A DNA stretch of 64,000 nucleotides, from positions 32,001 to 96,000 of the IMG/VR virus record IMGVR_UViG_3300047272_000250; one strand, written 5' to 3'. The notes beneath the pieces were generated by a model. It was not told the DNA's origin. It saw only the letters and a program-made list of their open reading frames with translations, and did not search any database. Positions 1 through 64,000 of the stretch are shown piece after piece. The position numbers were made by a program, and so were the translations under genes. Numbering within the stretch: the first letter of the stretch is position 1; each line of letters opens with the position of its first letter. The DNA is from a virus (Duplodnaviria > Caudoviricetes).

Positions 1-3000
1 ACATTTACATTAATAACGTCATTAGTCTTACCATTTTTAACCACAGAGGACTTAGACTTAATAAAATCAGCTAACCCCTTAGCCTGATCATAGGACTGAA
101 TCCACTCTGAGTCTACCTCAAACTTTGCGTCATCTGATCTAGCCTTTGAAATAGAAATTTTATATTCTTTAGCGTCAAATTTCTTTAATGCATAACCAAT
201 TAGTTTAGGATATTGAGCTGTAGCAGTTCCTGGGAACGAGCTAGCTAATGATGTAGGAGATGTTGACTCATTGATCAAGGCTATCTTGGCTCTAAATGAA
301 TTAGATGACAAGATGGTAGCTCCATATCTAGTTACAGATGCACCTGCAGCAATTTTAACTGGGGTAGCTGGGAACTTCAAATAATCAAACTCCTCAACTC
401 TAATCTCTCTAATTACTGGATAGAACTCATAGTAGTCATATGTATTATCTTGGTTAGGCTTATTGACTGCTCCTAGATATCCCGCCGCAACTACCTCTGT
501 TGTAAATCCTCTAATTGAGTCTGCAAAGAATGCGCCATCCTGTAGAGAACCAGAATTATTTGCTCCCCAGGCACCAAACTTTGAGAAGAAGGCTGTGCTG
601 TCTCCAGCCACAAACACTCCTGCCTTTGTAGTTCTTGGTAGTGGGGTTGGATCTTCAACCTGACAGATTAGCTGTCCCATGATGTATAGATCTAGGCACA
701 TCTTTTTATTTCTTTCTATTCTTAGAACCTGAATATCATAATCTTGAACGGTCTGGAATGATACGCTATCTTTAAATATAGTATTCTCGCTATCTCTTTT
801 AAACTTAGCGTCCACTGCGTCTATAGATGCAATGTTAGTTCTTACTCCAGAAGTAAGCTTATAAATATTAATCGTCTTGTTTGCATTAGCCTTATTGTAA
901 GAATCAACTGTGGCACCTAGGCTAAACTCTAAGAAGTATCCGCTGTTATTTGATTCGTTGTAATCTATCACTATTCCGCCCAAACTGTCTGAGTCATTAT
1001 TAACCTCGTCAGGCTCTTTTATAACAATACGCATAGTTGTCTCAAATCTCTTGTAGTTATCTTTTTTCAGAGTAACTAGTCCAAGCTGCATATTTTTTCT
1101 GCGCTCTGCGGCTTTGGTTTCCTTGAGTGTGCTCTTACCAGTTGTATTGTCTGTTGATAAGCGAAGTGCTGTATTCTCTATGCTAAACGTAGGATTATTT
1201 ACAAAGGTGGAGGAAGCTGTTCCAACTTTAGCAGTTCTAATAGACCATGCCCCGTTATCTGGGCTAGCTGCAGAGTGTGCTTTTTCTGTTGTACCAAACT
1301 GACCACGCTTAATTCCAGTAAGCTTTCCTGTATGATTAATAAATGCTATGCCAGGATCTGAGGCAATAAGCGACTGATACTCTTCCTTGCTCTGAATCTT
1401 TTTCTCTTCCTGACCACGGCCATCGTTATATTGAACTAAAAACTTTGTGCCATCGTAGTAAATAATTTCGCCGTTTATATAAAGGTAACCCTTATGAGAA
1501 GAAATTCCATCAGCAATGATAAGCTTAGGCTCTGAGTTCTTTTGAATTACCTGTTGAGTAGATGGAATCTTTATCTGTATATCAGCTGTTCCCATAGGAA
1601 TCGCATAGGCTAATCTTGTTGCTCCAAGGGTCCACTCTGTGGATGGTTCCCAAATAGTTGTAGCGTAGCTGGCCCCTCTAAATCCTCTAACCGTATTTTT
1701 ATTTGTTGAAGACTGCGCTTCATTGTATGTTGTTAAAACATCGTCTTGAACCTCATAGCCTCTAGCAGCATACTTTACTACCAGATTACCAATTCTTGGC
1801 TTTGCACTTTGCTCAAAGTTTATGATGTTAGGAAGAGTAGAGCCATTTGTATTGTAGGTTAGTACCTGCTCTGTTGTCTGTGCGTCAAGCACGTTACCCT
1901 TTGCCTTAAAAACTGGTCTTCCAACTTCATCAAAGAATACTGCTGACTGGTAAGAAATACAAAGCTGTTGCAGAGTATCCCAGAATGTTTGTTCATTGCT
2001 CATCCAGAAAGTTCCTACTGTTTCATTTAGGCTATTCTCAACATTGATGATAGCCTCATTAAGACCTACTGCATCAAATACTGTTCTAATTGCCTTCCCG
2101 ATTGTATACTTTGGCCCAATAACCATATCAGGGGCAGTTGTCTGCTGAAGAATCTTTGCCATGTCGTAGCACTCAATCGAAGCAGTTGTGTTTGGGCTTA
2201 TAGTCCAGGCATCCATAAATCCAGTAAATTGAGGAATAACGTCTGAGCCAATGATCGAGTAAATCTTAACACCAACACGCTTATCTAATATTCCATAGTA
2301 CTTTGCAGATTCTTTTTCATAGCTAAAGTCATTAAGTGTATTATCAAATACTACCGAAGCAGAGTTAGAGCTTATCTGTCCTACTGGCAGAACCCCGCCA
2401 TCTTCAAACAGATTCTTTTGTATGCTCCAAGAAACAACGTCTGCTGATACATCTGCCTCTAATCTAGGAGACATTTCAATAATTTCAACTGGGTAGTATC
2501 CAACATTAACTGTCTCTACTAGAACCTTGATTCCAGAAATTGTATCTACATTTGTAGATATAGACGGAGATGTATGCTTTGTTGTCGTCCAGGTAGTGCC
2601 GTTATAGTAAATTATTAATCCGCCTGTAGTCAGGCCGTTAGTATTGTCATAGGCAAATAGCTGGGTCCAGGTATTATTCTTAAATCCATAAACCTTAAAC
2701 TTTTTAGGAGTTGAGTGTGCTGTTTCAAACTTTACAACAATCTTATTAGTCTTAAATGATCTATCATACTTTGCATAGATAGACTTGTTAACAGATGTAG
2801 AAGACTGTCCCTTTCTGAGGAATGCCCAATACTTATATCCATCATCTTTTGATACAAAGTAGTTTCTTATAGGGTTTGTGTATGATGTTGTTACAGCAGA
2901 TATTGCCCCATAGATTCCCTTTAGGATCCCGCCAACATATGTTCCATTATGGACAGCATACTCACCAGGTCTAATAAAATTAACTACTGAGGTTAGAGGG

Positions 3001-3215
3001 TAAACCTCTTCCTTATATCTATCATAATTAGTTGAAGTTTCAATTACTTTTAGGTCGCCAGTTTCTTCATCATAAGAGTAAAGGGCAGAGTCATCAATAC
3101 CCATTTCAGTAATTCCAGCATGGATATTATAATTCCACTCAAGCATAACCTTTTGTGAGGTTTCTAGATTATGCTGGGTGTCTATAGCCGTTTTAGCATT
3201 TGGAAAGTTTAACAT
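1..3215 (-). CDS. Large minor tail / baseplate-hub-type protein (3' end outside window)
   Basis: Not in the ORF track because it is truncated. ATG at 3215 overlaps the upstream stop (TAATG) and reads MLNFPNAKTAIDTQHNLETSQKVMLEWNYN. Position is two genes after the tape measure. Confidence 0.75.
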   Translation of the reverse strand, partial: MLNFPNAKTAIDTQHNLETSQKVMLEWNYNIHAGITEMGIDDSALYSYDEETGDLKVIETSTNYDRYKEEVYPLTSVVNFIRPGEYAVHNGTYVGGILKGIYGAISAVTTSYTNPIRNYFVSKDDGYKYWAFLRKGQSSTSVNKSIYAKYDRSFKTNKIVVKFETAHSTPKKFKVYGFKNNTWTQLFAYDNTNGLTTGGLIIYYNGTTWTTTKHTSPSISTNVDTISGIKVLVETVNVGYYPVEIIEMSPRLEADVSADVVSWSIQKNLFEDGGVLPVGQISSNSASVVFDNTLNDFSYEKESAKYYGILDKRVGVKIYSIIGSDVIPQFTGFMDAWTISPNTTASIECYDMAKILQQTTAPDMVIGPKYTIGKAIRTVFDAVGLNEAIINVENSLNETVGTFWMSNEQTFWDTLQQLCISYQSAVFFDEVGRPVFKAKGNVLDAQTTEQVLTYNTNGSTLPNIINFEQSAKPRIGNLVVKYAARGYEVQDDVLTTYNEAQSSTNKNTVRGFRGASYATTIWEPSTEWTLGATRLAYAIPMGTADIQIKIPSTQQVIQKNSEPKLIIADGISSHKGYLYINGEIIYYDGTKFLVQYNDGRGQEEKKIQSKEEYQSLIASDPGIAFINHTGKLTGIKRGQFGTTEKAHSAASPDNGAWSIRTAKVGTASSTFVNNPTFSIENTALRLSTDNTTGKSTLKETKAAERRKNMQLGLVTLKKDNYKRFETTMRIVIKEPDEVNNDSDSLGGIVIDYNESNNSGYFLEFSLGATVDSYNKANANKTINIYKLTSGVRTNIASIDAVDAKFKRDSENTIFKDSVSFQTVQDYDIQVLRIERNKKMCLDLYIMGQLICQVEDPTPLPRTTKAGVFVAGDSTAFFSKFGAWGANNSGSLQDGAFFADSIRGFTTEVVAAGYLGAVNKPNQDNTYDYYEFYPVIREIRVEEFDYLKFPATPVKIAAGASVTRYGATILSSNSFRAKIALINESTSPTSLASSFPGTATAQYPKLIGYALKKFDAKEYKISISKARSDDAKFEVDSEWIQSYDQAKGLADFIKSKSSVVKNGKTNDVINVN

Positions 3216-3670
3216 TAAACCTCCTCTAGCGTTATTTGAATATTCATCCTCATGTATGGCGTAGTCGCTGATGGATTACGCTTAACTATATCAAATGAGC
3301 ATGATGAAAAATTAACTAAAAACTCCTGGTATGTGTTAGCGCCTGTGGTGCTAAATTTCTGCACAATCTTAATATAGAATGGCTGAGTATTATTCTTATA
3401 GAATTCGTATATCTGACTTGCAGCCCAGCCGCCATCGACTGTATATTGAGACATATTTGGAACATCTTTCCAAGACATATCAAATCTATGCTTCTGAGCT
3501 ATAACATTTTTTCTCATTGTTCCGTTAGCGGTTCTTTGGCTATTAGATATTTCTTCCATGTTTACGCCAAGCTCTGATCTGTTATGATCAGTTAGCTTTG
3601 TATACTCTGTAGCCCCCACCCCCTTAACATATATCAAGGAATCCTTTAAACCATTAACTAGCCATGTCAT
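3215..3670 (-). CDS. Distal tail (Dit-like) protein
   Basis: 151 aa directly after the TMP; SQRTANGTMRKNVIAQKHRFDMSW is typical of siphophage distal-tail proteins. Confidence 0.6.
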   Translation of the reverse strand: MTWLVNGLKDSLIYVKGVGATEYTKLTDHNRSELGVNMEEISNSQRTANGTMRKNVIAQKHRFDMSWKDVPNMSQYTVDGGWAASQIYEFYKNNTQPFYIKIVQKFSTTGANTYQEFLVNFSSCSFDIVKRNPSATTPYMRMNIQITLEEV

Positions 3671-6600
3671 ACGCTCATATACCTCATATCTGTAGTTCTC
3701 TTAACTGCCGCTCCAAGATCCTTCTTAATTTTAGCAATGATTTCATCCGAACTACATCCTGGCTCTGTAATATTAATGTTACCAATAGATACTGTTACTC
3801 CACCATTCTGTCTTGCTCCTGCATCCTGAACATTTTCAAATACTCTTGGGTCTACTTGTCTTCTATTAAGTCTTTCCATGTTAGCAACACCATAGTAGTT
3901 AACAGCTCTTGCATTATGCATGAATTCACCCTTAGAAGCTCTAATTAGATTAGAGTCTGAAACGGAAGTTCCAACACCTTCCATAAGTCCTCCCATATGG
4001 TATCCCTTAATTGATCCGCCCATCCACTTTCCTTCTGACTTCTGTCTAATAAGGTCATCTTTGGCTAGGTCGTATCTGTATACGTAGTCGCCGAACTCTA
4101 CATACTCGTCAGCCATAAGCGCAGCCCCTTTTCGGGTTGCGTTTGCAATAGCCTTATCCTTTTCCTCAGCAGTAAGTACTCCAGTAACCTTGCCAGAAAG
4201 TAATCCTGCACCAGATCTTGGATTTGCTCTAGTTCCAGTATCTCCGCTCATTCCAGATTCAGCTAGAGCTAAAAGACCCTTAAGTTTTTCAAACTCGCCC
4301 TTCATCTTTGCAACAGCATCTGCAAATGCGTCTGGGCTTAGCATTCCCTTAAACTTTGCTTCAAACTGCTTAAACTGTGGGCTATCATTAAAGTCTCCTA
4401 GAACAGCACCAACTTCTCCAGACTTAGAGAATCCGCTCTTAAGGCTTTCGATAAACTTAACAATATCCGCCTGCATCTTTTCAATCTTTGCCCCAGTGTT
4501 ATTAACTGCAGCTGGAGCATTGTCCAATGCCTTAATCTGATCCTGCAGAGCCTTCTTCTTGTTGTCTCTTGCAATTTCTTTTTCTGCCTGAGCTTTATCC
4601 TGAATATACTGCACTGACTGAGCTTGCATATCAATCTGTGCTCTAAGTGCTGCTTCAAGATCTCCTGAGCTAATAGCAGTTAGGTAGTCTACTGCTAGGC
4701 TTCTACGTTTTTCCTCATACTTAAGCTGAAGCTCCTTAAGTCTGTTAATATTCTTTTCTTTGCGCTCAATTTCTTCAAGTGCATCGATCTGTGCCTGTAG
4801 AGCTTTCTTCTTAGCATCATTATTAGGAGTAGAGCCCCCAGAGAACTGTGCTTGTAGTGCTGCTTTAAGATCAGCATCAGCCTTCTTAATAGCTTCATCT
4901 GCCATGTACATATCAAATGTTGCACGAATCTTCATACCATCAAAATCTTTTACGGCTTCAAGGCTAGGTATTACTCCTTCTATTCTCATCTTTAGGGCAA
5001 GCATTATGTCAGATGACTCTACGCCATTTCTTTGCAACCCGTCAAGAACAGTATTCTCTACTCTTGATAGACCCTTAATTGATTCTTGAACTCCATCTAA
5101 AGCATCTTTAGTAATAGTTCCAGACTTTCCAGCAGAAGCCATAGCATCAGAGAATGCTTTAAGGTCTTGATTTGCAAGAGCGTTGTTTAGGATATCAACC
5201 GCTTGCGCTGTCTGAACTGTTGTTCCATAAATTAAATTATTATCAGCAATCTCTTTTTGCTTTGTATCTAGAGACGCATAAGCAGTCTGCAACTCTCTGA
5301 CATATTTTATCTGCTCTTGTGTATACTTAAAGCTCTTTAACTGCTCATCGGTATATCCAGCCAAACCTCTAGCAAAGTTTTCAGTCATACCGAATCCTTC
5401 TGCTCTTGAGGCTACCTTGTCATACTGAGTTCCTGATAATGTTCCAGCAGAAGCTCTTCTCAAAGATGTCGCAGTTGCCTCTGATGCAGTCTGTGTCTTA
5501 TACTTATTAAGAGATAAGTTTAGATCAGGAGCAAATTCTTCTTTACCAGCAGCCTTAAGGATAGCAGCCATCATGACTCTAGCAGTTTCTTCTGGTACTC
5601 CCGCTGCAAGGTAAGATAAGTACTGGCTTTCAAATTCTTTTCTGATTACACTAAAGTTATCTGCGCCCTTTGTTTTCTCTCTTAGCTTTCCAGTAGTTGT
5701 ATTAGTAGAAGCTTCTAGAGCAGCTTTTGAAAGGATGTCTAGTGCGGAAGCTGCTTCTGCAGACTTGCCAGTAACTTGAGTTAACTGAATGTCTCCAATT
5801 GTTTTTATATTTACGCCTGCAGCTTTTGCATATTCTTTATCAATTTCATATTGCTTAGCAGTCAGCTCTGCAATATCTCTCAATCTATCAAATGCTTTCC
5901 ATAATGCAGTAGCAGCAGGAACAAGAGCTCCGAGTGCTGCACCAATTGCTGCTCCGCCTGGACCAAACATCATTCCCATTGAAGCGCCCATCATTGCACC
6001 ACCAGCAATATTTCCAGCAGTGTTAACTGCACCATTTCCGCCAGTAGGCATCATAGAAGCGCCTAGTCCTAATCCCATCATAGCCATGGATGATCCCATT
6101 CCTGGTTTCATTAATCCCTTAATACCTTGCTTAGAAAACATTCCCTTAACCCTAGAGAATCTACCACCAGCTGCAGCTTTAGCGCCGCCCGATGCTCCAT
6201 TGTCTGCACTCATAACTGCTGACGCATTGTGAGCTGCTGTATAAGCTTCTTGAATCTCTCTCTGAGTTTCAAGCTCTAGCTTCTCTTTAGCAATTTGAAG
6301 TTTTCCTATTGCTGCACGAACTTTTGGATTCTTAGCAGCATCATCTGCAGCTAACATATTTCCAGCAGCGTCAAAGACTTGAGCTATCCCATCAACAAAC
6401 TTAATTGTGACAACGCCAAGGCGCTTTGTTTTTGTATCTACAGTAGCAGAAAGTCCAGAGACCTGTGATTTAAAGTTTGCTTCTGCCTTTTGAATAGTGC
6501 TCTGTAGCTGTGTTAATGCAATTCCAGATAGATTGGCTAGGTTAAGAGCCATCTTGTTTACATTTCCGCTTTCTGTAAGAAGCCACTTAGACATTTCTGA

Positions 6601-9171
6601 ATCTGCTGTTATTAGTCCAACTTCAAGCTCTTCAAATTTTCCTAGCAAGGCCTTACTTCTAGACTGTAGATCGCTACCACTATTGTAGGCAGCTCTTCCG
6701 ATATCAGAATATGATTGAGCAACATCGTCAAATGAGATACCCTGAGCAGCAGCACTTCTCTTAATGGCTAGGACTGCCTCTTCTGCATTTCCAGAAGACA
6801 TTGCCTTTAATACTTCTTCTCTCAAAGCATTTGCTTTATCCTTGCTTAGCCCCTGGAAAGTTTTCCATGATGCTAGCTGCTGAGATTGAGTTTCTAGGTA
6901 TGTATCCAAGCTTGGCATCAATGCTTCTAATTCATTAGCGTTTAGCTGATTGAACTCAGGCATCTTTTTAGCTTTTTCTGCATAAGGTCTCATAGCAGCA
7001 GCTCTGTCTTCACCATTTACAATTAATCCTGGCATGTTTGTAGACATCTGCTCTTGGAAGGTTGCTCCTTGTGCATACTCTCTTGTTTGTGGCAGGTAAG
7101 CTCCTTGAGTCATAAGGAGGCTAGCTACTGATTTGCCGTACTTATCTCTTAATTCTTTTGACAACTGAAGGTGGCTAAAGTTAGCAGCTGTAGTAATATC
7201 ACCAGATCTTGTTGATCCTCGTGTATTAAAATTCATTCCAGATGAGCCCATTGCTGCACCTGTTGATGAAGTTTCTTGTACTGCCATCAGGTTTTGCATT
7301 GAGGCAATAAGCTTATCAATTTCCATTCTTGCAACTTCTGTTGCTTTGGCTTGATCATAGAAGCTATTAGACATTTGGTCTGTAGATAGCTTGTTAGCCA
7401 TGATTCTTTCGTTTAGTAGTTCAAAGCCCTTTGTTCCTGTGAATAGTCTTCCCATAAAGCCAGCAGCCTTTGTAAGGTAACCAAAGAAGTTGAGGAATAC
7501 ACCAGATAACATGATAAGTGGACCTGCAAGTCCTACTACTACTCCAAGGATAGTCATAATGTTCTTTACGCCATCTGGAAGTTTATTAAATCCATCAAGA
7601 AGCTTGTTAAGTACTCCTAATACTCCAGAGAAGATTCCTAGGAAGCCTTCTCCAACTCCTGCCATGTTTGCCTTAAATGATTCTAGTTGTCTTTGGAACT
7701 TACCAGAAGCAGACTCTGTGAGTGTTGCTAATTCTCGATTAGCTACATTTGCAAGCTCTACTGTTGAGGCTTTCATGAGATCCATAACCTGAAGAGTCTG
7801 GCTACCGCTTGCTCCAAGGTTATCGAATAGTGCTGACATACGAGCAAACTGGAACTTACCGAATAGCTGCTCAATTGCCTTAGACTTTGAAAGTGGGTCT
7901 AGCTTTGATAAAGCAACCTGCAATGCCTGTACTGTTCCAACAAGGTCTCCAGCATTTGAGTTAACAATGCTTTGAATATTAATTCCAAATCCATTAAGAA
8001 CTTCGGTTGTTTGCTTTGTAGGATTAATAATAGATGCCAGACCTGACTTGAGTGCGTTAGCACCTTCTGAAGCATTAATTCCACCTTCCTTCATTGCTGT
8101 AAGGAATAGTGCAAGATCTTTTACATCTCCGCCCAAAGACTTTACAACTGGACCAGCTTTTGGAATTGCTGTAACCAAATCGTCCAAGCTTGTTGATGTT
8201 TGGTTTTCAACTGCGTTAAGGAAGTTAATTGATTCGCCAAGTTCTTGCGTAGAAAGATTAAATGCATTCTGCAATGATAGTGTTGCTGACATAGCGTCTT
8301 GTCTATCTACTTCACCAAGAATAGCAAGTCTCGTAGTTTCTGCAACCGACTTCAGTAAGTCGTCTCCCATTTTTCCAGTTGCGGCAATGTCTGCAGCTAA
8401 ACCAATTGTGTCTTGGATTGGCGCACCAAGATCTGCAGCTAGGCTCTTTGCTAAAGCAGTTGTCTGTGTTCTAATTGCAGCAATCTCACCAGTGGTTGCT
8501 CCACCGACATCTCCATAAACCTTTGCAAGTCTTGTGAGTTGCTTATCTACTTCTTTAAATGCTGTTGCAGCTGAAGCCGCAAACATTGTCAGTGGTACTG
8601 TCAGACCAACTGTAAGCTGACGACCAGCCCACTGGGTATTCTTACCAAGATTAATAAGCTCAGTAGATACTCCCTGAATAGACTTTCCAATAATTTTAAA
8701 TGTTTCGGCTTTAAGAGCCTTCATTGTTGCAGGGTCTAATCCGTCTAGTCCTGTGGGAGTAGATATAACATTTCTTGCTTGACCCTGTGGGCCTACTGTT
8801 GTTGTGAGAACTGATCTCTGTAATCTAACCTGCTCTTCAGCAAGCTTTCTGATCATGCCTCTCTGGCCTTTAACCTGAGTATTAAATTCTCTAAAGTAAT
8901 CCTTTAGCTTTAATCTACCTTGGTCTAGGTGCTTTCCAAATTCTCTTGTCTCGTTTGTTACGTCTACAAAAGTAGAAGACCACATGCGGCTATTCTTCAT
9001 ACCCTCAATAAATTGTTTATTGAGTAAGTCTAATGAACCAAATGATGAGGATCCAAGTCCTTGCAACTGATTTTGTAGTACGCCAATTTCTGCATTAGCC
9101 CTTTTAATTTCACCGATTAGATCGGAGAAATTGGCATTAGCATTGAAACTAATTACTACTTGTTGCGCCAT
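3667..9171 (-). CDS. Tail tape measure protein
   Basis: 1834 aa, helical and Ala-rich; TP901-like core (LTVGLTVPL...GANALKSGL); TM-like Gly-rich segments; C-terminal GG..G.GT..SD...KGEF motif; follows the chaperones. Confidence 0.95.
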   Translation of the reverse strand: MAQQVVISFNANANFSDLIGEIKRANAEIGVLQNQLQGLGSSSFGSLDLLNKQFIEGMKNSRMWSSTFVDVTNETREFGKHLDQGRLKLKDYFREFNTQVKGQRGMIRKLAEEQVRLQRSVLTTTVGPQGQARNVISTPTGLDGLDPATMKALKAETFKIIGKSIQGVSTELINLGKNTQWAGRQLTVGLTVPLTMFAASAATAFKEVDKQLTRLAKVYGDVGGATTGEIAAIRTQTTALAKSLAADLGAPIQDTIGLAADIAATGKMGDDLLKSVAETTRLAILGEVDRQDAMSATLSLQNAFNLSTQELGESINFLNAVENQTSTSLDDLVTAIPKAGPVVKSLGGDVKDLALFLTAMKEGGINASEGANALKSGLASIINPTKQTTEVLNGFGINIQSIVNSNAGDLVGTVQALQVALSKLDPLSKSKAIEQLFGKFQFARMSALFDNLGASGSQTLQVMDLMKASTVELANVANRELATLTESASGKFQRQLESFKANMAGVGEGFLGIFSGVLGVLNKLLDGFNKLPDGVKNIMTILGVVVGLAGPLIMLSGVFLNFFGYLTKAAGFMGRLFTGTKGFELLNERIMANKLSTDQMSNSFYDQAKATEVARMEIDKLIASMQNLMAVQETSSTGAAMGSSGMNFNTRGSTRSGDITTAANFSHLQLSKELRDKYGKSVASLLMTQGAYLPQTREYAQGATFQEQMSTNMPGLIVNGEDRAAAMRPYAEKAKKMPEFNQLNANELEALMPSLDTYLETQSQQLASWKTFQGLSKDKANALREEVLKAMSSGNAEEAVLAIKRSAAAQGISFDDVAQSYSDIGRAAYNSGSDLQSRSKALLGKFEELEVGLITADSEMSKWLLTESGNVNKMALNLANLSGIALTQLQSTIQKAEANFKSQVSGLSATVDTKTKRLGVVTIKFVDGIAQVFDAAGNMLAADDAAKNPKVRAAIGKLQIAKEKLELETQREIQEAYTAAHNASAVMSADNGASGGAKAAAGGRFSRVKGMFSKQGIKGLMKPGMGSSMAMMGLGLGASMMPTGGNGAVNTAGNIAGGAMMGASMGMMFGPGGAAIGAALGALVPAATALWKAFDRLRDIAELTAKQYEIDKEYAKAAGVNIKTIGDIQLTQVTGKSAEAASALDILSKAALEASTNTTTGKLREKTKGADNFSVIRKEFESQYLSYLAAGVPEETARVMMAAILKAAGKEEFAPDLNLSLNKYKTQTASEATATSLRRASAGTLSGTQYDKVASRAEGFGMTENFARGLAGYTDEQLKSFKYTQEQIKYVRELQTAYASLDTKQKEIADNNLIYGTTVQTAQAVDILNNALANQDLKAFSDAMASAGKSGTITKDALDGVQESIKGLSRVENTVLDGLQRNGVESSDIMLALKMRIEGVIPSLEAVKDFDGMKIRATFDMYMADEAIKKADADLKAALQAQFSGGSTPNNDAKKKALQAQIDALEEIERKEKNINRLKELQLKYEEKRRSLAVDYLTAISSGDLEAALRAQIDMQAQSVQYIQDKAQAEKEIARDNKKKALQDQIKALDNAPAAVNNTGAKIEKMQADIVKFIESLKSGFSKSGEVGAVLGDFNDSPQFKQFEAKFKGMLSPDAFADAVAKMKGEFEKLKGLLALAESGMSGDTGTRANPRSGAGLLSGKVTGVLTAEEKDKAIANATRKGAALMADEYVEFGDYVYRYDLAKDDLIRQKSEGKWMGGSIKGYHMGGLMEGVGTSVSDSNLIRASKGEFMHNARAVNYYGVANMERLNRRQVDPRVFENVQDAGARQNGGVTVSIGNINITEPGCSSDEIIAKIKKDLGAAVKRTTDMRYMSV

Positions 9172-9174
9172 GTG

Positions 9175-9591
9175 TTAATTATCCCAGATTTCGTATCCCA
9201 GACCCATTCCAATTCCAAATCCTTCTTCTCTCGCTAGAGAGCCTGAAAGGCTTGCTATGTCATTTGTCTCTGGATCGTCTCCTAGGGCTTCCCTTCTTAC
9301 ATCGTCAAACGATTTGGTTTCCCCACCGCTTTCGCCGTCAAGATCAACACCCTGCATAGCTGCGAGGAACTTCTTATCCTCGTAGTCACGCCTGTTCATC
9401 TCTTCAACAGTAGCAATGAGCTCCGTTAACGATATACTTTCTTCTAGCTCTTGGTAATTTTTCCAAATACCTAAAAGAAAAACTTTTGCTTCTAAGGCAG
9501 CAAGATCAAGATCTTCCCAAGTCTGTGAGGACTTAGTTTTATTGGCTAGTTCTCCCCAACCATCTTGCTCGCTGCCGCTATCAAATTTGGG
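9175..9591 (-). CDS. Tail assembly chaperone, -1 frameshift extension (gpT-like)
   Basis: The -1 frame is open from the slippery heptamer CCCAAAT (9585-9591) to the stop at 9175 and contains the track ORF 9175..9399. Confidence 0.8.
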   Translation of the reverse strand, partial: PKFDSGSEQDGWGELANKTKSSQTWEDLDLAALEAKVFLLGIWKNYQELEESISLTELIATVEEMNRRDYEDKKFLAAMQGVDLDGESGGETKSFDDVRREALGDDPETNDIASLSGSLAREEGFGIGMGLGYEIWDN

Positions 9592-9881
9592 TCACCAAGT
9601 TTGATTCCGCCGCAAACTTCCATAATTTTCCAAATTGTTGGAACATCAAGAGCACCTTCAAGTGCGTCTGGGTCTGAAGCTAAGTCTGGCAAAGTCCCTC
9701 TCAGGGCAATAGCGCTTGCTTTTAAAAATATATTAATTGCTTCGTCTTCGGTCTTAACGCTGTCTAGTCCTGCGACAACTTCCATAAATTCACGAAGTGC
9801 TTTAATTGGGAGCGGCTTTAAAACAGCCTTATTCCCGTTTTGTAGTTCAATTTCTACGATATCGTATAGCTTGGTAGCCAA
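9546..9881 (-). CDS. Tail assembly chaperone (gpG-like)
   Basis: Lies between the major tail protein and the TMP; AGGAGG RBS; slippery site near the 3' end. Confidence 0.85.
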   Translation of the reverse strand: MATKLYDIVEIELQNGNKAVLKPLPIKALREFMEVVAGLDSVKTEDEAINIFLKASAIALRGTLPDLASDPDALEGALDVPTIWKIMEVCGGIKLGDPNLIAAASKMVGEN

Positions 9882-9928
9882 TAGATGACCTCCTAAATAG
9901 TCCCTATTATTATACCAATAAACAGGTT

Positions 9929-9958
9929 AAAAAGACAAGGCCCCAGTTTCCTGGGGCC
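9929..9958 (-). terminator. Rho-independent terminator after major tail gene
   Basis: GGCCCCAG-GAAA-CTGGGGCC stem followed by TTGTCTTTTT on the minus strand. Confidence 0.8.
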
Positions 9959-9984
9959 AAGGCTTTAATTAATATAAAATTAAT

Positions 9985-10629
9985 TTAGTTCAGACGATCT
10001 ACGATCTTGCCGTATGCATCTGAGTATGATGGATCTCCCAAGAGACGGAATGTCACTGGGAAAAGTGTTGCTTCATTACGCTTCAATGAGTGTGATGATG
10101 ATTCTACTGAAAGCACACGACGTGCATAGTAGATACGCTCACGGTCATTGTTATTTGTTGAAGTTCTAGGAGCGTTACCGACTGCTACGAGAGCACGTTC
10201 AGTAGGCTCTTCGTTCAAAGCACCGATACCAAGAAGAATTGATTCCTCTGCTGTATCTGCGCCTGAATATTGAGACTCCTTAAGACCGAACACGATAAGA
10301 AGATTCTTAAGTGTTGCTTCGGTAAATGTTGTCTTGAGCATAACTCTCTGTGAAGACTTGAAGAGCTTTGCAACGTCGAGTTGCTGATCTACTTCTACCT
10401 CACCATAGGTTGGCTCATATGTAACTTCTAGACCATCAGATGTAAATCCTACGTTGTTCCACTTTGCGCTGTCAAGAGCCTTACCAGTTCCCTGGTTTAC
10501 TGCATCGTTAAAAGAACCTGTTGTTGTTACTGCGAATGGATCTGGAATTGTATAGCCAGCTACAGTAGAATCTGACTTTGTAAGAAAGATATTTGCTGCG
10601 CCAATAATAATATTACGGGTTGTTGCCAT
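9985..10629 (-). CDS. Major tail (tube) protein
   Basis: NIIIGAANIF...VGFTSDGLEVTYEP...EVDQ..D pattern; strong GGAGGAGGT RBS; position in module. Confidence 0.85.
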   Translation of the reverse strand: MATTRNIIIGAANIFLTKSDSTVAGYTIPDPFAVTTTGSFNDAVNQGTGKALDSAKWNNVGFTSDGLEVTYEPTYGEVEVDQQLDVAKLFKSSQRVMLKTTFTEATLKNLLIVFGLKESQYSGADTAEESILLGIGALNEEPTERALVAVGNAPRTSTNNNDRERIYYARRVLSVESSSHSLKRNEATLFPVTFRLLGDPSYSDAYGKIVDRLN

Positions 10630-10709
10630 TTTTTATTTTTCACCTCCTCCTTTCGGATACTAGGGTTTGCGACATTTCCTCAAGACCAATAATACTTGAT
10701 TCCTGGTTA

Positions 10710-11237
10710 TTACGCAAATCTCCCCTCCGTATTTAAATCTCTAGAATAGGAATACATAATTGCTATGTCTGCCTCTAGTCTCCCGTCCAGCTCCTCGGCT
10801 GGATTTGGGGAATTTGCCTCTGTTAGGGCAAAATAATGATACCTAAATGGACTATTGGTATTTAGGGTTTTAACGTACTTATTTAAGTCCTTAGCGCTTG
10901 CATCAAATCTTCTAAATAGGTCAACCATCAAATTAGTGATAGTCAAAACCTTTGAGAAGGAGTTTGAGTAAATTTTAAATGTTAATCTTTCTTCGCAGAT
11001 CATCCAGTCTGTTCCATATCCAACAGTATCTAGGTCATAGACAATATATGGAAGTGGGTTTTCTCTATTTAGAACAAACTTGGTCTTGAAGATATCCTGC
11101 TCTTGAGTAGGCATAATTGGGACATATTGGACATTTCCATCTCTATAATCAGAAGCAAGCATAATGCCTTTATCCTGTAATTCCTGCCAAAGCATCTTTC
11201 TAATTTCGTATACTGCACCTAATGCGTAATCAGCCAT
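10710..11237 (-). CDS. Tail terminator / tail completion protein
   Basis: LPYIVY motif; immediately upstream of the major tail gene. Confidence 0.65.
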   Translation of the reverse strand: MADYALGAVYEIRKMLWQELQDKGIMLASDYRDGNVQYVPIMPTQEQDIFKTKFVLNRENPLPYIVYDLDTVGYGTDWMICEERLTFKIYSNSFSKVLTITNLMVDLFRRFDASAKDLNKYVKTLNTNSPFRYHYFALTEANSPNPAEELDGRLEADIAIMYSYSRDLNTEGRFA

Positions 11238-11979
11238 TTATTTCTCCGTCCGCTTTGTACATTCTTGTGACTTGGTTAATATGTCTAGCAGAATTCCCCT
11301 TTGCCATCTTAATAAATGTTGATGGCGTAGATCCTGTTGCTACAGACGACGGCATGTCCATCCCTGAAGCCTTCTGTGCCAGCTCTAAGCGCTTTAGAAT
11401 GCCAGACTGTTCAATATCAGCAAGGAACCTTGCAGAGCTCTGAAACCTGCGTAGAGTCTTTGCGTAGGCACCCTTAACAAACTTTCCACCTGGGGATTTA
11501 ATAACTACACTTCTAGACTTAGGGATAAATACTGGGTCGCCACTCTTTGAGTAAAAGAATAAGGCGTTTGCATTCTTTGCCTTAATTGTTACTGGCTTAC
11601 CCTTTTCCATAATATCTGCCTTGAAGGTAAACTTATGTCGTCTCTTTGTTCCTGGAGTTAGAGGAACGAAAGTTCTTGATTGTCTAAAGTCTGAGCTAAT
11701 TGCAATGACTCCTGGTTTATATGTAGATTCTATCTTCCATAGTCTTCCAGTTGGCTTACCTATCTGATTCCACTCATAAACATGGTGCATTGATGCTGGG
11801 CTAAGTCTAGCCTCTTGGTCTATAAAAGAAGATAAGGATCTCTTGGCAATGCTAGCAAAAGCCTTGCCTATTTCAGTATTTACCATTGCATCTTTGGGTG
11901 CTTCTGCTACACCCTGCATATATGCCATAGAGTTATTGATTGCCTGTATTGCATTAGTCTTAATCTTAATTGAGGGCAT
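11230..11979 (-). CDS. Neck / tail-completion virion protein
   Basis: Likely start is MPSIKIKT at 11979 (the track start at 12114 overlaps the previous gene by 150 nt); synteny. Confidence 0.55.
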   Translation of the reverse strand: MPSIKIKTNAIQAINNSMAYMQGVAEAPKDAMVNTEIGKAFASIAKRSLSSFIDQEARLSPASMHHVYEWNQIGKPTGRLWKIESTYKPGVIAISSDFRQSRTFVPLTPGTKRRHKFTFKADIMEKGKPVTIKAKNANALFFYSKSGDPVFIPKSRSVVIKSPGGKFVKGAYAKTLRRFQSSARFLADIEQSGILKRLELAQKASGMDMPSSVATGSTPSTFIKMAKGNSARHINQVTRMYKADGEING

Positions 11980-12397
11980 TTTGTATATCGCTCCTCTGAA
12001 TTGTTGTCTCATATTCAAGGATCTGACCAAACCCGTCGATGATTGGGGTTGATCCAACGATATCAAATATAGTTGCGGGATTGCCAGATATTTCTGCCTC
12101 TTCCCATAGAACAAGTCCGTTTAGATCACGGATATTGCTAATCTTAGAATTGCGTGGGAGCTTGACCAAAGTCATGACCTTTAGAATTTCTTCTACCATG
12201 TATCTTGAATCTACAGTCTTGTCATTAGACGGACTTCTAACTCCAGATGAAATAATTGATTTAGCTAAGCATGGAAGAGTTTCAGTGTATATCCACTTTC
12301 TCTTTATCTCTCCGCTATTAGGGTCTTGATCTATTTGAACTCTATACAAATCTAATTGCATAGCGTACTTGGCTTCAACTACATATGAGCCTATCAT
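11966..12397 (-). CDS. Head closure (stopper) protein
   Basis: 143 aa, beta-rich, follows the head-tail adaptor. Confidence 0.6.
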   Translation of the reverse strand: MIGSYVVEAKYAMQLDLYRVQIDQDPNSGEIKRKWIYTETLPCLAKSIISSGVRSPSNDKTVDSRYMVEEILKVMTLVKLPRNSKISNIRDLNGLVLWEEAEISGNPATIFDIVGSTPIIDGFGQILEYETTIQRSDIQNALN

Positions 12398-13326
12398 TAG
12401 ATTACCGCCATATTAGTAGACTTATACTCATCAAGGAGCTTATCTACGTAGAAATTACCTGTCCCTCTGAAAGCTAGCTTTGAGAATTGCATATCGGTAT
12501 CTCCAAATGAAACGCTGTTGACGTATCTGGCTCTCCAAATATTGTCCTTACCAAAATAATCTCTCATCAGCATAACTACAGCTGCCTGTACTTTTTCTGG
12601 TACGCTCTTGTATCCAAATACGCCTGTGACGTCATATCTATAGCCGCCATAGAAACTTCCAGTAGAAGGATATACGATATCTTTCTTTCCGCCCTCATTG
12701 ATGTCGTCATCAGAGATGATTCTAAGAGAATGGTTTGTATCTGTAATTTCTACAGCATGACTAAATAGATTAATATTGTTTGTCTTATCAATAACTACTT
12801 TATTGTTTTCCTTGATTACTGTGTAGGAGATTATTCTTTCTCCTAAGAAAAGAACATCTGCATCCTGCCCATAAGCTGATACAACTCTTTCCTTCTTACC
12901 AAAGTCTACGCCTGTGTAGTTCTGAACCATAAATCTAGCAAACTTTTCAGCATCTGCCACTTCATGGAACTTCATGTAGTTGGCTTCGCCTTCATTACGA
13001 CCTATGTGAAGCTTGGTGTAAACTTCAGCCAGGGATATATACGGAGTCACAACATTGTAGTAGTTAATGCTGCTCATAGCATTTCCGTCTACAGCATATG
13101 TCCATACAGCCTTAATCAACTTATCTGTCAATAGGTGATTATCTATAATACGGAATGCGTACTTTCCTTCATCGTTATCCTCTGGAAGAGCATAACCACT
13201 TGTTAGTAGAACGTCTGTATCGCCATCGTAAATAGTAACTGTAGGATTTACGTCTGCCTCTCTGATCTCATCTTCAACGTATATGTCTAGATAGATATCT
13301 TGAGTCTGGCCTGTGTATAACTCCAT
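12397..13326 (-). CDS. Head-tail adaptor/connector with N-terminal Ig-like domain
   Basis: YISLAEV...ARFMVQNYTG...GYKSVPEKVQAAVVML...VDKLLDEY is the adaptor signature. Confidence 0.75.
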   Translation of the reverse strand: MELYTGQTQDIYLDIYVEDEIREADVNPTVTIYDGDTDVLLTSGYALPEDNDEGKYAFRIIDNHLLTDKLIKAVWTYAVDGNAMSSINYYNVVTPYISLAEVYTKLHIGRNEGEANYMKFHEVADAEKFARFMVQNYTGVDFGKKERVVSAYGQDADVLFLGERIISYTVIKENNKVVIDKTNNINLFSHAVEITDTNHSLRIISDDDINEGGKKDIVYPSTGSFYGGYRYDVTGVFGYKSVPEKVQAAVVMLMRDYFGKDNIWRARYVNSVSFGDTDMQFSKLAFRGTGNFYVDKLLDEYKSTNMAVI

Positions 13327-13334
13327 TTATGCTC

Positions 13335-13727
13335 TTAGGAGTAGAACTCCTGAGCCTCCTTCGGCGTAGCAAGGCGGAAGCCCTGTTGAGTATCAAAAAT
13401 CTCTTGTGCCTTCTTCTCGGTCATCACAATAAATGGATTATCCTGAGTAAAAGTAAATTCATTAACATCGTATCTAGGGTTCATTCTTTCCATCTTTACG
13501 AGGACCTGGCCCACCCCTGGAGTCTCTGGAGCTGACTTTGTAACACGCTCATCGACTTCTACTTCAGCCTTATCAGCCTCTGTAAACTTAGCATACATAT
13601 CGTAGCTAACGCCCTCTTCGGCTAGAAGGGCGATTAAATCTGCTTTATTCTTCGCTGTTTCGTGCTCTACGGCAAAGGTTTCAGCTACCTTACGAAGCTC
13701 GTCGAGCTTCAAATTACTAAAAGACAT
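13335..13727 (-). CDS. Hypothetical protein with Rho-N/HeH-like N-terminal domain
   Basis: LKLDELRKVA...KNKADLIALL helix-extension-helix pattern. Confidence 0.55.
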   Translation of the reverse strand: MSFSNLKLDELRKVAETFAVEHETAKNKADLIALLAEEGVSYDMYAKFTEADKAEVEVDERVTKSAPETPGVGQVLVKMERMNPRYDVNEFTFTQDNPFIVMTEKKAQEIFDTQQGFRLATPKEAQEFYS

Positions 13728-13774
13728 TATTTCTCCTCTCGTCTTTTCCTTCTAATTATAGCACCAATAATGAC

Positions 13775-13802
13775 TAAAGGGGAGCCCTTTCGGACCCCCC
13801 TA
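13775..13802 (-). terminator. Terminator after major capsid gene
   Basis: Imperfect GGGGGGTCC-GAAA-GGGCTCCCC stem followed by TTT on the minus strand. Confidence 0.6.
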
Positions 13803-13826
13803 TAGACTATTTAGTTGTGTTTGCTG

Positions 13827-14813
13827 TTATGCAGAAACCTTTACGTTCTTTACAACAACGAATGCCTCTGGATTCTCGATTGCACAACCTGTTCTTACGA
13901 ACATTGTGTATTCGATTGTATCCTTCTTTGGCTTGAATTCACGGTAGACCTGAATCTCACGCTTTACACCAACAACTAGGTTGTTAGCGAATGTAAGATG
14001 GATGTCACCATGATCTCCTGTAGCACCTGAGTAATCGCCGTCCTTTGTCTCATCGATCAAAGGTACTTCAACTACTGGAATACCGAATGCGAATGGAATT
14101 ACGCCTCCTGGAGCACCTGCTGGACCATTTGGGTTACCACGGAGAATTGAAGACGCAATGTCTTCAGGAGTTCCGCCGTTACCGATTGTAGTCAAGTTGT
14201 ATAGGTAGTCCTGTACCAAGTTAGAACCTGTAAAGAACTTAAGTTCATTACGGCGCTGCTTGTACTTACGTGGCATAGCCTTAATTGCACTGTTGAAAAC
14301 TGCCTTAGAGATTACTGCACCGCCTGCGTTTACAACGTTTGCTGACTCAAGTGCTAGTGCACGGAATCCCTTAAACGCTGACATCAAACCAGAACCTGTT
14401 CCAACACCGTTGATCAAAAGATCTTCGATATCGTTACCAGCCTGAGTTGCCATTAGGCGAGCAATGTGATCTTCAAGATCAGTTCCCTCGATGTTATCTT
14501 CAAGAGCTTCGCTTGAAAGTTCCCAGTCAAGACGGAGCTTCTTTGTTGTCAAAGAAATCTTTGTGAATGTGACTGCTGCATTAGCACCTGTTTGGGTTGC
14601 TTCTGTAGCTACTGTCATCAATCGTGTACCAACGCCAACCTTATCAATGTCTGCTGTGTTAGAACGCATGCGAACTGTACGAGCTGCACGGGCAAGGATG
14701 GTAGCATCGAACATGTAATCGATGAATCGGTTAGCCTGGTCTGTGTTAAGAAGACCACCATTTCCTGATCCAACGTTTGTAGTGTCTACTACTTTTTGTA
14801 GAATATCGCTCAT
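13827..14813 (-). CDS. Major capsid protein (HK97 fold)
   Basis: GGLLNTDQANRFID...ISLTTKKLRLDWELSSEALEDNIEG...LLING...FGIPVVEVP; follows the protease. Confidence 0.92.
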   Translation of the reverse strand: MSDILQKVVDTTNVGSGNGGLLNTDQANRFIDYMFDATILARAARTVRMRSNTADIDKVGVGTRLMTVATEATQTGANAAVTFTKISLTTKKLRLDWELSSEALEDNIEGTDLEDHIARLMATQAGNDIEDLLINGVGTGSGLMSAFKGFRALALESANVVNAGGAVISKAVFNSAIKAMPRKYKQRRNELKFFTGSNLVQDYLYNLTTIGNGGTPEDIASSILRGNPNGPAGAPGGVIPFAFGIPVVEVPLIDETKDGDYSGATGDHGDIHLTFANNLVVGVKREIQVYREFKPKKDTIEYTMFVRTGCAIENPEAFVVVKNVKVSA

Positions 14814-14846
14814 TTTATTTATTTCACCTCTTTCCTTTTTCTAGAA

Positions 14847-16169
14847 TTAGTAAATGTCACGGACGCTGAGGAAATGCCCGCCCCACTTATTGTTATTTTT
14901 TGTTATTTTAACATCTGACCCGTCCAGATCAGAAGACTTTTTGATTGCTGTTTCGCTCTCAACACCATCTACACGCTTCTCAACTGATGAGATATGTGCC
15001 TTGATATTATTAACGACCTCTGCGAGTTCGTTGTACTTTGTTGTAACTTCTGCAATCTTTGCATCAACCTGAGTAGTAAGATTAGATACTGCCTCCGCTG
15101 TTGCTGTTTTTGTAATTTCCGCTGAGAAGAATGCCTTCATGTCATCAAACATCTTTGCAAAATCAGTTTCTTCAACTTCTACTTCCGCTACTGGTGCGCT
15201 TGCTTCTTCAGCTGGCGCAGCTGCTTCTTCTGTAGGTGTTGCTTCCTCCGCTGGTGCTGCTGGTGCTTCCTCAGCATCTGCAGACTTTGTGAGTTCAGCT
15301 TCAGTTACCTCTTCGACGTTAGCTACTGCTTCTGCCGTTACTTCGTCCTGTGTTATTGTTGCTTCTGCCACAGTAACACCTCCTTCGGTATTTGAATTAT
15401 TTTGCTCAGACTTTTCGACAGTCTCAGACAAAACACCTCTCGATTGCTTGTATGCATCAAGAATTCTGTTGATTTCGTTTGACTTATTTGTGTCAGATGT
15501 TTCTACCCAACCAATGTTCTCAAGAACTCTGTCTGTTGTTGGTGACTTAAATTCTGATTCCTTAGAAAGGAAAACTTCATCTGAAGTTGAATCATAAAAA
15601 ATGTTTTCTACTTGTACATCTGCTGCAATACCAGAAAATGTATTTCCGTCTGCAGTCTTCTGAATTGAAAAAATATTTGAAAGCTGATTTGCTGGATTGT
15701 CTACTAGTGAAAGTTCTGTAAGATCGTATTCCTTGATAACACGAATTGACTTATCCATCTCAGAGTTAAATTCATTATCGGTCTTCTTTACATTCCCGCC
15801 GATTGAGAATCCTGAAAGAGTTCCATCAAGAACTTTCTCCCATGTATCTTGTGCGCCCTTTGAAACATATACGTCTACGAATATTCCGTTGTGCTCCTTG
15901 CCAGTCTTTTTATCGAAGAATGTTTCCTTGCGGAATGAAACCATCTTGCCTACTGCAAGTGGTGTGTGCATTTCACGGATGTTTCCACGGAAGTTTTCAA
16001 ATGCTTTTGTTGACGCATCTGCGGCGACGATATCACCGTGCTGATCAATATTATCTAGGGTAGCAAAGCCAGAAACGAGTCTACGTTCTTTGTCGACTTT
16101 AGCGATAGGCATTGACAGTCTGAGACTATCCCCATCACTGTACCAATTTGATTTGATTATTTCAGTCAT
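14847..16169 (-). CDS. Prohead protease fused to scaffold domain
   Basis: VSGFATLDNIDQHGD, IREMH, GFSIGG and ELSLVDNPAN protease motifs; acidic coiled-coil C-terminal half. Confidence 0.9.
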   Translation of the reverse strand: MTEIIKSNWYSDGDSLRLSMPIAKVDKERRLVSGFATLDNIDQHGDIVAADASTKAFENFRGNIREMHTPLAVGKMVSFRKETFFDKKTGKEHNGIFVDVYVSKGAQDTWEKVLDGTLSGFSIGGNVKKTDNEFNSEMDKSIRVIKEYDLTELSLVDNPANQLSNIFSIQKTADGNTFSGIAADVQVENIFYDSTSDEVFLSKESEFKSPTTDRVLENIGWVETSDTNKSNEINRILDAYKQSRGVLSETVEKSEQNNSNTEGGVTVAEATITQDEVTAEAVANVEEVTEAELTKSADAEEAPAAPAEEATPTEEAAAPAEEASAPVAEVEVEETDFAKMFDDMKAFFSAEITKTATAEAVSNLTTQVDAKIAEVTTKYNELAEVVNNIKAHISSVEKRVDGVESETAIKKSSDLDGSDVKITKNNNKWGGHFLSVRDIY

Positions 16170-16207
16170 AAGCTTATTTTAGCAACGTTTTTGTATAAAT
16201 ACCAAAA

Positions 16208-17785
16208 TCAGGGCGTAACACGCCCTTCTCCTTGTGGATTTCTAGCATTTCCTGGTGTATCAACTTGATTACCTTGTCTTTCTTGATCACGTCGTCTGTT
16301 ACCAGTTGCTTGTGCTGTTGCTTCTGAAGCTTGCTGTCCAGTAAGCTGAACTGGCTCATCCCCACCAGATCTGCCAGCCATACCTAGTCTAGCACGAACT
16401 TCATTAGGAACAATGACCTTCATTCTCAAATATCTTTCATCGATCTTTGACTGAGTGTCTTCATCTGTTAATGTTAATTCGTTGAACTTAAGTGTGAATG
16501 CATCTGTAAACTCTGCGATGATTCTATTGATCTTCTTTTCAAGATTCTTTTGTTCTGGTCTTGCAACCTGCTCCTTGAATGTCTTGTCTGCATCTTTAGC
16601 TGCTGCAAGAGAGACGCCTTCTGGAAGTCCCAGCTTTGAAATTGGAACTCTATGTGAAATAAGAATTTCATCTCTGTTCATTCTACGGTATTGATTAAAT
16701 GATGAGTCTTGAACTCCTGATTCAACCGCTTCCATTTTGAACTCTACCTTATTACCATCTTCATCTGCAGGAAGTGGAATATAAAGTGATCTATGATTCT
16801 TACCCTTAAGATTTGTCTGGAAGAATTCAAGCAACTTAGCTTCTGATGAACGGCTAAGTGTTGCACCCTTTACAGTAATGATATATCTTGGAACCGCTTT
16901 GTTTTCAAAGTAGTCAAGGTTAAAGCGCTGTGCAAATTCATCTCCAGCTAATGCTGTCTTTGCTGGGATAATGTCTGGTACGCCATAATAGCTATTATTT
17001 GGTGTGTACTTCTTTAGGTGAATAACTTCGTTTGGACGTGGATCATCTCCGATTGGATTTTCTGTTTCTGTGTCCTGGAAGTTTCTAAAGAATGTGATTC
17101 TATTTCCAACGATTTGAACAAAGCCATCACGCTGCTTACGTACACGCATTGTAGTAGCAGGGATATGTCCAATAAATCCTATCTGTCCGTTTACCTTACG
17201 GCCAATTTCAATAAAGCCATTTCCTGTTGCCTCACGGTCTAGGAATGCTTTTGTTAATGTCTCTGTGAATGTGTCTTCTTCATTCATCAATTCTAGTTGA
17301 TCCTGAAGTTCTTCCTTCAGGCTTTCTAGTCTTCTTCTAAATGCAGCAAGCTTCTTCTGATCATCTCCGTATTCAGACATCTTCTCTTTTGTCTTACGTG
17401 TCTCAAGGAATTCATATCCGAGACCGACGATGTTTGAAGCCTTTGCATTACATGCAGCGAAGTGTGGTGAAGATACTTCGTAAATCTTTGCTAGGTAGTC
17501 TAGATTGTATGGAGGGGTAACAACATCCATGATGTCGTATCCCATAAGGATTTCTGTCTCGACCTTCTTTGATTCTGCACCGTCTTGTCCTCTTTGGAAC
17601 TTCTGGAGAAGTCTTGTATTCTTTCTCTTGAAGTTTGGAGAGAAGCCACGATACTTAGCAATGTCTTCTGCCTTTGCATCAAATGGATCTGCGCTAGATT
17701 CTGTTTCTGATACTCCAAAGAATTCGCCAGATATTCTAGCGTGAATTTCTCTTGTGTTATCTTCGTCGTTAACTACGTCTGACAT
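16208..17785 (-). CDS. Portal protein
   Basis: TGNGFIEI, NEVIHLK, YYGVP, YFENKAVP, ISHRVP and NEVRARLG portal motifs. Confidence 0.93.
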   Translation of the reverse strand: MSDVVNDEDNTREIHARISGEFFGVSETESSADPFDAKAEDIAKYRGFSPNFKRKNTRLLQKFQRGQDGAESKKVETEILMGYDIMDVVTPPYNLDYLAKIYEVSSPHFAACNAKASNIVGLGYEFLETRKTKEKMSEYGDDQKKLAAFRRRLESLKEELQDQLELMNEEDTFTETLTKAFLDREATGNGFIEIGRKVNGQIGFIGHIPATTMRVRKQRDGFVQIVGNRITFFRNFQDTETENPIGDDPRPNEVIHLKKYTPNNSYYGVPDIIPAKTALAGDEFAQRFNLDYFENKAVPRYIITVKGATLSRSSEAKLLEFFQTNLKGKNHRSLYIPLPADEDGNKVEFKMEAVESGVQDSSFNQYRRMNRDEILISHRVPISKLGLPEGVSLAAAKDADKTFKEQVARPEQKNLEKKINRIIAEFTDAFTLKFNELTLTDEDTQSKIDERYLRMKVIVPNEVRARLGMAGRSGGDEPVQLTGQQASEATAQATGNRRRDQERQGNQVDTPGNARNPQGEGRVTP

Positions 17786-18114
17786 TATTTAATCCCCGAA
17801 TTTCTTAGAGCCTCTTTGTATTCACCAATGTCCAATGGATCTGGTGTAAGTCCCCACTTAAGTCTTGCCTTCTGTTCTTCATATTCCTCGTCATTAATTT
17901 TTCTCTGACCAGAAAGAAATACTGCACTACCAGTTTCAATTCCGAAACCTTTGACAACCTCTGTGATTGCATCTACCTTAGTCTTGTCGCCTTTAAATGC
18001 AGCCACTGACAAATAGTTACCCTGGTCGTCTCCCACCCAGCGTCCGTCTGGCATCTGCCAGATATACACGCCTAGCGTGGTCTCTTCTAGAACTGATGTT
18101 TTAATTGATTTCAT
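17785..18114 (-). CDS. Conserved hypothetical protein upstream of portal
   Basis: 109 aa, translationally coupled to the portal; extended -10 just upstream, so likely leaderless. Confidence 0.7.
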   Translation of the reverse strand: MKSIKTSVLEETTLGVYIWQMPDGRWVGDDQGNYLSVAAFKGDKTKVDAITEVVKGFGIETGSAVFLSGQRKINDEEYEEQKARLKWGLTPDPLDIGEYKEALRNSGIK

Positions 18115-18174
18115 ATAGCAATGATACCATCTTTTATGATAATATGCCAGGATTTGTCACAAGTAAGTACAGAT

Positions 18175-20463
18175 TTATGATCTTTGTAGGGCATAGCGGT
18201 ATGGAATAAGACCATAATCGATAATCTCTAGCCCAATATTGTCCGTAACCAAGGACTCTTGTGGATATCCAGTAAATGATTCATACTCGTTCTCTACGTC
18301 ATACTGGTCTAATACATAGGCTGCCATAGCAAATACTCCAAGTGAAAGATCAGTTTGGTTTGCTCCCGTCGAATCTGACCCTACATAAATATCTGTTCCA
18401 GCGTTTATCTTTGAAGTAGAAGTTAGGACAACGTGGACCCAATCTCCAACCATAGCCTGATTGTCAAATATCTCTGAGCCATTTACGTACATCTTATTAA
18501 AGCCTGGGTGTTGCCAAGCTGAGCCATCCCAGTGCAAAGACTTCGATCCAGACTGAAGAATATACTTCGTTCCAGATAGAGCCTCGTTAATTTTAAATAC
18601 AATAGTTATAGATTTGGTTCCATTAAATCCACCAGCATCTTGGTTTTTAGATTGAGACGGGATTGTGAGATAAGAATTACCAGCAAGTCTTATTCCAGCC
18701 TGATCTATTCTGTCTAAGATTTCTACATCGTCATCAAATATGACAGCATTATCCTTATTGTGAATAGTGGCTACTTCATGAGAGTTCTCTGAAATAACCC
18801 GCTTCATATCTTCACCGTAAACATAAAGTCCTAGGTTCTTCAACTTAGGAAGATCATTAACTGAATCATCTGTACTTAGCTTAATATTGATATTATAAGT
18901 ATTAACCTGATTTGTTGGATCATCTAAAAGTCCTGGCATAGAAGCAAACTTTGGCCAAGCCTGTCCGTTATTATATGTGACATAAATATTATCTGAGCTT
19001 GCTGTATAGAAAGCAAGAGATCCATCATAGTCATAGCTAGGAACGTATATAAGGCCTTCTGAGTACCCATACTGTGACCACTTAAGGTTTCCTGCCAACT
19101 TCAGTATAAAGTCGCTCTCAAGGCCGTATAGGGTTGCTGTTGGTGTGCTTTCTAGCTGTGTGCCAGACTTAATTGCAACCCATGAAAAATTAGTAGCTGA
19201 ATAAATACTATTTACTCTACCAATATATGCTAAAGTAATTGAAGATAGATATGCAACCTCAGAATGAATATTAGATCCATTTAAGTAAATATTAATTGAC
19301 CCTGACTTTAGATTAACAAGAACTTCATTCCATCCAGATATTGGAGATACTGTTGTTACTGTTTCTTGTCCATTGATTCCTATTACTAAGAATCCCGCCG
19401 TATTTGAATAAACATATAGGCTTTGGGCAGAGTTTGAATTCTCTAAAGATAGGATTGCATATTCTCCAGATTGCTTGTAGAAGCTTGTGGCTATTGCAAC
19501 TCCAGTATCTGCTAGCTGGACTATGCTGGATACGTCAAGGTACTGTGATCCAGATAGGGCCAGGGAGTTTCTTGAGCCCACTGTTGAAAATGACGGGGTG
19601 CCAGAAGATACCTTCTGATCATCGATATATCTAAGGGTAAGCTCATTCTTATCTGTAAATACAGAGTTAGTAAATTTGAATGACTGCCAGTTATTTAAGA
19701 ATGAGTAGGCAAGTACGCACTCATTATTATTAGGCATATAGTAGACCTGTGAGTTTGCTGTAAAGTAGTTACCTTTATTTAGGGACTTTCTAGAAAGATC
19801 TGAATGGTCAATAGCACGGGACTTATCAATGTTGTATCCATAGATAGCTACAGAGTCTATTGTTATATCATAGACATTTGATCCCGCCGTTTTAATTTTA
19901 TTTGAAGTCTGGCTAAACGAGAACTCTCCATTAATTGAAGATGAGTACTTAGATGAGATATTCTTTCCATTTACAGTCAAGGAGATCTGGCTAGACGAGT
20001 AATTAGCAATTACATGATATCTGCGCTTCCAGTCAGGAACTTCATAGGAAACAAAATAGTCAGTATTTGGCTCTGGCTTAAAGTAGATCTTGTTGCCAGA
20101 TACATAAATTCCATACTTATTACTAGCAATGTTTCCTAGAATAATTAGATCTTCTGATAAAGATGTGTCATTTGTCTCTAGTTTAAAGTATGCTTCAAGG
20201 GAGAATGCTTTTTGTTCCCGCCCCTTAGTCCAAATTCCAGGGGATCCTGGGAGAGTGTATTCAATGACTGCAGTAGAGTCTGTAAGTCTTGTTCCGTAAA
20301 TTCCATTTGAGACTAGCGGGATAGCCTTATCAAAAATTGCACCTGAGTATGTGGCGTCTACGCCATAGCCTGTTGCCTCCGCCGCTATTCCTAAAGATGC
20401 ATTATCGTCTAATGGCCAGTAAGAGAGCGGGCTTTGAGACATTATTATCTCTCTATATCCCAC
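18175..20463 (-). CDS. LamG/concanavalin-A-like multi-domain virion protein
   Basis: PLSYWPLDD, FSLEAYFK, YHVIANY, IDSVAIY and WVHVVLT LamG motifs; GTG start with GGAG RBS. Confidence 0.75.
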   Translation of the reverse strand: MGYREIIMSQSPLSYWPLDDNASLGIAAEATGYGVDATYSGAIFDKAIPLVSNGIYGTRLTDSTAVIEYTLPGSPGIWTKGREQKAFSLEAYFKLETNDTSLSEDLIILGNIASNKYGIYVSGNKIYFKPEPNTDYFVSYEVPDWKRRYHVIANYSSSQISLTVNGKNISSKYSSSINGEFSFSQTSNKIKTAGSNVYDITIDSVAIYGYNIDKSRAIDHSDLSRKSLNKGNYFTANSQVYYMPNNNECVLAYSFLNNWQSFKFTNSVFTDKNELTLRYIDDQKVSSGTPSFSTVGSRNSLALSGSQYLDVSSIVQLADTGVAIATSFYKQSGEYAILSLENSNSAQSLYVYSNTAGFLVIGINGQETVTTVSPISGWNEVLVNLKSGSINIYLNGSNIHSEVAYLSSITLAYIGRVNSIYSATNFSWVAIKSGTQLESTPTATLYGLESDFILKLAGNLKWSQYGYSEGLIYVPSYDYDGSLAFYTASSDNIYVTYNNGQAWPKFASMPGLLDDPTNQVNTYNINIKLSTDDSVNDLPKLKNLGLYVYGEDMKRVISENSHEVATIHNKDNAVIFDDDVEILDRIDQAGIRLAGNSYLTIPSQSKNQDAGGFNGTKSITIVFKINEALSGTKYILQSGSKSLHWDGSAWQHPGFNKMYVNGSEIFDNQAMVGDWVHVVLTSTSKINAGTDIYVGSDSTGANQTDLSLGVFAMAAYVLDQYDVENEYESFTGYPQESLVTDNIGLEIIDYGLIPYRYALQRS

Positions 20464-20506
20464 GATACTCCTTTATTTATAGTATACCAATTATAAGTGC
20501 TGAAGG

Positions 20507-22098
20507 CTAGAAAGTAATTGTTCCAGTTCCCGCTGTAAATCGATAAACTCTATATCCAGAGCGAGTTGGAGTGTCGTATGTTAATGTTCCAGGAATACTT
20601 GATATTGCTGGCATTGTATCTGGATATGCAACAATTACTACTCCAGAGCCTCCAGTACCACCTGGTCCAGCATCTCTAGAGCCTCCGCCACCGCCACCAG
20701 TGTTTGCAGCTCCATTTTGTGCATACTGAGTTGTACTTATTCCACTTCTATTATCATATCCAGCACCGCCGCCGCCTTGTCCACCTTGGCCATGTCCAGC
20801 ACTGCCGTCACCACAGCCACCACCGCCTCCTGCATAATAAGTTGCAGTTCCAGTAATAGAATATTGTTTTCCTATTCCACCATTTCCTCCAACGCTTGGT
20901 GTTGCATTAGCTCCTGCTCCGCCTGCGCCTCCACCACCGCCGCCTGCCCAGCTGCCTTGATATCCAGTTCCTCCTGTAAATCCAAATCCTGTTGCGTCAG
21001 ATGGAGATGTTTGAGTTGATACACCTGCTGCACCATTAGATTCTGCAGCTCCTCCGCCTCCACCAGATCCTCCAGGTCTGCCAGTTTGTGTAGTATATCC
21101 ATCAGCTCCAGATGCTGGGTTATTACTGCCATGGCCACCGCCTCCACCACCACCAAGTGCCAATAGTGTTCCAAATACTGAGTTAGAGCCATAGCTTCCA
21201 GGTCTTGATCCACTTTGCTGTGTTGGTCCTCCTGCTCCTCCAGAGCCTACAGTAATTGTTTTAGTAGAAGATAGTGTAATTGGATATGATGCAGAATATA
21301 CCAATCCTCCTGCTCCTCCGCCACCACCAACTTGTGAACCACCGCCGCCACCGCCTGCTACTACAAGGACTTCAATATTAGTAATGTTAGCTGTTAAGCT
21401 AAATGTTCTTGGCACAGTATTTGCACCATCTGTTGCATTTACTGTAAAAGTATATGTTGTATTTGTCGTGATATCTGGCAAAGTTCCTGAAATTACTCCA
21501 GAGCTAGAATTTAAAGTAACTCCAGAAGGGAGGCTTGATCCGTTAGCCAATGCATATGTTATAGTGCTAGATTCTGGATCTGTTGCAGAAAGAGCAGATA
21601 AAGTTATGCTTAGTTGTTCATTAAATGTACCAAGGCTTCCTGCTGGTGTCTGCCAAATTGGGCTCTGATTAATATAAAGTGCATCTGGGAGTAATCCAAA
21701 AAGATTAGACGTATTTGTAACCTTAATGTCATAAGGCTCGTATGCTGCAGATAGACCTGAAAACGTTGTAGTAATAGATACGATAGAGTTTACAGTTGTT
21801 GAATTAGCATTTACCTCTACGCCATTTGTTCCAATTGCTGAAGCAATTGCCCCTGTTGAAAAATTTGTTCCTGTAATATCTAGAGTAGCTGAGCCTACTG
21901 ATTCAAGATAGTTACCAGATACTGAAACTACACCAGGTGTCTCAGATACAATATTCTGCCAACCAGTATTTGTATAAAGTTCTAGACGCTTTTCTTCTCC
22001 ATTTGAATACAGCTTACCTATACCTGCATTAGCTGGACGACCAGCATTATTACCATATGGAATTCCTCCACCAGTAATATCTGAGAATTTAATTGTCA
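20507..22098 (-). CDS. Ig-like arm plus glycine-rich domain virion protein
   Basis: IPT/TIG-like and putative Ig domains (SATDPE..ITY..LPSGVTLNSSSGVISGT); C-terminal EVLVVAGGGGGG...GGSGVVIVAY domain; likely start MTIKFSD. Confidence 0.8.
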
Positions 22099-22488
22099 TC
22101 CTAGTCTCCATCCAAGAGTCGGACCAGTATATATTAATACCGCCGCTGCTTTATCTACGTCAATTATAGCATTTTCTGCTACCCCGTTAATATTTTTATT
22201 ATTACGGTTAATTATAATGTTATGTGTTCCCGCCGTTCCAGATGCATCAAACAACTGAACCTCGTCTCCTAGAGACGGGTTAGCAGGAAGTGTAATAGTT
22301 CTTTCAGATGAAGTGTCTACAAAGTAACGATATCCTGGTTGAGCAGTTATATCAGAAGATACAGATGCTGAAACTTCTTTTTTGCGCTGAATAAGGTCTG
22401 CCTGTGTTACATAATCTGGCGGGATAGCAGCCATTATGCCTACATTTACCCACTCAGTTCCGCTCCATACCTTAATTGTTTTAGCCAT
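22096..22488 (-). CDS. Small fibre/decoration protein
   Basis: YFVDTS...TITLPANPSLGDEVQLFDASG...GW domain, also found at the C-terminus of 26416..28272. Confidence 0.7.
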   Translation of the reverse strand: MAKTIKVWSGTEWVNVGIMAAIPPDYVTQADLIQRKKEVSASVSSDITAQPGYRYFVDTSSERTITLPANPSLGDEVQLFDASGTAGTHNIIINRNNKNINGVAENAIIDVDKAAAVLIYTGPTLGWRLG

Positions 22489-22684
22489 TTATAGCACCCC
22501 ACTTATTCATTGGACACGAGGAGTAGTCTACTAAAATCTTTGAGTTCATGTTGCAACCACACAAAACACATATATTTTCGTTAAGCTTATCGCAACCATT
22601 GCAGAATTCTGCTCTTTTTATAATTACATCTTCTCCTACAAAGCCAATCTCTCCTACATGGCTAGTATCTAAATTATTTAACAT
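22481..22684 (-). CDS. Small Cys-rich protein (DUF6171-like)
   Basis: R...CxxC...CxxCGC...K.......CP..KW pattern. Confidence 0.6.
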   Translation of the reverse strand: MLNNLDTSHVGEIGFVGEDVIIKRAEFCNGCDKLNENICVLCGCNMNSKILVDYSSCPMNKWGAING

Positions 22685-24563
22685 ATATTGAAAACGCCTC
22701 CGTTGAAGAATCTCCCCATTTTATTTCCCCATCACTTTGCTTTGAGTTAATTCCAGACATAAAGTGTAAATTTGTCCCAACATAATTAGGATAGAATCCC
22801 CAACATATAGGAGAGCCTAAGCCAGTTGGGAAAGCACTTGCTACGTTTGTATAGTTATGGTCTGAAATCCATTGGAAGTTTCCGCTTCCATGGGTACATC
22901 TACCTTGTGGGTCATTACTGTATGTGCAATAAAAACTATATGTTCCGTTATTATGTGGGTCTACAGACAAGGTGTAGTTTAGGGTAGGATCTAGGTCGGT
23001 ACCCCATGCTGGTAGTGAAGATGTATATGTAAGCTTTCCAGTTCCTCCGCCATAGGCAAACAATGAGTCTCCAGCAGTACCATTTCCATAAACTCTTTGA
23101 ATTCCACAAGCTGAATTATTTGGAACTGCAAAATTTGTACCCCATTGAGTCCATGTTGTTCCATTATCACTATAATAAATTCCTGCAGCTCCAGTTCGTG
23201 AGCCGCCATTATATACAGAGTAGAAGTATGAACCTACTACAGTTTTTGGTGTTACAAAGTCATATGTGTACTCTGTTCCAGTTCCTGGGATAGATCCGCT
23301 ATCCGAACAGTTATCTGTAGTAAAATTAATAATATCTTGATCTGTTGTTGTTCCAGCTAACATAAGACCAATACGTGATGCACGAGGATAATGTGTTGAT
23401 CCGTTTTCTACACGATACTTCCAATATCTATGAGGTGATGACGCATTTCCATTATTTGCTTTCATCAGAATACTATTTGTTGTTTGAAGTGCTGTTATAT
23501 CTGCAGTTCTTAACTTACCAGGGGCCAAGTTATTTTCTGCTTCTATCCAGGCTCCATTTTCGTTAATAGAGCTAGCTGTAGACATTGAAGTATTGTTGTT
23601 ATAAGAAAGAGCTTTAACCCATCCTCCGCCATCTCTACTATTTATTACGTAGGCCTGGAAAGCATAAGAACCAGTTGGATTCAACCAGAATATTCCATCA
23701 GTTGTTATTCCAAGATTGCGTATGGCTGTTCCGCTTGCAGCAGCTCTTGCTTGACTTGATCCATCAGCTAGCAACCTTGATACATTAAAAGACCTAGATG
23801 AAGTATTTAATCCATCTGATGCTGTAACATTAAAGTTATACGTTGTATCTGATGAAATAGATGGAAACGTACCCGTAATGCTTCCAGTTGAAGAGTTTAA
23901 CGACATCCATGGCAGTAAATCTGTTGATGAATATATCACCTGGGTTCCATCTGGGTCTGTTGCGGAAACAGAAGTAGATAAGCTAGATACGTTGGTTGAT
24001 GTAGTAAGAATATTTCCACTTGCAGTATTCCAGTTAGGATTTCCTCCAGCATCTAAGCAATTTTCTAAAATACTAAACTGGCCGTCATTATTAATAACCT
24101 TAACATCATAAGGTTCGTATGCTACTGGAAGATTTGGCGTAGTTGCAGATATTCCAGTCGAAGAAACATACGTTACTACCTGCGCTTCTCTTTCGACTAA
24201 ATCTGTTCCAATGAATCTTACAACTGGACCAGTTTTAAAAGATGCCCCAACAATATTAACTGTAGTTCCAGCAACTGGAGCTGATGAAGGATTAATAGAA
24301 GCAACTTCTGGAGCAGGATCTTGAGACACCTTTTCCCATCCAGCTATTCTATATCCAATCAAAGCATTCAATGTTGTATCAAAGTATATGTCACCTATTG
24401 ATGGTGATGAAGGCCTATTTGCTGTTGTTCCTCTACCTACATGTCCGTTTGCTGCAGTCGCATGTGTTGAAACTGCAGCGGACACAGCAGCGGTAACCTC
24501 AGTATCAGTAGCAATAGCTGTGTTTGCTGATAGTATATTTGCTATATCTCTGGCTTTAGACAT
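22674..24563 (-). CDS. Ig-like arm protein with fibrinogen-/discoidin-like tip
   Basis: Same N-terminal and Ig modules as 20507; TDGIFWL...FQAYV....DGGGW (fibrinogen-like) and HRYWKY..IYYSDNGTTW (F5/8-like). Confidence 0.75.
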   Translation of the reverse strand: MSKARDIANILSANTAIATDTEVTAAVSAAVSTHATAANGHVGRGTTANRPSSPSIGDIYFDTTLNALIGYRIAGWEKVSQDPAPEVASINPSSAPVAGTTVNIVGASFKTGPVVRFIGTDLVEREAQVVTYVSSTGISATTPNLPVAYEPYDVKVINNDGQFSILENCLDAGGNPNWNTASGNILTTSTNVSSLSTSVSATDPDGTQVIYSSTDLLPWMSLNSSTGSITGTFPSISSDTTYNFNVTASDGLNTSSRSFNVSRLLADGSSQARAAASGTAIRNLGITTDGIFWLNPTGSYAFQAYVINSRDGGGWVKALSYNNNTSMSTASSINENGAWIEAENNLAPGKLRTADITALQTTNSILMKANNGNASSPHRYWKYRVENGSTHYPRASRIGLMLAGTTTDQDIINFTTDNCSDSGSIPGTGTEYTYDFVTPKTVVGSYFYSVYNGGSRTGAAGIYYSDNGTTWTQWGTNFAVPNNSACGIQRVYGNGTAGDSLFAYGGGTGKLTYTSSLPAWGTDLDPTLNYTLSVDPHNNGTYSFYCTYSNDPQGRCTHGSGNFQWISDHNYTNVASAFPTGLGSPICWGFYPNYVGTNLHFMSGINSKQSDGEIKWGDSSTEAFSIYVK

Positions 24564-26416
24564 TACTTAATCCACATCCAAAGGTTTGTGTCGCTTCCCA
24601 AAGTTCCTGTTTGAGCATTCATATTGTAGGTTGCAGAGTCTCCGTAGACTTTACAGTTTGGCTCTGCTCCAATTGCTGAATTGTCGTCTGCTCCAAATTT
24701 AGTTTGTGCTTCATTACAGTCTTGTCCTGCACCTGTCGAAGAAGATCCCTGTGGAAGAATTGCAATTGATCCGTCGCCTGCAGCATTCCATCCAATTCCT
24801 GTTGCTGTACCATTGAGTCCATTCCACCAGTCACCCTGAATACCTTGTTTTGGTGCAGATCCACCATCGGAAAGGTTATTCCAAACTTGATTTACTTGGT
24901 AAGAGTACTTTAAGTTATAAGAATGGCTAAATTGCTTCATAGATTCACGGAATGTCTCAACATAAACGTTGCTCTGGTTTTTATTTACTGTTGTTGACCA
25001 GTTAATATTGTTTGAGCTATCTGTTACCCACCATTGTCTCCATGGTGTTGCAGTTGATGCATAATGGTAAAAGTCTGCGCTAGTTGCACTTGCACCAGAA
25101 CTTGATATAGAAGATGAAACTTGAAATCTAACAAATTTTGTATCCATAGTTCCAAAGTTTGCGCTAAAACAATTTCTAGGAGTAGTTCCATCAAAGACGC
25201 CTCCGTCAGTTGTAGCCTGGATTGACCATCTAGATGCCTGGCTCCATGAGCCAACCAACATCCAGCCAGCCTTTCCAGTAGTTGGATCTACTGTTGAAAG
25301 ATCAACGTAAACTTGCTTAGCTCCTTGACTTGTAGACACATAATAAAGACCGCTTGTTCTATATCCATAGTCCCAAAGCTCGACTCCGTTAATAGCTGGT
25401 GCTGCTTGAGTTCCAATGTTTGGAAGCATGGTAAATTCTCTATCAATAGTGTTTCCGCCTGCATCTACAGCTCTTATTGTAAATACTTTTACTTCTTTTA
25501 ATGTAGCTGTTCCAGATATAACACCAGTTTCTTGATCTAATGATAATCCAGTAGGAAGAGTTCCAGCAATGATTGAGTAGTCTATATCTGTTGACTCAGA
25601 GTCAGTTGCTAATAAAGTTGTAGAATAAGCAGAGTTAACATTATAAGATGGCAATGTTGCTGATGTTGTCCAGTTTGGTGTTGTTCCTGCTGTAACCGCA
25701 TTATTTAATATATGTAAAGATGATCCTGTTGGTCTAGTAATTCCTGGGTTTTCAACGATAACCTTGTAGCTGCCTAATGTTGTTGGAAAATTATCTGGTC
25801 TAGTTACTATAAGAGAACTGGAAGAAGATCTTACTACTGATTTAGCAGCTCTTTCAACATTATCAGAACCCATAAAGTATACTGCTACGTTTGAGGCAAA
25901 ATTTCCTCCAGATACTACAGTAGTATCGTCAATAGAGTTTAATGCTGTTGGTGTTACTGATGTAACAAAGGCTCCAGCAGTAATTTCTGCAGTTGTATTG
26001 GCTGCAGTAAATGTTGTTTTATAGCTAAAGGAAAGTAGATCTCCTTGAGTTCCGCCAACAATTACTATTTTATTAAAATTTCCTGTTGCGTTTAGGGATG
26101 GAGACTTAGTATATCCAACATTTTGACCAGCTGTATTGTATACATATATGTCATATGTTGCATCACCTAGAGATGAATTGATTGTATATGCACCTTCAAA
26201 ATATTCCTTTGTAAATGTAGCAGTTGTTATTGTTCCGCTAAGTGTTACGTTAAAGTCGTTTGCACCTGTTGCTGGAAGCCATCCAGATGCCGTATAAATT
26301 TCTTGTACACCCAGTGTACCATTATAAAAGGTTTGACCAATTTGTGGGCTTGCTGGTCTCTCTGAGGTTGGTCCAAAAGGTACTCCACCTAAACCAGATG
26401 TTCTAATATCTCCCAT
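24563..26416 (-). CDS. Ig-like arm protein with fibrinogen-like tip
   Basis: Same modules; SGLYYV...QVYVDL....GWMLVG; likely start MGDIRTSG. Confidence 0.75.
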   Translation of the reverse strand: MGDIRTSGLGGVPFGPTSERPASPQIGQTFYNGTLGVQEIYTASGWLPATGANDFNVTLSGTITTATFTKEYFEGAYTINSSLGDATYDIYVYNTAGQNVGYTKSPSLNATGNFNKIVIVGGTQGDLLSFSYKTTFTAANTTAEITAGAFVTSVTPTALNSIDDTTVVSGGNFASNVAVYFMGSDNVERAAKSVVRSSSSSLIVTRPDNFPTTLGSYKVIVENPGITRPTGSSLHILNNAVTAGTTPNWTTSATLPSYNVNSAYSTTLLATDSESTDIDYSIIAGTLPTGLSLDQETGVISGTATLKEVKVFTIRAVDAGGNTIDREFTMLPNIGTQAAPAINGVELWDYGYRTSGLYYVSTSQGAKQVYVDLSTVDPTTGKAGWMLVGSWSQASRWSIQATTDGGVFDGTTPRNCFSANFGTMDTKFVRFQVSSSISSSGASATSADFYHYASTATPWRQWWVTDSSNNINWSTTVNKNQSNVYVETFRESMKQFSHSYNLKYSYQVNQVWNNLSDGGSAPKQGIQGDWWNGLNGTATGIGWNAAGDGSIAILPQGSSSTGAGQDCNEAQTKFGADDNSAIGAEPNCKVYGDSATYNMNAQTGTLGSDTNLWMWIK

Positions 26417-28272
26417 TATCCAACCTTCCATCCATAAGTAGCTCCAGTATAAAGTAATGTATACCAGCCACCGTTATTGTCAATTATTAAATTGCCAGTC
26501 CCGCCATTTATTTTATTGCCGTTTCTAGCCACAGTTATATTATACGTTGAAGCATTGCCTGAAGCATCTACTAGCTGAATTTCATCATTAAGCGCAGGTG
26601 TTGCAGGAAGTGTAAGTGTAAGCGCAGAAGCTGATGTAACAAAATATCTTTTCTTGGCTACTAGGTTAGTATTAGCAGATATTGATAATGGGGCTACTGA
26701 AGTATTAGCTGCAAGAAGTGCATCTGTCTCTGCCTGTGTATATGTATCTACTGAATTAAAATTAGTTACTGTGATTACATCTATGATGTCCCCCGCCGCT
26801 GCATCTGCAGCCAATACGACTGTGTGCTCTGTAGGGGTTGTGTAGTCTGTAGTGCGAAGTAAAAGAATGCCATTCATAAATACTTGCTCGTATCCAGGAA
26901 TGAACTGCACGTCTACTGTAAAAGTGTCTTGTTCTGCTACAGCTGTGAATGTCTGGCGACGAATGATATTCTTATCAAATACGTCTACCTCATCGTCTGA
27001 ATCAATCCAGATCTGCCCTACTTCTGGAGATGTTGGAGCAGTTGTTTGATAGAGAGCACCTGGTTGTGTAGATGCATCAATCTGATCAATAACGAAAGCT
27101 GTTGTAGCAATCTGTGTGCTATCTGTTCCTACCGCCGCTGTAGGGGCTGTAGGTGTGCCTGTAAGGGCGGGAGAAGCTAGAGGAGCCTTTGTCCCTAAAG
27201 CAGTAGTTACTGTAGCTGCAAATGAAGCATCATCATTAATAGCCGCTGCTAATTCATTTAAAGTATCTAGTGTTGCTGGAGCAGCATCTACAATTGCAGC
27301 AGCAGCTGCTGAAGCAGCATTATCTGCATAAGTCTTTGTAGCAAGCAAAGAAGTATCTGCTATACCGTGAATATTAGTTGTATCTGAATCGTGTGCTGTT
27401 AAATTAGTTTGGACTGCCGCCGCAGATCCTGCGGGATCAAACAAGTTATCAATTGTCTGATTAGACCATTGCCCAGTAGTAGAGTTATATCTAATTACTT
27501 GGTTGTTCTGCTTATTAGAAATAGCAACATCGTGAAGCTCATCTAATTCAAACCCGTTTTGAACCTTAACAAAGATAGATCCTGTATTTTGCTGTACTCT
27601 ACCAACTATACCAAGAAATACTAAGTGGTTTGGGGCTGCTGGCTTATTGGTTAGCCCGAAAATTAATTGTCCTGGAGTTGATCCTAGCCATACTGGATCT
27701 CCTGGTTGTGCTGTAGAGGTATCTAGTCCTTCTAGAAGACCCTCTGTTACTACCGTTCCAATTGCACCATTTGCGACGGTATCTTCCATAATTCCAAATG
27801 TCTTAGATGATGTTGACTCTGTTGTATTTGAAGAAAGAGAGACTCTTAGTTGTCCAGAAGCTCCAACTGCTCCAGATGCATATACTGCTTGACCCTTGTT
27901 TAAGGTTGCTCCAGTATTATTTACAACTTCCTGAGAGATCTTATTGGCTGTCCCGCCAAGACCTGTGAGTATTACCTGATTTGATACATCATCGTATACT
28001 GCTGTAAGGTTAACGTGGTTAGCATGGGTAAATAAAGATGCTGAAGCATCCTGAGCCATCTCATTTGTATAAGTAGGATTTACCTCAAGCTGGGAAACAC
28101 GGTAGTCTAAAGATGTAGTATTAGCAGAGCTATTAATTCCAACCTTAGCCTCTAGCGCTTCAATAGCGTCATTCGCATTAGCATGTTGCTGGGAATGCGA
28201 TGGAGCGTCGGTGGGATCAGTACTGGCGGGATTCGTCAGATTGTCCAGGGAATTAGGGAAATTAGTAGCCAT
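26416..28272 (-). CDS. Tail fibre-like protein
   Basis: MATNFPNSLD start; HDSDTTNIHGIADTS, APATLDTLNELAAAI and SPALTGTPTAPTA fibre motifs. Confidence 0.8.
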   Translation of the reverse strand: MATNFPNSLDNLTNPASTDPTDAPSHSQQHANANDAIEALEAKVGINSSANTTSLDYRVSQLEVNPTYTNEMAQDASASLFTHANHVNLTAVYDDVSNQVILTGLGGTANKISQEVVNNTGATLNKGQAVYASGAVGASGQLRVSLSSNTTESTSSKTFGIMEDTVANGAIGTVVTEGLLEGLDTSTAQPGDPVWLGSTPGQLIFGLTNKPAAPNHLVFLGIVGRVQQNTGSIFVKVQNGFELDELHDVAISNKQNNQVIRYNSTTGQWSNQTIDNLFDPAGSAAAVQTNLTAHDSDTTNIHGIADTSLLATKTYADNAASAAAAAIVDAAPATLDTLNELAAAINDDASFAATVTTALGTKAPLASPALTGTPTAPTAAVGTDSTQIATTAFVIDQIDASTQPGALYQTTAPTSPEVGQIWIDSDDEVDVFDKNIIRRQTFTAVAEQDTFTVDVQFIPGYEQVFMNGILLLRTTDYTTPTEHTVVLAADAAAGDIIDVITVTNFNSVDTYTQAETDALLAANTSVAPLSISANTNLVAKKRYFVTSASALTLTLPATPALNDEIQLVDASGNASTYNITVARNGNKINGGTGNLIIDNNGGWYTLLYTGATYGWKVG

Positions 28273-28299
28273 ACTTCCTCAATTATACCTCAGATTCTG

Positions 28300-29010
28300 T
28301 TATTTATAGCTCTTCTTATTCCAGAACATATTCTTATAAGCCTCAAAAAATACAGATCTGACCGAATTTGAGCTCTTTAATGAATCTTTTGGATCATCAT
28401 TTATAGACATTTTCCAGTCTTCTCTTTTGAACGGGATTACCTGTGCTATCGGTGTTCCTGCTGGAATTATGATCTTTTCCTCTTTTGTATTAACGGTAAA
28501 GGGAAAGTTTGTTACATCATGAAATGAATCAGAATCAATAATTCCTGGGAAAATATTAATAATATTATTTCTATGCATTGGTGGTAATATCAAAGATGAG
28601 TAACCTGGTGAAGTTTTTACTGCCCAAAGATTTAATAACTTTGGCACATATGTATGCCTATTATTAACACCTGGGTGCCCAGTAACTTGACCAGCACTAT
28701 GTCCAACTATAACCTCTCCATAGTAAGGTGAGGTTACAAACTCATAAGAAATCCCATCCCATAAAATCTCTATATCGCAGTATGTCTTTAAAAGATAACC
28801 GCTAGATATGCTATCAAATACTGGCATGCATTTCTTTATGGTTGATAAGGTTTCACCTTTTCCAATGACAGCTTTATCTCCACCCATATAAGATGAGATA
28901 TTTTTATACCACTCTGGAATCTCTTTACTGGCTGGAACAGGAAAATATAAATCAGAGACTTTATCGCTTGTCTTAATAAACTCAATTTTTTTAATATTAT
29001 TTTTTTTCAT
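28300..29010 (-). CDS. Hypothetical protein, dUTPase-like fold (DUF6065-like)
   Basis: KKCMPVFD..SGY, TSPGYS, GIIDSD and IPAGTPIAQVIPFKR motifs. Confidence 0.55.
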   Translation of the reverse strand: MKKNNIKKIEFIKTSDKVSDLYFPVPASKEIPEWYKNISSYMGGDKAVIGKGETLSTIKKCMPVFDSISSGYLLKTYCDIEILWDGISYEFVTSPYYGEVIVGHSAGQVTGHPGVNNRHTYVPKLLNLWAVKTSPGYSSLILPPMHRNNIINIFPGIIDSDSFHDVTNFPFTVNTKEEKIIIPAGTPIAQVIPFKREDWKMSINDDPKDSLKSSNSVRSVFFEAYKNMFWNKKSYK

Positions 29011-29018
29011 TTTATCCC

Positions 29019-29303
29019 TTAAATAAAGTGTTTGGTAATTGCGCCAATAGCCAGAATACTCCAGCCTACGTTAAAGTAGATAATAGTAGGCAAGGTCTTG
29101 ACTGTAGAAGTAAGGATCAAGGCAATGCTGGAAACTAAGGCAAATATATAATACCACCAAAACTGGATTCCAAAAAGTAGCCCAGGAATGATAATACTGA
29201 GCTTTGTGCTAAACGCCCAAAATTCAATTATATTTGTCTTAGTCCAGTAAGACCTTTGACCTAATTGCTTCGTTACTTCTAATATCTCTTTAGGAGTCAG
29301 CAT
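29019..29303 (-). CDS. Small membrane protein
   Basis: About 3 hydrophobic helices; overlaps the halogenase stop. Confidence 0.65.
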   Translation of the reverse strand: MLTPKEILEVTKQLGQRSYWTKTNIIEFWAFSTKLSIIIPGLLFGIQFWWYYIFALVSSIALILTSTVKTLPTIIYFNVGWSILAIGAITKHFI

Positions 29304-30882
29304 TATGGATATTTTCCTTCAGCCATTGATACATAGTAGGTGAAGCATCTGCTTCTTCCTGCCAAAGTTTACGGAATATATCCCATGTCTTCCAAGTCTC
29401 TTTACAGTATTCATAATAGTCAATACCGTCATAATGTTTCCATCTTTCTACGGTATGTTTATTAACAGGGAAATAATTTAGACCTGTAGCAATACAGTGA
29501 ATTCCACCTAGCCCATCGTATCTCTGTCTATTAATATGAAGATCTGCTAGATCATTGAATCCAACAACAGTAGAAGGATCTAGGGCAGGCACCTGTGGCT
29601 GATACTCTTTTTCAGTGATAGCTCTCCAATACTCTGTATCAGTTCTATTAGAAAGAGCATAGTGCTGAGCTACAAACTCCTTGAATCCAAGATACTGTCT
29701 GCGTGTTGTAGCATTGTATGCATCTCGATCCCATTGAGTAATAGTTCCTCTGGAGAGAGTTTTTACTAGCTTGTCCAAGAACTCGTGGACTGTAAATAGA
29801 CCATTAGATTCTAGTGGTTCAATAAATCCAGCAGCAAATCCAATAGCAACCACATTCTTTACAAATGTGCGTCTATGAATTCCTACCTTAAACTTAATAT
29901 AACGATATTCATAAGAGTCTACATCACGATTTGGATCATGGATAGTCATCTTGTCTGATCTTAGATGATTCTTGAATTGCTCTAGAGCTTCTTCCTTAGA
30001 TACAAATTTATCGCTAAATACGTAACCTGTTCCAATGCGTTCCCAGGAAGGGATATTCCAGACCCAGCCATTTTCAATTGCAGTACAGTTAGTGTATGGT
30101 TCCATCTCCTTTTCCTTATCTGTATAAGGAATACGTGTAGCCCATGCGCTATTATTTGGAAGCATGTGCTCAAAGTTATCGAATGGCTCACCTAGTGCTT
30201 CTTCTAGGAGCATAGACTTAAATCCAGTACAGTCAATAAATAGATCTGCAGTTAACTTTTCTCCAGTAGTAAGAGTTACTGATTCAACCCCTGATTCGCC
30301 CGTAGAGACTTCTGTCACTGTATCTGCAACTACTTTTACTCCACGAGGAATACAGTAGTTATTCTTTATCCACTGACCAAACTTAGTAGCATCAAAATGG
30401 TATGCAACATCTTGATTAAAGTTAAAGTTACCTAGCTTTCCTGACTCATTCCAAGATAGCTTGTTTTGCTCAGCCAAAGTAAGTGCTGGGTAAAAAGTAC
30501 GAGCATAATCTGCTACGTCTAGATCTGGAAACTTAGCCTTCTTAACATACCAGTCATTAAGATCATTTACTGTTCCGTCTAGGAACACCTTGCCAAATGG
30601 ATAGTGGAATCCACCAGCATCTTTCTTATAAAAATCTGTAAACTTAATAGACATCTTATATACAGCATCTGTTGCTGGCATAAAGTCTTTTTCATCAATA
30701 CCAATCCACTTTGCCCATCCAGTAATCCCGCCTAGTGTGGATTCTCCAACACCAATAATCGGATAATCTGGTGATTCAATTACAACAATTTCCTTATCTG
30801 GAAATGCTCTAACCATAGTAGCAGCGGACATCCATCCAGCTGACCCTCCACCAACAATAACAATCTTATTTAAATTAATCAT
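29290..30882 (-). CDS. Flavin-dependent tryptophan-halogenase-family protein (PrnA-like)
   Basis: GGGSAG FAD motif, GVGEST, catalytic-Lys region AVYKMSIKF, AYHFDA, FIDCTGF, GWVWNIP (WxWxIP) and FIEPLES. Confidence 0.92.
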   Translation of the reverse strand: MINLNKIVIVGGGSAGWMSAATMVRAFPDKEIVVIESPDYPIIGVGESTLGGITGWAKWIGIDEKDFMPATDAVYKMSIKFTDFYKKDAGGFHYPFGKVFLDGTVNDLNDWYVKKAKFPDLDVADYARTFYPALTLAEQNKLSWNESGKLGNFNFNQDVAYHFDATKFGQWIKNNYCIPRGVKVVADTVTEVSTGESGVESVTLTTGEKLTADLFIDCTGFKSMLLEEALGEPFDNFEHMLPNNSAWATRIPYTDKEKEMEPYTNCTAIENGWVWNIPSWERIGTGYVFSDKFVSKEEALEQFKNHLRSDKMTIHDPNRDVDSYEYRYIKFKVGIHRRTFVKNVVAIGFAAGFIEPLESNGLFTVHEFLDKLVKTLSRGTITQWDRDAYNATTRRQYLGFKEFVAQHYALSNRTDTEYWRAITEKEYQPQVPALDPSTVVGFNDLADLHINRQRYDGLGGIHCIATGLNYFPVNKHTVERWKHYDGIDYYEYCKETWKTWDIFRKLWQEEADASPTMYQWLKENIHNADS

Positions 30883-30920
30883 ACATAACCTATTCTCTAA
30901 TAAAAAATCTCTCCATAAGT

Positions 30921-30950
30921 AGTATATACCTATTAAGAGATTCTTGTCAA
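30921..30950 (-). promoter_or_regulatory. SigA-type promoter of halogenase island
   Basis: TTGACA-N18-TATACT on the minus strand. Confidence 0.7.
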
Positions 30951-30958
30951 TCTAATAT

Positions 30959-31252
30959 TTAAATTTGTGGAACCATCTTGACCCAAGAAAGGTCAGACTC
31001 ATTCCAGAAGTATGCAAAGCCATCATTAGGCTTTTCTGATGGAGCTGCCCATACATTATCTTCTAGTGTCCAAGAAGTATATGGCTTTGGATCAATAAAT
31101 CTAGATATAGATCTATTGTATGTCCCACCAATCACTGCTTCACCAGTTGACTCTGTAGAAATAACTTCATTATCGTTCAAGGTATGATCTTCATCTATAA
31201 TTATTACATTTAATACAAGATCATTCTCATTTAAAACTGCTGCTTTTATCAT
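30959..31252 (-). CDS. Small fibre-associated protein (paralog of 35272..35625)
   Basis: V.N.I...A.IGG.Y.....F...PY.SWTL....P..KP.DG...WNE...SW pattern. Confidence 0.75.
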   Translation of the reverse strand: MIKAAVLNENDLVLNVIIIDEDHTLNDNEVISTESTGEAVIGGTYNRSISRFIDPKPYTSWTLEDNVWAAPSEKPNDGFAYFWNESDLSWVKMVPQI

Positions 31253-32316
31253 GCGTAGTACCTCAAAACAATTCCCCCTTGAACTCCAGGTGTTTGTCCA
31301 TCGTGATTAGAGTTTGCTCCCTGACCCCAGTTTCCAGCACCCTGTCCAGATGTTCCATTAATCTTAAGGTCATGGTTTGCCCCACCGCCACCTGCGCCAT
31401 AAAACTGATAATCTATTTGAGATAAATGTCCTGGGCCACCAACACCTTGAGCATTTGCAGGTTGATCTGATGCAGCTCCGCCTGCTCCACCGCCACCTGC
31501 GCCAGCATGCTGAGATGATTGATTGATATTTCCACCTCTGAAACCATACCCAACTGCAACTGTTGGAGATGTAACTGTTGGAGATGTTTGTGTTGGGCTT
31601 CCACCAGTTCTATTTCCTCCAGTACTTCCATTAGATGCAGCACCTGAACCATTTCCTCCAGAAACACCATCATTTCTTGGAGCTGGACCATAAGCGCCAC
31701 CAATTGCTGTTATAACCCCGTCTAAAACAGTGTTACCACCGTTTGAGTTATATGCTCCGCCTGCACCAATGCTCCAAGATGCCTGGTTATTTGATACTGG
31801 GTAATAAGAAAGATTAACTACTCCACCGCCACCTCCTCCACCACCGTGGTGATGTGCTCCACCGCCACCTGCAATTACATTTATATCAATTAAAGGCATT
31901 GCAGACTTTGGCAAAATCCAAGGATTTGAAGTATTTGTTGTTGCAGACTTATATACATAAGCGGTATATTTAGAATTATAAAGCCAGTCAACATATTTTG
32001 ATCCTGGGTTTGCTAAATCTGTTGTTGTTTTTGGTGCTGCTTTATACAAAGAAACATAGTCATCTTTCATTGCAACAATCTGAATAGATGTAAAACTGTG
32101 AGAAACTGATAAGGTTTTACCTAGAGGTCCTCCTGTTGTTGTTCCTCCAATAAAATAAACATACCCAGTAGCATTATTTGATGAACTCATCATATAGTAA
32201 CCAGCTGTGCCACCTTGCTGCCATGTTCTAGCATAGGTTTCCATAAAAATAGAAGCTATGTATGACATTCCTGGCATACCGCCGCCTGATGAAGGTACAA
32301 ATGATTGAATTCCCAT
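31249..32316 (-). CDS. Glycine-rich domain virion protein (paralog of 35622..36719)
   Basis: Likely start MGIQSFVP; IAGGGG...GGIVLRY domain. Confidence 0.8.
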   Translation of the reverse strand: MGIQSFVPSSGGGMPGMSYIASIFMETYARTWQQGGTAGYYMMSSSNNATGYVYFIGGTTTGGPLGKTLSVSHSFTSIQIVAMKDDYVSLYKAAPKTTTDLANPGSKYVDWLYNSKYTAYVYKSATTNTSNPWILPKSAMPLIDINVIAGGGGAHHHGGGGGGGGVVNLSYYPVSNNQASWSIGAGGAYNSNGGNTVLDGVITAIGGAYGPAPRNDGVSGGNGSGAASNGSTGGNRTGGSPTQTSPTVTSPTVAVGYGFRGGNINQSSQHAGAGGGGAGGAASDQPANAQGVGGPGHLSQIDYQFYGAGGGGANHDLKINGTSGQGAGNWGQGANSNHDGQTPGVQGGIVLRYYA

Positions 32317-32317
32317 A

Positions 32318-32650
32318 TTATACGTCGAGCTCCGCTCCAAATACGTTGAATGATACTAGTCCAGATGATGACTGAACTGTAACAACGTCATTTTGATTAA
32401 GTGTAATTCCAAGATTAAGTGCTACTGATAGGTTTGATCCGACCTGAACATCATAGGCTAAATACATATCGTCTGTTAGTGTAGCTCCATCTGGGCGTAC
32501 TGAAATTCTATATGTAGCAGAGTTTGCATCTCTATTTGCTACTGTAATACAGTTAATAATAGCGTCTTTTGTTCCGCTAACTGTGTAAATATCCCAGCTT
32601 GTATTAGCTGCTGGTGACTTTTGTCCTAAGACCTTATATCTAATTGCCAT
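32318..32650 (-). CDS. Small beta-sandwich virion protein (paralog of 36719 and 37645 genes)
   Basis: MAIRYKVLGQ...YTV...ITVAN...FNVFGAEL. Confidence 0.8.
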   Translation of the reverse strand: MAIRYKVLGQKSPAANTSWDIYTVSGTKDAIINCITVANRDANSATYRISVRPDGATLTDDMYLAYDVQVGSNLSVALNLGITLNQNDVVTVQSSSGLVSFNVFGAELDV

Positions 32651-32654
32651 GTGT

Positions 32655-33017
32655 TTATATCCCTACCATAAAGAATGAATGTAGCGATGATCCCGCTCCA
32701 GTTACCTGGTTTACAGCTGAGAGTTTTGCAGTTTCAATATCAGCTAAGGCAGTCGCTCTGTCTGCATTAACATCTGCTAAAGAATTTACTCGCTTAGTTT
32801 CTAATGAAGCTAAAGAAGTTGTCTTCTTTGTTTCAAGCTCTGTGATCTTATCTGCTGTCGCCTGAACAATATCATTTACACCTAAAAGCGTACCTAGTTC
32901 GCCAAGTGCCTTGGCCATATAAATCATATCCTGGGTGTTCATAACCGTTGAGGATATGGCGCTTGTCATTTCTGACTTGAGCGCCTCAATCTGTACTGAT
33001 AAACTATCGTATGCCAT
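32655..33017 (-). CDS. Helical adaptor protein (paralog of 37056..37424)
   Basis: Shares LGVNDIV.ATADKI and KRVNSLADVNADRATALADI with 37056..37424. Confidence 0.8.
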   Translation of the reverse strand: MAYDSLSVQIEALKSEMTSAISSTVMNTQDMIYMAKALGELGTLLGVNDIVQATADKITELETKKTTSLASLETKRVNSLADVNADRATALADIETAKLSAVNQVTGAGSSLHSFFMVGI

Positions 33018-33055
33018 TCATAATCACCAACCTTAGTATATCACGAGTCATATTA

Positions 33056-33646
33056 TTAGATCCCCAATCCAAGCTCTAGGTTTAAAAGCCTATTATTAAA
33101 GCCGTTTACTGTGGCTGTAAGAGACGCTAGTTGCGCTGCTACCTCTGCCGCAAAGTTTGGGTTATCATTTAAAGCGTCTGATAGTTCGCTGAGGGTATTA
33201 AGAAGGGCTGGGGCAGCACCAACAAGATTTGATATTGAGGTATCTGTATAAGTATTAGCAGATGATAGGGCATTAGCTGCTACGCTAGATGCAAAAGTTT
33301 GGGTAGCCAATAGGCTAGTGTCGACAATTCCATGAACTCCAGTAGTATCTGAATTATGAGTTGAAATATCTGAAGCTACTGATGTAGTTGTAGCTAGTAC
33401 AGATGTATCTGCAATTCCGTGTACATTTGTAGTATCGTTATTATGAGTAGCTAATTCTGAAGCTAGATCAGAAGCAAGAATGTTTGCATAAGTAAGTAAT
33501 GACCATGCTGATGTTCCATTGCCAATCTTAAACTTGTTAAGAGTAGTATCTAGTCCAATTTCCCCAGATTTTAATACTGGATTGAATGTAGCCCAATTAG
33601 CTGTTGTATCTCTACGGAGTCTATATGAAACATTTATTAGTGTCAT
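33056..33646 (-). CDS. Fibre protein with Mtd-N/hyaluronidase-N-like domain
   Basis: RLRRDTTANW...NPVL..GEIGLDT...KFKIGNG..W; two HN.DTT.VHGI.DTS repeats. Confidence 0.75.
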   Translation of the reverse strand: MTLINVSYRLRRDTTANWATFNPVLKSGEIGLDTTLNKFKIGNGTSAWSLLTYANILASDLASELATHNNDTTNVHGIADTSVLATTTSVASDISTHNSDTTGVHGIVDTSLLATQTFASSVAANALSSANTYTDTSISNLVGAAPALLNTLSELSDALNDNPNFAAEVAAQLASLTATVNGFNNRLLNLELGLGI

Positions 33647-33849
33647 GCTGGATTTGCATCTCCCCCGTCAAATGAAATTCCCGCTGCCATTCCTGTAGTA
33701 ATAACATCGCCATCATAAGTGTGTGTATGTTCAAAAACAATAGCTGGGTCTGTAAATAGTTCCCATACAACGCCCGTCCATCTCCAACGAATGCTGTTAG
33801 ACTCGTAAGTTTGTCCAATTGCTGGATTGTTTGGGAATATTGTAGCCAT
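33643..33849 (-). CDS. Small virion protein
   Basis: FP.NP.IGQ.Y.....W.W.G..W motif. Confidence 0.65.
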   Translation of the reverse strand: MATIFPNNPAIGQTYESNSIRWRWTGVVWELFTDPAIVFEHTHTYDGDVITTGMAAGISFDGGDANPA

Positions 33850-33856
33850 AAAACTA

Positions 33857-35260
33857 TTATACCCTAGATGCGTATGAAGGAACAGATACCTGTGATTGAG
33901 TTTGTGCTACCAACCAGTACTGACCATCCTTTAGATAGTGTGCATACTGTGTAGCGCTTCCTGGTGTATAAGCTACACCTAGCACTGGAGTAGGTGCCCA
34001 GTATTGTGGGCTATATACTGGAGCTGGAAGGAATCCTGTTGCAATATATGCAGCCTTTGAATACTTCTTTCCATGCTGATTGTATAGATAGTCAGCGTCT
34101 TCAGTATATGTACGACCATTCATATCTCCCATTGTGTCAAATGCTGGGCCTTCTGAAAGTCCTACTGTCTTAAAATTCTTAATTGTTGTATATGAGTTAG
34201 TTGCTGGATCATAATATCCAAACCAGTAATCAAATAGTGATTCTGATCCCTTATCTACAGCTGTTTGACGAGCTCCAGTAATATAAACCTTACCCTGATA
34301 TGAGAATGTGAAGATCTCTCCATATGATACCGACGGGAATCCAGGCATCTTAGCAATTGGAGACCATTCATTTGTAGTACCGTTCCACTTATAAGCAAGA
34401 TTACCATAGTAGTAGCTTGTTGGAACGTTTGAAGTTTCTAGATATGCTTGTCCAAATGTATAGACATTTCCATCTCCAGGAGCATTCATAAGAATATTCA
34501 TTGTATTCAAAGAATCTGGGTATGCAGCCTTTGCTGTTTGGGTAAATGCATTTGTCGACATATCCTTTTGAATAAATGTTGTATACATTGTCTGGCTATG
34601 AGATTGAACTCCATTAGCAGAGTTATAAACTCCGCCGCCAATTATGTACATCTTATTATTTGTGTAGTCAAAAGCAAATGACGCTCCACGATAATTATTT
34701 GAGTATAGATCCTGTGTTGCCATTGTGGTAGCATTAACGATCTTTCCAGCATAGTAAGCATTATTTGCTACATTGTATGTTGGGTAAGACCAGATATAGT
34801 CTGTACCGCCAATATTGCGGCATGTAAGGGCATTTGTAAGGCTAGTTGCTGCCACTGTTGGCAGGGTTGGCGTAGGGCTAGAATTTGTATTAGAAATCAA
34901 ACCTGATGAAACCACTGCATTTGAGTTTGCAGGCCATGAGATATAGTGATTATCTGAAACTAAAACTATCTTAGCAAAAGCCTTGCTTGGATTAAAGTTA
35001 AATGTTGTAGAGAAGCTGGGATTAACAAAAGATGAATCAATTATGTTTCCGTCGCCATCTAGAAGATTAATGTAAGTAACATTTGTAGGAGCTCCATTTG
35101 AGAAGTCAAGGCTATAAAGACCAGGACTTACAAGCATACCAACATTAAGTACAAATACCTGTTGGTTAATTGCTGCGCTATTTGATGGTGCTTTGAACGT
35201 CAAATTACCGCCGAGAGCGGGTAAGGAGTTCTTAGATACTAGATCTAGTGTTACTGCCAT
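33857..35260 (-). CDS. Kelch/beta-propeller-like receptor-binding or decoration protein
   Basis: KMYIIGG, NVYTFG, YKWNGTTNEWSPIAKMP, KVYITG and YYDPATNSY Kelch-like repeats. Confidence 0.65.
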   Translation of the reverse strand: MAVTLDLVSKNSLPALGGNLTFKAPSNSAAINQQVFVLNVGMLVSPGLYSLDFSNGAPTNVTYINLLDGDGNIIDSSFVNPSFSTTFNFNPSKAFAKIVLVSDNHYISWPANSNAVVSSGLISNTNSSPTPTLPTVAATSLTNALTCRNIGGTDYIWSYPTYNVANNAYYAGKIVNATTMATQDLYSNNYRGASFAFDYTNNKMYIIGGGVYNSANGVQSHSQTMYTTFIQKDMSTNAFTQTAKAAYPDSLNTMNILMNAPGDGNVYTFGQAYLETSNVPTSYYYGNLAYKWNGTTNEWSPIAKMPGFPSVSYGEIFTFSYQGKVYITGARQTAVDKGSESLFDYWFGYYDPATNSYTTIKNFKTVGLSEGPAFDTMGDMNGRTYTEDADYLYNQHGKKYSKAAYIATGFLPAPVYSPQYWAPTPVLGVAYTPGSATQYAHYLKDGQYWLVAQTQSQVSVPSYASRV

Positions 35261-35271
35261 TTACTTCCTCC

Positions 35272-35625
35272 TTAGTCTTCTTTTTCTACCCAGCTATTAG
35301 ATTCTTCATCCCATCGATAGTTAGGTCCTGGCTTTGGAATAAATTCAATCCAGGAAGTTGTTTCTTCATTCCAATGAAAATTTCCATCTGGTTTTTCAAC
35401 TGGTGGATCATACTTCAATGTATCTTCATTTAATGTCCAAGAAGGATACGGAATATTTTCTACAAACTTACCCTTTTCCTCGACATATTGTCCACCAATA
35501 AAAGCTTCATTTGTATCGTTAGATATTTTTACAAAGCTTCCTTCAAGTAAGCCTATCTGGCTATCTTCGCATTCAATAATATTTTCAACAATATTTTCTA
35601 AATTAAGTTTTGCATATTTACTCAT
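35272..35625 (-). CDS. Small fibre-associated protein (paralog of 30959..31252)
   Basis: Same motif set as its paralog, with a duplicated W[ND]E..SW.E repeat. Confidence 0.75.
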   Translation of the reverse strand: MSKYAKLNLENIVENIIECEDSQIGLLEGSFVKISNDTNEAFIGGQYVEEKGKFVENIPYPSWTLNEDTLKYDPPVEKPDGNFHWNEETTSWIEFIPKPGPNYRWDEESNSWVEKED

Positions 35626-36719
35626 GGTATATAGTACCTCACAACAACAGCTCCTGCGCCGCCGCCTCCGCCATCGTGATTGTGATGACCTCCTGACCCT
35701 CCGTGACCTCTTTGAGACCCATTATGAGCCCCCCAGCTTTCGTAATGCTGATTGTAACTTGATCCATGAGACCCAGTTCCAAAAGAATACAAACTTGATG
35801 ATATAAATGTATCGTCCCAGTGTGCAGATCCACCTTTTCCGCCGCCGCCAGAGTAGCCGTCTTGACCATTTCCGCCTGCGCCTCCGCCACCGCCACCTGC
35901 ACCAGATCCTCCACCGCCACCGTTTTGTGACCCTCCAGAATAACCTCCAACTGACACTGGGCTTCCAGAAGTGCCTAATCCAGTAGAAGGTAGTTGTAGT
36001 AGGCCAGAACCACCAGCATGTCCAGCATCGTGACCTCCAGCTCCACCACCATTTACTCCATCTTGATTTCCATGATTTGCTCCTGGTCCACCACCACGAT
36101 GACCATGGTGAGCTCCGCCACTTCCGCCTTTAGCATAAACATTTCCAAAATATGTTGAGCCTCCTACGGCCCCTCTAGTTCCATGACTTCCGCCACCACC
36201 AATTGTTATCGATGTGGTTCCAACAGCTTGAAAAGCTGTAAGTTTTACAACTCCGCCGCCTCCGCCGCCGCCTCCACGATTGTTTCCTCCGCCACCACCT
36301 GCTCCACAAATCAAAATATTAACTAATGGTAGCGCATTGTTTGGAAGAACAAAGTTACCAGATGATGTAATTACTGAAGGAAATGATGAAAAGTTTGCAA
36401 AAGGGTTTGGAAACTCTGTAGTTGACTTTACCTTTGCCTTATAAAGAGAAACCATATCATTTTGTGGTGCAATAATGTCAATACGTGTAAAGCTATGAGT
36501 AATATTAGCTAGCTTATTAAGGGCTACACCAGTTGTAGTTGACCCTACAAAGTAGGCATAACCATTTTCTTGATTTGTTGAATATAAAGCATAGTATCCA
36601 GGTGTGCCACCCTGTGTCCATGAACGATTATAAGTATTCATGTGAATAGAAGCAACATATGTCATGTTTGCTTGTCCTCCGCCACCTCCTGTGGCAGGTA
36701 TAGTATTAAATCCTGGCAT
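35622..36719 (-). CDS. Glycine-rich domain virion protein
   Basis: M.Y.ASI.M.TY.R.W.QGGT.GYY N-domain shared with 31249 gene; Gly/His-rich C-domain. Confidence 0.8.
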   Translation of the reverse strand: MPGFNTIPATGGGGGQANMTYVASIHMNTYNRSWTQGGTPGYYALYSTNQENGYAYFVGSTTTGVALNKLANITHSFTRIDIIAPQNDMVSLYKAKVKSTTEFPNPFANFSSFPSVITSSGNFVLPNNALPLVNILICGAGGGGGNNRGGGGGGGGVVKLTAFQAVGTTSITIGGGGSHGTRGAVGGSTYFGNVYAKGGSGGAHHGHRGGGPGANHGNQDGVNGGGAGGHDAGHAGGSGLLQLPSTGLGTSGSPVSVGGYSGGSQNGGGGGSGAGGGGGGAGGNGQDGYSGGGGKGGSAHWDDTFISSSLYSFGTGSHGSSYNQHYESWGAHNGSQRGHGGSGGHHNHDGGGGGAGAVVVRYYIP

Positions 36720-37054
36720 TAGGAATCAAGCTCCGATCCAAACAGATTAAATGCGATGCTAGTAGATGCTGCGTAAACTTCAACAATATCACCAGTTCCA
36801 AGAGTCATAGAGAGTTGTAGAGCTTGTGAAACTCCTCCTGCTGCTGCAGTATCATAGACAAGGATCTGCTTATCATTAGCAGCCGCTCCCTGTACACGAA
36901 CACGTACACGATATAGAATATCGTCTGCTGTTAAATTTGCTACAGTAAGAGATGAGCATACTGCTTCTTTACCTGTTGGGACAGCGTAAACTTGCGTCCA
37001 TGCGTTATTTGCTGATGGAACAACCTGTCCTAAAACTTTATAATGAATTGCCAT
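36719..37054 (-). CDS. Small beta-sandwich virion protein
   Basis: MAIHYKVLGQ...FNLFGSEL. Confidence 0.8.
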   Translation of the reverse strand: MAIHYKVLGQVVPSANNAWTQVYAVPTGKEAVCSSLTVANLTADDILYRVRVRVQGAAANDKQILVYDTAAAGGVSQALQLSMTLGTGDIVEVYAASTSIAFNLFGSELDS

Positions 37055-37055
37055 T

Positions 37056-37424
37056 TTATATTATACTCCCTAAGAATAGTACATTGAAGTTAGTCGATGC
37101 ACCGCTGATTTGATTTAAAGCTGTTGTTCTAGCAGAATCGATATCTGCTAATGCTGTAGCTCTATCAGCATTTACATCTGCAAGAGAGTTTACTCTCTTA
37201 ACTTCCATTGTAGACAACGCTGTTGTCTTAGCTGTATTTACTTCAGCAATTTTATCTGCTGTTGCATTTACAATATCATTTACTCCGAGCATCCCGCCCA
37301 AAGTCTCAAGTGCTGATGCTAGATAAACTAGATCCTGTGCTGTATATGTGCTTGCAGCAACGCTTGCGCCAATCTCCGACTTAATTGCGGTGATTTCATT
37401 GGCTAACGAGGTATAGTCAGGCAT
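37056..37424 (-). CDS. Helical adaptor protein
   Basis: Paralog of 32655..33017. Confidence 0.8.
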   Translation of the reverse strand: MPDYTSLANEITAIKSEIGASVAASTYTAQDLVYLASALETLGGMLGVNDIVNATADKIAEVNTAKTTALSTMEVKRVNSLADVNADRATALADIDSARTTALNQISGASTNFNVLFLGSII

Positions 37425-37648
37425 TACATCAACTCCATTTTATTCATTTTTAGTGCCATAGCAATTTGGTAACCCATTTTTTGCCATCCACCTTTTGTGT
37501 ACTGCTCAAGTGTATCATGAGTGGTATTAAAATACAGGTCGCCGTGTCCAGGATTCTGTGGTCTTTCTTCTGCTGGCCCAACGGGGATTGCTGAAGCTGG
37601 AGCGGTAGCAGTAACGATTGAAGAAGCGCTAGCTACTCTGATGCTCAT
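37424..37648 (-). CDS. Small virion protein (stand-alone RP..P..G..YFN module)
   Basis: GPAEERPQNPGHGDLYFNTTHDTLEQYTKGGW. Confidence 0.7.
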   Translation of the reverse strand: MSIRVASASSIVTATAPASAIPVGPAEERPQNPGHGDLYFNTTHDTLEQYTKGGWQKMGYQIAMALKMNKMELM

Positions 37649-37947
37649 GGTGTTATAACACCTGATATATGAAGCTTGACTCCTGCAGCATCTGCAAAGC
37701 CTGTGATCTGCAAATTCTGTGCAAGCACAGTACGCATATCCAAAATTAGTGTATCGTTAGCGGCAACGGAAATATCAGAAAGATATTCAACGCCATCAAA
37801 TAAAATTGTAGCCGCTGTAGCTGTAGTAGCTGTATTAACAATAGAAATATTAGTTACTATAGCAGTCTTATTTGCGGGTACGGTATATAGAAGGGACGAT
37901 GTTGTATTCGCCGTTCCTCTATAAAATTGTACTGGTGTATTTGCCAT
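37645..37947 (-). CDS. Small beta-sandwich virion protein
   Basis: LYTVPANKTAIVTNISIVN...HISG. Confidence 0.75.
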   Translation of the reverse strand: MANTPVQFYRGTANTTSSLLYTVPANKTAIVTNISIVNTATTATAATILFDGVEYLSDISVAANDTLILDMRTVLAQNLQITGFADAAGVKLHISGVITP

Positions 37948-37953
37948 AATCTC

Positions 37954-38670
37954 CTACAATGCTCCCATTATTATACCAATTTCAGCATCCAGAACAGATG
38001 CCTTTGTTGCATTAATCTCATTATACACGGAAGTAGCAAAATCTGCATTATCTCCTATAGCCGCCGCAATTTCATTAAGAGTATTTAGGGCTCCTGGAGC
38101 CGAATCAATAACGTTTGATATCTGAGTATCAGTATATGCGTTTGCGGTTGTTATAGCCCCTGCTACGGCTGTTGCAGTGGCATCTACAGCTCTTTGAGCT
38201 GTGAAGTAAAGTCTTGTTGTTCCTTCTGAAAGGGAATCTGTTGTACGAGCTAGGAAATCTGAAGCAAAGCTAGAAGTTGTGTATGGTGTTACCCAAGTTG
38301 TATGATAATCATTTGATGATGCTTTTGCTGGAATCTGTCCAACTGTTCCGCCTGTTGGAAGTCCAGGACCTGAAGGTCCAACTGGACCAAATGAAACTTC
38401 TACCCAGTAGGTTCCATCATATGTATAAAAATGAACATTAACATTGTCAAACCAGAGGTCACCTTCATTAAAAGATTCTGGTGGTGTTACTCCAATATGT
38501 ACAGCGGCTCCGCCGCCTGCACCTGCGCCTAGATCAATCCATCCTGTAGATGAATATACTCTGACTAAATTAGTTACTGAATTAAGGTAAAAGTCTCCAA
38601 GACGGGGATTAGATGGATCCGCTGCTAGACTTAGTGCGTTTAAGGGTACTAATCTTTTTAATGAAGACAT
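37954..38670 (-). CDS. Fibre-like protein
   Basis: GDLWFD..Y.G.YW, LSEGTTRLYFT and APGALNTLNEIAAAIGD motifs. Confidence 0.75.
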   Translation of the reverse strand: MSSLKRLVPLNALSLAADPSNPRLGDFYLNSVTNLVRVYSSTGWIDLGAGAGGGAAVHIGVTPPESFNEGDLWFDNVNVHFYTYDGTYWVEVSFGPVGPSGPGLPTGGTVGQIPAKASSNDYHTTWVTPYTTSSFASDFLARTTDSLSEGTTRLYFTAQRAVDATATAVAGAITTANAYTDTQISNVIDSAPGALNTLNEIAAAIGDNADFATSVYNEINATKASVLDAEIGIIMGAL

Positions 38671-38679
38671 TTATTCCCC

Positions 38680-39984
38680 TTATCCTACTATTACTACCTT
38701 GTATGCTCCTGATGCTGGTGCTACAGCAAATGTTAGGTTTACTTTTGCCTGAGAAGGTCTAGTAATTCCGCATTCTACATTTTCGTATGTATTTGCATCA
38801 TAGACCTGAACTTGAACATCGTATGTATTCATATCGTGGCTTACATCTATTGATGTTGCTGAGCCATCTCCAACTGTTGCTACAAACTTCTTAGCAATTC
38901 CGTAGTAAAGGTTACCCTGTGAAATTGTCCATGTATCATCTGCTTCATTCCATAGAATTTCTACATCAGCATCAGTACCACGCTCTACACGGATACCAGC
39001 ATTAGCTATTGGCGATCCAGTTACGTTAGAGTTAAGGTTTACCTTATTATCTACAATGTTAACTTCTGATGTATTTACAGAGTTTACTGTACCTGTTACG
39101 TTTAGGTTTCCGCCAACAAGAAGGTCACCAGTAATGTTTACGTTATCTGGAAGTCCAATTGTTACGCTTGTTCCTTCTCCAGAAGTAGGAGTTACTGTAA
39201 CTTCACCAGATGTTCCAGTGATATTTGCTACATAATCTCCAGTTGTCTGTGTTCCAAGATTAACGTTCTTGATAGAGACTGCGCCAGATGATACTGTAAA
39301 GTCTGCTGTTGCGAATGAAGCAACACCCTTATTAGTAGTAGTTGCATCTTCTGCAGCAATTGTAACTGTGTTATCTGTGACTGCAACATCAATTCCTTCT
39401 CCGCCAGAAATCTGTAGTGATTCTGTTAGAAGAGAAATACCAGTTGTACCAGTATCTCCATTAATTGTAAGTGTTGTTGCTACATCTGCTTCACCAGCCG
39501 CTGTTAGACGACCATAAGCATCTACTGTGAAAGTAGGAATCTTTGTTGCTGAACCATATGAACCAGCTGTTACACCAGTTGCAGGAAGTTCAATATTTAC
39601 TGCAGCAGTTTCTGTACCAGAACCTGTGACTGTAATTGTTGATCCAGTAGATGTAAGTGTTGCTACATAATTTCCTACTGTATCTGTACCTAGGGCAATG
39701 GAGTTCGCATTAATTGTGGCATTAAGCGTTACATTTCCATCTGTATCTGTTGTTGCGGTTCCTGATAGATCTCCGCCAAGTGTAATTGAAACAAGGCCAG
39801 TTGCCTGCCATGCTGTTCCATTGTAATAATAAAGTTTGTTTGTTGTAGAGTTAAAAAATACTCTACCCTTAAATACTGATTCTGATCCTGACGCTACTGT
39901 TGGATTCGAAAGCGCATTTTCAATGCGGAGCTTCTGAATCTCCAGACCCGTCATATCAATCGGGGTTAAAAATTTACGTGCCAC
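38680..39984 (-). CDS. Fibre/shaft protein
   Basis: GVTAGSYGSATKIPTFTVDAYGRLT, GIRVERG..ILWNE and C-terminal H.MNT.DV.VQVYD motifs. Confidence 0.78.
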   Translation of the reverse strand: MARKFLTPIDMTGLEIQKLRIENALSNPTVASGSESVFKGRVFFNSTTNKLYYYNGTAWQATGLVSITLGGDLSGTATTDTDGNVTLNATINANSIALGTDTVGNYVATLTSTGSTITVTGSGTETAAVNIELPATGVTAGSYGSATKIPTFTVDAYGRLTAAGEADVATTLTINGDTGTTGISLLTESLQISGGEGIDVAVTDNTVTIAAEDATTTNKGVASFATADFTVSSGAVSIKNVNLGTQTTGDYVANITGTSGEVTVTPTSGEGTSVTIGLPDNVNITGDLLVGGNLNVTGTVNSVNTSEVNIVDNKVNLNSNVTGSPIANAGIRVERGTDADVEILWNEADDTWTISQGNLYYGIAKKFVATVGDGSATSIDVSHDMNTYDVQVQVYDANTYENVECGITRPSQAKVNLTFAVAPASGAYKVVIVG

Positions 39985-40010
39985 GTTTTATATCTCCTAG
40001 GTTTTTTGAA

Positions 40011-40466
40011 TTACGACAGGTATGCCTTTCCAGAAAAACCTGCTGCAAAACTAATTATAACAGTGTTATCGTTCTGGTACTGGACATGCCCCTCGACTTG
40101 ATTTCCGTTATTGTCAACTACGGTTACGTTGGGCTTGAAATTTAGCTTATGCATAGAATAAGGTATTGTCCAAGTCTCAGATGAAATTAGCTGCTCATAC
40201 TGATAAACAGATTCTGGAAGGGTAAATAGGTCAACTGGAGTTCCCCATGAACCACCATAGGTCAATGGACCATACAGTTCATAGGTGTTTAGGTTGAGAT
40301 AAAAATCTCCTGCTACTGCATTTGCTGGGTTGGTTGGAGACGGAGCCCCAAAACCATTGAGGATTGAATTACCTCTAGGGCCTGGCTGACCAGTATCAGA
40401 GATAATAACTTCATTCTCTGTTGTTGTAATGTCGATAATATTAGAATTATCAATATAGTTAACCAA
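40011..40466 (-). CDS. Virion protein with short collagen-like segment
   Basis: GQPGPRG; GDFYLN; WTI..H.L...PNVTVVD...G.AYLS. Confidence 0.7.
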   Translation of the reverse strand: MVNYIDNSNIIDITTTENEVIISDTGQPGPRGNSILNGFGAPSPTNPANAVAGDFYLNLNTYELYGPLTYGGSWGTPVDLFTLPESVYQYEQLISSETWTIPYSMHKLNFKPNVTVVDNNGNQVEGHVQYQNDNTVIISFAAGFSGKAYLS

Positions 40467-40812
40467 CTACTGTCACCGCCCTTGAAACTTCTAGCCATCC
40501 CTCAAGTAGTCTTGTTAGTTGCCCCGTTGGAATATATTCTATTACTAAGTCGTATGCTGACTTTGGATATGCAATTTTTGCTGTCTTATCTGGAGACAAA
40601 TTAACATCTATTTTTCCAAGAAGCGGGGTAACAGTAATACCGTCACCTTGAGTAGCAGAAGCTAGAACTTTCTTTGACCCTGGAGCTGACTTAACATCCA
40701 TGTATACACGATATTGAGTTAGGTTAATAGGGTCTCCATCTGGATCCTTATAGACAATAGAGAATGTAAAATTAGTGGCCTGATCGACCTTCCAATTCTT
40801 AATTCCTGCCAT
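40459..40812 (-). CDS. Fibre-collar / beta-sandwich attachment protein
   Basis: DQ..F...YKD.DG.PINLT...YDL..RLLEG; first gene of the fibre operon, with GGAGG RBS. Confidence 0.6.
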   Translation of the reverse strand: MAGIKNWKVDQATNFTFSIVYKDPDGDPINLTQYRVYMDVKSAPGSKKVLASATQGDGITVTPLLGKIDVNLSPDKTAKIAYPKSAYDLVIEYIPTGQLTRLLEGWLEVSRAVTVVG

Positions 40813-40856
40813 ATTTTATTACCTCCAGATAAATCAATTTTATCACGAAAGGGCTT

Positions 40857-42791
40857 CTAGCTGGATGATGAGGTCAGGTCAACAATTTCGCAATTATCAG
40901 CGCTGCAAGCAAAGCTTTGTGAACCAGTAGTCATATCTTCCTTTTCGTAGAATGAAAGGTCTGACCAATTAATAGTTTGTGGCATCTTAGCCAAAAGCTC
41001 TTCGTACTCTTCCTTTGAGCATTCCTGGTATGGAGCCTGCTTATAAGTATGGTCTGAATGAGGAAGGAATGAAATTCCAGATACCTCATCAAAGTGCTTA
41101 TATACCCAAGCTCCTACTTCCATCCATTCCTCTTCCTTTACGGAAACAGTAATAGAAGGCTTATGCTCACACCAAGCTCTCTGATAAACAAGCCAAGTAT
41201 TGAGGTGTTCAATAGCAGTAAGATCATTTCTTAGAATTGCCCCTTCTGGAGCCTTTACTGGAAATGAGAATACAGTTGTTGAATCTGGCTTCATTACATC
41301 TGGCTCATTTGGCACATCATATGCCTTCATGAGTTCTGTAAGTGGATCTTTATTATCTGCACGGACTGTGCGGATATAGTAATCTGAATGCCATGGGTGC
41401 ATTCCTGAAGAAACGCCAGTCAACTGAGAAACAGTTCCTGATGGCTTAACACAGGTAATAGCAGCAGACTCATTAATACCAATCTTGCCAGCCTCTTCAG
41501 AGTTGATTACACGAGCATACTCACGAAGTGATACTAGTGCATCTTCTAGCTTATTGATATCTTCTTTTCCAGACATGAACTTGTGTCCAAACTGTCCAGT
41601 AATAGAAACACCTAGTAGGCGCTCTTCCTCTGTATTGTCCTTCCAAATCTTGCGAAGGTACTTAAAGTCTGTAAGGGTTGACTGCCATGTTCCAAGAACT
41701 GTAGCAAGGCGTACCTTGTTTGAGATATCTTCCATTGTATCTTCTTCACGAATTACAACTTCTGACAAGTTACAGAACTGGTATGGGCGAAGAATGATTT
41801 CTGAACATGGGTTAGTTCCGTACCAAATCTCTGGATCACGACGACCATACTTTGCTGCCTGCTTTTGTGCTGCTGCAACATTGTAGATACCACGCTCTCC
41901 TGACTTTGAGTCATAGAGATTCTTCCACTCTGCAATAAACTGTTCCATTTCTGGACGACGAGAATATGCTACTGAATTATTTGAAAGTGCACGTTGTGGA
42001 TTGTGCTCCCACCAGTTACCAGTCTTAGCATGTGCCATTTCAATATCATTAATATTTGAAAGAGAGATCATCGCAGAACGACGAACTCCACCAACTACAA
42101 CTACTTCACCAATCTTGCACATGATGTCATGGCACTCGATTGGCTTTAGGTTTCTTCCAAGAGAACCCTTGAAGATCTTAATTGTGAAATCAAAAAGATT
42201 AACTAGTGGCTGTGGACCTGATGAACGACCACCCATTGTCTTAAGTCTTGCTCCTGCTGGACGAAGCTTTGTTACATCAATAGTAGGAATCTGTCCTGAC
42301 CATAGTAATGCAAGAAGTTCACGATAAGCCTTTGCCCATCCTGCTTTTGAATCTTCTACAGTAATAACTGTTGATGTCTTTTCCAAAGTCTCTGGGACTG
42401 CTGGAAGCTTATTGATGTACTTGTACTCTACTGAAAATCCAACACCAGTACCGCACATAAGAATATACATTGTCTCGTCAAATGAACGAGGTGAATCAAC
42501 TGGAACAAACGAGCAGTTGTATCCTGGAACATGGTCTCTCTGTAGTGCTGGGCCAGCGGTCATAAGAGAACGCATTGATGGCATAACGCTAAGATTAAGA
42601 ACAGCATCCTTTACTTCTTGTAAAAGTTTTGCATCTGGCTTATAGGAAAAAGATTCTTCCAAATGGTTAGCCATGAAATTAAAATATCGATCAACAGTCT
42701 CACCCCAAGATTCTCTGCGATTTTCTGAATCCATATATTTTGCATAACGTGATAGTGCAATGAATTCTTGGTAAGCTGTTGGTAATGACAT
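40857..42791 (-). CDS. nrdJ: Class II (adenosylcobalamin-dependent) ribonucleotide reductase
   Basis: PSMR, YNCSF, GTGVGF, GGVRRSA, TNPCSEI, QFCNLSE, TCVKPSGT and C-terminal CSADNC; no nrdB partner nearby. Confidence 0.93.
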   Translation of the reverse strand: MSLPTAYQEFIALSRYAKYMDSENRRESWGETVDRYFNFMANHLEESFSYKPDAKLLQEVKDAVLNLSVMPSMRSLMTAGPALQRDHVPGYNCSFVPVDSPRSFDETMYILMCGTGVGFSVEYKYINKLPAVPETLEKTSTVITVEDSKAGWAKAYRELLALLWSGQIPTIDVTKLRPAGARLKTMGGRSSGPQPLVNLFDFTIKIFKGSLGRNLKPIECHDIMCKIGEVVVVGGVRRSAMISLSNINDIEMAHAKTGNWWEHNPQRALSNNSVAYSRRPEMEQFIAEWKNLYDSKSGERGIYNVAAAQKQAAKYGRRDPEIWYGTNPCSEIILRPYQFCNLSEVVIREEDTMEDISNKVRLATVLGTWQSTLTDFKYLRKIWKDNTEEERLLGVSITGQFGHKFMSGKEDINKLEDALVSLREYARVINSEEAGKIGINESAAITCVKPSGTVSQLTGVSSGMHPWHSDYYIRTVRADNKDPLTELMKAYDVPNEPDVMKPDSTTVFSFPVKAPEGAILRNDLTAIEHLNTWLVYQRAWCEHKPSITVSVKEEEWMEVGAWVYKHFDEVSGISFLPHSDHTYKQAPYQECSKEEYEELLAKMPQTINWSDLSFYEKEDMTTGSQSFACSADNCEIVDLTSSSS

Positions 42792-42879
42792 TTATAGATA
42801 CTTCTCTCTACCCTCTTCGGGATTTAATTGATTTTTGGTTGAGTTACAATTCTATCATACAGATTTACAAGGGCTAAAG

Positions 42880-43854
42880 TCAAGTCAAATGTTTAAAAGC
42901 TTTTTCAGTTAACTTAATCCAGTCGTATTGCTCGTAAATCTTTGTTGTGTTTTTCAGGGCAGTTAGAGTATGGTCTCTATAACTGTTTATTGAATCTAAC
43001 ATCAGAAGTTGAAGGTGTTCCATATCTGGCTCAAACATTTTTCCTGGATGCATTAAAGGCCAAGCAGAATCTTGTACTCTTGACTCTAACTTTAGAGTTA
43101 TGAAATCTGAGTATGGTGCCCAAGCAGCTGTACAAATAGTTGGCATTGCAGTAGCCATTGCTTGAAGCGGGATAAAACCAAAGCCTTCTCCCCAAGATGG
43201 GTAAACCATAACATGATGATCATGCATTAACTGAACTAATTCATCATCACTCATCTGTTTAGTGATTAGTTTAATATTAGGATACTTCTCAAATATTGGT
43301 TCAAAGTTTCCAAACATATCTCTTTGTCTAATTTGATGTGCTTCATTTGCTTTAATGGTAAGTTGATAGTCTGGGTTATTTCCAAATAGTCTAATGAAGG
43401 CTTCTACTACCATATTCCCGCCTTTTCTTTCTGCGGGCTCTCCAATATGCAAGAACTTGAACTTGCCATCTACTCTACGGACTTTTGTATTCTTCCAAAC
43501 ATCATGGAGTCCATGCTGATAAGTCTTGATAGGAGCAGTTACTCCTGCTTGCTTGTACCAAGCGGAAATGAGAGGGGATGTAGACCATACCTCATCACAT
43601 CTATTCATATTCTCTAACCAATACATAGGAAGCTCAGTAGATTCCCAGGGTGTATAACCAATTGTGTATTGATCTTGTCTATTAAACTTATAATGAATAG
43701 GTTGAATAAAGTTAAGTTGAAGATCAGCTTGAGGATTATTAAGCGTAACAAGGTGTCCTAGGCTCTGTAATGAGCTTACAACACCCATTCCAGCCTGGCC
43801 ATAGCCTACTGTGGCATTAAAACCAGACTCAGATGAGTAAAAACTAATATGCAT
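42880..43854 (-). CDS. GT-B (family 4-like) glycosyltransferase
   Basis: YTPWESTELP, RKGG and YPSWGEGFGFIPLQAMA motifs. Confidence 0.88.
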   Translation of the reverse strand: MHISFYSSESGFNATVGYGQAGMGVVSSLQSLGHLVTLNNPQADLQLNFIQPIHYKFNRQDQYTIGYTPWESTELPMYWLENMNRCDEVWSTSPLISAWYKQAGVTAPIKTYQHGLHDVWKNTKVRRVDGKFKFLHIGEPAERKGGNMVVEAFIRLFGNNPDYQLTIKANEAHQIRQRDMFGNFEPIFEKYPNIKLITKQMSDDELVQLMHDHHVMVYPSWGEGFGFIPLQAMATAMPTICTAAWAPYSDFITLKLESRVQDSAWPLMHPGKMFEPDMEHLQLLMLDSINSYRDHTLTALKNTTKIYEQYDWIKLTEKAFKHLT

Positions 43855-43948
43855 TTAAATCCTTCGCTTCAGAATATATTAAGTCTATCACAGGTATATT
43901 TTTTTTAAAATAGTTGACTGGGCTAGAAATAGCCGATAAACTTATATA

Positions 43949-44587
43949 ATGAAAGAAAACCTAATTATAAAAGTAATTAGTATTTCACTCATAATTGTAT
44001 TAGGAGCTATCTTTACTCCTAGTATCAACTATAAGTATTATACTAAATACCCTTTAAAAAAGGTAAGTAACTTTGAAGAACGTATCTTCAAGTCTTCCCT
44101 AGAAGAAAAGAAGTACGCAAAGTTAAAAGAGGCTCTGGAAATTAAAAAAGCTAGAGATCTTAAACTTAAGCAGCTAAAGACGGCTAAGAGCCTTTCTGAC
44201 ACTGACCTTGCCATTTTGCTTTACTTGGTAGGCTTTGAAGGAAAAGCTCTTCAGACAGCTTGGGCAGTTGCAAAGAAGGAATCCAACGGACGCCCTTTGG
44301 CTTACAATGGAAATAGAAAGACTGGGGATAGTTCATACGGGATCTTCCAAATCAATATGATTGGAAATCTAGGTCCTGAGCGTCGTGCTAAGTATGATCT
44401 ATCAGACAATAAGGAGTTGTTTAATCCAGTGACCAATGCTTCTATTGCGTTTAAGATGACTAGCGGGGGAGACAATTGGTCTGCCTGGAAGGGTCTCACA
44501 CCTAAGACAAAACAGTGGTTGGCTAAGTTCCCTACTGTTAGCGTCAAACCTTATGTAATGCCTGATTTGTCGGCACTAAAAGTTTGA
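43949..44587 (+). CDS. Lysozyme-like lytic transglycosylase with N-terminal membrane anchor
   Basis: AVAKKESNG, SYGIFQINM, LFNPVTNA and NWSAW motifs; TTGACT-N17-TAAACT promoter, leaderless. Confidence 0.85.
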   Translation: MKENLIIKVISISLIIVLGAIFTPSINYKYYTKYPLKKVSNFEERIFKSSLEEKKYAKLKEALEIKKARDLKLKQLKTAKSLSDTDLAILLYLVGFEGKALQTAWAVAKKESNGRPLAYNGNRKTGDSSYGIFQINMIGNLGPERRAKYDLSDNKELFNPVTNASIAFKMTSGGDNWSAWKGLTPKTKQWLAKFPTVSVKPYVMPDLSALKV

Positions 44588-44618
44588 CTTGATTAAATCA
44601 CAGTGGTAGAGTAGTTCT

Positions 44619-44828
44619 ATGGAAAATATAGATAATACTGGTGACGTAGACATTCGTGTAGTACGCAAATGGCTAAAGAACAGAGAATCAGTTTTCCATG
44701 GAACTTGCTCTAGCAATTATGTAGCTGGATTTGATGATGCAGTGTTTTTGACCTGCTTTGAATGTTCCGAAAAAATTTACATTGGACTAGATACATACAC
44801 GGTCATGAAGAGGGAAGTAAATGTCTGA
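44619..44828 (+). CDS. Small putative Zn-binding protein
   Basis: H..C and CFEC; own leaderless promoter. Confidence 0.65.
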   Translation: MENIDNTGDVDIRVVRKWLKNRESVFHGTCSSNYVAGFDDAVFLTCFECSEKIYIGLDTYTVMKREVNV

Positions 44829-45006
44829 AGAAAACGATAACATTTTACTTGGAATTTATATACAACTTTCCCGTGTTTATGATATGCTTGTATTAATAGC
44901 GGATGGAGTAGGTAAGGGTGAAGAAGCCCTTGAAGTCAGAAACCTGCATGAGCAGGGAAAGATCCTAACTCCACCCCCATCATTAGTGGAGGACGAGGAT
45001 GCCTAA
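44821..45006 (+). CDS. Hypothetical protein
   Basis: Coupled ORF in a three-gene operon. Confidence 0.65.
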   Translation: MSEENDNILLGIYIQLSRVYDMLVLIADGVGKGEEALEVRNLHEQGKILTPPPSLVEDEDA

Positions 45007-45187
45007 GTATTTTGTTACTATCAACCTAGAAGTTGATATTCACAAGAGCGATAGTATTCATCACATAGTTGATTCATTCGACTTCGTAGGTCAAGCAGAG
45101 AATACAGAAATTCTTGATATTGACTTCGAGCTTGCAGAAGAATCATATATGGACGATGAAGACGACTCTAATGACGAAGATTTTTAA
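44999..45187 (+). CDS. Acidic hypothetical protein
   Basis: GGAGG RBS; very acidic C-terminus. Confidence 0.65.
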   Translation: MPKYFVTINLEVDIHKSDSIHHIVDSFDFVGQAENTEILDIDFELAEESYMDDEDDSNDEDF

Positions 45188-45203
45188 AACCATATAATCC
45201 GAT

Positions 45204-45245
45204 AAAAGAAAACCCCCTAGTGTTTAGCTAGGGGGTTCTTTCTTA
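45204..45245. terminator. Bidirectional terminator
   Basis: AACCCCCTAG/CTAGGGGGTT stem flanked by A- and T-rich tracts, between convergent genes. Confidence 0.85.
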
Positions 45246-45253
45246 TGTATTTT

Positions 45254-46066
45254 TTAAGACTTTAGTGCCTTAAATGTAATAGCATCTACGATGCCTGTTT
45301 CTGCAAGACCCTTGGACTTCTGGAAAGCTTTTACAGCCTTCTCTGTTCCTGGTCCGAAATCCCCGTCAGCTTTGAGTTTAAGGAGTGTTTGTACGTTCTT
45401 AACGCCAGAACCCTTAGAACCCTTCTTAAGAGGTGTAAACGCTGCTGCAGGCTTTGCTACGGGAGGCTTTGGTGCAGCTGGCTTAGCTGCTTTTGCAGGT
45501 GCTGCAGGAGCATCAGATGATCCTACCTTAGATAGTAGTGGAACATTTTCTTCACCAGCATATACTGGACGTCCCCAACCTACTACTGCATTCATAAGCT
45601 TTAGCTTATTATCCTTAACGTATGCACGAGTTTTCTCTACGCACATTCCGCCATTTCGCTGATCTCCCTTTGCAGTTCCTGAAGTGTTTCCTTCAATAAC
45701 TTGAATAGTTCCGTTTCCGTTATTCTTTACGCAAAGACCTACGTGAGAAATTCGATTTACGCCATCATCTGGGAAATCGAAATAAATCCAGTCACCTGGA
45801 GTAGGATCATCATTACGTGCATCTGCCCAACGATTATTCTTCTTGAAGAAATCTGCAGCTGCAACTGTTGATGCGCTCTTTGGATATTTCTTTGGATCTA
45901 GTCCAGAAGTGAATGCACACCATGAAACAAATGACTGGCACCATGGAAGAAAGTTTGCACCTGTCCACTTACCATATTTAGTTTCATTGTCTTTAGGACC
46001 TTCAATAGTCCCTACTTCTTTCTTAGCAATCTCAATGATTGCTTCTAGAGAACCCTTTGCTGACAA
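45254..46066 (-). CDS. Endolysin (CHAP domain + Pro/Ala linker + peptidoglycan-binding domain)
   Basis: PWCQSFVSW, SHVG and IEGNT (CHAP); LKKGSKG..VK.VQ..L..DGDFGPGT..AVKAFQ (PGBD). Confidence 0.92.
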   Translation of the reverse strand: MSAKGSLEAIIEIAKKEVGTIEGPKDNETKYGKWTGANFLPWCQSFVSWCAFTSGLDPKKYPKSASTVAAADFFKKNNRWADARNDDPTPGDWIYFDFPDDGVNRISHVGLCVKNNGNGTIQVIEGNTSGTAKGDQRNGGMCVEKTRAYVKDNKLKLMNAVVGWGRPVYAGEENVPLLSKVGSSDAPAAPAKAAKPAAPKPPVAKPAAAFTPLKKGSKGSGVKNVQTLLKLKADGDFGPGTEKAVKAFQKSKGLAETGIVDAITFKALKS

Positions 46067-46396
46067 TTACTTCGCCGCCTTCTTAGCAACTGACTTCTTT
46101 GCAGCAGTCTTCTTTGTTGCTGAGGCCTTAACAGCTGTGTCTAACTTCTTGGTAGCTTCTGATGCAACTGCTGTTGCAATACGACCAAATGCTGGATCCT
46201 TCTTGTTCACCCATCGTAGTGCAACTGGGACGAGTGATGCCCAGAGAGAGTTGGCAACTAGTAGCCATTCTCCATTGCCAAAATCAAGCGGGCTTGAAAT
46301 ATTAGAGGTTGCCATAACGATGCTAATAGCACCCATTACCTGACCAATTAGATTTCTAGCATATGACTCTAGCATTGCTTTTGTTTGTGTTGACAT
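46067..46396 (-). CDS. Putative holin
   Basis: Two hydrophobic helices, D.AFG motif, basic tail; immediately upstream of the endolysin. Confidence 0.7.
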   Translation of the reverse strand: MSTQTKAMLESYARNLIGQVMGAISIVMATSNISSPLDFGNGEWLLVANSLWASLVPVALRWVNKKDPAFGRIATAVASEATKKLDTAVKASATKKTAAKKSVAKKAAK

Positions 46397-46463
46397 ATAT
46401 ATCTCCTTTTAAGTGTGTCCTTAGACACTTTTCATATCCATTGTATCACCAAGGAATGAAGAA

Positions 46464-46545
46464 TGAGCCGTTTACGTGGACAATGCTCAGGTCCCTTATG
46501 CTCTAGCCAGCTATCCCCCCTGGGGAAAGTAATGCGTAGATGCAC
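46464..46545 (-). ncRNA. Candidate small RNA ending in an H-type pseudoknot
   Basis: TATAAT at 46552-57; 5' hairpins; GGAC/GUCC and UGAGC/GCUCA pseudoknot stems; no ORF. Confidence 0.5.
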
Positions 46546-46559
46546 AATATAATTATAGC

Positions 46560-46976
46560 CTACTTAATTTTGATTTGTCTAGGCTTTTTCTCTTCTGGAA
46601 TTTCACGCTTTAGGACGATATACAAAATACCGTCGCTGTAGTCAGCGGAATCTACTTCCCAGTATTCCCAAAGAGTAACTGTTTTAGTAAACTTACGAGC
46701 AGCAATACCCTTATGGATATATTTGACTTCCTCGTCAGTTTTAGATTTCTCTCCAGAAATAGTTAGGACACGATTTTCCATTTCAACCTTTACTTCATTC
46801 TTGGTGAATCCAGCAAGGGCGAGTTCAAGGACTCTGGTATCCTCGTCGATTTCACGAATGTTGTATGGTGGATAAGTATCCTGGGGGGTCCAAGTGGAAG
46901 ATGTTACTGTATTCCACATGTTGTCAATCAATTTAAACGGATCATATACTGAAACCGTATAGTTATTACCTGTCAT
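46560..46976 (-). CDS. hsp20: Small heat-shock protein (Hsp20/IbpA family)
   Basis: YPPYNI, LELALAGF, LTISG, YIHKGIAARKF, A.YSDGIL.I and IPEEKKPRQI motifs. Confidence 0.95.
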   Translation of the reverse strand: MTGNNYTVSVYDPFKLIDNMWNTVTSSTWTPQDTYPPYNIREIDEDTRVLELALAGFTKNEVKVEMENRVLTISGEKSKTDEEVKYIHKGIAARKFTKTVTLWEYWEVDSADYSDGILYIVLKREIPEEKKPRQIKIK

Positions 46977-47031
46977 TTTTTTTGCTCCTTTTAAGCGAGT
47001 TAGATTAGCAGCACCCGAAGCATGCTACTTA
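46977..47031 (-). promoter_or_regulatory. ROSE-like RNA thermometer in hsp20 5' UTR
   Basis: 5' hairpin, then CUCGCUU-AA-AAGGAG pairing over the SD with a bulged G. Confidence 0.6.
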
Positions 47032-47130
47032 TAAATATTATATCAAATAATTTATTTATATGTCCATATACCCGCCAGTGAAGTGCGCCGAAAATGAGAC
47101 CCCTAATTAAATGCCCTGTATAATAACTAT

Positions 47131-47493
47131 ATGAGCCTATATGATCAATTAACCCCAGTAGAGAAAGCCTACCATGATGCCTTGCTTTCAGTAGTAGATA
47201 AATTTGGGCCTTTTGATAAGGGCAGCGAATCAGTTTGGGTCGGATATGAAGATGGCTCTAATAATGAGAATGCAGCCATAGGAGTTAAGTGTGGCAATTG
47301 CTCATTCCATGTAGAGATAGAGGGAAGCTCAGAGCTAGGATGTAAAATCCTATCCTTTAATGTAGAGTCTAATGGATTATGTAGACTAGCTGCTATTCCA
47401 GATGGTCTAGTGAACGCCGAAAATGAGAGCGATAGCAATAATGACGATATGGACGATATGGATAAATTCTGGAATGGGAGCTTTATTAAATAA
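47131..47493 (+). CDS. Protein with HiPIP-like 4-Cys motif
   Basis: CGNC-x14-C-x10-GLC; leaderless promoter. Confidence 0.55.
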   Translation: MSLYDQLTPVEKAYHDALLSVVDKFGPFDKGSESVWVGYEDGSNNENAAIGVKCGNCSFHVEIEGSSELGCKILSFNVESNGLCRLAAIPDGLVNAENESDSNNDDMDDMDKFWNGSFIK

Positions 47494-47879
47494 TGGCAAT
47501 GTACACATATTTTACTAAAATCGATAAGGTCGTCGATGGAGATACGTGTGACGTATTTATCGACCTAGGATTTAATGTCTGGCATAAGGAAAGAATTCGT
47601 ATGGCTGGAATTGATACGGCTGAAAAGAATACAGCCTTTGGAAAAGCTACTAAGAAATTACTAGTAGATACCATGGAAGGTAAGCTTGTAAAGCTTGTAG
47701 TTTCTAAGCCCGACAAATACGGCAGATACCTTGGCTATATCTATCTAGGGTCAGAAGTATCAATTAATGACCAAATGATCTCTAAGGGCCTTGCAAAGCC
47801 TTATGGCGGGGATTCTAAAGTTGGTCTATGGACTGAACAAGAGTTAGCTATAGATCATATAAGCGTTACTCTTCAATAG
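47493..47879 (+). CDS. Thermonuclease (SNase family)
   Basis: VVDGDT, RIRMAGIDTAE, DKYGRYLG and GLA motifs. Confidence 0.92.
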   Translation: MAMYTYFTKIDKVVDGDTCDVFIDLGFNVWHKERIRMAGIDTAEKNTAFGKATKKLLVDTMEGKLVKLVVSKPDKYGRYLGYIYLGSEVSINDQMISKGLAKPYGGDSKVGLWTEQELAIDHISVTLQ

Positions 47880-48130
47880 GGGATATATCGCTATATGTTT
47901 GAAGAGCTTCAAGAAGCTCTTTGGCTATCCCGTCGAAATCAATAGTTCCGTTATTAAAGTATTTTCCAGATTGGATACACTTTTGTAGTGTATTTGCAAT
48001 GTATTTTTGTTTATCCATACATATCACCTCTAATACAGTATAACAAATAATCAGTATTAGTACAAATACTATATATGCCCTGTTTATTTATATATTATAG
48101 AAATGTTAATAAAATTTTAAATTTGACTAG

Positions 48131-48205
48131 TAGGGATACTTGGATTTGAACCAAGAGTAGATTGCATATAAGACAATTGCTTTAACCAGATTAAGCTATA
48201 TCCCC
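48131..48205 (-). tRNA. tRNA-Ile (anticodon UAU)
   Basis: Cloverleaf with GGGGATA/TATCCCT acceptor, TAGCTTAATCTGGTTAAAGC D-arm, ATTGT-CT[TAT]AT-GCAAT anticodon arm and CTTGG-TTCAAAT-CCAAG T-arm; CCA not encoded. Confidence 0.9.
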
Positions 48206-48375
48206 TCGAATTTAGAGAGTGTATATTACTAGCGAGTAATATATAGCTAATATAGAGATCATAGATATTATAAATTTATTCTTATTATTCATTGTCTTTA
48301 TCTCTTTTCTAATACTGAACTTCCAGATTTTTTGCATACAAACCCTATACCCTTTTAAGAAAAAACTTAAAAGAT

Positions 48376-48513
48376 CCCCGAAATTGTCAGGTTATAAATC
48401 CGCAATTCATCGGTTGAACCATAGTGGCCATGTAGCTTATCTGAAAGTAACACTTCCGTCATTTAGCACTTGGAGTTTAAACCCTTGATATTATCTCCTA
48501 AAACTGTCCAAGG
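48376..48513 (-). ncRNA. Candidate structured ncRNA (~140 nt)
   Basis: Starts just after a TTGACA-N18-TACAAT promoter (48548-48519); the ends can pair; internal hairpins; only an RBS-less 31-codon ORF. Confidence 0.4.
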
Positions 48514-48616
48514 TTAAAATTGTAACAGCAAAGAATTTTCTATGTCAACCCCGCCTGGTCCAAATTCATAAAAATGTTAACAAATTTCGTTTTTGTATCA
48601 TTCGTCTTTTTTAAAA

Positions 48617-48632
48617 TCGAACAGGCGTTCGA
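48617..48632. promoter_or_regulatory. Actinobacterial LexA (SOS) box
   Basis: TCGAAC-AGGC-GTTCGA, an exact TCGAAC-N4-GTTCGA. Confidence 0.75.
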
Positions 48633-48770
48633 ATAGCGAGCACAGATGTGGGCTAAATCACATAGATAAATGTCCGAATTGTCCGTGTTGGTGCTTGAAT
48701 TTGTCAGTCCCCTGTGTTATAGTTCTACTATAAGAAATTAGCAAATAGCTAATAAAGAAAGGAATTCAAA

Positions 48771-48983
48771 ATGAATTCACTAAATACACTAACAGTAGTA
48801 GTAGAACCTAGCCACTCAATGGCTTCATCTAACACTAAGAATAATAATATCTTCCGCCTTGCTAATGGTAACTACATTAGCCGTATGGCTTATGTTTATA
48901 TGGTAGCCTCTGAGAATATGGTTTCTCACCGCTACCTAACACCTAACGAAAGTCGTTGGGTATTCGCTAATCGTGTGGCGTAA
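48771..48983 (+). CDS. Early hypothetical protein
   Basis: AGAAAGGA RBS after the first early promoter. Confidence 0.75.
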   Translation: MNSLNTLTVVVEPSHSMASSNTKNNNIFRLANGNYISRMAYVYMVASENMVSHRYLTPNESRWVFANRVA

Positions 48984-49062
48984 CTCACACGATAATAACT
49001 TGACTTTATCCAATCTAATCAATTAAACTTATACCATAACAAAAAGAATAGGAAATAAATAA

Positions 49063-49774
49063 ATGACAATAACTTACTCAATCTGGCAGGGTTCCCGCCT
49101 TCTATCAATCGACAATATCGCTAACGATATTAAAGAAATTGACCACTTAATGAATTCGCTAAATGCTAGCGACTTAGGCAAGAAAGTTAAATTCTCTGCC
49201 AACGTTCAAGGAATTAAGGTAACTAAGTAAATGGGTTACGTTGAATTCTTTCGCCTTGATACTGATGGGGCTGGCTGGGTAGATTTATCTAATGCCCGCC
49301 CTAGCGAATTGCTTGACCTAGAAATAGGGCTTGAGTTAGAGGGTAGCCCTGTGCTACCATTAAACGGAACTTTATTCTCTACACCTGAGAATAACTAGAA
49401 GAATAGGAAATAAAATAAATGGAAATAACATTAGAACTATCTAAATGGGGCTTTGGTCTTTACTCTCCTTGGTTTGGTATTGACCTAACTTGGGGCTTTA
49501 TTATCACCGCTGGAATTGTTACCCTCGCTGTTAAGTTTCTTAATAAGCGTGGTTTATATTTCTCTAATAAGTTTAGAAAGGTTAAGTAATGATGACACGC
49601 AAGGACTACGTTAAAACCGCCGCAATTCTAAAAACACATTTTGAAAATAACCCGCAACTTTCTCAAGAAGTCTTCGAGGATTTAGTTGATGAATTTTCTT
49701 TAATGTTTGAAGAAGATAACGAAAGATTTGACTCTGATAAATTTTTAGAGGCTTGTCTTCCTGATTTAGAATAA
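49063..49774 (+). CDS. Operon of four small early ORFs (49063-49230, 49231-49398, 49419-49589 membrane, 49589-49774)
   Basis: Read manually; RBS and coupled start/stop codons; TTGACT-N18-TAAACT promoter at 49000. Confidence 0.65.
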
Positions 49775-49795
49775 AAAAAATAAATAAATAAAATT

Positions 49796-49826
49796 GCTGC
49801 GACGATCTCGCAGCTTTTTTATTTTA
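49796..49826 (+). terminator. Rho-independent terminator
   Basis: GCTGCGA-CGATC-TCGCAGC-TTTTTT. Confidence 0.8.
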
Positions 49827-50049
49827 TAAATAAAAAAATAAATAGTTGAAATTTCAACTAAAAGCGGGCCACCCCGCTGTCGGGCGTGTCTGTTAAGAAA
49901 CTTGTGGATAACCCCTGAAAAAATGTGATGTGATTCACATTTCAAAATGTCCGATTTGTGGCATTACTGGTCAGTAGATGTCAGACCCCCCTGCTATACT
50001 TCTAGGTATAGAAAGTTGAGAAAGGTTCTCAAACTAGAAAGGAATTCAA

Positions 50050-50610
50050 ATGAATTCAAATGTAATAATCGAAGTATGTAAAACACATACACCTAATAAG
50101 TCTGCTAAGTCATTCCATAATGACACATGCTACACATTCTGCGAAGTTTGTGAAAACAATATCGAATCATGGTACATGGACTATGATTCAGACCGCTTAA
50201 GCGGTTGGTCTTCATGGAAGGTTTCTAACTAATGAATAAATTAAAAAATCAGATAGATGAAAATGAATTCTATCAAATCGTTGATGAAATGTTCTATTGC
50301 TGTGATGAGTCACAGTTTAGACACTATTGCAAAAAGCATACCGAACTAATGGGTTGCTACTATTGCGAATTTGACTATACACAAGAATGTGAGTGTAAAT
50401 AAATGAAAGATTTATTTTGTAAAGGTTGCGATGAATTCGTAATTGAAATGTCCGAAGAGGAATCAGAATTTATTTCCGTCCTCTGCTCTAATTGTTGGGA
50501 GATATAAAATGGAAAAAGATATTTTTGGTTTTGCAGATGCAATTCAATTAGACCATTTAACAAAAGAAGAGTTAGAAGAAATTGCAATCATGTTAGGAAT
50601 TAAAGAATGA
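50050..50610 (+). CDS. Cluster of small, mostly Cys-rich early ORFs (50050-50232, 50232-50402, 50403-50507, 50509-50610)
   Basis: Coupled ORFs with CxxH/CxxC motifs. Confidence 0.65.
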
Positions 50611-50698
50611 ATTTTTATCAAACGTTTTTCGTAAGCGGTAATGCATTGTTTTGGTTTTCAATGATCAATTTATTTATTGGTTTTTATTTATTTGTAAA

Positions 50699-50732
50699 AG
50701 AATAAATATGCAGAGCTTTGCATAAAAATGCG
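50699..50732. promoter_or_regulatory. Tandem ARG-box-like operator (second copy at 53087-53120)
   Basis: AGAATAAATATGCA-N6-TGCATAAAAATGCG; 20-bp period. Confidence 0.6.
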
Positions 50733-50931
50733 GGGCACCACGCATTCGGGCGTGTTGCAATTAAGACACGCCGATAAAACCCCATAAAATTTGTGAGATC
50801 GAACACAGTGTGATGTAGAACACATGTGACCTACACCACAAAGTCCCAAATGTCCGATTTATACCCCTCAAAATGTCAGACCCCTCTGCTAGAATACTAT
50901 GTATAAAGATTAAAAAAGAAAGGTGGTCAAA

Positions 50932-51087
50932 ATGACTACATTAACAGAAACTCTATTCAGCACTATCGTGCATGACTTTCACAATGGGGGAGTAAAATCC
51001 TCTTATGGGCTAGATGCCTACACACGCAAGGAAATCCTTGCTTATCTCTTACGCTCTAAAGGCTGTAATTGTATAAAATGTCTGTGA
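50932..51087 (+). CDS. Early hypothetical protein (51 aa)
   Basis: AGAAAGGT RBS; MTTLTETLF...GCNCIKCL. Confidence 0.7.
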   Translation: MTTLTETLFSTIVHDFHNGGVKSSYGLDAYTRKEILAYLLRSKGCNCIKCL

Positions 51088-51180
51088 TGTAAATCACCCC
51101 GACACTTTGGGGAAAATCCCCCAAAATGTCAGACCCCCATGCTAGAATTGCTACCATAAACAAAAAGAAAGAAGGACAAA

Positions 51181-51384
51181 ATGTCAGCAAATGTTTATTC
51201 AGTTGAAAGCCTCTTAGTAGGTCAGGAATACTTTTCTAAGAGTGTTCGTGGAAAAATCGTAAGTGCAGAAAAGCACCCCCATGCAGTATGGTATGAAGGT
51301 TGCGAAAGTTACCTTGTTGAAATCCGCCCGCAGTATGGAATTAAAAATACATACCGCACAATTGCCGTTAAGACTTCTAACTAA
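51181..51384 (+). CDS. Early hypothetical protein (small beta-barrel-like)
   Basis: GAAGGA RBS after an early promoter. Confidence 0.75.
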   Translation: MSANVYSVESLLVGQEYFSKSVRGKIVSAEKHPHAVWYEGCESYLVEIRPQYGIKNTYRTIAVKTSN

Positions 51385-51397
51385 GAAAAGAGAAAAA

Positions 51398-51709
51398 ATG
51401 ATAAACGCAACAATTACAACTTACTCAGGCGATAAGAAAGTTATCCCTTTTCAAAATCGTGAAGCCGTTCAGAAATTCATTCAAGAATTACCTAAGCGAC
51501 TTTCTAAAAACACTTCCGTATTCTTTGAGTGCGATATCTTTTCAATTTCAGGAACAATCAGAGGAGAAAAATAAATGGGACAATTAAAAGAAATTATTGC
51601 CGTTGCTTGTGATGAGTGCGGTGGTGCAGGATTTTTATTTTGGGGCGATGAAAATAACTATGATGTAGAAACTTGTAATTGCGAATTTGATGAAACGGAG
51701 TTAATTTAA
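51398..51709 (+). CDS. Two small early ORFs (51398-51574; 51575-51709 Zn-finger CDECGGAG...CNC)
   Basis: Coupled ORFs; the track start at 51263 is probably too early. Confidence 0.6.
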
Positions 51710-52126
51710 TGTTGATGACTAATGGAGATTTACTAGCAATTATTATTGCGCTACTAGGTTTAACTGTTGCACTTGCTTATCAGTTTATTTTTATCCGCCG
51801 ACTAACGGAAGAAAATGAAATGCTATGGGAAAAACTAACTGATTTAATTAAAGAAAAAAATAAATAAATGGAAATTTTATTTTTAATCGGGATGATCGTC
51901 GGCGCTGCATTTTTTATTCTTGCAGCTGTCGGTGATATCTTTTTTTAGTTGAACTTTCAACTAATTTAGACACGCCCGAGCGAGGCAGGCCGCCTGTGGA
52001 TAACTCTGTGGATTAAGTACGATGTGATTTTTCTCACAAAATTATTTACGACTTACCGACGGGTAGCCTAAAAAATGTCAGTAAAGTCTGATAGACTTGT
52101 ATTATTCACAACACGAAAGGGAAACT

Positions 52127-52237
52127 ATGAACCTCGATGAATTCAAGGCACACGTTATCGCACAACGTGAAGCAAGCAAGGCAGAAGCCTTGTCAGTCCT
52201 ATCCACTACAATTAAAGAAAAGAAAGAAGGTAAATAA
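52127..52237 (+). CDS. 36-aa early peptide containing an embedded promoter
   Basis: GAAAGGG RBS; MNLDEFKAHVIAQREASKAEALSVLSTTI. Confidence 0.65.
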   Translation: MNLDEFKAHVIAQREASKAEALSVLSTTIKEKKEGK

Positions 52238-52239
52238 TA

Positions 52240-52455
52240 ATGGACTATCTCTACTCAGTTACTTGCACTTATGACGGAGACCGCTCACCACATTGGGTTG
52301 GTCGCTATGACAACGCTATCGACGCAGTTAATTCTTGGAATAAGTTTGTTGATTGGGGTATGGCTAACGAATACTCTACAATAAATTTCTCAGAGCCTAA
52401 TGGCAAAATGCACACAAAGATTTTTTATCGTAATGGAAATGTAGGTGGTAAGTAA
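52240..52455 (+). CDS. Early hypothetical protein
   Basis: RBS and promoter upstream. Confidence 0.75.
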   Translation: MDYLYSVTCTYDGDRSPHWVGRYDNAIDAVNSWNKFVDWGMANEYSTINFSEPNGKMHTKIFYRNGNVGGK

Positions 52456-52661
52456 TGGTAGAACTAAAGCACTCGCTTAATTTTGTAAGCGAAATAGATG
52501 AAACCTCTCGACTAGGTAAAATGCTAATTAGCCTGCCTGCGGATAAGCAAAAGGCTATGCTCGAAGATGCGTTAAAGGATGCAATTCTTCCTACGCTACT
52601 TCCTGAACTTGAAAGAATTAACGAAGGTGCCTCATGGGCAATACTAAAGGTGGTTAAATAA
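52455..52661 (+). CDS. Early hypothetical protein
   Basis: TAATG coupling. Confidence 0.7.
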   Translation: MVELKHSLNFVSEIDETSRLGKMLISLPADKQKAMLEDALKDAILPTLLPELERINEGASWAILKVVK

Positions 52662-52936
52662 TGGGAAGCAATATGGCATATGACCTAGCAAGCGATGAAC
52701 TAGGATTAGATTTGGAAGTGGCTATTGCTATGCACTTGCAGTCTAATCACTACCCGCCCGTTCCTACTTCGATGGTAGAACCTTGCATCGAAGCAATTGA
52801 CGCATACTATGAAGAGGACTACAACAGAGCAATTCCTATGCCTGAAGGCGTATTCTATAAGGGAATGAAAACTGCACCAGCCTCAGCAATAATCGAGCAA
52901 CACCACTTATCAGCGTGGCTACCAGAGGAGTATTAA
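52661..52936 (+). CDS. Early hypothetical protein
   Basis: TAATG coupling; HLQSNHYPPVP motif. Confidence 0.75.
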   Translation: MGSNMAYDLASDELGLDLEVAIAMHLQSNHYPPVPTSMVEPCIEAIDAYYEEDYNRAIPMPEGVFYKGMKTAPASAIIEQHHLSAWLPEEY

Positions 52937-52937
52937 A

Positions 52938-53093
52938 ATGGAAAACGAAAAAGTAAAACGTGTGCAGGAGTTGCGTCGCAGTAATGCTGCGACTGCAATT
53001 CCGTCTAAGAAAAAATATAAAAGAAAAACTAAAAATAAAAAAGAAAAAATATTGCAATACTACAGCGATCTAGTATCACCATTCTTTAAATAA
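52938..53093 (+). CDS. Basic 51-aa peptide
   Basis: GAGGAG RBS; ELRRSNAATAIPSKKKYKRKTK. Confidence 0.65.
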   Translation: MENEKVKRVQELRRSNAATAIPSKKKYKRKTKNKKEKILQYYSDLVSPFFK

Positions 53094-53251
53094 ATATGCA
53101 AAGCTCTGCATAAATATGCGGGGCACCCCGCAGTCGGGCGTGTCTCTATTAAGGACACTGTGATTTTTCTCACAAAATTTAGGGCGGATCTGATTTGGAA
53201 ATGTCAGTCTAATTTGATAGTATTAATATACCCGTTAAGAAAGGTCAACTC

Positions 53252-53974
53252 ATGACAAAATTAAAACGCTCTAATGATAGAAAGGTGGCTAACCTTGTCA
53301 CAAAAAACGGAAAGCAAGCAGCAATCGCTAACACATTCGGCCTACCTGCTGGAAAGAATTTCTCGTGCCCTGGTGCCACTAGTATTTGTGAAAGCGTATG
53401 CTACGCAGGCAAGCTTGAAAAGTTATTCAAGGGAGTAAAAACTAATCTCCTGCACAATTGGGACCTATTGAAGAATGCGGACCTGCAGGAAATGTATACT
53501 CTTCTCTCAGAAATGGTTGCAGAATTTAAAGCTGAATGCGTTAAGAAAGACGCACCTATGCTATTCCGTATCCACTGGGACGGAGATTTCTTTAATGAAG
53601 ACTACACACGTGCATGGCGCCTAGTAATTGAAGAACAGCCAGACATTCAATTTTGGGTTTACACTCGTGTAAAGTCTGCAGCACTCATCCTTAAGGATAT
53701 CGAAAACTTATCTCTATATTATTCAACCGATGATGAGAATCTTCCAATTGCGACGGACCTAAAGCAAAACAGTGGTGTACGTCTTGCATACCTAGGTAAG
53801 ACTTTCGCATTAACAGAAACTAAGATGAAAGAAATTACAGGAAAAGTTGGTGCACGGTGCCCTGAAAATAATAAATCAATTCCATTAATTTCTAGCAATG
53901 GGTCCGCATGCGTTTCTTGTGGTCTCTGCGTATACGGTAAGGCTGACATTAGATTTTCTGCAACGAAAAAATAA
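53252..53974 (+). CDS. Gp88-like (GP88 family) Cys-cluster protein
   Basis: FGLPAG...CPGA...C...CYA, FRIHWDGDF, FWVYTR and CP...CVSCGLC motifs. Confidence 0.78.
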   Translation: MTKLKRSNDRKVANLVTKNGKQAAIANTFGLPAGKNFSCPGATSICESVCYAGKLEKLFKGVKTNLLHNWDLLKNADLQEMYTLLSEMVAEFKAECVKKDAPMLFRIHWDGDFFNEDYTRAWRLVIEEQPDIQFWVYTRVKSAALILKDIENLSLYYSTDDENLPIATDLKQNSGVRLAYLGKTFALTETKMKEITGKVGARCPENNKSIPLISSNGSACVSCGLCVYGKADIRFSATKK

Positions 53975-54257
53975 AATGATATATCTGATCATACTTACTA
54001 CGGTGGGAGTACTTGCCACTCCCGCCGTAGTTATCTCTTTACTTTATAATTCTGTAAATAAAAATTATAAAAAAGATTTTTAAAAGATGCGGCCCAGCTC
54101 GCTACTGGTGAGTATGTCAAATTACGGGCGTGTGATTTTTCTCACACGATTTTACGGGGACAATTCGGACATTTTAACCATAATTAGGTATGTTCGATTA
54201 GTAATTGTCAGTCAGGTCGTGTAGAATTATATTATCAAACAAACGAAAGGAAGCACA

Positions 54258-54407
54258 ATGACAACAACTCCAAAAATCGGGGAAACCTTCACAACTGCTA
54301 AGTCTGGTGTATCAGGCAAGGTTGAGGAAGTAGTCAAGAACGCAAATGGCTCTTTGCGTGTTCGCCTCAATGTTGAGGGAACAGAACGCTGGACAACAAT
54401 CAAGTAA
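54258..54407 (+). CDS. 49-aa early protein (paralog of 54968..55150)
   Basis: GAAAGGA RBS; GETFTTAKSGVSG...RW. Confidence 0.75.
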   Translation: MTTTPKIGETFTTAKSGVSGKVEEVVKNANGSLRVRLNVEGTERWTTIK

Positions 54408-54488
54408 GAAGGTTGGGGCTACTGGTAAATGTCAGTAGCCCCTGCTACACTTAAATATAACAACCCAAATAGAAAAGGAATAAATGCT

Positions 54489-54890
54489 ATGGCAAGAGCA
54501 ATCTCAGTAAAGGTGGCAACACCAAAGGTAATCAAGGCTTTGGAAGCAAAGTTGGCAGATAGCAAGAGCGCAATCACCAACAATGAAAAGAAGCGTAAGG
54601 AATACGAGAAAACAGAAAAGGCTTGGGCTAAGGAAGTTGCAGACCTAGTATTCAAGCACATCTCAAAGGCAGAAGTTTCTGCACATGAGAACTATCGTAA
54701 TGAACTCAATGTAAATCTCACACTTCCAGCAGGAACAATCAAGTTGCCTGAGAAGCCTTCTATCGAACTTGAAAATGAACTTGGTCGCTATGAAGTTCAG
54801 GAAATCGAGAACGCAATTCGTATTCTCAAAATGACAGATGAGGACACAGTTAATGCCTCAACTTTCAAGTCAATCGCACAATATCTATAA
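54489..54890 (+). CDS. Early coiled-coil protein
   Basis: True start is MARAISVK at 54489 (AAAGGA RBS); the track start lies inside the promoter. Confidence 0.78.
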   Translation: MARAISVKVATPKVIKALEAKLADSKSAITNNEKKRKEYEKTEKAWAKEVADLVFKHISKAEVSAHENYRNELNVNLTLPAGTIKLPEKPSIELENELGRYEVQEIENAIRILKMTDEDTVNASTFKSIAQYL

Positions 54891-54905
54891 TTCCCAATAG
54901 GGAAC

Positions 54906-54934
54906 TCAACCTGAGCAAGTTGGAAAACTGCTCA
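54906..54934 (+). ncRNA. H-type RNA pseudoknot (intergenic)
   Basis: S1 UCAAC/GUUGG, S2 UGAGCA/UGCUCA, L3 AAAAC. Confidence 0.55.
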
Positions 54935-54967
54935 ACCAACCCACATAAAGAAAAGGAAAATAAATAA

Positions 54968-55150
54968 ATGGCACCAATTACAAATACAACAACAGGTCGT
55001 TTCTATAAGAAGGGCGACACTTTCACAACAGGTAAGTCAGGAATTACTGGCGCAATCACAGAAATTATTTCTGTCCGTCCTAATCTAACTAAGTTAGGTT
55101 TGCAAACAGAAAATGGTTTGCGTTGGGCTATGGTAAAAATCGGCGCATAA
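54968..55150 (+). CDS. 60-aa early protein
   Basis: GDTFTTGKSGITG...RW. Confidence 0.75.
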   Translation: MAPITNTTTGRFYKKGDTFTTGKSGITGAITEIISVRPNLTKLGLQTENGLRWAMVKIGA

Positions 55151-55153
55151 CTT

Positions 55154-55242
55154 TCATCGGGGGATGAATAACTACACGCAACACTAAGTGTAGTTGGGAG
55201 TCTAGGTTACCTTTCTTTCCTAGGCTCCCGCAAACCCGATGA
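55154..55242 (+). ncRNA. Three-way-junction RNA with anti-SD loop
   Basis: Outer stem UCAUCGGG/CCCGAUGA; 8-bp and 11-bp hairpins; loop UUACCUUUCUUU. Confidence 0.6.
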
Positions 55243-55398
55243 TCGTAGCTTATCCACAAAGTTATCCACAGGCGCCCTGGGTCGCAAATTCGGACATTTA
55301 CGACATTAAGGAAAAATGCCTGAGATTGCCAGAATAATTAGACAGATGTCACCCCAGTCTGCTAGACTTAATATATCAACCTAACGAAAGAAGGAATC

Positions 55399-56412
55399 AT
55401 GGCTCACAACCTAGAAGAACAAAATGGTCAAGTTGCTTTTGCATTACGTGGAAAGCCTGCTTGGCACAATCTCGCTAACAAAATTTTCGGCGACGAAGAA
55501 ATTGTTACAACACAGTCAATGCTTTCAGAAGCAAAACTTTCTAATTGGAATGTCCGCTTAGAAGCAATGGCAGACCACACGCCTGAATCTTATCGTGATT
55601 CATCTGGCGCTCAATTAGTTCTTCGCACAAATCCATTTGACAATGGCACTGACGTGCTTTCTGTTGTCGGTTCTCGATACAAGGTAGTGCAGAATGAAGA
55701 ATTGTTTGCGTTTGCAGATAACATTCTTGACGGCGACGAATCTTGCAAGTGGGAATCTGCGGGTTCTCTAAAGAAGGGCAAAGTTGTATTCGGCTCTCTT
55801 ACAGTTCCCCGCACAATGGTTCTTGACCCACAAGGTGCTAACGATGAGACAAAACTCTATCTAATCGTTTGGACATCACACGATGGTTCTGTTGCTGTTC
55901 AGGCTGCGATTACACCTGTTCGTGTAGTTTGCCAAAACACCCTTAACCTTGCAATGCGTAATGCAAAGCAATCTTTCAAGATTCGCCACACACAGACAGC
56001 AGAAGGCAAAATTGTTGCTGCTCGTGAGGCTCTTGGTTTGACTTTCGCTTATGCTGATGAGTTTGAGAAGGAAATGCAAGCCCTTTTCAATGCGAAGATT
56101 ACTGACAAGAAGTTTTCGCAAATCATCAACACACTTTACCCAAAGCCTGAGAAGGATTCTAAGGGTTCTCTAAAGAAGTGGGAGAACAAGGTTGTTCTCA
56201 TTGACGAGTTGTATCACAACTCACCAACTAACGCTAACATCAAGGGCACAGCGTGGGGTGCGCTTAACGCTATGACTGAGCGCCTTGATTACTATCGCAC
56301 AGCCCGCACAGGTAATGGCGAATCTCTTATGTCTTCTGCTTCTGGTTTTGACCCAGTAATTACAGCAGAAAAAAATAAGTTAGCAAAACAAATCTTGGCT
56401 CTGGCTAAGTAA
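55399..56412 (+). CDS. DUF932 / TIGR03299 family phage-plasmid protein
   Basis: PAWH.L, VG.RY.VVQN, ESAGSL..G, SHDGS, TPVRVVCQNTL, IRHT and GTAWGALNA motifs. Confidence 0.9.
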   Translation: MAHNLEEQNGQVAFALRGKPAWHNLANKIFGDEEIVTTQSMLSEAKLSNWNVRLEAMADHTPESYRDSSGAQLVLRTNPFDNGTDVLSVVGSRYKVVQNEELFAFADNILDGDESCKWESAGSLKKGKVVFGSLTVPRTMVLDPQGANDETKLYLIVWTSHDGSVAVQAAITPVRVVCQNTLNLAMRNAKQSFKIRHTQTAEGKIVAAREALGLTFAYADEFEKEMQALFNAKITDKKFSQIINTLYPKPEKDSKGSLKKWENKVVLIDELYHNSPTNANIKGTAWGALNAMTERLDYYRTARTGNGESLMSSASGFDPVITAEKNKLAKQILALAK

Positions 56413-56419
56413 TAGGAGA

Positions 56420-56447
56420 GGGGGGCGAAAGCCCCCCTTTTTTATTT
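56420..56447 (+). terminator. Rho-independent terminator
   Basis: GGGGGGC-GAAA-GCCCCCC-TTTTTT. Confidence 0.9.
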
Positions 56448-56574
56448 GATCATTTTTTGATTTGACAAATCCAGCTTGATCGGGATGGGTCGCTGTGATT
56501 TTTCTCACATTAAGTACGATAAGAAAAATCCCCCAGGATTTGTGGATGTCAGTCGTTTTTGCTATAGTTAATGT

Positions 56575-56790
56575 ATGACAGAAGAAAACCATTGGCAGTT
56601 TAAAGTAGCATGTGCTCCACAGGATTTTGATTTATTCTTTAGCAACGCAAAAGGTAAGCGGGCTCAGGCATTAGCCATATGTGGTAAATGCCCAGTCTCA
56701 AATGAATGTTTAAACCATGCGATAGAGAATAATGTAGAGCACGGGATATTCGGAGGAAAGACACCTGAACAGAGAAGGAAGATGAAATGA
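56575..56790 (+). CDS. whiB: WhiB-family Fe-S transcription factor
   Basis: C...D.FF...ICxxCPV..ECL..A...HGIFGG.T..QR; leaderless from the promoter at 56547. Confidence 0.93.
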   Translation: MTEENHWQFKVACAPQDFDLFFSNAKGKRAQALAICGKCPVSNECLNHAIENNVEHGIFGGKTPEQRRKMK

Positions 56791-57107
56791 ATACCATTAA
56801 TGAATTAATTAATGAAATCTATGAAGACAATTACTCACATCTAGAGTTTGAAGAGAATATGGGTGGGCTAGATTGTGATTGTAATATCCATATGGTGCTG
56901 AATACTATTGCTACATACGCAGGAATCGAGGTTGGATAATGCTAGGTTATACTAAAGAGGATTTAGATCAAATGGCTAACTCTATTCATGACGCCAAGTT
57001 GTTCTATATACTAAATTCAGATGTCATTAAGGTTGATGAGGACCCTATTGTTGATGGCTTACTGAAAGCCCACGACTTTTTACAGGGACTATGGGCGGAG
57101 GGATATT

Positions 57108-57341
57108 TTGACTAAATCATCTCATTTCATAGAATATATGAAGTTACATGAGATTAGTCTATTACAAGATGCTGAAAAGCTTCAAGACCTTATGAGTAAT
57201 TATGAATATAACTACGATTCAGATGAATATAGAGAGTTAGAGATTGCTGATTATCATAATACTGGAGAACTAATTGCAACCCGCCACCTTTTGTCAGTGG
57301 CAACTGATATAATGAATTCCTCTAACGAAAGGTATGAATAA
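57108..57341 (+). CDS. Early hypothetical protein
   Basis: GGAGG RBS with TTG start; embedded promoter at the 3' end. Confidence 0.65.
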   Translation: MTKSSHFIEYMKLHEISLLQDAEKLQDLMSNYEYNYDSDEYRELEIADYHNTGELIATRHLLSVATDIMNSSNERYE

Positions 57342-57604
57342 TGGAAACTACTACTCTCCCGCCTCATCTGCAGCGAATGGTCAATGCAGGTGTCTCAGGA
57401 CTAGACATCATGCATGGAGAACTAAAGAATCTAATGCTCATTGCTGAGCGGGACCTAGATATGGCTATCAAGGCTGAGGAAGAATCAGAAGAGGCTATGG
57501 ATTCTATGGAACGCACACGTTGTGAGGGGGTTGTAGATACTCTCGTAGACCTGTACAATTTAACTTACCAACTATCATTTGCTATAGGAGATAAGAATGC
57601 TTGA
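57341..57604 (+). CDS. Early hypothetical protein
   Basis: GAAAGG RBS; coupled. Confidence 0.72.
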   Translation: METTTLPPHLQRMVNAGVSGLDIMHGELKNLMLIAERDLDMAIKAEEESEEAMDSMERTRCEGVVDTLVDLYNLTYQLSFAIGDKNA

Positions 57605-57917
57605 AGCAGAACGTCAGTCTCGTGTCCATAATACTCTTAAGGATATGTATAAACAACTAACCGAACTAGAGGTCTTCCCTTCTTTAGTTTGGACTTGGAC
57701 CTATGACATTATCAGGTCCTTTGAAAACGACTCTGATTACAAATTCTTGATGACAGAAGAACAGTGGTTTGATTTACTCTGGAACAACGTTGATAAAGCA
57801 AACTTCTCATTAACTTACGGGGACGAGCAAATATATGAAGACATTCGTGATTGGTTGCTTGATAATGATGTTATGGTGGATGTGTTGGCAGGTGAAGAAG
57901 ATTCGGGAGATGAATAA
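57597..57917 (+). CDS. Acidic early hypothetical protein
   Basis: AGGAG RBS. Confidence 0.72.
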   Translation: MLEAERQSRVHNTLKDMYKQLTELEVFPSLVWTWTYDIIRSFENDSDYKFLMTEEQWFDLLWNNVDKANFSLTYGDEQIYEDIRDWLLDNDVMVDVLAGEEDSGDE

Positions 57918-58171
57918 TGAATAACTGTGATCAATGCTTCTATGGCACTTACACTTACTATAATGGTATGGATGAGAAACAAGAAATAGATTGTCCCTTC
58001 TGTGCTACCCGTGTTCCTAGTAATTGGAGACGTATGACAGAAGATCAAAAATCAACTTGGTTGAAATTAATTCCCAATCCAGATAAATAGCTGGTGCGGT
58101 TCCAGTCGCTGTCAATTTGTCGACATTAAGTACGATTTGTAAAATCCCCCAGAATCCTGTAGTATTAAGAC

Positions 58172-58363
58172 ATGACTGAAACTACCATGGAATATGTATT
58201 AAAAGTTGAAGATAGATGTGACAAGTGTCAGGCTCAGGCATTATACTTATGTAAGGGTGTATCTGGAGAGCTGATGTTTTGCCGCCACCACTTTAATGAA
58301 AACCAGGAATCACTAACCAATTGGGCTTACGAGATCGTAGACGAGTCCCAAAAAATATCCTAA
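58172..58363 (+). CDS. Small Zn-binding protein of an actinobacterial family
   Basis: DRCDKC.AQA...GELMFC.HH; leaderless. Confidence 0.75.
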   Translation: MTETTMEYVLKVEDRCDKCQAQALYLCKGVSGELMFCRHHFNENQESLTNWAYEIVDESQKIS

Positions 58364-58445
58364 ATAATTCCTATTTGGAATTGACAAATGCCCTGAGAAT
58401 CAGGGATAATTAATATATCGGAAAACATATGGTGGGAGGTGTAAT

Positions 58446-58568
58446 ATGACAAAGCGTGAATATCTAGTATCTCTTGGACAAACTGTTGGTAAGCGAGGAC
58501 GTTTCTCTAAGGAGCAAGTAGAACTTCTGAAGCAAGCAGAAGCCAAAGGTCAATCCTTTACAAAGTAA
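58446..58568 (+). CDS. 40-aa Lsr2 DNA-binding-domain-like peptide
   Basis: MTKREYLVSLGQTVGKRGRFSKEQVELLKQA; GGAGGT RBS; TTGACA-N18-GATAAT promoter; downstream hairpin. Confidence 0.7.
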   Translation: MTKREYLVSLGQTVGKRGRFSKEQVELLKQAEAKGQSFTK

Positions 58569-58634
58569 TTAAAAGGGAGGGGAGTTAAATCCCCTCCCAC
58601 TAAATCCCTATAAGCACTCACAGAAGGAAGAACA

Positions 58635-59402
58635 ATGCCAAATTGGGTATACAACACATTAACAATTCAAGGTCCTAAGTCTGAGATTGATGCAATCAAA
58701 GATAGATTAAATAAGCCTTTTACACTGGCTCAAGAAACATACGGAATGGGTGACATTAGTTCATCAGGATTCCCGACCAAACTTACACAGGTTAGTTATT
58801 CTAATCCTGTCTTTGCATTCTTCAACATCCACTCATATAAGGATGAAGGTATTACTGACGAAGAGTATGCCTGTCAGCCAAAGCGTGATGGTGTAGATAT
58901 GAAGGACCCTAATTGGTTTGCTAAGTCTGTTGAGTTTGCTAAAACTCAGAAGGATTGGTATTCATGGAATAATTCTAATTGGGGCACTAAATGGGATGTA
59001 GCAGTTCGTGATGAGGACGAGTATCCCAATACAGAACTAATTGAACATAAGTCAGAGGGCGAAGACCAATGGCTTGTCTACAAGTATGAAACTGCTTGGT
59101 CACCTGCCGTAACAATCTTAACTAAACTATCTAACTTAGTTCCTAACTCCGTGCTCACATTAGAGTATGAGGAGGAAACAGGTTGGGGAGGCGAGTATGA
59201 GATTATCCGTGGTGAAGTCAGAGAACTCATGGAGTATGAGAATCGTTGCTATGCCTGCCAATCTTTTGACTGTGTAGAGTATTGCGAGAACGACTGTGGT
59301 GAGTTCTGCTCTAACTGTAATCAGGGCTCATGGCAGGACGAAAGTGCTATGGCAGAATGCGAAGAGCACAAGGTCTTACTCAAAGAGGAGGTGGAGGCAT
59401 GA
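58635..59402 (+). CDS. DUF1281/YubB ferredoxin-like family protein
   Basis: MPNW..N.L.I.G, DWYSWN..NWGTKW, YETAWSP and Y.EE motifs. Confidence 0.82.
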   Translation: MPNWVYNTLTIQGPKSEIDAIKDRLNKPFTLAQETYGMGDISSSGFPTKLTQVSYSNPVFAFFNIHSYKDEGITDEEYACQPKRDGVDMKDPNWFAKSVEFAKTQKDWYSWNNSNWGTKWDVAVRDEDEYPNTELIEHKSEGEDQWLVYKYETAWSPAVTILTKLSNLVPNSVLTLEYEEETGWGGEYEIIRGEVRELMEYENRCYACQSFDCVEYCENDCGEFCSNCNQGSWQDESAMAECEEHKVLLKEEVEA

Positions 59403-60058
59403 AAAACAAATCATGGACAAAGTACACCTTTGCCTGTGATCCTGAAGAATGTGATACTTTAATTGAAGTAACATGTGATGACTATGGATTCCCACTAGGT
59501 GTGATGCAAATCACATGTCCGTGTGGGCGCAAGCTTGACATCTTGTCAGTGGCCAATGCTACAATTGAATCAACTACTACAGAAGGAAACCATATGGAAA
59601 CAACATCAACAATCGGCTCAGATGCATTGCACTCACCTGCAGTGGAGTACAACCCTAATCAATTAGTTACATATAAGGTCCTAAGTGGATACTCAGACCC
59701 TGAGTATAAAACGGACAAGGTAACATCCCTGGAATGGGACCTGCACAACGGACGTCAGTCACAAAAGCGTGTGGGCCTACTAGAATCAAACATTAATTCA
59801 GTTAAAGAAATCATTACTGAATCATATGCTGAGTCAGAAGACCAAGAAACTTTGCGTTCAATCGCAGAGGCTTTGGGCATTGAACTAACCCGTACAATCG
59901 AATGGAGCGCTACAATTGAGGTTAGCGGTACCATGGAAGTAGACCTCCTAGAGGACGTCGACATCGAGCAGGAAATCTATGACAATCTTTACGTAGATTC
60001 TCAGAATGGCAATATCGAAATCGGGGACACCGAAGTTTGTAACGCACACGAGTGCTAA
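59399..60058 (+). CDS. Hypothetical protein (Zn-ribbon N-terminus; probable internal start at 59594)
   Basis: GGAGG RBS before MKNKSW; second promoter and AGAAGGA RBS before METTST. Confidence 0.65.
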   Translation: MKNKSWTKYTFACDPEECDTLIEVTCDDYGFPLGVMQITCPCGRKLDILSVANATIESTTTEGNHMETTSTIGSDALHSPAVEYNPNQLVTYKVLSGYSDPEYKTDKVTSLEWDLHNGRQSQKRVGLLESNINSVKEIITESYAESEDQETLRSIAEALGIELTRTIEWSATIEVSGTMEVDLLEDVDIEQEIYDNLYVDSQNGNIEIGDTEVCNAHEC

Positions 60059-60137
60059 TCTAACATAGGGAGAGGTGGGGGGTTCTTGCCAGCCCCCCAC
60101 CCAATATGATATTATCAAATAGACGAAAGGTGTGTGT

Positions 60138-60437
60138 ATGGCTATCGGAGATAAGGATATTGACGAAAGCAAGTTAGCAGGACTAATCGAAGATAGTCTT
60201 TCAGATGTGCGTTTTGACAAGATGAACTTTGCTTGGCATATGGGAAATAAATCTCCTCGTATCCAAAGAGAGTTTTGGGAATTGACTTATGCGTTTATTC
60301 AGGAAATGGCAGATTACTACAAGCGAGGCTTGGTAGATACTAAGCACTTAGCCGTAGCCCAAATGTGCTATGAAGTCAAGACCTTTATGGAAGGCGACTA
60401 TGACAAAGACCAACTAGCCCTTGATTTAGGGCTCTAG
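60138..60437 (+). CDS. Hypothetical protein
   Basis: GAAAGGT RBS; likely start MAIGDK. Confidence 0.7.
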   Translation: MAIGDKDIDESKLAGLIEDSLSDVRFDKMNFAWHMGNKSPRIQREFWELTYAFIQEMADYYKRGLVDTKHLAVAQMCYEVKTFMEGDYDKDQLALDLGL

Positions 60438-60491
60438 GCAGCTCAGGTGATCGAGTTGACGGGTGTCAGTGGGACAGGCTATACTTAATAT

Positions 60492-60710
60492 ATGGAAATC
60501 TACGAAGAATACCCAGAAGGCGCTAGTGGAGAACGTTGGTCTGACCTATGTGAATACATAGAGGCAGTAACCAAAGAAGGCTCTACTATAAAAGAAATCA
60601 TTGCTGAGAACCTACCTGAAATGCAGGGCAAGGACTACTCTCAACCTTTATCGTTTGATAACGACGAAGTTTGGGCTATACTAAAATGGTTAAATAGAGA
60701 CGGAGAATAG
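60492..60710 (+). CDS. Hypothetical protein (leaderless)
   Basis: ATG 7 nt after the TATACT of the promoter at 60464. Confidence 0.7.
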   Translation: MEIYEEYPEGASGERWSDLCEYIEAVTKEGSTIKEIIAENLPEMQGKDYSQPLSFDNDEVWAILKWLNRDGE

Positions 60711-60711
60711 T

Positions 60712-61062
60712 GTGGGAGCAAGAACTAATTTCGTAATTAAGACAACCGAGAATGAGAATGAGAACATAGTTCTTTATTCACATTGGGGTGGGGATAGCGG
60801 CGTACAGGATTTTGCGTGGGCTATTCAAAAGGCAATGCCACGTTATGGTGATACATCATACTTCACACGTATCTTAGTTTCATCATTGATTAACGACCAA
60901 TGGGATTCAGAAACGGGATTCGGTTTATATGTTGGACCCGTTACTCACGAAGAATCATACGAGTATAAAGAAATAGATTTAGTTAATGGTACTGTAACAA
61001 TTGGCGACCATACTACATCAATCAAAGCATTCCTTGAATATCATCAAGGAGCTAGTGTCTAA
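60712..61062 (+). CDS. Conserved phage hypothetical protein
   Basis: MGAR...LYSHWGG...D.SY..RI motif. Confidence 0.75.
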   Translation: MGARTNFVIKTTENENENIVLYSHWGGDSGVQDFAWAIQKAMPRYGDTSYFTRILVSSLINDQWDSETGFGLYVGPVTHEESYEYKEIDLVNGTVTIGDHTTSIKAFLEYHQGASV

Positions 61063-61078
61063 TTAAATAGACAACCCT

Positions 61079-61104
61079 TATCCCTGGACCTTCTGCCAGG
61101 GATA
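61079..61104 (+). terminator. Hairpin ending the early region
   Basis: TATCCCTGG/CCAGGGATA stem; no U-tract. Confidence 0.45.
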
Positions 61105-62389
61105 GGCGGGGTGAATCGCAAATAAAAATTACCCATTACGACGATGATCATAAATTCCCAGAATTTCCTTGACATTCATTATAGCTATAGGTATAATCCA
61201 TAGATCTATGTCGCAATATATCTAATTAGACATTACGACGAATGCAATAAATTCCCAGAATTTCTGGATAATTGCATAATGTCTACAAGGTTATGTAGAC
61301 TTATATATTATCCTTTCTTCTGTGTTCTATTAACTCTCTTTACAGGAATAGACTTCTTATTCTTTCCCGCCTTCTGATCTCTTTTAAATTTACTATTCTG
61401 AGCTGGCCCACGGCCAGCGGCGGAATCAGAAGTAACTACATTATTACTCATATATAAACCTCCCTATATACATAGTATATAACACTTGTAGAAATATATC
61501 CATATTTTGTACATATTTAGATCAATATTAATATAAATATACATTATTATGATAGATTTATCTAACTTTATGATCAATTTTGTACCAATTTTGCCCTATT
61601 TTTATAGGGTTTTATAGCCAAATATATCTCATATATTGAGATATATTTGGCTAATTATTGACAAGATCGATATGTCCATTATGTCCGATATGAGATATAT
61701 CATCATATGAGATTATATGGAAAAGTATTGACATTACGATCCCTTTATGATAGGCGTTCAAATACCCATATATAATAACTATATACAACTAATACTGAAT
61801 ATATCATAATGTGCCCTGTATATGGGAATATTCACCACTTTACTCCACTATACTCCACATAGCCTAAAAAGCCTTACAAGGCTGATACAAGGCAGAAAAG
61901 GGAGGGGATAAGGAACTTTCCCTTGAAGCTATATCCTTGGCCTTAAAAGGCCTTATTGATAGCCGTAAGCTAAATCCTCTATATGATCAATAAAGGCATT
62001 ACGTCTTATAATTAATATATATGTTATATGTAGTATATCTACTCTATAGATAAGGGCTATCTTCGATCTTCCCGCCCGAAATTTAAATTTATGTCTCGTA
62101 TTCAGATCGAGCTTACGAATTGTTATTCGGCGATATCCGTATTTCATTGAGTGCACCATATTGAGTAGTCGCTCATAGTCTGGTGATTATCCCAGTAATC
62201 GATATTATTTTTAGATATCCCGCATTTTTGGCAAGTTTCCCATGTGTCATGGATTGGGGTCTCACTTTTCGGCTTCACTTAGTCGCTCCTTATAAGGTGT
62301 TATAGGGTATATATTTAATTGATCTTAAGGTGTTATAAGACCTTATTCCCATTCTATATTATTAATAGATAGCCAGTCAAGATAATAAA

Positions 62390-62581
62390 CTACCATTCTA
62401 TTTCCTTAATAATTGCTAGAATAGTTGGACATGGAAATCCATGCTGACATGCAGCACAGCTATTATTGGTAAAGGAGCTCTCTGTAGAAGGCTTATGAAG
62501 CTTTACTACAGCCTTAAGAGCAAAGTGTGTAGTTGTATCTCCTAGGGTATTAATCTTATCTAGTAATTGATCATATGTCAT
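62390..62581 (-). CDS. Small Zn-binding hypothetical protein
   Basis: LH.P...CxxC...FPC.T motif. Confidence 0.7.
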   Translation of the reverse strand: MTYDQLLDKINTLGDTTTHFALKAVVKLHKPSTESSFTNNSCAACQHGFPCPTILAIIKEIEW

Positions 62582-62887
62582 TTCAGGTGCCTTTCAATAA
62601 TCTTAAATGTCTCTATCTTGTTATACTTTTCATCAGTAAAATCCCAGTCATTGGGTCTAGTATATTCAACTACTGCAATAAGGGCTTTAAGCAATGGTTC
62701 TGGCTCCATCCAATTCCAGTGTCCAATCTTATCTATCATCTCATCGTGTGTCACCACTCAGCTCCAATCCAAAATGGACCCAAGTCAATACTCATAGTCC
62801 ATCGATCTATATGAAATCCAATTCCAAATGCCGTAAATCTACATCCAAACAATATAGTAAATTTACTATTGCTGTATTGCTTAACCA

Positions 62888-63094
62888 TTAGTAGCCTCCT
62901 AGGCATTCGTTCCTAGTATGATAAAGTCTAATCTTATTCATGGTCTTCTTATTAGGAGCATATAGTTCTTCTCCACAGCATGGTGCTTTTAGATACCATT
63001 CCTTAGCAAAGAAGTCATATTTAAACCCGCTCTGATTCTTATACTTCTCCGCCACAAATTCAGCAAATGGATCAGGTATCTCTAGGTTAATCAT
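62888..63094 (-). CDS. Hypothetical protein
   Basis: CCG...H...C motif. Confidence 0.65.
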   Translation of the reverse strand: MINLEIPDPFAEFVAEKYKNQSGFKYDFFAKEWYLKAPCCGEELYAPNKKTMNKIRLYHTRNECLGGY

Positions 63095-63396
63095 TCTGAG
63101 CCTTCCATGCCTGAGCTAATAGGGCTTTGGCTAGCTTACTGTATTGTCTCATCTGATAATGATCCGCATCCTTGGCTTTATTCTTCCTGCGCTTCATCTG
63201 CTTACTGTGTCTTTTTTGGCTCATCTTTTTCCCATGTTAGTTTGCCGTCTTTATATACTGGCCAATATCCTAATGACCGCCAGTCCATACGCATTATCTT
63301 TGGCTCGCTCATTTATGTTCCTTCATATGTCTAGCAAGGCTATCGTGTCCGAATATGCCCCATCGAAGGTCCCACTCTTTACCGCAAGTTGGGCAT

Positions 63397-63885
63397 TTAA
63401 TTAATCTGCTCATCTTCTCGCTCCATGTCCATACGTATATCATCAATCTCAAATAATGAGATTTGACTAGAAGGATCTATATTCCCACCTATATATCTTA
63501 TCTCATTGATGAGCTTGAAGTCAATAGCTGTCTGAAGCATTTGCTCTGAATATGAGCCTGGCTCTGGTTCTGCTGAGAAATAAACTACATAATAAATATC
63601 TGGATATCTACATTTAATTAAGGCAGCATTTGCTATAGCCTTCTTTACGTTATCTGTTCTTTTAGCTCCTGGACGTTTTCCATTCCCGTCCTTACCGCCC
63701 TTAGCTTCCACATATTCCATGCTATCAGCTACAAAGTCGACTTCGCATCCCGTCCCTGGCATGAGGACATTCTCTGCGATCATGCGGAAGCCACGATTTC
63801 TTAAATCGTACTTTACGATAGACTCGAAAATATCGCCTGATCTTTTGGACTCACCCTGGAATGTCATTACCTGATGCCTTATCAA
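63397..63885 (-). CDS. PD-(D/E)xK restriction-endonuclease-like protein
   Basis: G..FE..V...L...GF...EVDFV....VEAKGG. Confidence 0.75.
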   Translation of the reverse strand: MIRHQVMTFQGESKRSGDIFESIVKYDLRNRGFRMIAENVLMPGTGCEVDFVADSMEYVEAKGGKDGNGKRPGAKRTDNVKKAIANAALIKCRYPDIYYVVYFSAEPEPGSYSEQMLQTAIDFKLINEIRYIGGNIDPSSQISLFEIDDIRMDMEREDEQIN

Positions 63886-64000
63886 TACTATTTAATGTAT
63901 CTTTATCTTGTGTTTGATTATCTAAGATTCGGTATAAATTGGCACAGGTTTTACATCCATAAAAGCTTACGCCTTTCTGAGTAATTAATTGGAGATCTTT

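Follow-up and report, generated by a model that had tools for sequence, protein, structure and literature searches.

Operator sets bound by phage repressors are known in actinophages as the stoperators of L5 and the conserved inverted repeats of phiC31, whose words are phage-specific and often located over or within transcription units. Cyanophages carry NtcA and PhoB boxes, and in E. coli the datA locus titrates DnaA. Sites for a host master regulator are present in phage DNA also as the Spo0A boxes of phi29 (PMC2731898). The PeSLs of T4-type phages are mobile regulatory cassettes, in which a stem-loop is combined with an early promoter (PMC2839356, PMC4122927). On the host side, TGTGA-N6-TCACA is the CRP consensus, kept across distant phyla (PMC10187061), and the PafBC "-26 element" promoter reads tGTCgg(N10)tA(N3)T; its -26 element spans -23 to -28, and a -35 element is lacking (PMC8635444).

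The early-gene region analyzed here belongs to an uncultured freshwater phage of actinobacteria. It was evaluated in the window (the whole stretch of 64,000 nucleotides, to which all positions refer), in the complete 104-kb genome, in 80 related loci (1.29 Mb) and in 108 further loci obtained by pattern search. The phage carries WhiB, GP88, DUF7455 and DUF932 genes and, for the DUF932 gene, the nearest cultured relatives are Streptomyces BE-cluster phages, which together indicate an actinobacterial host context. A preliminary description had reported eight spacers built from a small vocabulary of words, each ending in a TGTCAG promoter. All eight exist and are intergenic, and the spacer chosen as example, 49843-50000, reads as it was given; TGTCAG-N10-TAnnnT is found in all of them except the one at 55347, where the hexamer is TGTCAC and where relatives carry TGTCAG and a CRP-like site. 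The words are strongly enriched, are limited to 48.6-60.5 kb and were found again in about 190 related IMG/VR loci; in the 80 related loci, 905 promoters were counted, every one on the gene strand, together with 379 CRP-like sites and 309 copies of TTATCCACA. The promoters of the rightward block are listed below.

48702..48723, + strand, PafBC-type promoter (TGTCAG-N10-TATAGT)
49979..50000, + strand, PafBC-type promoter
50874..50895, + strand, PafBC-type promoter
51127..51148, + strand, PafBC-type promoter
52076..52097, + strand, PafBC-type promoter
53202..53223, + strand, PafBC-type promoter, 5' of the GP88-family gene
54206..54227, + strand, PafBC-type promoter
55347..55368, + strand, promoter variant TGTCAC-N10-TAGACT, 5' of the DUF932 gene
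56547..56568, + strand, PafBC-type promoter, 5' of the phage whiB gene
57292..57313, + strand, PafBC-type promoter (TGTCAGTG...), without upstream words
59544..59565, + strand, PafBC-type promoter
60464..60485, + strand, PafBC-type promoter, the final one of the block

In the window, TGTCRG-N10-TAnnnT occurs 15 times, against 1.05 expected, and 14 of the 15 occurrences lie on the + strand, from 48702 to 60464. Five more promoters of this class had been overlooked in the preliminary description. A leftward promoter is located at 48548-48519. The family consensus, derived from 690 contexts, is aaaTGTCAGt(G/C)..cTGnTAtAAT. In an unbiased count, the hexamer located 10 nt upstream of the -10 hexamer was tallied over 1,908 distinct TGnTAnnnT words: TGTCAG was found 378 times and TGTCGG 64 times, every other hexamer at most 23 times, and none of these hexamers appeared in registers shifted by 1-2 nt. 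The spacer promoter corresponds to the PafBC hybrid promoter of actinobacteria, with its "-26 element", and is a putative target of PafBC.

At their 5' ends, the spacers have palindromes that fold into terminator-like hairpins; these are reported here with the other structures of the region.

49796..49814, + strand, intrinsic terminator hairpin with T-tract, closing the upstream operon
49844..49878, + strand, two more hairpins, the 'MarR-like' palindrome AGTTGAAATTTCAACT and AGCGGGCCACCCCGCT; fold z = -5.9
51947..51962, + strand, second copy of the AGTTGAA-N-TTTCAACT hairpin
53997..54031, + strand, 14-bp terminator-like hairpin 3' of the GP88 gene
54415..54451, + strand, hairpin GGGGCTACTG-N8-CAGTAGCCCC
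55150..55246, + strand, branched hairpin structure 3' of gene 54968-55150; -42.8 kcal/mol, z = -6.4
56411..56446, + strand, intrinsic terminator 3' of the DUF932 gene

The MarR-like and TGCATA palindromes are present in two copies each (AGTTGAAATTTCAACT in just two in the genome), and fold as hairpins just 3' of gene ends. ArgR, MarR and redox sites had been proposed in these spacers; the underlying palindromes look like terminator hairpins, and the assignments are not retained. At 54415..54451, the loop and 3' arm contain the -26 element of a promoter at 54430-54451, and the structure is a terminator/promoter composite.

The chief upstream word is the palindrome TGTGA-N6-TCACA.

48647..48662, + strand, CRP-like site, 1 mismatch (TGTGG-N6-TCACA), centre 47 bp 5' of TGTCAG
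49924..49939, + strand, CRP-like site, exact
50792..50840, + strand, three abutting CRP-like sites (50792, 50809, 50825), 1 mismatch each, centres 74, 57 and 41 bp 5' of TGTCAG
51083..51098, + strand, CRP-like site, 1 mismatch, centre 36 bp 5' of TGTCAG, in a short spacer
52023..52038, + strand, CRP-like site TGTGATTTTTCTCACA
53159..53174, + strand, CRP-like site TGTGATTTTTCTCACA
54125..54146, + strand, CGGGCGTGT overlapping CRP-like site TGTGATTTTTCTCACA (54131-54146)
56494..56509, + strand, CRP-like site TGTGATTTTTCTCACA
59500..59521, + strand, exact CRP-like site (59500-59515), then TGTCCG (59516-59521)

Allowing one mismatch at most, 12 sites were found against 2.4 expected, all within 48.6-59.5 kb and all in spacers, two of which (51083, 59500) had escaped the preliminary description. 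The word is the canonical consensus of the host regulator CRP, and its copies are candidate sites for the CRP of whichever host the phage uses. Family-wide, it lies within 110 bp in 55% of 694 promoter contexts, a 24-fold enrichment. Little information resides in the N6 and the flanks, which vary freely, the N6 differing also among the sites of each relative. The distance from the site centre to TGTCAG clusters at 26, 36, 46, 56 and 66-67 bp (Rayleigh R = 0.69, p ~3e-16, period 10.25 bp, 75 sequence-distinct clusters), and the same clustering was seen in the 108 further loci; a minor class, half a turn out of phase, lies at 41-42 bp, often in abutting triple sites. This 10-bp phasing is the strongest point for a sensor, i.e. 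cis-regulatory, reading. Core strength is nearly the same in promoters that have the site and in those that lack it.

The remaining words of the spacers are the following.

48617..48632, unstranded, perfect TCGAAC-N4-GTTCGA palindrome, the LexA-box consensus of actinobacteria, where the rightward block begins
48671..48685, + strand, two TGTCCG words, 31 and 22 bp 5' of the -26 element
49881..49889, + strand, CGGGCGTGT word
49903..49911, - strand, TTATCCACA (DnaA-box consensus)
49948..49953, + strand, TGTCCG word, 31 bp 5' of the -26 element
50851..50856, + strand, TGTCCG word
51970..51978, - strand, CGGGCGTGT word, inverted
51995..52015, - strand, tandem TTATCCACA and TAATCCACA, 12 bp start to start
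54166..54171, - strand, TGTCCG word (+ strand reads CGGACA)
55250..55270, + strand, two tandem TTATCCACA, 12 bp start to start
55291..55296, - strand, TGTCCG word (+ strand reads CGGACA)

In the 104-kb genome TTATCCACA, the consensus DnaA box, occurs 6 times against 1.2 expected (4 copies in spacers, 2 within coding sequence), CGGGCGTGT 5 times against 0.04 and ATGTCCGA 7 times against 1.3. The density of the DnaA-type 9-mer is 140 per 100 kb upstream of promoters and 8.6 elsewhere. Almost no change other than TT(A/T)TCCACA is tolerated: of the 27 possible single substitutions, A3 to T alone is frequent (54 cases, against 0-9 for each other one). In the DUF932 spacer, the first TTATCCACA box at 55250..55270 is 96% conserved over 60 orthologous spacers, against a spacer mean of 74%. 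The half-sites of the CRP-like word hardly exceed the mean (0.78 against 0.74) in the deep alignment of this one spacer. This indicates that CRP-like sites turn over; in addition, 4 of the 6 exact sites in the phage genome are one identical 16-mer, which indicates recent copying. The LexA-like palindrome, found once against 0.03 expected, is the sole one in the genome and stands clear of both neighbouring promoters, rightward at 48702 and leftward at 48548-48519; a LexA assignment based on this single perfect site is not supported, nor is that of WhiA, based on a 5-mer within the longer word (C)GGCGTGTCG.

Such sites might also act as a sponge, titrating host CRP, DnaA and other regulators off the chromosome upon phage entry or replication. 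Their consensus quality suggests that they are probably of high affinity, replication would raise their copy number, and the datA locus offers a precedent. Each genome, however, holds just about 12 CRP-like, 5 DnaA-like and 1 LexA-like sites, and arrays away from promoters are absent; each of the sites stands upstream of a promoter, the order being constant and, for CRP, the helical phase as well, none of which a decoy requires. For these reasons a sponge, advanced in the preliminary description, is disfavoured and appears very improbable.

The order of the words is fixed, CGGGCGTGT -> TTATCCACA -> TGTGA-N6-TCACA -> TGTCCG -> promoter, and is identical in 8/8 window spacers having at least two word types, so that the panels cannot be called shuffled. 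That linkers are not conserved is true only in part, as different spacers share blocks that are 65, 51 and 32 nt long (88, 80 and 91% identity, respectively); the longest pair is given here.

50701..50765, + strand, 65-nt block, 88% paralogous to 53089-53153, with two hairpins and CGGGCGTGT (50747-50755)
53089..53153, + strand, paralogue of 50701-50765, with hairpins and CGGGCGTGT (53135-53143)

These paralogous blocks suggest that the repeats might be chiefly recombination substrates of PeSL type, as in T4-type phages, where conserved terminator-promoter units allow the swapping of small genes and the upstream words ride along with little regulatory role. The hairpin overlapping a promoter at 54415-54451 fits this explanation, as do the cassette order, which varies between relatives, and the many early ORFs that just 1-20 of 81 relatives have, the promoters being retained. 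Copying alone, however, does not account for N6 and flanks that vary around fixed half-sites, and the 10-bp phasing over 75 sequence-distinct contexts and the narrow substitution profile of the 9-mer are left unexplained. As the chief role, recombination is very unlikely; recombination and regulatory roles are compatible, not exclusive.

The main rival is a phage-encoded reader: the words would be operators, like those of phiC31 and L5, of one or more phage regulators, made in the early or middle period, which would turn the early promoters up or off, and the likeness to CRP and DnaA sites would be convergence or coincidence. Most small early proteins are without known family, and the phage family conserves a DNA-binding protein of 171-187 aa, whose winged HTH is MerR/BldC-like and whose AT-hook, HRGRPRKDG, is invariant; a 62-aa frame gives a weak Sigma70_r4-like match. 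The four identical 16-mers can be read in the same way, as can CGGGCGTGTCG, CCCTGAAA and TGTCCG, which match no well-defined host site, the CGGACA word being found also in early spacers of Streptomyces phage Jay2Jay. Against these points, two universal host proteins have TGTGA-N6-TCACA and TTATCCACA as their exact consensus sites, and the 9-mer tolerates substitutions as little as a high-affinity DnaA box does. In no case is an early-region ORF shared by all site-rich relatives (n=59) and missing from the site-poor ones (n=11), the best candidates being found in 33/59 vs 0/11 and 41/59 vs 2/11. The placement of the sites 5' of the core promoter and in phase, instead of over the core, fits an activator contacting the polymerase better than a shut-off repressor, and an early phage activator would be absent when its own promoter first fires. 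A phage-encoded reader is possible, but rather doubtful.

The reading preferred here, with a probability of roughly 0.55, is that the spacers are cis-regulatory cassettes of the early rightward block, taking putative inputs from host CRP-type protein and DnaA. In the six frames of the complete genome, no CRP, cNMP-binding, DnaA-C, WYL, sigma-r2, HTH_3 or MarR domain was found. A cassette would start with the terminator-like hairpin(s) of the upstream operon and end with a PafBC-type promoter, in which exactly 10 nt separate TGTCRG from a -10 hexamer, often TG-extended, and there is no -35; sites for host DNA-binding regulators would stand between them in constant order. The main input would come from a dimer of the CRP family that occupies TGTGA-N6-TCACA along one helix face, centred at about -54, -64, -74, -84 or -95 from the predicted start, from where it may act on RNA polymerase in the manner of a class I activator. 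Some of the cassettes have putative high-affinity DnaA-type 9-mers, alone or in tandem, farther upstream, and these may provide a second input. The cassettes would be paralogous, having been copied, partly homogenised and reshuffled along with the small genes they drive. The sequences themselves show the motifs, how these are enriched, ordered and phased, their recurrence over the family and the absence of matching phage domains; we infer the identity of the binding proteins, the sign of regulation and the start sites. Since the spacers repeat ordered host-type words ahead of a host-alarm-type promoter, the phage probably ties its early gene expression to host state, through putative sites, rather than soaking up host proteins.

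Spacers, promoters and words of the preliminary description are thus confirmed; shuffling and palindromes as regulator sites are not, and unconserved linkers only in part. Of its interpretation, the sensor survives in part, as two words correspond to host consensus sites at constrained places upstream of promoters and matching phage domains are absent; the sponge and the ArgR, MarR, redox, WhiA and LexA assignments are not supported. To speak of a previously undescribed host-takeover system was an overstatement, since phage use of host master-regulator sites is known from phi29 and cyanophages.

With the mycobacterial PafBC-dependent hybrid promoters ('sigma adaptation', PMC8635444) the phage promoters share an identical 22-nt architecture, in which TGTCRG (-28 to -23) is separated by exactly 10 nt from TAnnnT and a -35 is lacking. 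Unlike them, they lie on phage DNA in 13-15 copies, drive small early genes, mostly have A instead of G at the fifth position and in many cases have an upstream CRP-type site. As in class I CRP promoters (E. coli lac type; CRP/GlxR of actinobacteria; PMC10187061), the consensus TGTGA-N6-TCACA lies upstream of the core, at positions one helical turn apart; the phage core, however, is a PafBC-type promoter instead of a -35/-10 one, some sites form a small out-of-phase class or abut in threes, and the predicted centres (-54.5, -64.5, ...) differ by about 3 bp from those of E. coli class I (-61.5 plus 10n). Like the L5 stoperators and phiC31 repeats, one short word recurs at many intergenic places of an actinophage genome, but here the two best-defined words are host consensus sites, and neither repressor nor integrase was seen in the phage. 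As with T4-type PeSLs (PMC2839356, PMC4122927), repeated units of stem-loop and early promoter flank small variable genes of unassigned function, and cassette content and order vary between relatives; for PeSLs, no host-regulator sites are known. The NtcA and PhoB boxes of cyanophages are, like the putative ones found here, host master-regulator sites near early promoters, and the Spo0A boxes of phi29 and Nf (PMC2731898) likewise couple phage development to host state, those of phi29 by repression. Unlike in these phages, where other regulators are involved, at least two site types are joined here to a host-alarm promoter, and the sites recur at numerous operons throughout a large family of phages.

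The complete virus record is 104,393 bp long, with about 40% GC, and the window corresponds to its bases 32001-96000. Most of the genome is made up of leftward genes, including those for Pol III alpha, DnaB, DnaG, RecA, RuvC and ThyX, and about 35 small rightward genes form a block between 48.7 and 61 kb. Pfam recognised in this block only the families reported below, and neither PHROGs nor Pfam gave a useful match for the conserved small early proteins.

Protein families recognised by Pfam in the rightward block.
53252-53974, rightward: GP88-family protein
55399-56412, rightward: DUF932
56575-56790, rightward: WhiB
58172-58363, rightward: DUF7455
within the block, rightward: DUF1281_C-like domain

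Two small paralogous proteins of 49 and 60 aa (54258-54407 and 54968-55150) have in common the motif G(E/D)TFTT(A/G)KSG(V/I)(S/T)G, and the 49-aa protein is kept in 76 of 81 relatives. Outside the block, a 178-aa protein (bases 100003-100539 of the whole record, G000:C1, minus strand; L208:8003-8539) matches the proteasome subunit family PF00227 at its N-terminus, over residues 2-42 only. The WhiB, GP88, DUF932 and DUF7455 families point to an actinobacterial host, and so does the closest cultured counterpart of the DUF932 gene, which is in Streptomyces BE-cluster phages (55% identical). A megablast comparison of the phage DNA with cultured phages gave no match. Genome contigs searched with the phage WhiB gave none either, and with the phage RecA as query the hits were phage contigs only, binned in unrelated MAGs. 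Contigs of this phage family found in MAGs labelled Bacteroidia and cyanobacterium (L209-L211; RecA 74-85% identical) are probably mis-binned and do not indicate hosts.

By using the DUF932 protein as query, 217 related IMG/VR loci were collected, 80 of which were kept (1.29 Mb). The 905 promoters in them all lie on the gene strand, and exact CRP-like sites number 379, with 309 copies of TTATCCACA and 156 of CGGGCGTGT. The closest relative is 80-93% identical; gene content and even cassette order vary among relatives, and the promoters persist. Another 108 loci came from searching with a pattern that combines CRP site and promoter. Since 105 of these carry homologues of this phage's proteins, nearly all belong to the same broad family, and this cross-family test gives no information on a host reader.

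All eight spacers are intergenic and each carries TGTCAG-N10-TAnnnT at its end (TGTCAC at 55347), as the preliminary description had reported. In the window, TGTCRG-N10-TAnnnT occurs 15 times, against 1.05 expected; 14 of the 15 matches lie on the + strand, between 48702 and 60464, and two (52191, 58226) are doubtful, as they fall within reading frames. An unbiased count over 1,908 distinct TGnTAnnnT words gave TGTCAG 378 times and TGTCGG 64 times as the hexamer located 10 nt before TAnnnT, every other hexamer reaching at most 23 in that register; a shift of the register by 1-2 nt left no occurrence of either. Across the family the promoter consensus reads aaaTGTCAGt(G/C)(C/G)c..cTGnTAtAAT, with TGTCAG at -28 to -23. 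There is no -35 element: positions -35 to -30 of the family contexts carry zero information, except for phased A-tracts. Such tracts recur each 11 bp upstream of the -26 element (-2, -13, -24, -35 and about -56 relative to TGTCAG), which suggests intrinsic curvature or an UP-like element.

A MotA-, PhoB- or SARP-like reader of TGTCAG, considered on account of its place 10 nt before the -10 hexamer, was dropped in favour of PafBC on the basis of the register test and of the published PafBC promoter, tGTCgg(N10)tA(N3)T, which lacks a -35 and combines a canonical -10 with a -26 element spanning -23 to -28 (PMC8635444). At the level of sequence the match to this promoter class is complete, and we infer from it a dependence of the phage promoters on PafBC. 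WYL and sigma-r2 domains were not found in the phage (six frames, complete 104-kb genome).

Upstream of the promoters the words are not shuffled, contrary to the preliminary description: every window spacer with at least two word types has one constant order, which, from far to near, is CGGGCGTGT, TTATCCACA, (CCCTGAAA), CRP-like site, TGTCCG, promoter. In the 104-kb genome, CGGGCGTGT was found 5 times against 0.04 expected and ATGTCCGA 7 times against 1.3. CCCTGAAA comes ahead of either the -26 element or the CRP-like site. TGTCCG is similar to the -26 element, with which it shares the AAATGTC start, and precedes it by 22-32 bp in a minority of promoters. The notion that the sequence between words is not conserved holds only in part, the spacers being partly paralogous (shared blocks of 32-65 nt, 80-91%).

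Paralogous blocks and 5'-end palindromes of the spacers.
50701-50765 and 53089-53153: paralogous block, 65 nt, 88% identity
56489-56539 and 58105-58155: paralogous block, 51 nt, 80% identity
52012-52043 and 53148-53179: paralogous block, 32 nt, 91% identity
5' ends of spacers: hairpin palindromes AGTTGAA-N-TTTCAACT, TGCATA pair and GCGGGG-N-CCCCGC, only 2-3 copies each

Folding showed that the 5'-end palindromes form stable hairpins right after stop codons, beside canonical terminators. Given this placement and their low copy number, operon-end hairpins are a simpler reading of them than the MarR or ArgR operators that had been proposed. An Rfam search of the spacers gave no RNA family. The spacer preceding the DUF7455 gene (58105-58171), an 80% paralogue of the whiB spacer, has TGTCAATTTGTCGACA in place of the CRP-like site and no -26 element; the gene seems leaderless, an extended -10 (TGTAGTAT, 58158-58165) lying 6 nt ahead of its ATG.

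The paralogy of the spacers bears on a further reading, that the cassettes have a recombination role like that of PeSL elements, mobile regulatory cassettes composed of a stem-loop and an early promoter (PMC2839356, PMC4122927). Such a role is supported also by a hairpin overlapping the promoter at 54415-54451 and by the shuffling of cassettes among relatives, and it is compatible with a regulatory function of the words.

The clearest sign of such a function is given by the CRP-type site. TGTGA-N6-TCACA, with at most one mismatch, occurs at 12 sites against 2.4 expected, all in the rightward block. Of 694 distinct promoter contexts in the family, 55% have such a site within 110 bp, which amounts to a 24-fold enrichment relative to the remainder of the loci. 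The N6 and the flanks of the family sites carry little information; within each relative the N6 sequences all differ, which indicates that selection acts on the half-sites. Four CRP-like sites of this genome have an identical 16-mer, whose exact matches in IMG/VR are mostly unrelated and single. In the orthologous spacer of the DUF932 gene, the score of the half-sites is only 0.78, that of their N6 being 0.66, and CRP-like sites therefore turn over; the site of this spacer is lost in the present genome. Core strength differs only slightly between promoters with and without a CRP-like site.

Site centres lie 26, 36, 46, 56 or 66-67 bp ahead of the T of TGTCAG, apart from a minor class with 41-42 bp. 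A Rayleigh analysis of 75 sequence-distinct clusters gave its highest value for a period of 10.25 bp (R = 0.69, p ~3e-16), and the distance peaks recur in the 108 pattern-found loci; comparable phasing was sought among the other words, and none was found. Window distances are 35, 36, 36, 41, 45, 45, 47, 47, 57, 67 and 74 bp. Three adjoining CRP-like sites at 50792-50840, spaced by 16-17 bp, have their centres 74, 57 and 41 bp ahead of TGTCAG; this pattern is also found in relatives and explains the out-of-phase minor class. Its geometry may be different, and perhaps repressive.

In E. coli, class I CRP sites are centred at -61.5, -71.5, -82.5 and -92.5. By assuming a start 7 nt past the -10 hexamer, phage centres would fall at about -54.5, -64.5, -74.5, -84.5 and -95.5, a similar ladder that stands about 3 bp off the E. 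coli one under the assumed starts. The CRP motif TGTGA-N6-TCACA is conserved among distant phyla (PMC10187061). Neither CRP nor a cNMP-binding domain was found in the phage, nor was the C-terminal domain of DnaA (six frames, complete 104-kb genome).

The word TTATCCACA fits the asymmetric 9-mer pattern of the DnaA box, TTWTNCACA. It was found 6 times in the 104-kb genome against 1.2 expected; four copies are in spacers, and the other two, inside coding sequence elsewhere, are at chance level. In relatives its density is 140 per 100 kb upstream of promoters versus 8.6 elsewhere. When all 27 single substitutions were tested, A3 to T was counted 54 times and the others 0-9 times each, so that all nine positions appear to be read; among variants of the DnaA-box pattern only TT(A/T)TCCACA is enriched. 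Conservation in the orthologous DUF932 spacer is 96% for the DnaA-type box, against a mean of 74%, with 99% for the -26 element and 91% for the extended -10. Single boxes and tandem pairs (12 bp apart) both occur, in either orientation, 56-135 bp ahead of TGTCAG. A phage origin was rejected as their role: no clustered array beside an unwinding element was found, the boxes being spread over the promoters, and DnaB, DnaG and Pol III alpha are encoded by the phage itself. For the same reasons the putative DnaA boxes are better seen as transcriptional inputs.

Other words are harder to assign. One perfect TCGAAC-N4-GTTCGA (TCGAACAGGCGTTCGA), the pattern of the actinobacterial LexA (SOS) box, is located at 48617-48632; it is the sole one in the genome, and a few relatives have such a site too. 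It overlaps no promoter, lying about 70-85 bp from both neighbouring ones, within a divergent region between the first rightward promoter and a leftward TTGACA-18-TGnTACAAT promoter (48548-48519) that points to tRNA-Ile(TAT), 48130-48205. GACAC, known as the WhiA site near the -35 region of a WhiA/WhiB-dependent promoter (PMC10243135), sits here within the longer word (C)GGCGTGTCG, and the 5-mer is too short to be assigned to WhiA. (C)GGCGTGTCG often adjoins the -26 element in relatives and is 66-126 bp upstream in the window.

Fixed order, promoter-proximal place and, above all, helical phasing are as one would expect if the words are cis-regulatory inputs to RNA polymerase. The preliminary description had also offered a DNA sponge titrating host regulators. 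This is disfavoured, because a decoy has no need of order, promoter proximity or phasing; the sites are few and tied to promoters, and the dense, position-indifferent sites of a decoy are absent. The proteins named here as readers of the words are putative. In a bolder form of the cis-regulatory reading, each early operon would be gated by a three-input logic of host state through host proteins only: PafBC would sense single-stranded DNA or damage and act through the -26 element, cAMP-CRP would bind on the correct helical face, and DnaA, reporting replication and ATP status, would act farther upstream. No early phage regulator would be needed, different operons would fire in different host states, and, as a by-product, replicating sites might also drain host DnaA or CRP. 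We give this reading a probability of about 0.12, and thus regard it as unlikely.

The main rival of a reading by host proteins is that the words are read by a phage-encoded protein. Most early proteins are without known family, and the phage encodes a family-conserved protein of 171-187 aa (bases 21756-22319 of the whole record, G000:C1, minus strand, outside the window; L207:3756-4319) with a MerR/BldC-like winged HTH (sub-threshold PF12728), an invariant HRGRPRKDG AT-hook and small flanking beta domains. This protein is a candidate phage DNA binder, and its AlphaFold model (pLDDT 83) has local Foldseek matches to MerR-type domains. When early ORFs were profiled against the site richness of relatives, no clean candidate emerged.

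To our knowledge, hardly any work has addressed gene control in phages that infect the very abundant low-GC freshwater actinobacteria. Should host CRP and DnaA indeed act on the PafBC-type promoters, this family would offer a clear example from nature of a lytic phage whose whole early programme is under host sensors, linking the outcome of infection in lakes to the nutrient, replication and DNA-damage state of the host. It would also provide ready-made compact phased promoter parts for actinobacteria, and a test bed for the combination of class I activator and sigma adaptation, a pairing not found in the literature searched.

The use of host master-regulator sites by phages is already known, for example the Spo0A boxes of phi29 (PMC2731898), and repeated early promoter cassettes are known as well: like PeSL, this phage has composite units of stem-loop and early promoter around variable small genes. 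In the literature searched for PafBC in combination with phage promoters, no comparable case appeared. The terminal-repeat early region of the Streptomyces phage Jay2Jay (L221, 1-11000) has a like layout of GC hairpin, CGGACA, TGnTAGACT -10 and small gene, but its promoters are of the -35 type, and PafBC-type, CRP-like and DnaA words are absent from it; CGGACA/TGTCCG is thus common to these distant actinophages. What is new is the joining of phased CRP-type sites and DnaA-type boxes to a PafBC-type core, an arrangement that recurs at a dozen operons throughout a very large family of uncultured freshwater actinophages.

Follow-up and report, generated by a model that had tools for sequence, protein, structure and literature searches.

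The DNA analysed here (the window) is a stretch of 64 kb from the 104,393-bp genome of an uncultured phage of lake origin, with a GC content of 40%. Nearly all genes of the genome lie on the minus strand, apart from those of one plus-strand block of small genes, which are probably an early class. Among the block's products are a GP88 protein (PF17338), a DUF932 protein and a DUF1281_C-like protein, and no family could be assigned to most of its ORFs or to many others of the phage. Within this block a TGTCAG box is repeatedly followed, after exactly 10 nt, by a TANNNT hexamer, in the manner of promoters that depend on the actinobacterial activator PafBC. The features of the region are as follows.

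48519-48548, minus strand: canonical -35/-10 promoter, TTGACA-18-TACAAT with TG, directed away from the block, to tRNA-Ile and minus-strand genes
48617-48632, no strand: SOS box for LexA, a perfect match to the actinobacterial form, TCGAAC-N4-GTTCGA, heading the block
48702-61062, plus strand: main plus-strand gene block, short operons with about 45 small ORFs in all
48702-48723, plus strand: putative PafBC-type promoter 1, TGTCAGTC and then TGtTATAGT; gene start ATG 48771
49796-49814, plus strand: intrinsic terminator, end of operon 1
49979-50000, plus strand: putative PafBC-type promoter 2, TGTCAGAC and then TGcTATACT; ATG 50050
50874-50895, plus strand: putative PafBC-type promoter 3; ATG about 50933
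51127-51148, plus strand: putative PafBC-type promoter 4; ATG 51181
52023-52038, no strand: CRP-type palindrome TGTGATTTTTCTCACA
52076-52097, plus strand: putative PafBC-type promoter 5; ATG 52128 (small ORF)
52191-52212, plus strand: putative PafBC-type promoter 6, within the small ORF of ATG 52128; own ATG 52240
53202-53223, plus strand: putative PafBC-type promoter 7, ahead of the GP88-family gene (53252-53974)
53997-54031 and 56411-56446: further intrinsic terminators in the block
54206-54227, plus strand: putative PafBC-type promoter 8; ATG 54258
54430-54451, plus strand: putative PafBC-type promoter 9; the ORF list has the gene begin at 54429, which falls in the motif, but its real start lies some 50 nt further on
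55347-55368, plus strand: putative PafBC-type promoter 10, variant TGTCAC, ahead of the DUF932 gene (55399-56412)
56547-56568, plus strand: putative PafBC-type promoter 11; leaderless ATG 56575
57292-57313, plus strand: putative PafBC-type promoter 12, TGTCAGTG and then TGaTATAAT; ATG 57341
58226-58247, plus strand: doubtful promoter, an extra exact match
59544-59565, plus strand: putative PafBC-type promoter 13, TGTCAGTGgccaaTGcTACAAT, similar in sequence to the host recA box; ATG about 59594
60464-60485, plus strand: putative PafBC-type promoter 14; leaderless ATG 60492

The borders of the block carry canonical TTGACA/TATAAT promoters. The CRP-type palindromes, six in the whole phage, all fall inside the block (52023, and also 49924, 53159, 54131, 56494 and 59500), each lying ahead of a TGTCAG box by 43-75 nt. 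Other motifs are also reused by the intergenic cassettes.

Fourteen plus-strand copies of TGTCAG-N10-TANNNT lie between 48702 and 60485 in the 64-kb window, plus one copy with TGTCAC (55347), and all 15 sites are inside the sole plus-strand gene block. A preliminary description of this DNA had listed 14 positions, every one of which was right (13 with TGTCAG, and TGTCAC at 55347). The exact match at 58226 was absent from that list, and it is possibly a chance occurrence, because it lies within an ORF, lacks both the TG and a T at position 7, and has no start codon downstream. The window holds one further match, on the minus strand at 7817, and the rest of the 104,393-bp genome a single extra one, also on the minus strand. 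Shuffled sequence gave on average 1.0 matches, and never more than 3, over the whole window and both strands, or about 0.1 per 12 kb of one strand, in agreement with the earlier rough estimate of fewer than 0.1 chance hits in 12 kb. The sites were also said to sit just ahead of gene starts, and so they do: 12 have a GAAAGG-type RBS and then an ATG 25-50 nt further on, and the remaining two (56547 with ATG 56575, and 60464 with ATG 60492) have an ATG after exactly 6 nt, the A being the seventh base after the -10 element.

The same arrangement is found in all 80 related IMG/VR loci, with 3-18 copies in each and on the gene strand only. Five near-complete relatives carry 14-19 copies on one strand, mostly in a single block of 10-14 kb, against 0-2 for the control. 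Across the 80 loci the spacer is 10 nt at 598 sites, 9 nt at two and 11 nt at none. When sites were anchored on TGnTAnAaT alone, the upstream hexamers were TGTCRG overall (TGTCAG 289 times, TGTCGG 44 times), and the minor variants keep GTC; in one relative (G305), TGTCGGTG occurs at 6 of 14 sites and TGTCGG at 7 of 14. The TGTCAC variant ahead of the DUF932 gene corresponds to TGTCAG at the equivalent position in most related loci, some 50 nt ahead of where the DUF932 gene starts. Among 689 unique sites from relatives, information is limited to the box, the TG of an extended -10 (one base upstream of the -10 in 65-79% of sites), the -10 itself, which reads TAtAAT and whose variable positions hold A in 85% and 77% of cases, and the predicted +1, where A accounts for 61%. 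The motif is absent from the Streptomyces relative Annadreamy, arguing that the promoter set is a lineage-specific trait.

One could suppose that these sites are repeats of a duplicated promoter cassette that share no regulator, or that they arose by chance. Indeed, TGTCAGACCCC is common to the sites at 49979, 50874 and 51127, and the intergenic cassettes reuse other motifs as well. However, chance is excluded by the shuffles, conservation among the 689 sites does not extend to the flanks beyond these two elements, the box and the -10, and host genomes hold the same box (see below), so that we regard this explanation as highly improbable.

PafBC-dependent promoters (RecA-NDp or recA P1-type), which operate by "sigma adaptation", have been described in Mycobacterium and other Actinobacteria (PMC8635444, PMC11804915, PMC8223512). 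In the published consensus, tGTCgg(N10)tA(N3)T, GTC is invariant and the -26 element occupies -23 to -28 (PMC8635444). The likeness to this class that had been proposed for the phage motif holds up in detail: the phage box TGTCRG contains the GTC, lies at -28 to -23, is degenerate (R) at position 5, is separated by exactly 10 nt from a SigA-type TANNNT, and has no -35 consensus. The earlier remark that most sites lack a good -35 is borne out among the 689 unique sites, where the -35 position holds no more than 0.1 bit per column; -35-like hexamers occur at a few sites of the phage (TTGAAT-17 at 48695, TTGACG-18 at 60456 and TAGACA-18 at 55339).

Judged by its sequence, the phage is an actinophage with a host in Actinomycetota. 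It encodes a WhiB protein (PF02467, 41.9 bits, with four cysteines and GVWGG), a lysin with CHAP and PG_binding_1 domains, and a portal protein 60% identical to that of Streptomyces BE-cluster phages. Experiments had been proposed in terms of Mycobacterium, a framing that was probably misplaced: a phage of 40% GC that comes from lakes is more likely to infect Nanopelagicales (acI). This is the likely host order, and the hints are the WhiB gene, the GC content, the lake origin and one contig of the phage family that was binned in a Nanopelagicales MAG.

The preliminary description had asked whether the predicted host has pafBC and carries the motif at recA. Nanopelagicales carry orthologues of pafB and pafC that retain the base-reading arginines; as in the known PafBC class, the PafB orthologue keeps R46 and R50, as ERMFERDK. 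The best PDB matches of the tandem WYL proteins are M. smegmatis PafB (E 3e-36) and PafC (E 6e-30), and their genes adjoin tatC, a lipid kinase and a Hel308-type helicase, a neighbourhood that corresponds to the M. tuberculosis order Rv2096c-Rv2092c. In 33 Nanopelagicales genomes recA is preceded by TGTCAG(TG)-N10-TACCTT and then an SOS box, and/or by cGTC(A/G)GTG-N8-TACCTT. The leaderless form TGTCAG-N10-TANNNT-N6-ATG occurs 68 times in 41 Nanopelagicales genomes, against two for the reversed control. The 68 sites have the same preferences as those of the phage, with T at position 7 in 42 of 68, TGTCAGTG at 27 and TGTCAGTC at 12. In one 1.3-Mb genome of the candidate host order (G001) a shortened form of the box gave 8 matches against 6 for the control; boxes there precede a methylase gene, a gene for a HATPase_c_3 protein and a gene adjoining a helicase gene.

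The phage promoters are thus built exactly like the recA PafBC promoters of the likely hosts, which argues that the phage probably borrows the host DNA-damage switch. We think it reasonably probable that the roughly 15 sites are real promoters, constructed as host PafBC-dependent hybrid promoters in a lytic freshwater actinophage whose host is probably acI/Nanopelagicales.

A different kind of reader would be a protein made by the phage. The earlier alternative of a phage WYL activator encoded outside the window is unsupported, because the complete genome contains no WYL protein; Sigma70_r2 and an integrase, searched for in the same genome, were likewise not found, nor was a repressor module. 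More generally, an early-made or virion-carried phage protein of no recognisable family might bind the -26 box and recruit or remodel sigma, as T4 MotA/AsiA do, the likeness to PafBC then reflecting mimicry or convergence. The many ORFs without a family, an ORF of 62 aa with a weak HTH and the WhiB-like protein would provide candidates, and the WhiB family is known to contact sigma region 4. Nonetheless, a search of the complete genome yielded no convincing activator, the HTH (G000:C1:10114-10212, minus strand) being below threshold. Furthermore, the box, its R degeneracy, the spacing and the T(G/C) extension are those of the host sites, for which the same reader is the simplest explanation, and no phage protein would be available yet if the block comprises the first genes expressed. 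A phage adaptor therefore seems distinctly unlikely.

The mechanism that we favour, reading by host PafBC, would operate as follows. Each promoter would consist of a -26 box TGTCRG(T)(G/C), the 10-nt spacer, TAnnnT (in this phage TGnTAtAAT) and a predicted start at an A 7 nt after the -10. On the model of mycobacteria, single-stranded DNA would activate the host PafB-PafC heterodimer, the HTH of PafB would bind the GTC of the box, and PafBC would make a bridge from there to housekeeping sigma region 4 ("sigma adaptation"). About 14 short operons comprising some 45 small genes would then fire together, each ending at an intrinsic terminator. From the sequence we infer PafBC dependence, early timing, the exact host, and a trigger in single-stranded DNA arising from phage entry, replication or recombination. 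The earlier proposal that the host alarm serves as the switch for these genes thus survives in part: the promoter architecture, the actinophage affiliation, the absence of a WYL protein of the phage's own, and the presence of PafBC and the recA box in the likely host order are consistent with it. Other phage genes may be expressed even earlier than this block. It would be risky for a lytic phage to rely for its first genes on an activator that needs single-stranded DNA, unless infection supplies the signal.

How far the promoters would need PafBC is a separate question. The phage -10 is near consensus and accompanied by TG (host recA has TACCTT), and since promoters of this kind can work without an activator, PafBC might only modulate them; the extended -10 (TGnTAtAAT) could give partly PafBC-independent activity. 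In the extreme case, these would be strong extended -10 promoters served by the housekeeping holoenzyme alone, and the TGTCRG box, dispensable for firing, would serve either to modulate them or, as a decoy, to draw PafBC away from host repair and defence genes. The phage TAtAAT with its TG (65-79%) is indeed far nearer consensus than the host recA TACCTT, and some 15 boxes per genome copy would exceed the handful in the 1.3-Mb host genome. However, a dispensable box would not hold an exact 10-nt register (598 sites versus 0-2), and host-like flanking preferences are kept across hundreds of diverged promoters. The omission of the -35 also looks deliberate, because canonical -35/-10 promoters are used elsewhere in the phage, and a decoy role is in any case compatible with activation. 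We consider it unlikely that the holoenzyme suffices. The strongest form of the PafBC model is itself doubtful: that PafBC is strictly needed to fire the block, that phage single-stranded DNA activates it, and that the 14-19 boxes of each replicating genome titrate it from the PafBC-controlled repair genes of the host and from the box-bearing defence-like island of Nanopelagicales.

If the favoured mechanism is correct, a lytic phage takes over a host activator, instead of supplying its own adaptor like T4 or escaping a repressor. The development of a very abundant family of lake phages would be tied to DNA damage or infection-derived single-stranded DNA in the commonest freshwater bacteria, and sigma adaptation could be dissected with hundreds of natural promoter variants. 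The box is conserved across Actinobacteria, among which Mycobacterium smegmatis, Corynebacterium and Streptomyces could serve as test organisms in place of a natural host that is difficult to culture.

To our knowledge, PafBC promoters are known solely as a bacterial repair switch, and we found no paper describing PafBC-type promoters that run a gene block of a lytic phage. The phage set differs from the known class in its number and location (14-19 sites per lytic genome, in one gene block), in preceding small orphan genes and not repair genes, and in its near-consensus -10 with an extended TG and its preference for A over G at position 5. The middle promoters of phage T4 combine a MotA box near -30 with a sigma-70 -10, and are read through sigma appropriation by AsiA and MotA, two phage-encoded adaptors that remodel sigma. 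They too are numerous and replace the -35 with a box about 30 nt upstream, whose adaptor makes contact with sigma region 4 (see also PMC8635444), but here the box is identical to that of the host and the phage yielded no adaptor. Temperate phages that are induced through LexA or RecA likewise tie expression to a DNA-damage signal of the host, and the phage studied here has its perfect LexA box at 48617; in contrast to their derepression, activation would occur via a WYL-type sensor of single-stranded DNA, in a phage with no integrase/repressor module. Finally, the WYL proteins BrxR, CapW and DriD, regulators of defence islands and damage responses, sense single-stranded DNA and adjust transcription when DNA is damaged or a phage attacks (PMC9122601, PMC11662680, PMC9186387). 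The box also precedes defence-like genes in the Nanopelagicales genome G001, but those proteins serve the host, whereas here the target sites sit on the phage.

A scan of the 64-kb window for the box TGTCAG-N10-TANNNT finds 14 matches on the + strand, all from 48702 to 60485, and a single - strand match at 7817; shuffled sequences give a mean of 1.0 match and a maximum of 3. Loosening the pattern to TGTCRS adds the site at 55347, which reads TGTCAC. The 14 promoter positions in the preliminary description were all recovered by the pattern scan, and its list proved short by one exact match, at 58226, an ORF-internal site that is doubtful as a promoter. Twelve sites are followed by a ribosome binding site and an ATG 25-50 nt downstream, while at two (56547 and 60464) exactly 6 nt separate the -10 element from the ATG, as in leaderless genes.

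The 64-kb window spans bases 32001-96000 of a phage record in IMG/VR that is rated complete (104,393 bp, 127-bp terminal repeat, 40.2% GC), and almost all of the phage's genes lie on the - strand. Among the small ORFs of the + strand block, the only family matches are GP88 (PF17338), DUF932 and a DUF1281_C-like protein. The block may be 'early', judging only by how it is laid out: its orphan genes are small and numerous, its promoters are closely packed, and its orientation is divergent.

Genes and sequence elements of the phage (window positions)
On the - strand: tape measure, portal and protease
On the - strand: ribonucleotide reductase
On the - strand: lysin with CHAP and PG_binding_1 domains
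Outside the window, among the mostly - strand genes: PolIII alpha, RecA, RuvC, Cas4-like nuclease, ThyX, Cpn10, proteasome-like protein and WhiB
48.6-61.1 kb, + strand: block of about 45 small ORFs, the main exception to the - strand layout
48548-48519, - strand: canonical sigma-70-type promoter TTGACA-18-TACAAT, at the block border
48617-48632: perfect actinobacterial LexA (SOS) box TCGAACaggcGTTCGA, immediately after TAAAAT, with the first TGTCAG promoter 69 nt further on
48670, 49947, 50850, 54165 and 55290, both orientations: motif AAATGTCCGA(A/T)T, 24-57 nt upstream of five promoters
49796, 53997 and 56411, among others: intrinsic terminators, which cut the block into short operons
49903, 51995 and 55250-55270: DnaA-box-like 9-mers TTATCCACA / TGTGGATAA; the genome has six, of which four lie in the block
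49924, 52023, 53159, 54131, 56494 and 59500: perfect CRP-type palindromes TGTGA-N6-TCACA
61169-61197, + strand: perfect promoter TTGACA-17-TATAAT, at the block border, with no obvious gene after it

A DUF932 protein query of IMG/VR returned 217 related stretches, from which 80 loci (73-98% identity) were retained. When these were scanned for the motif, a check that the preliminary description had named, it was found in 80 of 80, at 3-18 copies per locus and always on the gene strand. At the position of this phage's TGTCAC variant, about 50 nt ahead of the DUF932 start, most loci read TGTCAG. In each of five near-complete relatives, of 105-116 kb, one strand has 14-19 copies, the majority of them in a single 10-14 kb block; a reversed-pattern control gives 0-2 matches. 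The motif is not common to the Streptomyces BE-cluster relatives, since Annadreamy has 1 match versus 2 in the control.

The 689 unique sites from the relatives hold information in four places only: aaaTGTCAGt(g/c)(c/g)c, a TG that precedes the -10 element by one base, the -10 element itself (TAtAAT), and an A seven bases after it; the -35 position shows no consensus. At 598 sites the spacer measures 10 nt, versus 2 sites with 9 nt and none with 11 nt. With sites anchored on TGnTAnAaT alone, the hexamer is TGTCAG in 289 cases and TGTCGG in 44, and the minor variants (TGTCGT, TGTCAT, AGTCAG and AGTCAA) keep GTC. TGTCGG occupies 7 of 14 sites in the near-complete relative G305, six of them as TGTCGGTG. 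The -10 elements of this promoter class are very good and often TG-extended, and the block's promoters could fire from them without any activator, an explanation that we consider unlikely. Canonical -35/-10 promoters do occur at the borders of the block, arguing that the absence of a -35 element within it is a choice and not a host habit. The border promoter at 61169 may give an antisense or small RNA product. A search for a second promoter class serving the - strand genes found no over-represented dyad or 10-mer.

What reads the box? A phage-encoded WYL activator outside the window had been offered as one candidate, but the complete phage genome encodes no WYL domain. It also lacks sigma region 2 and any tyrosine or serine integrase, and its only HTH ORF is a sub-threshold one of 62 aa. 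That some unrecognised phage protein reads the box seems quite improbable. The simplest account, and on sequence grounds a moderately probable one, is that the host's PafBC, a WYL-domain heterodimer, would read these promoters together with the housekeeping holoenzyme. Short single-stranded DNA activates PafBC (PMC11804915); the trigger during infection could, as speculation, be DNA on its way into the cell, replication, or the RecA, nuclease and RuvC that the phage itself encodes.

WhiB is an accepted marker of actinophages (PMC6802176, PMC10914622). The phage WhiB (PF02467) has four cysteines and GVWGG, and the portal is 60% identical to those of Streptomyces BE-cluster phages. A cyanobacterial or Gram-negative host, considered for the low GC, lake origin and CRP-type sites, was ruled out by WhiB and the CHAP lysin, and a mycobacteriophage by the 40% GC and the lack of a near match among 50,697 phage records. 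WhiB homologue searches gave several matches on phage-sized contigs. Because the phage WhiB protein found no relatives as a query of genome contigs, a DNA pattern was scanned (Cys-x2-Cys-Pro-Val...Gly-Val/Ile-Trp-Gly, with A/T third codon positions), and it occurs in many Planktophila, Nanopelagicus and Nanopelagicaceae genomes, including the complete 1.33-Mb Nanopelagicaceae chromosome G001. The IMG sample numbers of several relatives recur in the names of 'ME' Nanopelagicaceae and Planktophila MAGs, and sample 3300044622 is the source of both locus L028 and the MAG behind locus L173. Nucleotide comparison with 301 Nanopelagicales genomes gave no more than one binned contig from this phage family and two short matches to genes. 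Contig G271:C382 (loci L277/L280), binned in a Nanopelagicales species-representative MAG, is syntenic with the + strand block (GP88, DUF932 and TGTCAG promoters); the contig is either a pointer to the host or an artefact of binning. Taken together, these lines make Nanopelagicales a plausible but weak assignment of the host order.

The preliminary description had assigned the promoters to the host PafBC class, and within this candidate host order both pafBC orthologues and the motif at recA are indeed found. Two adjacent WYL genes (about 305-330 aa) are present in four of five Nanopelagicales genomes, followed in G001 by a 60-aa ORF, tatC, a lipid kinase and a Hel308-type helicase, an order that corresponds to pafB-pafC-tatA-tatC-helY of M. 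tuberculosis. The first protein matches M. smegmatis PafB over its full length (7P5X chain AY, 9FND; E about 1e-36) and the second matches PafC (7P5X chain AX; E 6e-30). Upstream of recA, compared in 33 genomes, about 20 have a distal element, TGTCAG(TG/CC)-N10-TACCTT, with the SOS box GAACAGATGTTC 2 nt further on, and about 26 have a proximal one, cGTC(A/G)GTG-N8-TACCTT. The phage site at 59544, TGTCAGTGGCCAATGCTACAAT, resembles the host recA box TGTCAGTGGCGCCTGCTACCTT. The leaderless form TGTCAG-N10-TANNNT-N6-ATG occurs 68 times in 41 genomes, the reversed control only twice. By our count, T stands at position 7 in 42 of the 68, with TGTCAGTG found 27 times and TGTCAGTC 12 times, and these preferences match those of the phage sites.

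One stretch of the G001 chromosome (L245, G001:C1:418000-433000) has six TGTCRG-N10-TANNNT boxes in 10 kb, five with an ATG after 6-7 nt, directly before or adjoining genes for a DNA methylase, an HATPase_c_3 protein, a ResIII/DEAD helicase and a trypsin-like peptidase. Similar clusters lie at about 400-500 kb in other Nanopelagicales genomes. The stretch is possibly a defence or mobile island under PafBC control.

The LexA box at 48617 gives a '-10 then SOS box' layout that recalls host recA; it is not a family feature, as only 8 of the 80 related loci have a similar box. The six perfect CRP-type palindromes all fall within the + strand block, each 43-75 nt ahead of a TGTCAG box, and the 104-kb genome has no others. 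The 16-mer TGTGATTTTTCTCACA recurs unchanged in four of them. A host protein of the Crp/GlxR type or a phage regulator could bind at these palindromes. The DnaA-box-like 9-mers, which include a tandem pair 3 nt apart (55250 and 55262), may mark an origin or DnaA-binding region. GGGCGTGTC/GACACGCC is likewise repeated in the intergenic cassettes. Just outside the block lies a tRNA-Ile gene (anticodon TAT, 48130-48205, - strand), and among the structural genes a 530-aa protein (29290-30882, - strand) of the phage 'tryptophan halogenase' family (phrog_2928, E 2e-151). Outside the window, the ORF at 4003-4539 of locus L084 (- strand) has an N-terminus matching the proteasome subunit family (PF00227, E 1e-8), with the WhiB, ThyX and Cpn10 genes nearby. 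The Pup-proteasome system has been tied to the PafBC damage response, which makes this ORF of interest.

A literature search found no paper on PafBC-type promoters carried by a phage. One paper reportedly deals with mycobacteriophage resistance and the host's PafBC. As published, the motif of PafBC reads tGTCgg(N10)tA(N3)T, with its 5' part at -23 to -28 and no -35 element, and its GTC triplet, almost invariant across Actinobacteria, is read by PafB R46 and R50 (PMC8635444); both arginines are kept in the first Nanopelagicales WYL protein (ERMFERDK). The motif of PafBC-dependent promoters, RecA-NDp, reaches other Actinobacteria, and recA has both a RecA-NDp box and an SOS box (PMC8223512). The phage motif is like this class in its hexamer, its degeneracy, its spacing and its absence of a -35 element.

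Follow-up and report, generated by a model that had tools for sequence, protein, structure and literature searches.

A structured element in a predicted 3'-untranslated region of freshwater actinophages presents a conserved loop complementary to early-gene leaders

The 3' end of a short early transcript of an uncultured, freshwater, actinobacterial phage contains a structured element that, on comparative evidence, probably tunes early protein synthesis. Its long hairpin holds a pyrimidine loop that is the complement of AAAGAAAGG, the leader motif after early promoters, and that late GGAGG sites do not match. Complementarity to early and not to late leaders is observed in two divergent genomes, on a stem that covaries around a loop that is conserved. 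The best explanation, which we advance tentatively, is that the element would exert feedback on early genes through this anti-leader loop.

The window, the 64,000-nucleotide stretch of DNA that was analysed, comprises bases 32001-96000 of a 104,393-bp IMG/VR record that has direct terminal repeats and a G+C content of about 40%. The virus is considered an actinophage because it encodes a WhiB protein (PF02467; 56575-56790, with a -10 element 6 nt before the start that makes the gene a candidate for leaderless translation) and a DUF932 protein whose nearest cultured relatives are those of Streptomyces phages (55% identity). A search for the host with the phage WhiB as query against bacterial genomes gave no match, and neither did nucleotide searches of a collection of cultured phages, run in near mode with 2.1 kb and in distant mode with 300 nt of the sequence.

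A motif scan located 15 sites of the promoter class TGTC[AG][GC]-N10-TANNNT, all on the plus strand between 48702 and 60464, each followed by a leader of 25-35 nt with a GAAAGG-type ribosome site. The plus strand carries every gene in the element's part of the genome; a tRNA-Ile gene (anticodon TAT, minus strand, about 48130-48205) stands at the boundary of the late and early regions. The first-pass annotation had placed the element at the 3' end of an early operon, and the order of promoter, two ORFs, element and next promoter agrees with this:

54430-54451, plus strand: early promoter of the two-gene unit that ends in the element (one of the 15 motif-scan sites)
54489-54890, plus strand: first gene of the unit, about 133 aa (ORF list, start reset downstream of the promoter)
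54968-55150, plus strand: 60-aa ORF directly upstream of the element (ORF list, homologue searches)
55154-55242, plus strand: the whole element, a three-way junction (sequence reading, RNAfold)
55154-55161 with 55235-55242, plus strand: outer stem of 8 perfect pairs
55162-55169 and 55230-55234, plus strand: junction strands, unpaired, giving lengths of 8, 0 and 5 nt at the junction
55170-55195, plus strand: hairpin 1 (55170-55177 with 55188-55195), 8 perfect pairs and a 10-nt loop, lineage-specific
55196-55229, plus strand: hairpin 2 (55196-55206 with 55219-55229), 11 pairs including one G-U (T55201-G55224), the conserved core
55207-55218, plus strand: 12-nt loop of hairpin 2, UUACCUUUCUUU, unpaired in both MFE and centroid structures
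55250-55258 and 55262-55270, plus strand: two perfect DnaA boxes, context outside the RNA fold
55347: next early-class promoter, 3' of the element (motif scan)
55399, plus strand: start of the DUF932 gene (PF06067, profile match)

The element begins 4 nt past the stop codon of the 60-aa ORF. The product of the first gene (54489-54890) has no Pfam match, and in a related locus (L130) a homologue of this gene precedes the element. Between the early genes, at 54910-54937, lies a conserved inverted repeat (TGAGCA, about 12 nt, TGCTCA) that is repeated in three relatives (L095, L101, L110) and may be an operator-like site or a small RNA motif. On the other side of the element, the DnaA box pair before the DUF932 promoter is kept in most relatives, often in convergent or tandem arrangement; further perfect boxes in the window occur at 49903 and 51995 (minus strand).

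The three helices described in the first-pass annotation are all present, and the three-way junction is both the MFE and the centroid structure computed by RNAfold, at -42.1 kcal/mol compared with a mean of -22.5 +/- 3.5 kcal/mol for shuffles of the element (z -5.6; 0 of 200 equally stable). The junction is kept when folded within a 491-nt context, and the fold of the minus strand is weaker (-35.6 kcal/mol, z -4.2). Rfam release 15 matched the window solely at the tRNA (48131-48205) and not at the element; a permissive Rfam scan of 54850-55450 returned SNORD46 as its best match (15.4 bits against a threshold of 40) and no ribozyme family; the homologous loci in relatives matched no Rfam family; and ARAGORN together with a tRNA covariance model found no tRNA, tmRNA or tRNA-like fold at 55154-55242. 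A hammerhead or other small three-way-junction ribozyme was rejected, the junction strands of 8, 0 and 5 nt being without the core motifs CUGANGA, GAAA and UH. Also rejected were a coding explanation, since the overlapping ORFs differ in strand and frame between the window and L130, and a small minus-strand ORF behind the SD-like loop, which has no consistent start codon.

No early-class or sigma-70-like promoter that could serve the element itself was found in 54452-55154, a terminator scan of 54300-55500 returned no intrinsic terminator, and the 3' flank of the fold is not U-rich. With no U-tract after it and no promoter just before it, the element is, judged from sequence, part of a 3'-UTR and not a gene in its own right; neither boundary expected of the discrete trans-acting sRNA of about 90 nt that had been envisaged was found. 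As far as sequence can tell, the element is the 3'-UTR part of the transcript of the 60-aa ORF, within the unit that extends from promoter 54430 to promoter 55347.

Protein-anchored searches recovered about 200 loci from related freshwater virus contigs; carriers of the long hairpin (hairpin 2) amount to six contigs of two lineages, with four distinct versions. Its homologues in L154/L155, L156 and L157/L255 (L255 being a metagenome contig) represent a second, distant clade of freshwater actinophages, in which the hairpin has the same neighbours as in the window, a homologue of the 60-aa ORF on one side and the DUF932 gene on the other. Across the four versions the stem is paired in 40 of 40 cells, with compensatory double changes in 6 of the 10 stem pairs and a covariation score of 0.917, compared with 0.327 in shuffles (0 of 500 reach the observed value); the covariation is lost when the pairing register is shifted. 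The G-U pairs of these versions are compatible with the plus strand only, and together with the covariation of the stem they support the plus strand as the strand of the structured RNA. Within the loop and its two closing G-C pairs, 1 of 16 positions varies (U to C in the loop of L156), two of the four versions having been ascertained through an exact-loop search and L156 having been reached through its protein instead; the comparison supports base-by-base selection on the loop. In a quick tree of DUF932 proteins the two carrier clades fall on opposite sides of the deepest split. The element is therefore either old and often lost or has moved between lineages, and its loop has been held constant while the stems turned over.

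The full junction recurs only in one near-identical contig (92% identical over the region), from which the window differs at 2 of the 89 positions of the element, both of them unpaired, and at 30 of 155 positions of the downstream spacer (Fisher 5e-5). An exact scan for the 5' junction strand found this contig only. The covariance model of the whole junction (R1) detected the element nowhere else in the genome, nor in any of 60 neighbouring loci from relatives, so the full junction is lineage-specific. In the second clade the hairpin again belongs to a branched fold, but the outer stem and the weak, small 5' hairpin of that fold share no sequence with the window, and hairpin 1 has no sequence counterpart there. 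The covariance check on homologues that had been proposed thus upholds hairpin 2, with its covarying stem and conserved loop, as the only part of the junction found beyond the window's lineage; conservation does not extend to the outer stem or to hairpin 1.

Scans for the 16-mer loop gave 37 and 26 matches in viral contigs, mostly by chance, and at least 120 in metagenomes; on testing for the stem, only the syntenic ones among the matches listed proved real. Three candidates (L424, L433, L410) were rejected as homologues, their matches sitting in coding sequence. When the covariance model of hairpin 2 was run on the six carrier records, each yielded a single copy, whereas a further 43 related records yielded none. 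The hairpin is absent from about 160 relatives that use the same early leaders; it is therefore dispensable. In most relatives this place is occupied by a plain, stable, GC-rich hairpin whose loop varies, with DnaA boxes after it. One such hairpin at the equivalent site in a non-carrier (L066, 2781-2817) has a 15-nt loop with two CUUUCU repeats and may be an independent anti-leader loop.

The exact complement of the conserved loop is AAAGAAAGGUAA, and sites such as those at 50915 and 53237 have the early leader type AAAGAAAGGU. The candidate targets are as follows:

50915-50924, plus strand: best candidate target, RBS of a 51-aa early gene (start 50932), 10/10 complement, -13.0 kcal/mol
53237-53245, plus strand: candidate target, RBS of a GP88-family gene (PF17338; start 53252), 9/9 complement, -10.7 kcal/mol
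48754-48762, plus strand: candidate target, RBS of the first early gene (start 48771), 9-nt complement, -10.2 kcal/mol
55387-55394, plus strand: RBS of the DUF932 gene, a possible cis target on read-through, 8 pairs including one G-U, -7.2 kcal/mol

The sites of the genes starting at 57341 and 60138 are also among the best matches to the loop. The complementarity to early ribosome-binding sites for which the first two of these sites had been cited is thus exact, and it is far commoner in early than in late genes: as counted on a crude gene set, a perfect complement of at least 7 nt occurs at 11 of 30 early (plus-strand) and 4 of 131 late (minus-strand) RBSs (Fisher 1.4e-6), whereas GGAG or GAGG occurs at 8 of 30 early and 78 of 131 late RBSs. 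The phage therefore has two distinct classes of ribosome site, GAAAGG-type early leaders and the GGAGG sites of late minus-strand genes. In a carrier genome of the other clade (G001), 13 of 16 early leaders hold a complement of at least 7 nt and 9 of 16 one of at least 9 nt, compared with 42 and 12, respectively, of 136 leaders in ten relatives without the hairpin. Relative to these non-carriers, matching leaders are significantly over-represented in G001 and not in the window's own genome, and the comparison covers two lineages only. An A/G-rich complement of 7-10 nt is a generic SD-like sequence. Like a trans-acting anti-SD sRNA, the element has a conserved, unpaired seed that is complementary to several RBSs.

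The likeness of the loop to the 3' tail of actinobacterial 16S rRNA, noted at first reading, applies to the terminal 7 nt (CCUUUCU), which the loop shares, and not to the CCUCC core, which it is without. The tail sequence was found in many Actinomycetota genomes and is consistent with a published report (PMC12274833). Pairing of the early motif with this tail involves the terminal 7 nt; the motif then continues by two A's that the 16S 3' end cannot pair, and the loop covers both, with two more A-U pairs. Sharing the 7 nt and adding two A-U pairs, without CCUCC, the loop is thus a mirror of the early leaders and not of strong SD sequences generally. The proposal that the RNA occludes strong SD sequences and shuts off the host finds no support, because GGAGG-type sites, which the late genes use, match the loop poorly. 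The accompanying statement that leaderless mRNAs are numerous in this phage was too strong, there being two candidates (starts 56575 and 60492) among the 15 early promoters.

These observations suggest a model in which the plus-strand fold, situated in the 3' untranslated end of the short early transcript that begins at promoter 54430 and encodes the 133-aa and 60-aa proteins, would expose its 12-nt loop on the long hairpin; the loop would pair with the purine leader AAAGAAAGG(U), which bears the SD sequence of promoter-proximal early genes; and it would in this way compete for early leaders with the very 3' terminus of 16S rRNA. Translation of the early class would then fall as early transcripts accumulate, amounting to a delayed negative feedback that would spare late genes with GGAGG-type sites and the few leaderless ones. 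We infer accordingly that the RNA accumulates, pairs in the cell and is repressive. The element could act in trans, either after processing or as part of the mRNA, or in cis when read-through extends a transcript to the DUF932 gene. Pairing of the loop with SD sequences of its own transcript is predicted at -6.4 kcal/mol in the window and at -8.0 to -9.6 kcal/mol in the second clade, no better than with other early leaders. No position-conserved or outstanding cis target was found among these sites, so the element may work in trans, on read-through RNA in cis, or in both ways.

A hairpin with these properties might instead be recognised by a protein, in a role such as operator, antitermination site or processing site, with the SH3/KOW-like product of the upstream ORF as one possible reader; in that case the match to early leaders would be fortuitous, or due to a preference of the protein for the same motif. 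We regard this as unlikely. Hairpins bound by proteins, such as boxB or a coat-protein operator, classically combine a stem that covaries freely with a loop conserved base by base, and hairpin 2 has both features; the 60-aa ORF always lies directly upstream, its product is predicted to be a small SH3/KOW-like beta-barrel (AF2 pLDDT 78.5), and other structured elements follow this ORF in other clades. However, the Foldseek matches behind the predicted fold are weak (E 0.06-0.3), the protein occurs both with and without the hairpin, being equally present in about 160 hairpin-less phages, and a loop of 12 nt is large for a simple protein operator. Furthermore, an incidental complement of 9-10 nt to the early-leader consensus would be improbable in two genomes.

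The 60-aa protein has no sequence match in Pfam, PHROG or the PDB, and homologues of 55-60 aa are conserved in L084-L116, L130 and L159-L185. In nearly every clade a structured element, differing from clade to clade, follows the stop codon of this ORF. Directly after it in L154 (about 860-915) and L164 (about 790-850), a stem encloses a segment able to pair with a downstream heptamer, a possible pseudoknot in which both pairings covary between the two loci and which has no Rfam match. L159, L160, L161, L162 and L185 (about 860-920) have an outer stem, an inner hairpin and conserved unpaired purine-rich stretches, with stems that covary between L159 and L162. In many relatives, among them L084, L088 and L089 (about 1690-1730), the ORF is closely followed by a perfect hairpin with a -35-like TAGACA in its 5' arm; an extended -10 comes immediately after, and the whole resembles a fusion of terminator and promoter.

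The GC-rich hairpins at this position in nearly all relatives, including the plain ones in two loci that have the gene order of the window (L387, L390), would also be expected if hairpin 2 were an ordinary 3'-end structure (a terminator, an insulator or an exonuclease block before the DUF932 promoter region) in which the sequence of the loop is irrelevant; its position at the end of a transcription unit fits such a role. We consider this improbable. There is no U-tract and the terminator scan found no site, and whereas the loops of the relatives' hairpins vary freely, that of the carriers is fixed while 6 of 10 stem pairs have been replaced; structural need alone is therefore insufficient.

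It is very unlikely that the loop acts as a mimic of the 16S rRNA tail, that is, as a core-less RNA decoy for a host factor that recognises the tail, such as a tail-binding maturation factor or a MazF-type nuclease of abortive infection that removes the anti-SD by cutting before it. The loop does read as the tail ACC-UCC-UUUCU minus UCC, the tail sequence being present in many Actinomycetota genomes, and the L156 variant reads CACCU, the reported cleavage motif of MazF-mt11, which cuts mycobacterial 16S rRNA 11 nt from the 3' end (PMC12274833). Three of the four versions, however, read UACCU and not CACCU, the CCUCC core is absent, and the neighbourhood bears no sign of defence or counter-defence. 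If such a decoy did exist, it would be a phage counter-defence by rRNA mimicry.

An equally slight probability attaches to a function at the level of DNA, with the hairpin extruded in single-stranded DNA or serving as a protein site tied to the DnaA boxes and replication. The first box of the perfect pair begins 8 nt 3' of the fold, and the 104-kb genome has six perfect boxes against an expectation of about one; but in the second clade the hairpin is not accompanied by adjacent DnaA boxes and relatives keep the boxes without the hairpin, covariation through G-U intermediates suits RNA better than DNA, and a double-stranded protein site needs no compensatory changes. Least credible is a functional minus strand, which also folds and whose loop would be a strong SD-like purine tract exposed to trap 30S subunits, since one or two G-U pairs per version become A-C mismatches on that strand, all 15 early promoters face the opposite way, and no consistent start codon follows the loop in the homologues.

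If the loop does pair with early leaders, the early genes of this group of phages would be marked by a ribosome-site tag that differs from the one on the late genes, and there would be a rare handle on the timing of gene expression in uncultured phages of the abundant freshwater actinobacteria. Because the loop and the leader are short, compensatory mutants are easy to design, and the model can be tested with simple reporters.

Among known systems, the 6C (B11) sRNA (RF01066) needs neither Hfq nor ProQ for its pyrimidine-rich hairpin loops to pair with purine-rich sites in mRNAs, ribosome-binding regions among them (PMC6486639). The phage element resembles it in its actinobacterial setting and in the use of a loop as seed, the pairing being a proposal in the case of the phage; but 6C is encoded on the chromosome as a stand-alone sRNA and has several C-rich loops, whereas the phage element lies in a 3'-UTR and has one CU-rich loop with 4 C in 12 nt. 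The 6C model (two hairpins, loops of at least 6 C) gave no match to the element at E values up to 10, and there is no sign of common descent. In the 3'-UTR of the icaR mRNA of Staphylococcus aureus, a pyrimidine anti-SD motif pairs with the SD region and blocks initiation, with no separate sRNA gene (PMC3868564). The phage element, as placed by sequence signals, is likewise inside an mRNA 3'-UTR; however, icaR acts on its own mRNA, whereas the phage loop matches the SD sequences of its own transcript moderately and those of other early genes best. The element belongs to neither 6C nor icaR by sequence or by model.

The C-rich-loop sRNAs of Firmicutes (RNAIII and RsaE/RoxS) combine conserved unpaired pyrimidine loops with variable stems and have many SD targets. 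They are host regulators with promoters and terminators of their own, and their UCCC-type seeds are directed against GGGA or GGAG; unlike theirs, the phage loop appears to be aimed at the leader tag of the early genes of one phage group. Tags of this kind have a precedent in the start-associated sequences of Cluster K mycobacteriophages, a conserved RBS tag on a subset of actinophage genes. We know of no complementary RNA partner for the Cluster K tags, in contrast to the early-leader tag described here, which has a candidate one. In phage T4, the early proteins RegA (a repressor) and RegB (a nuclease) turn down the translation of early genes at their RBSs. The logic proposed here is the same, with a protein as the effector in T4 and, in our proposal, an RNA loop in its place; if this is correct, some members of this phage group carry an RNA that reads the early tag, an RNA counterpart of the protein-based early shut-off of T4.
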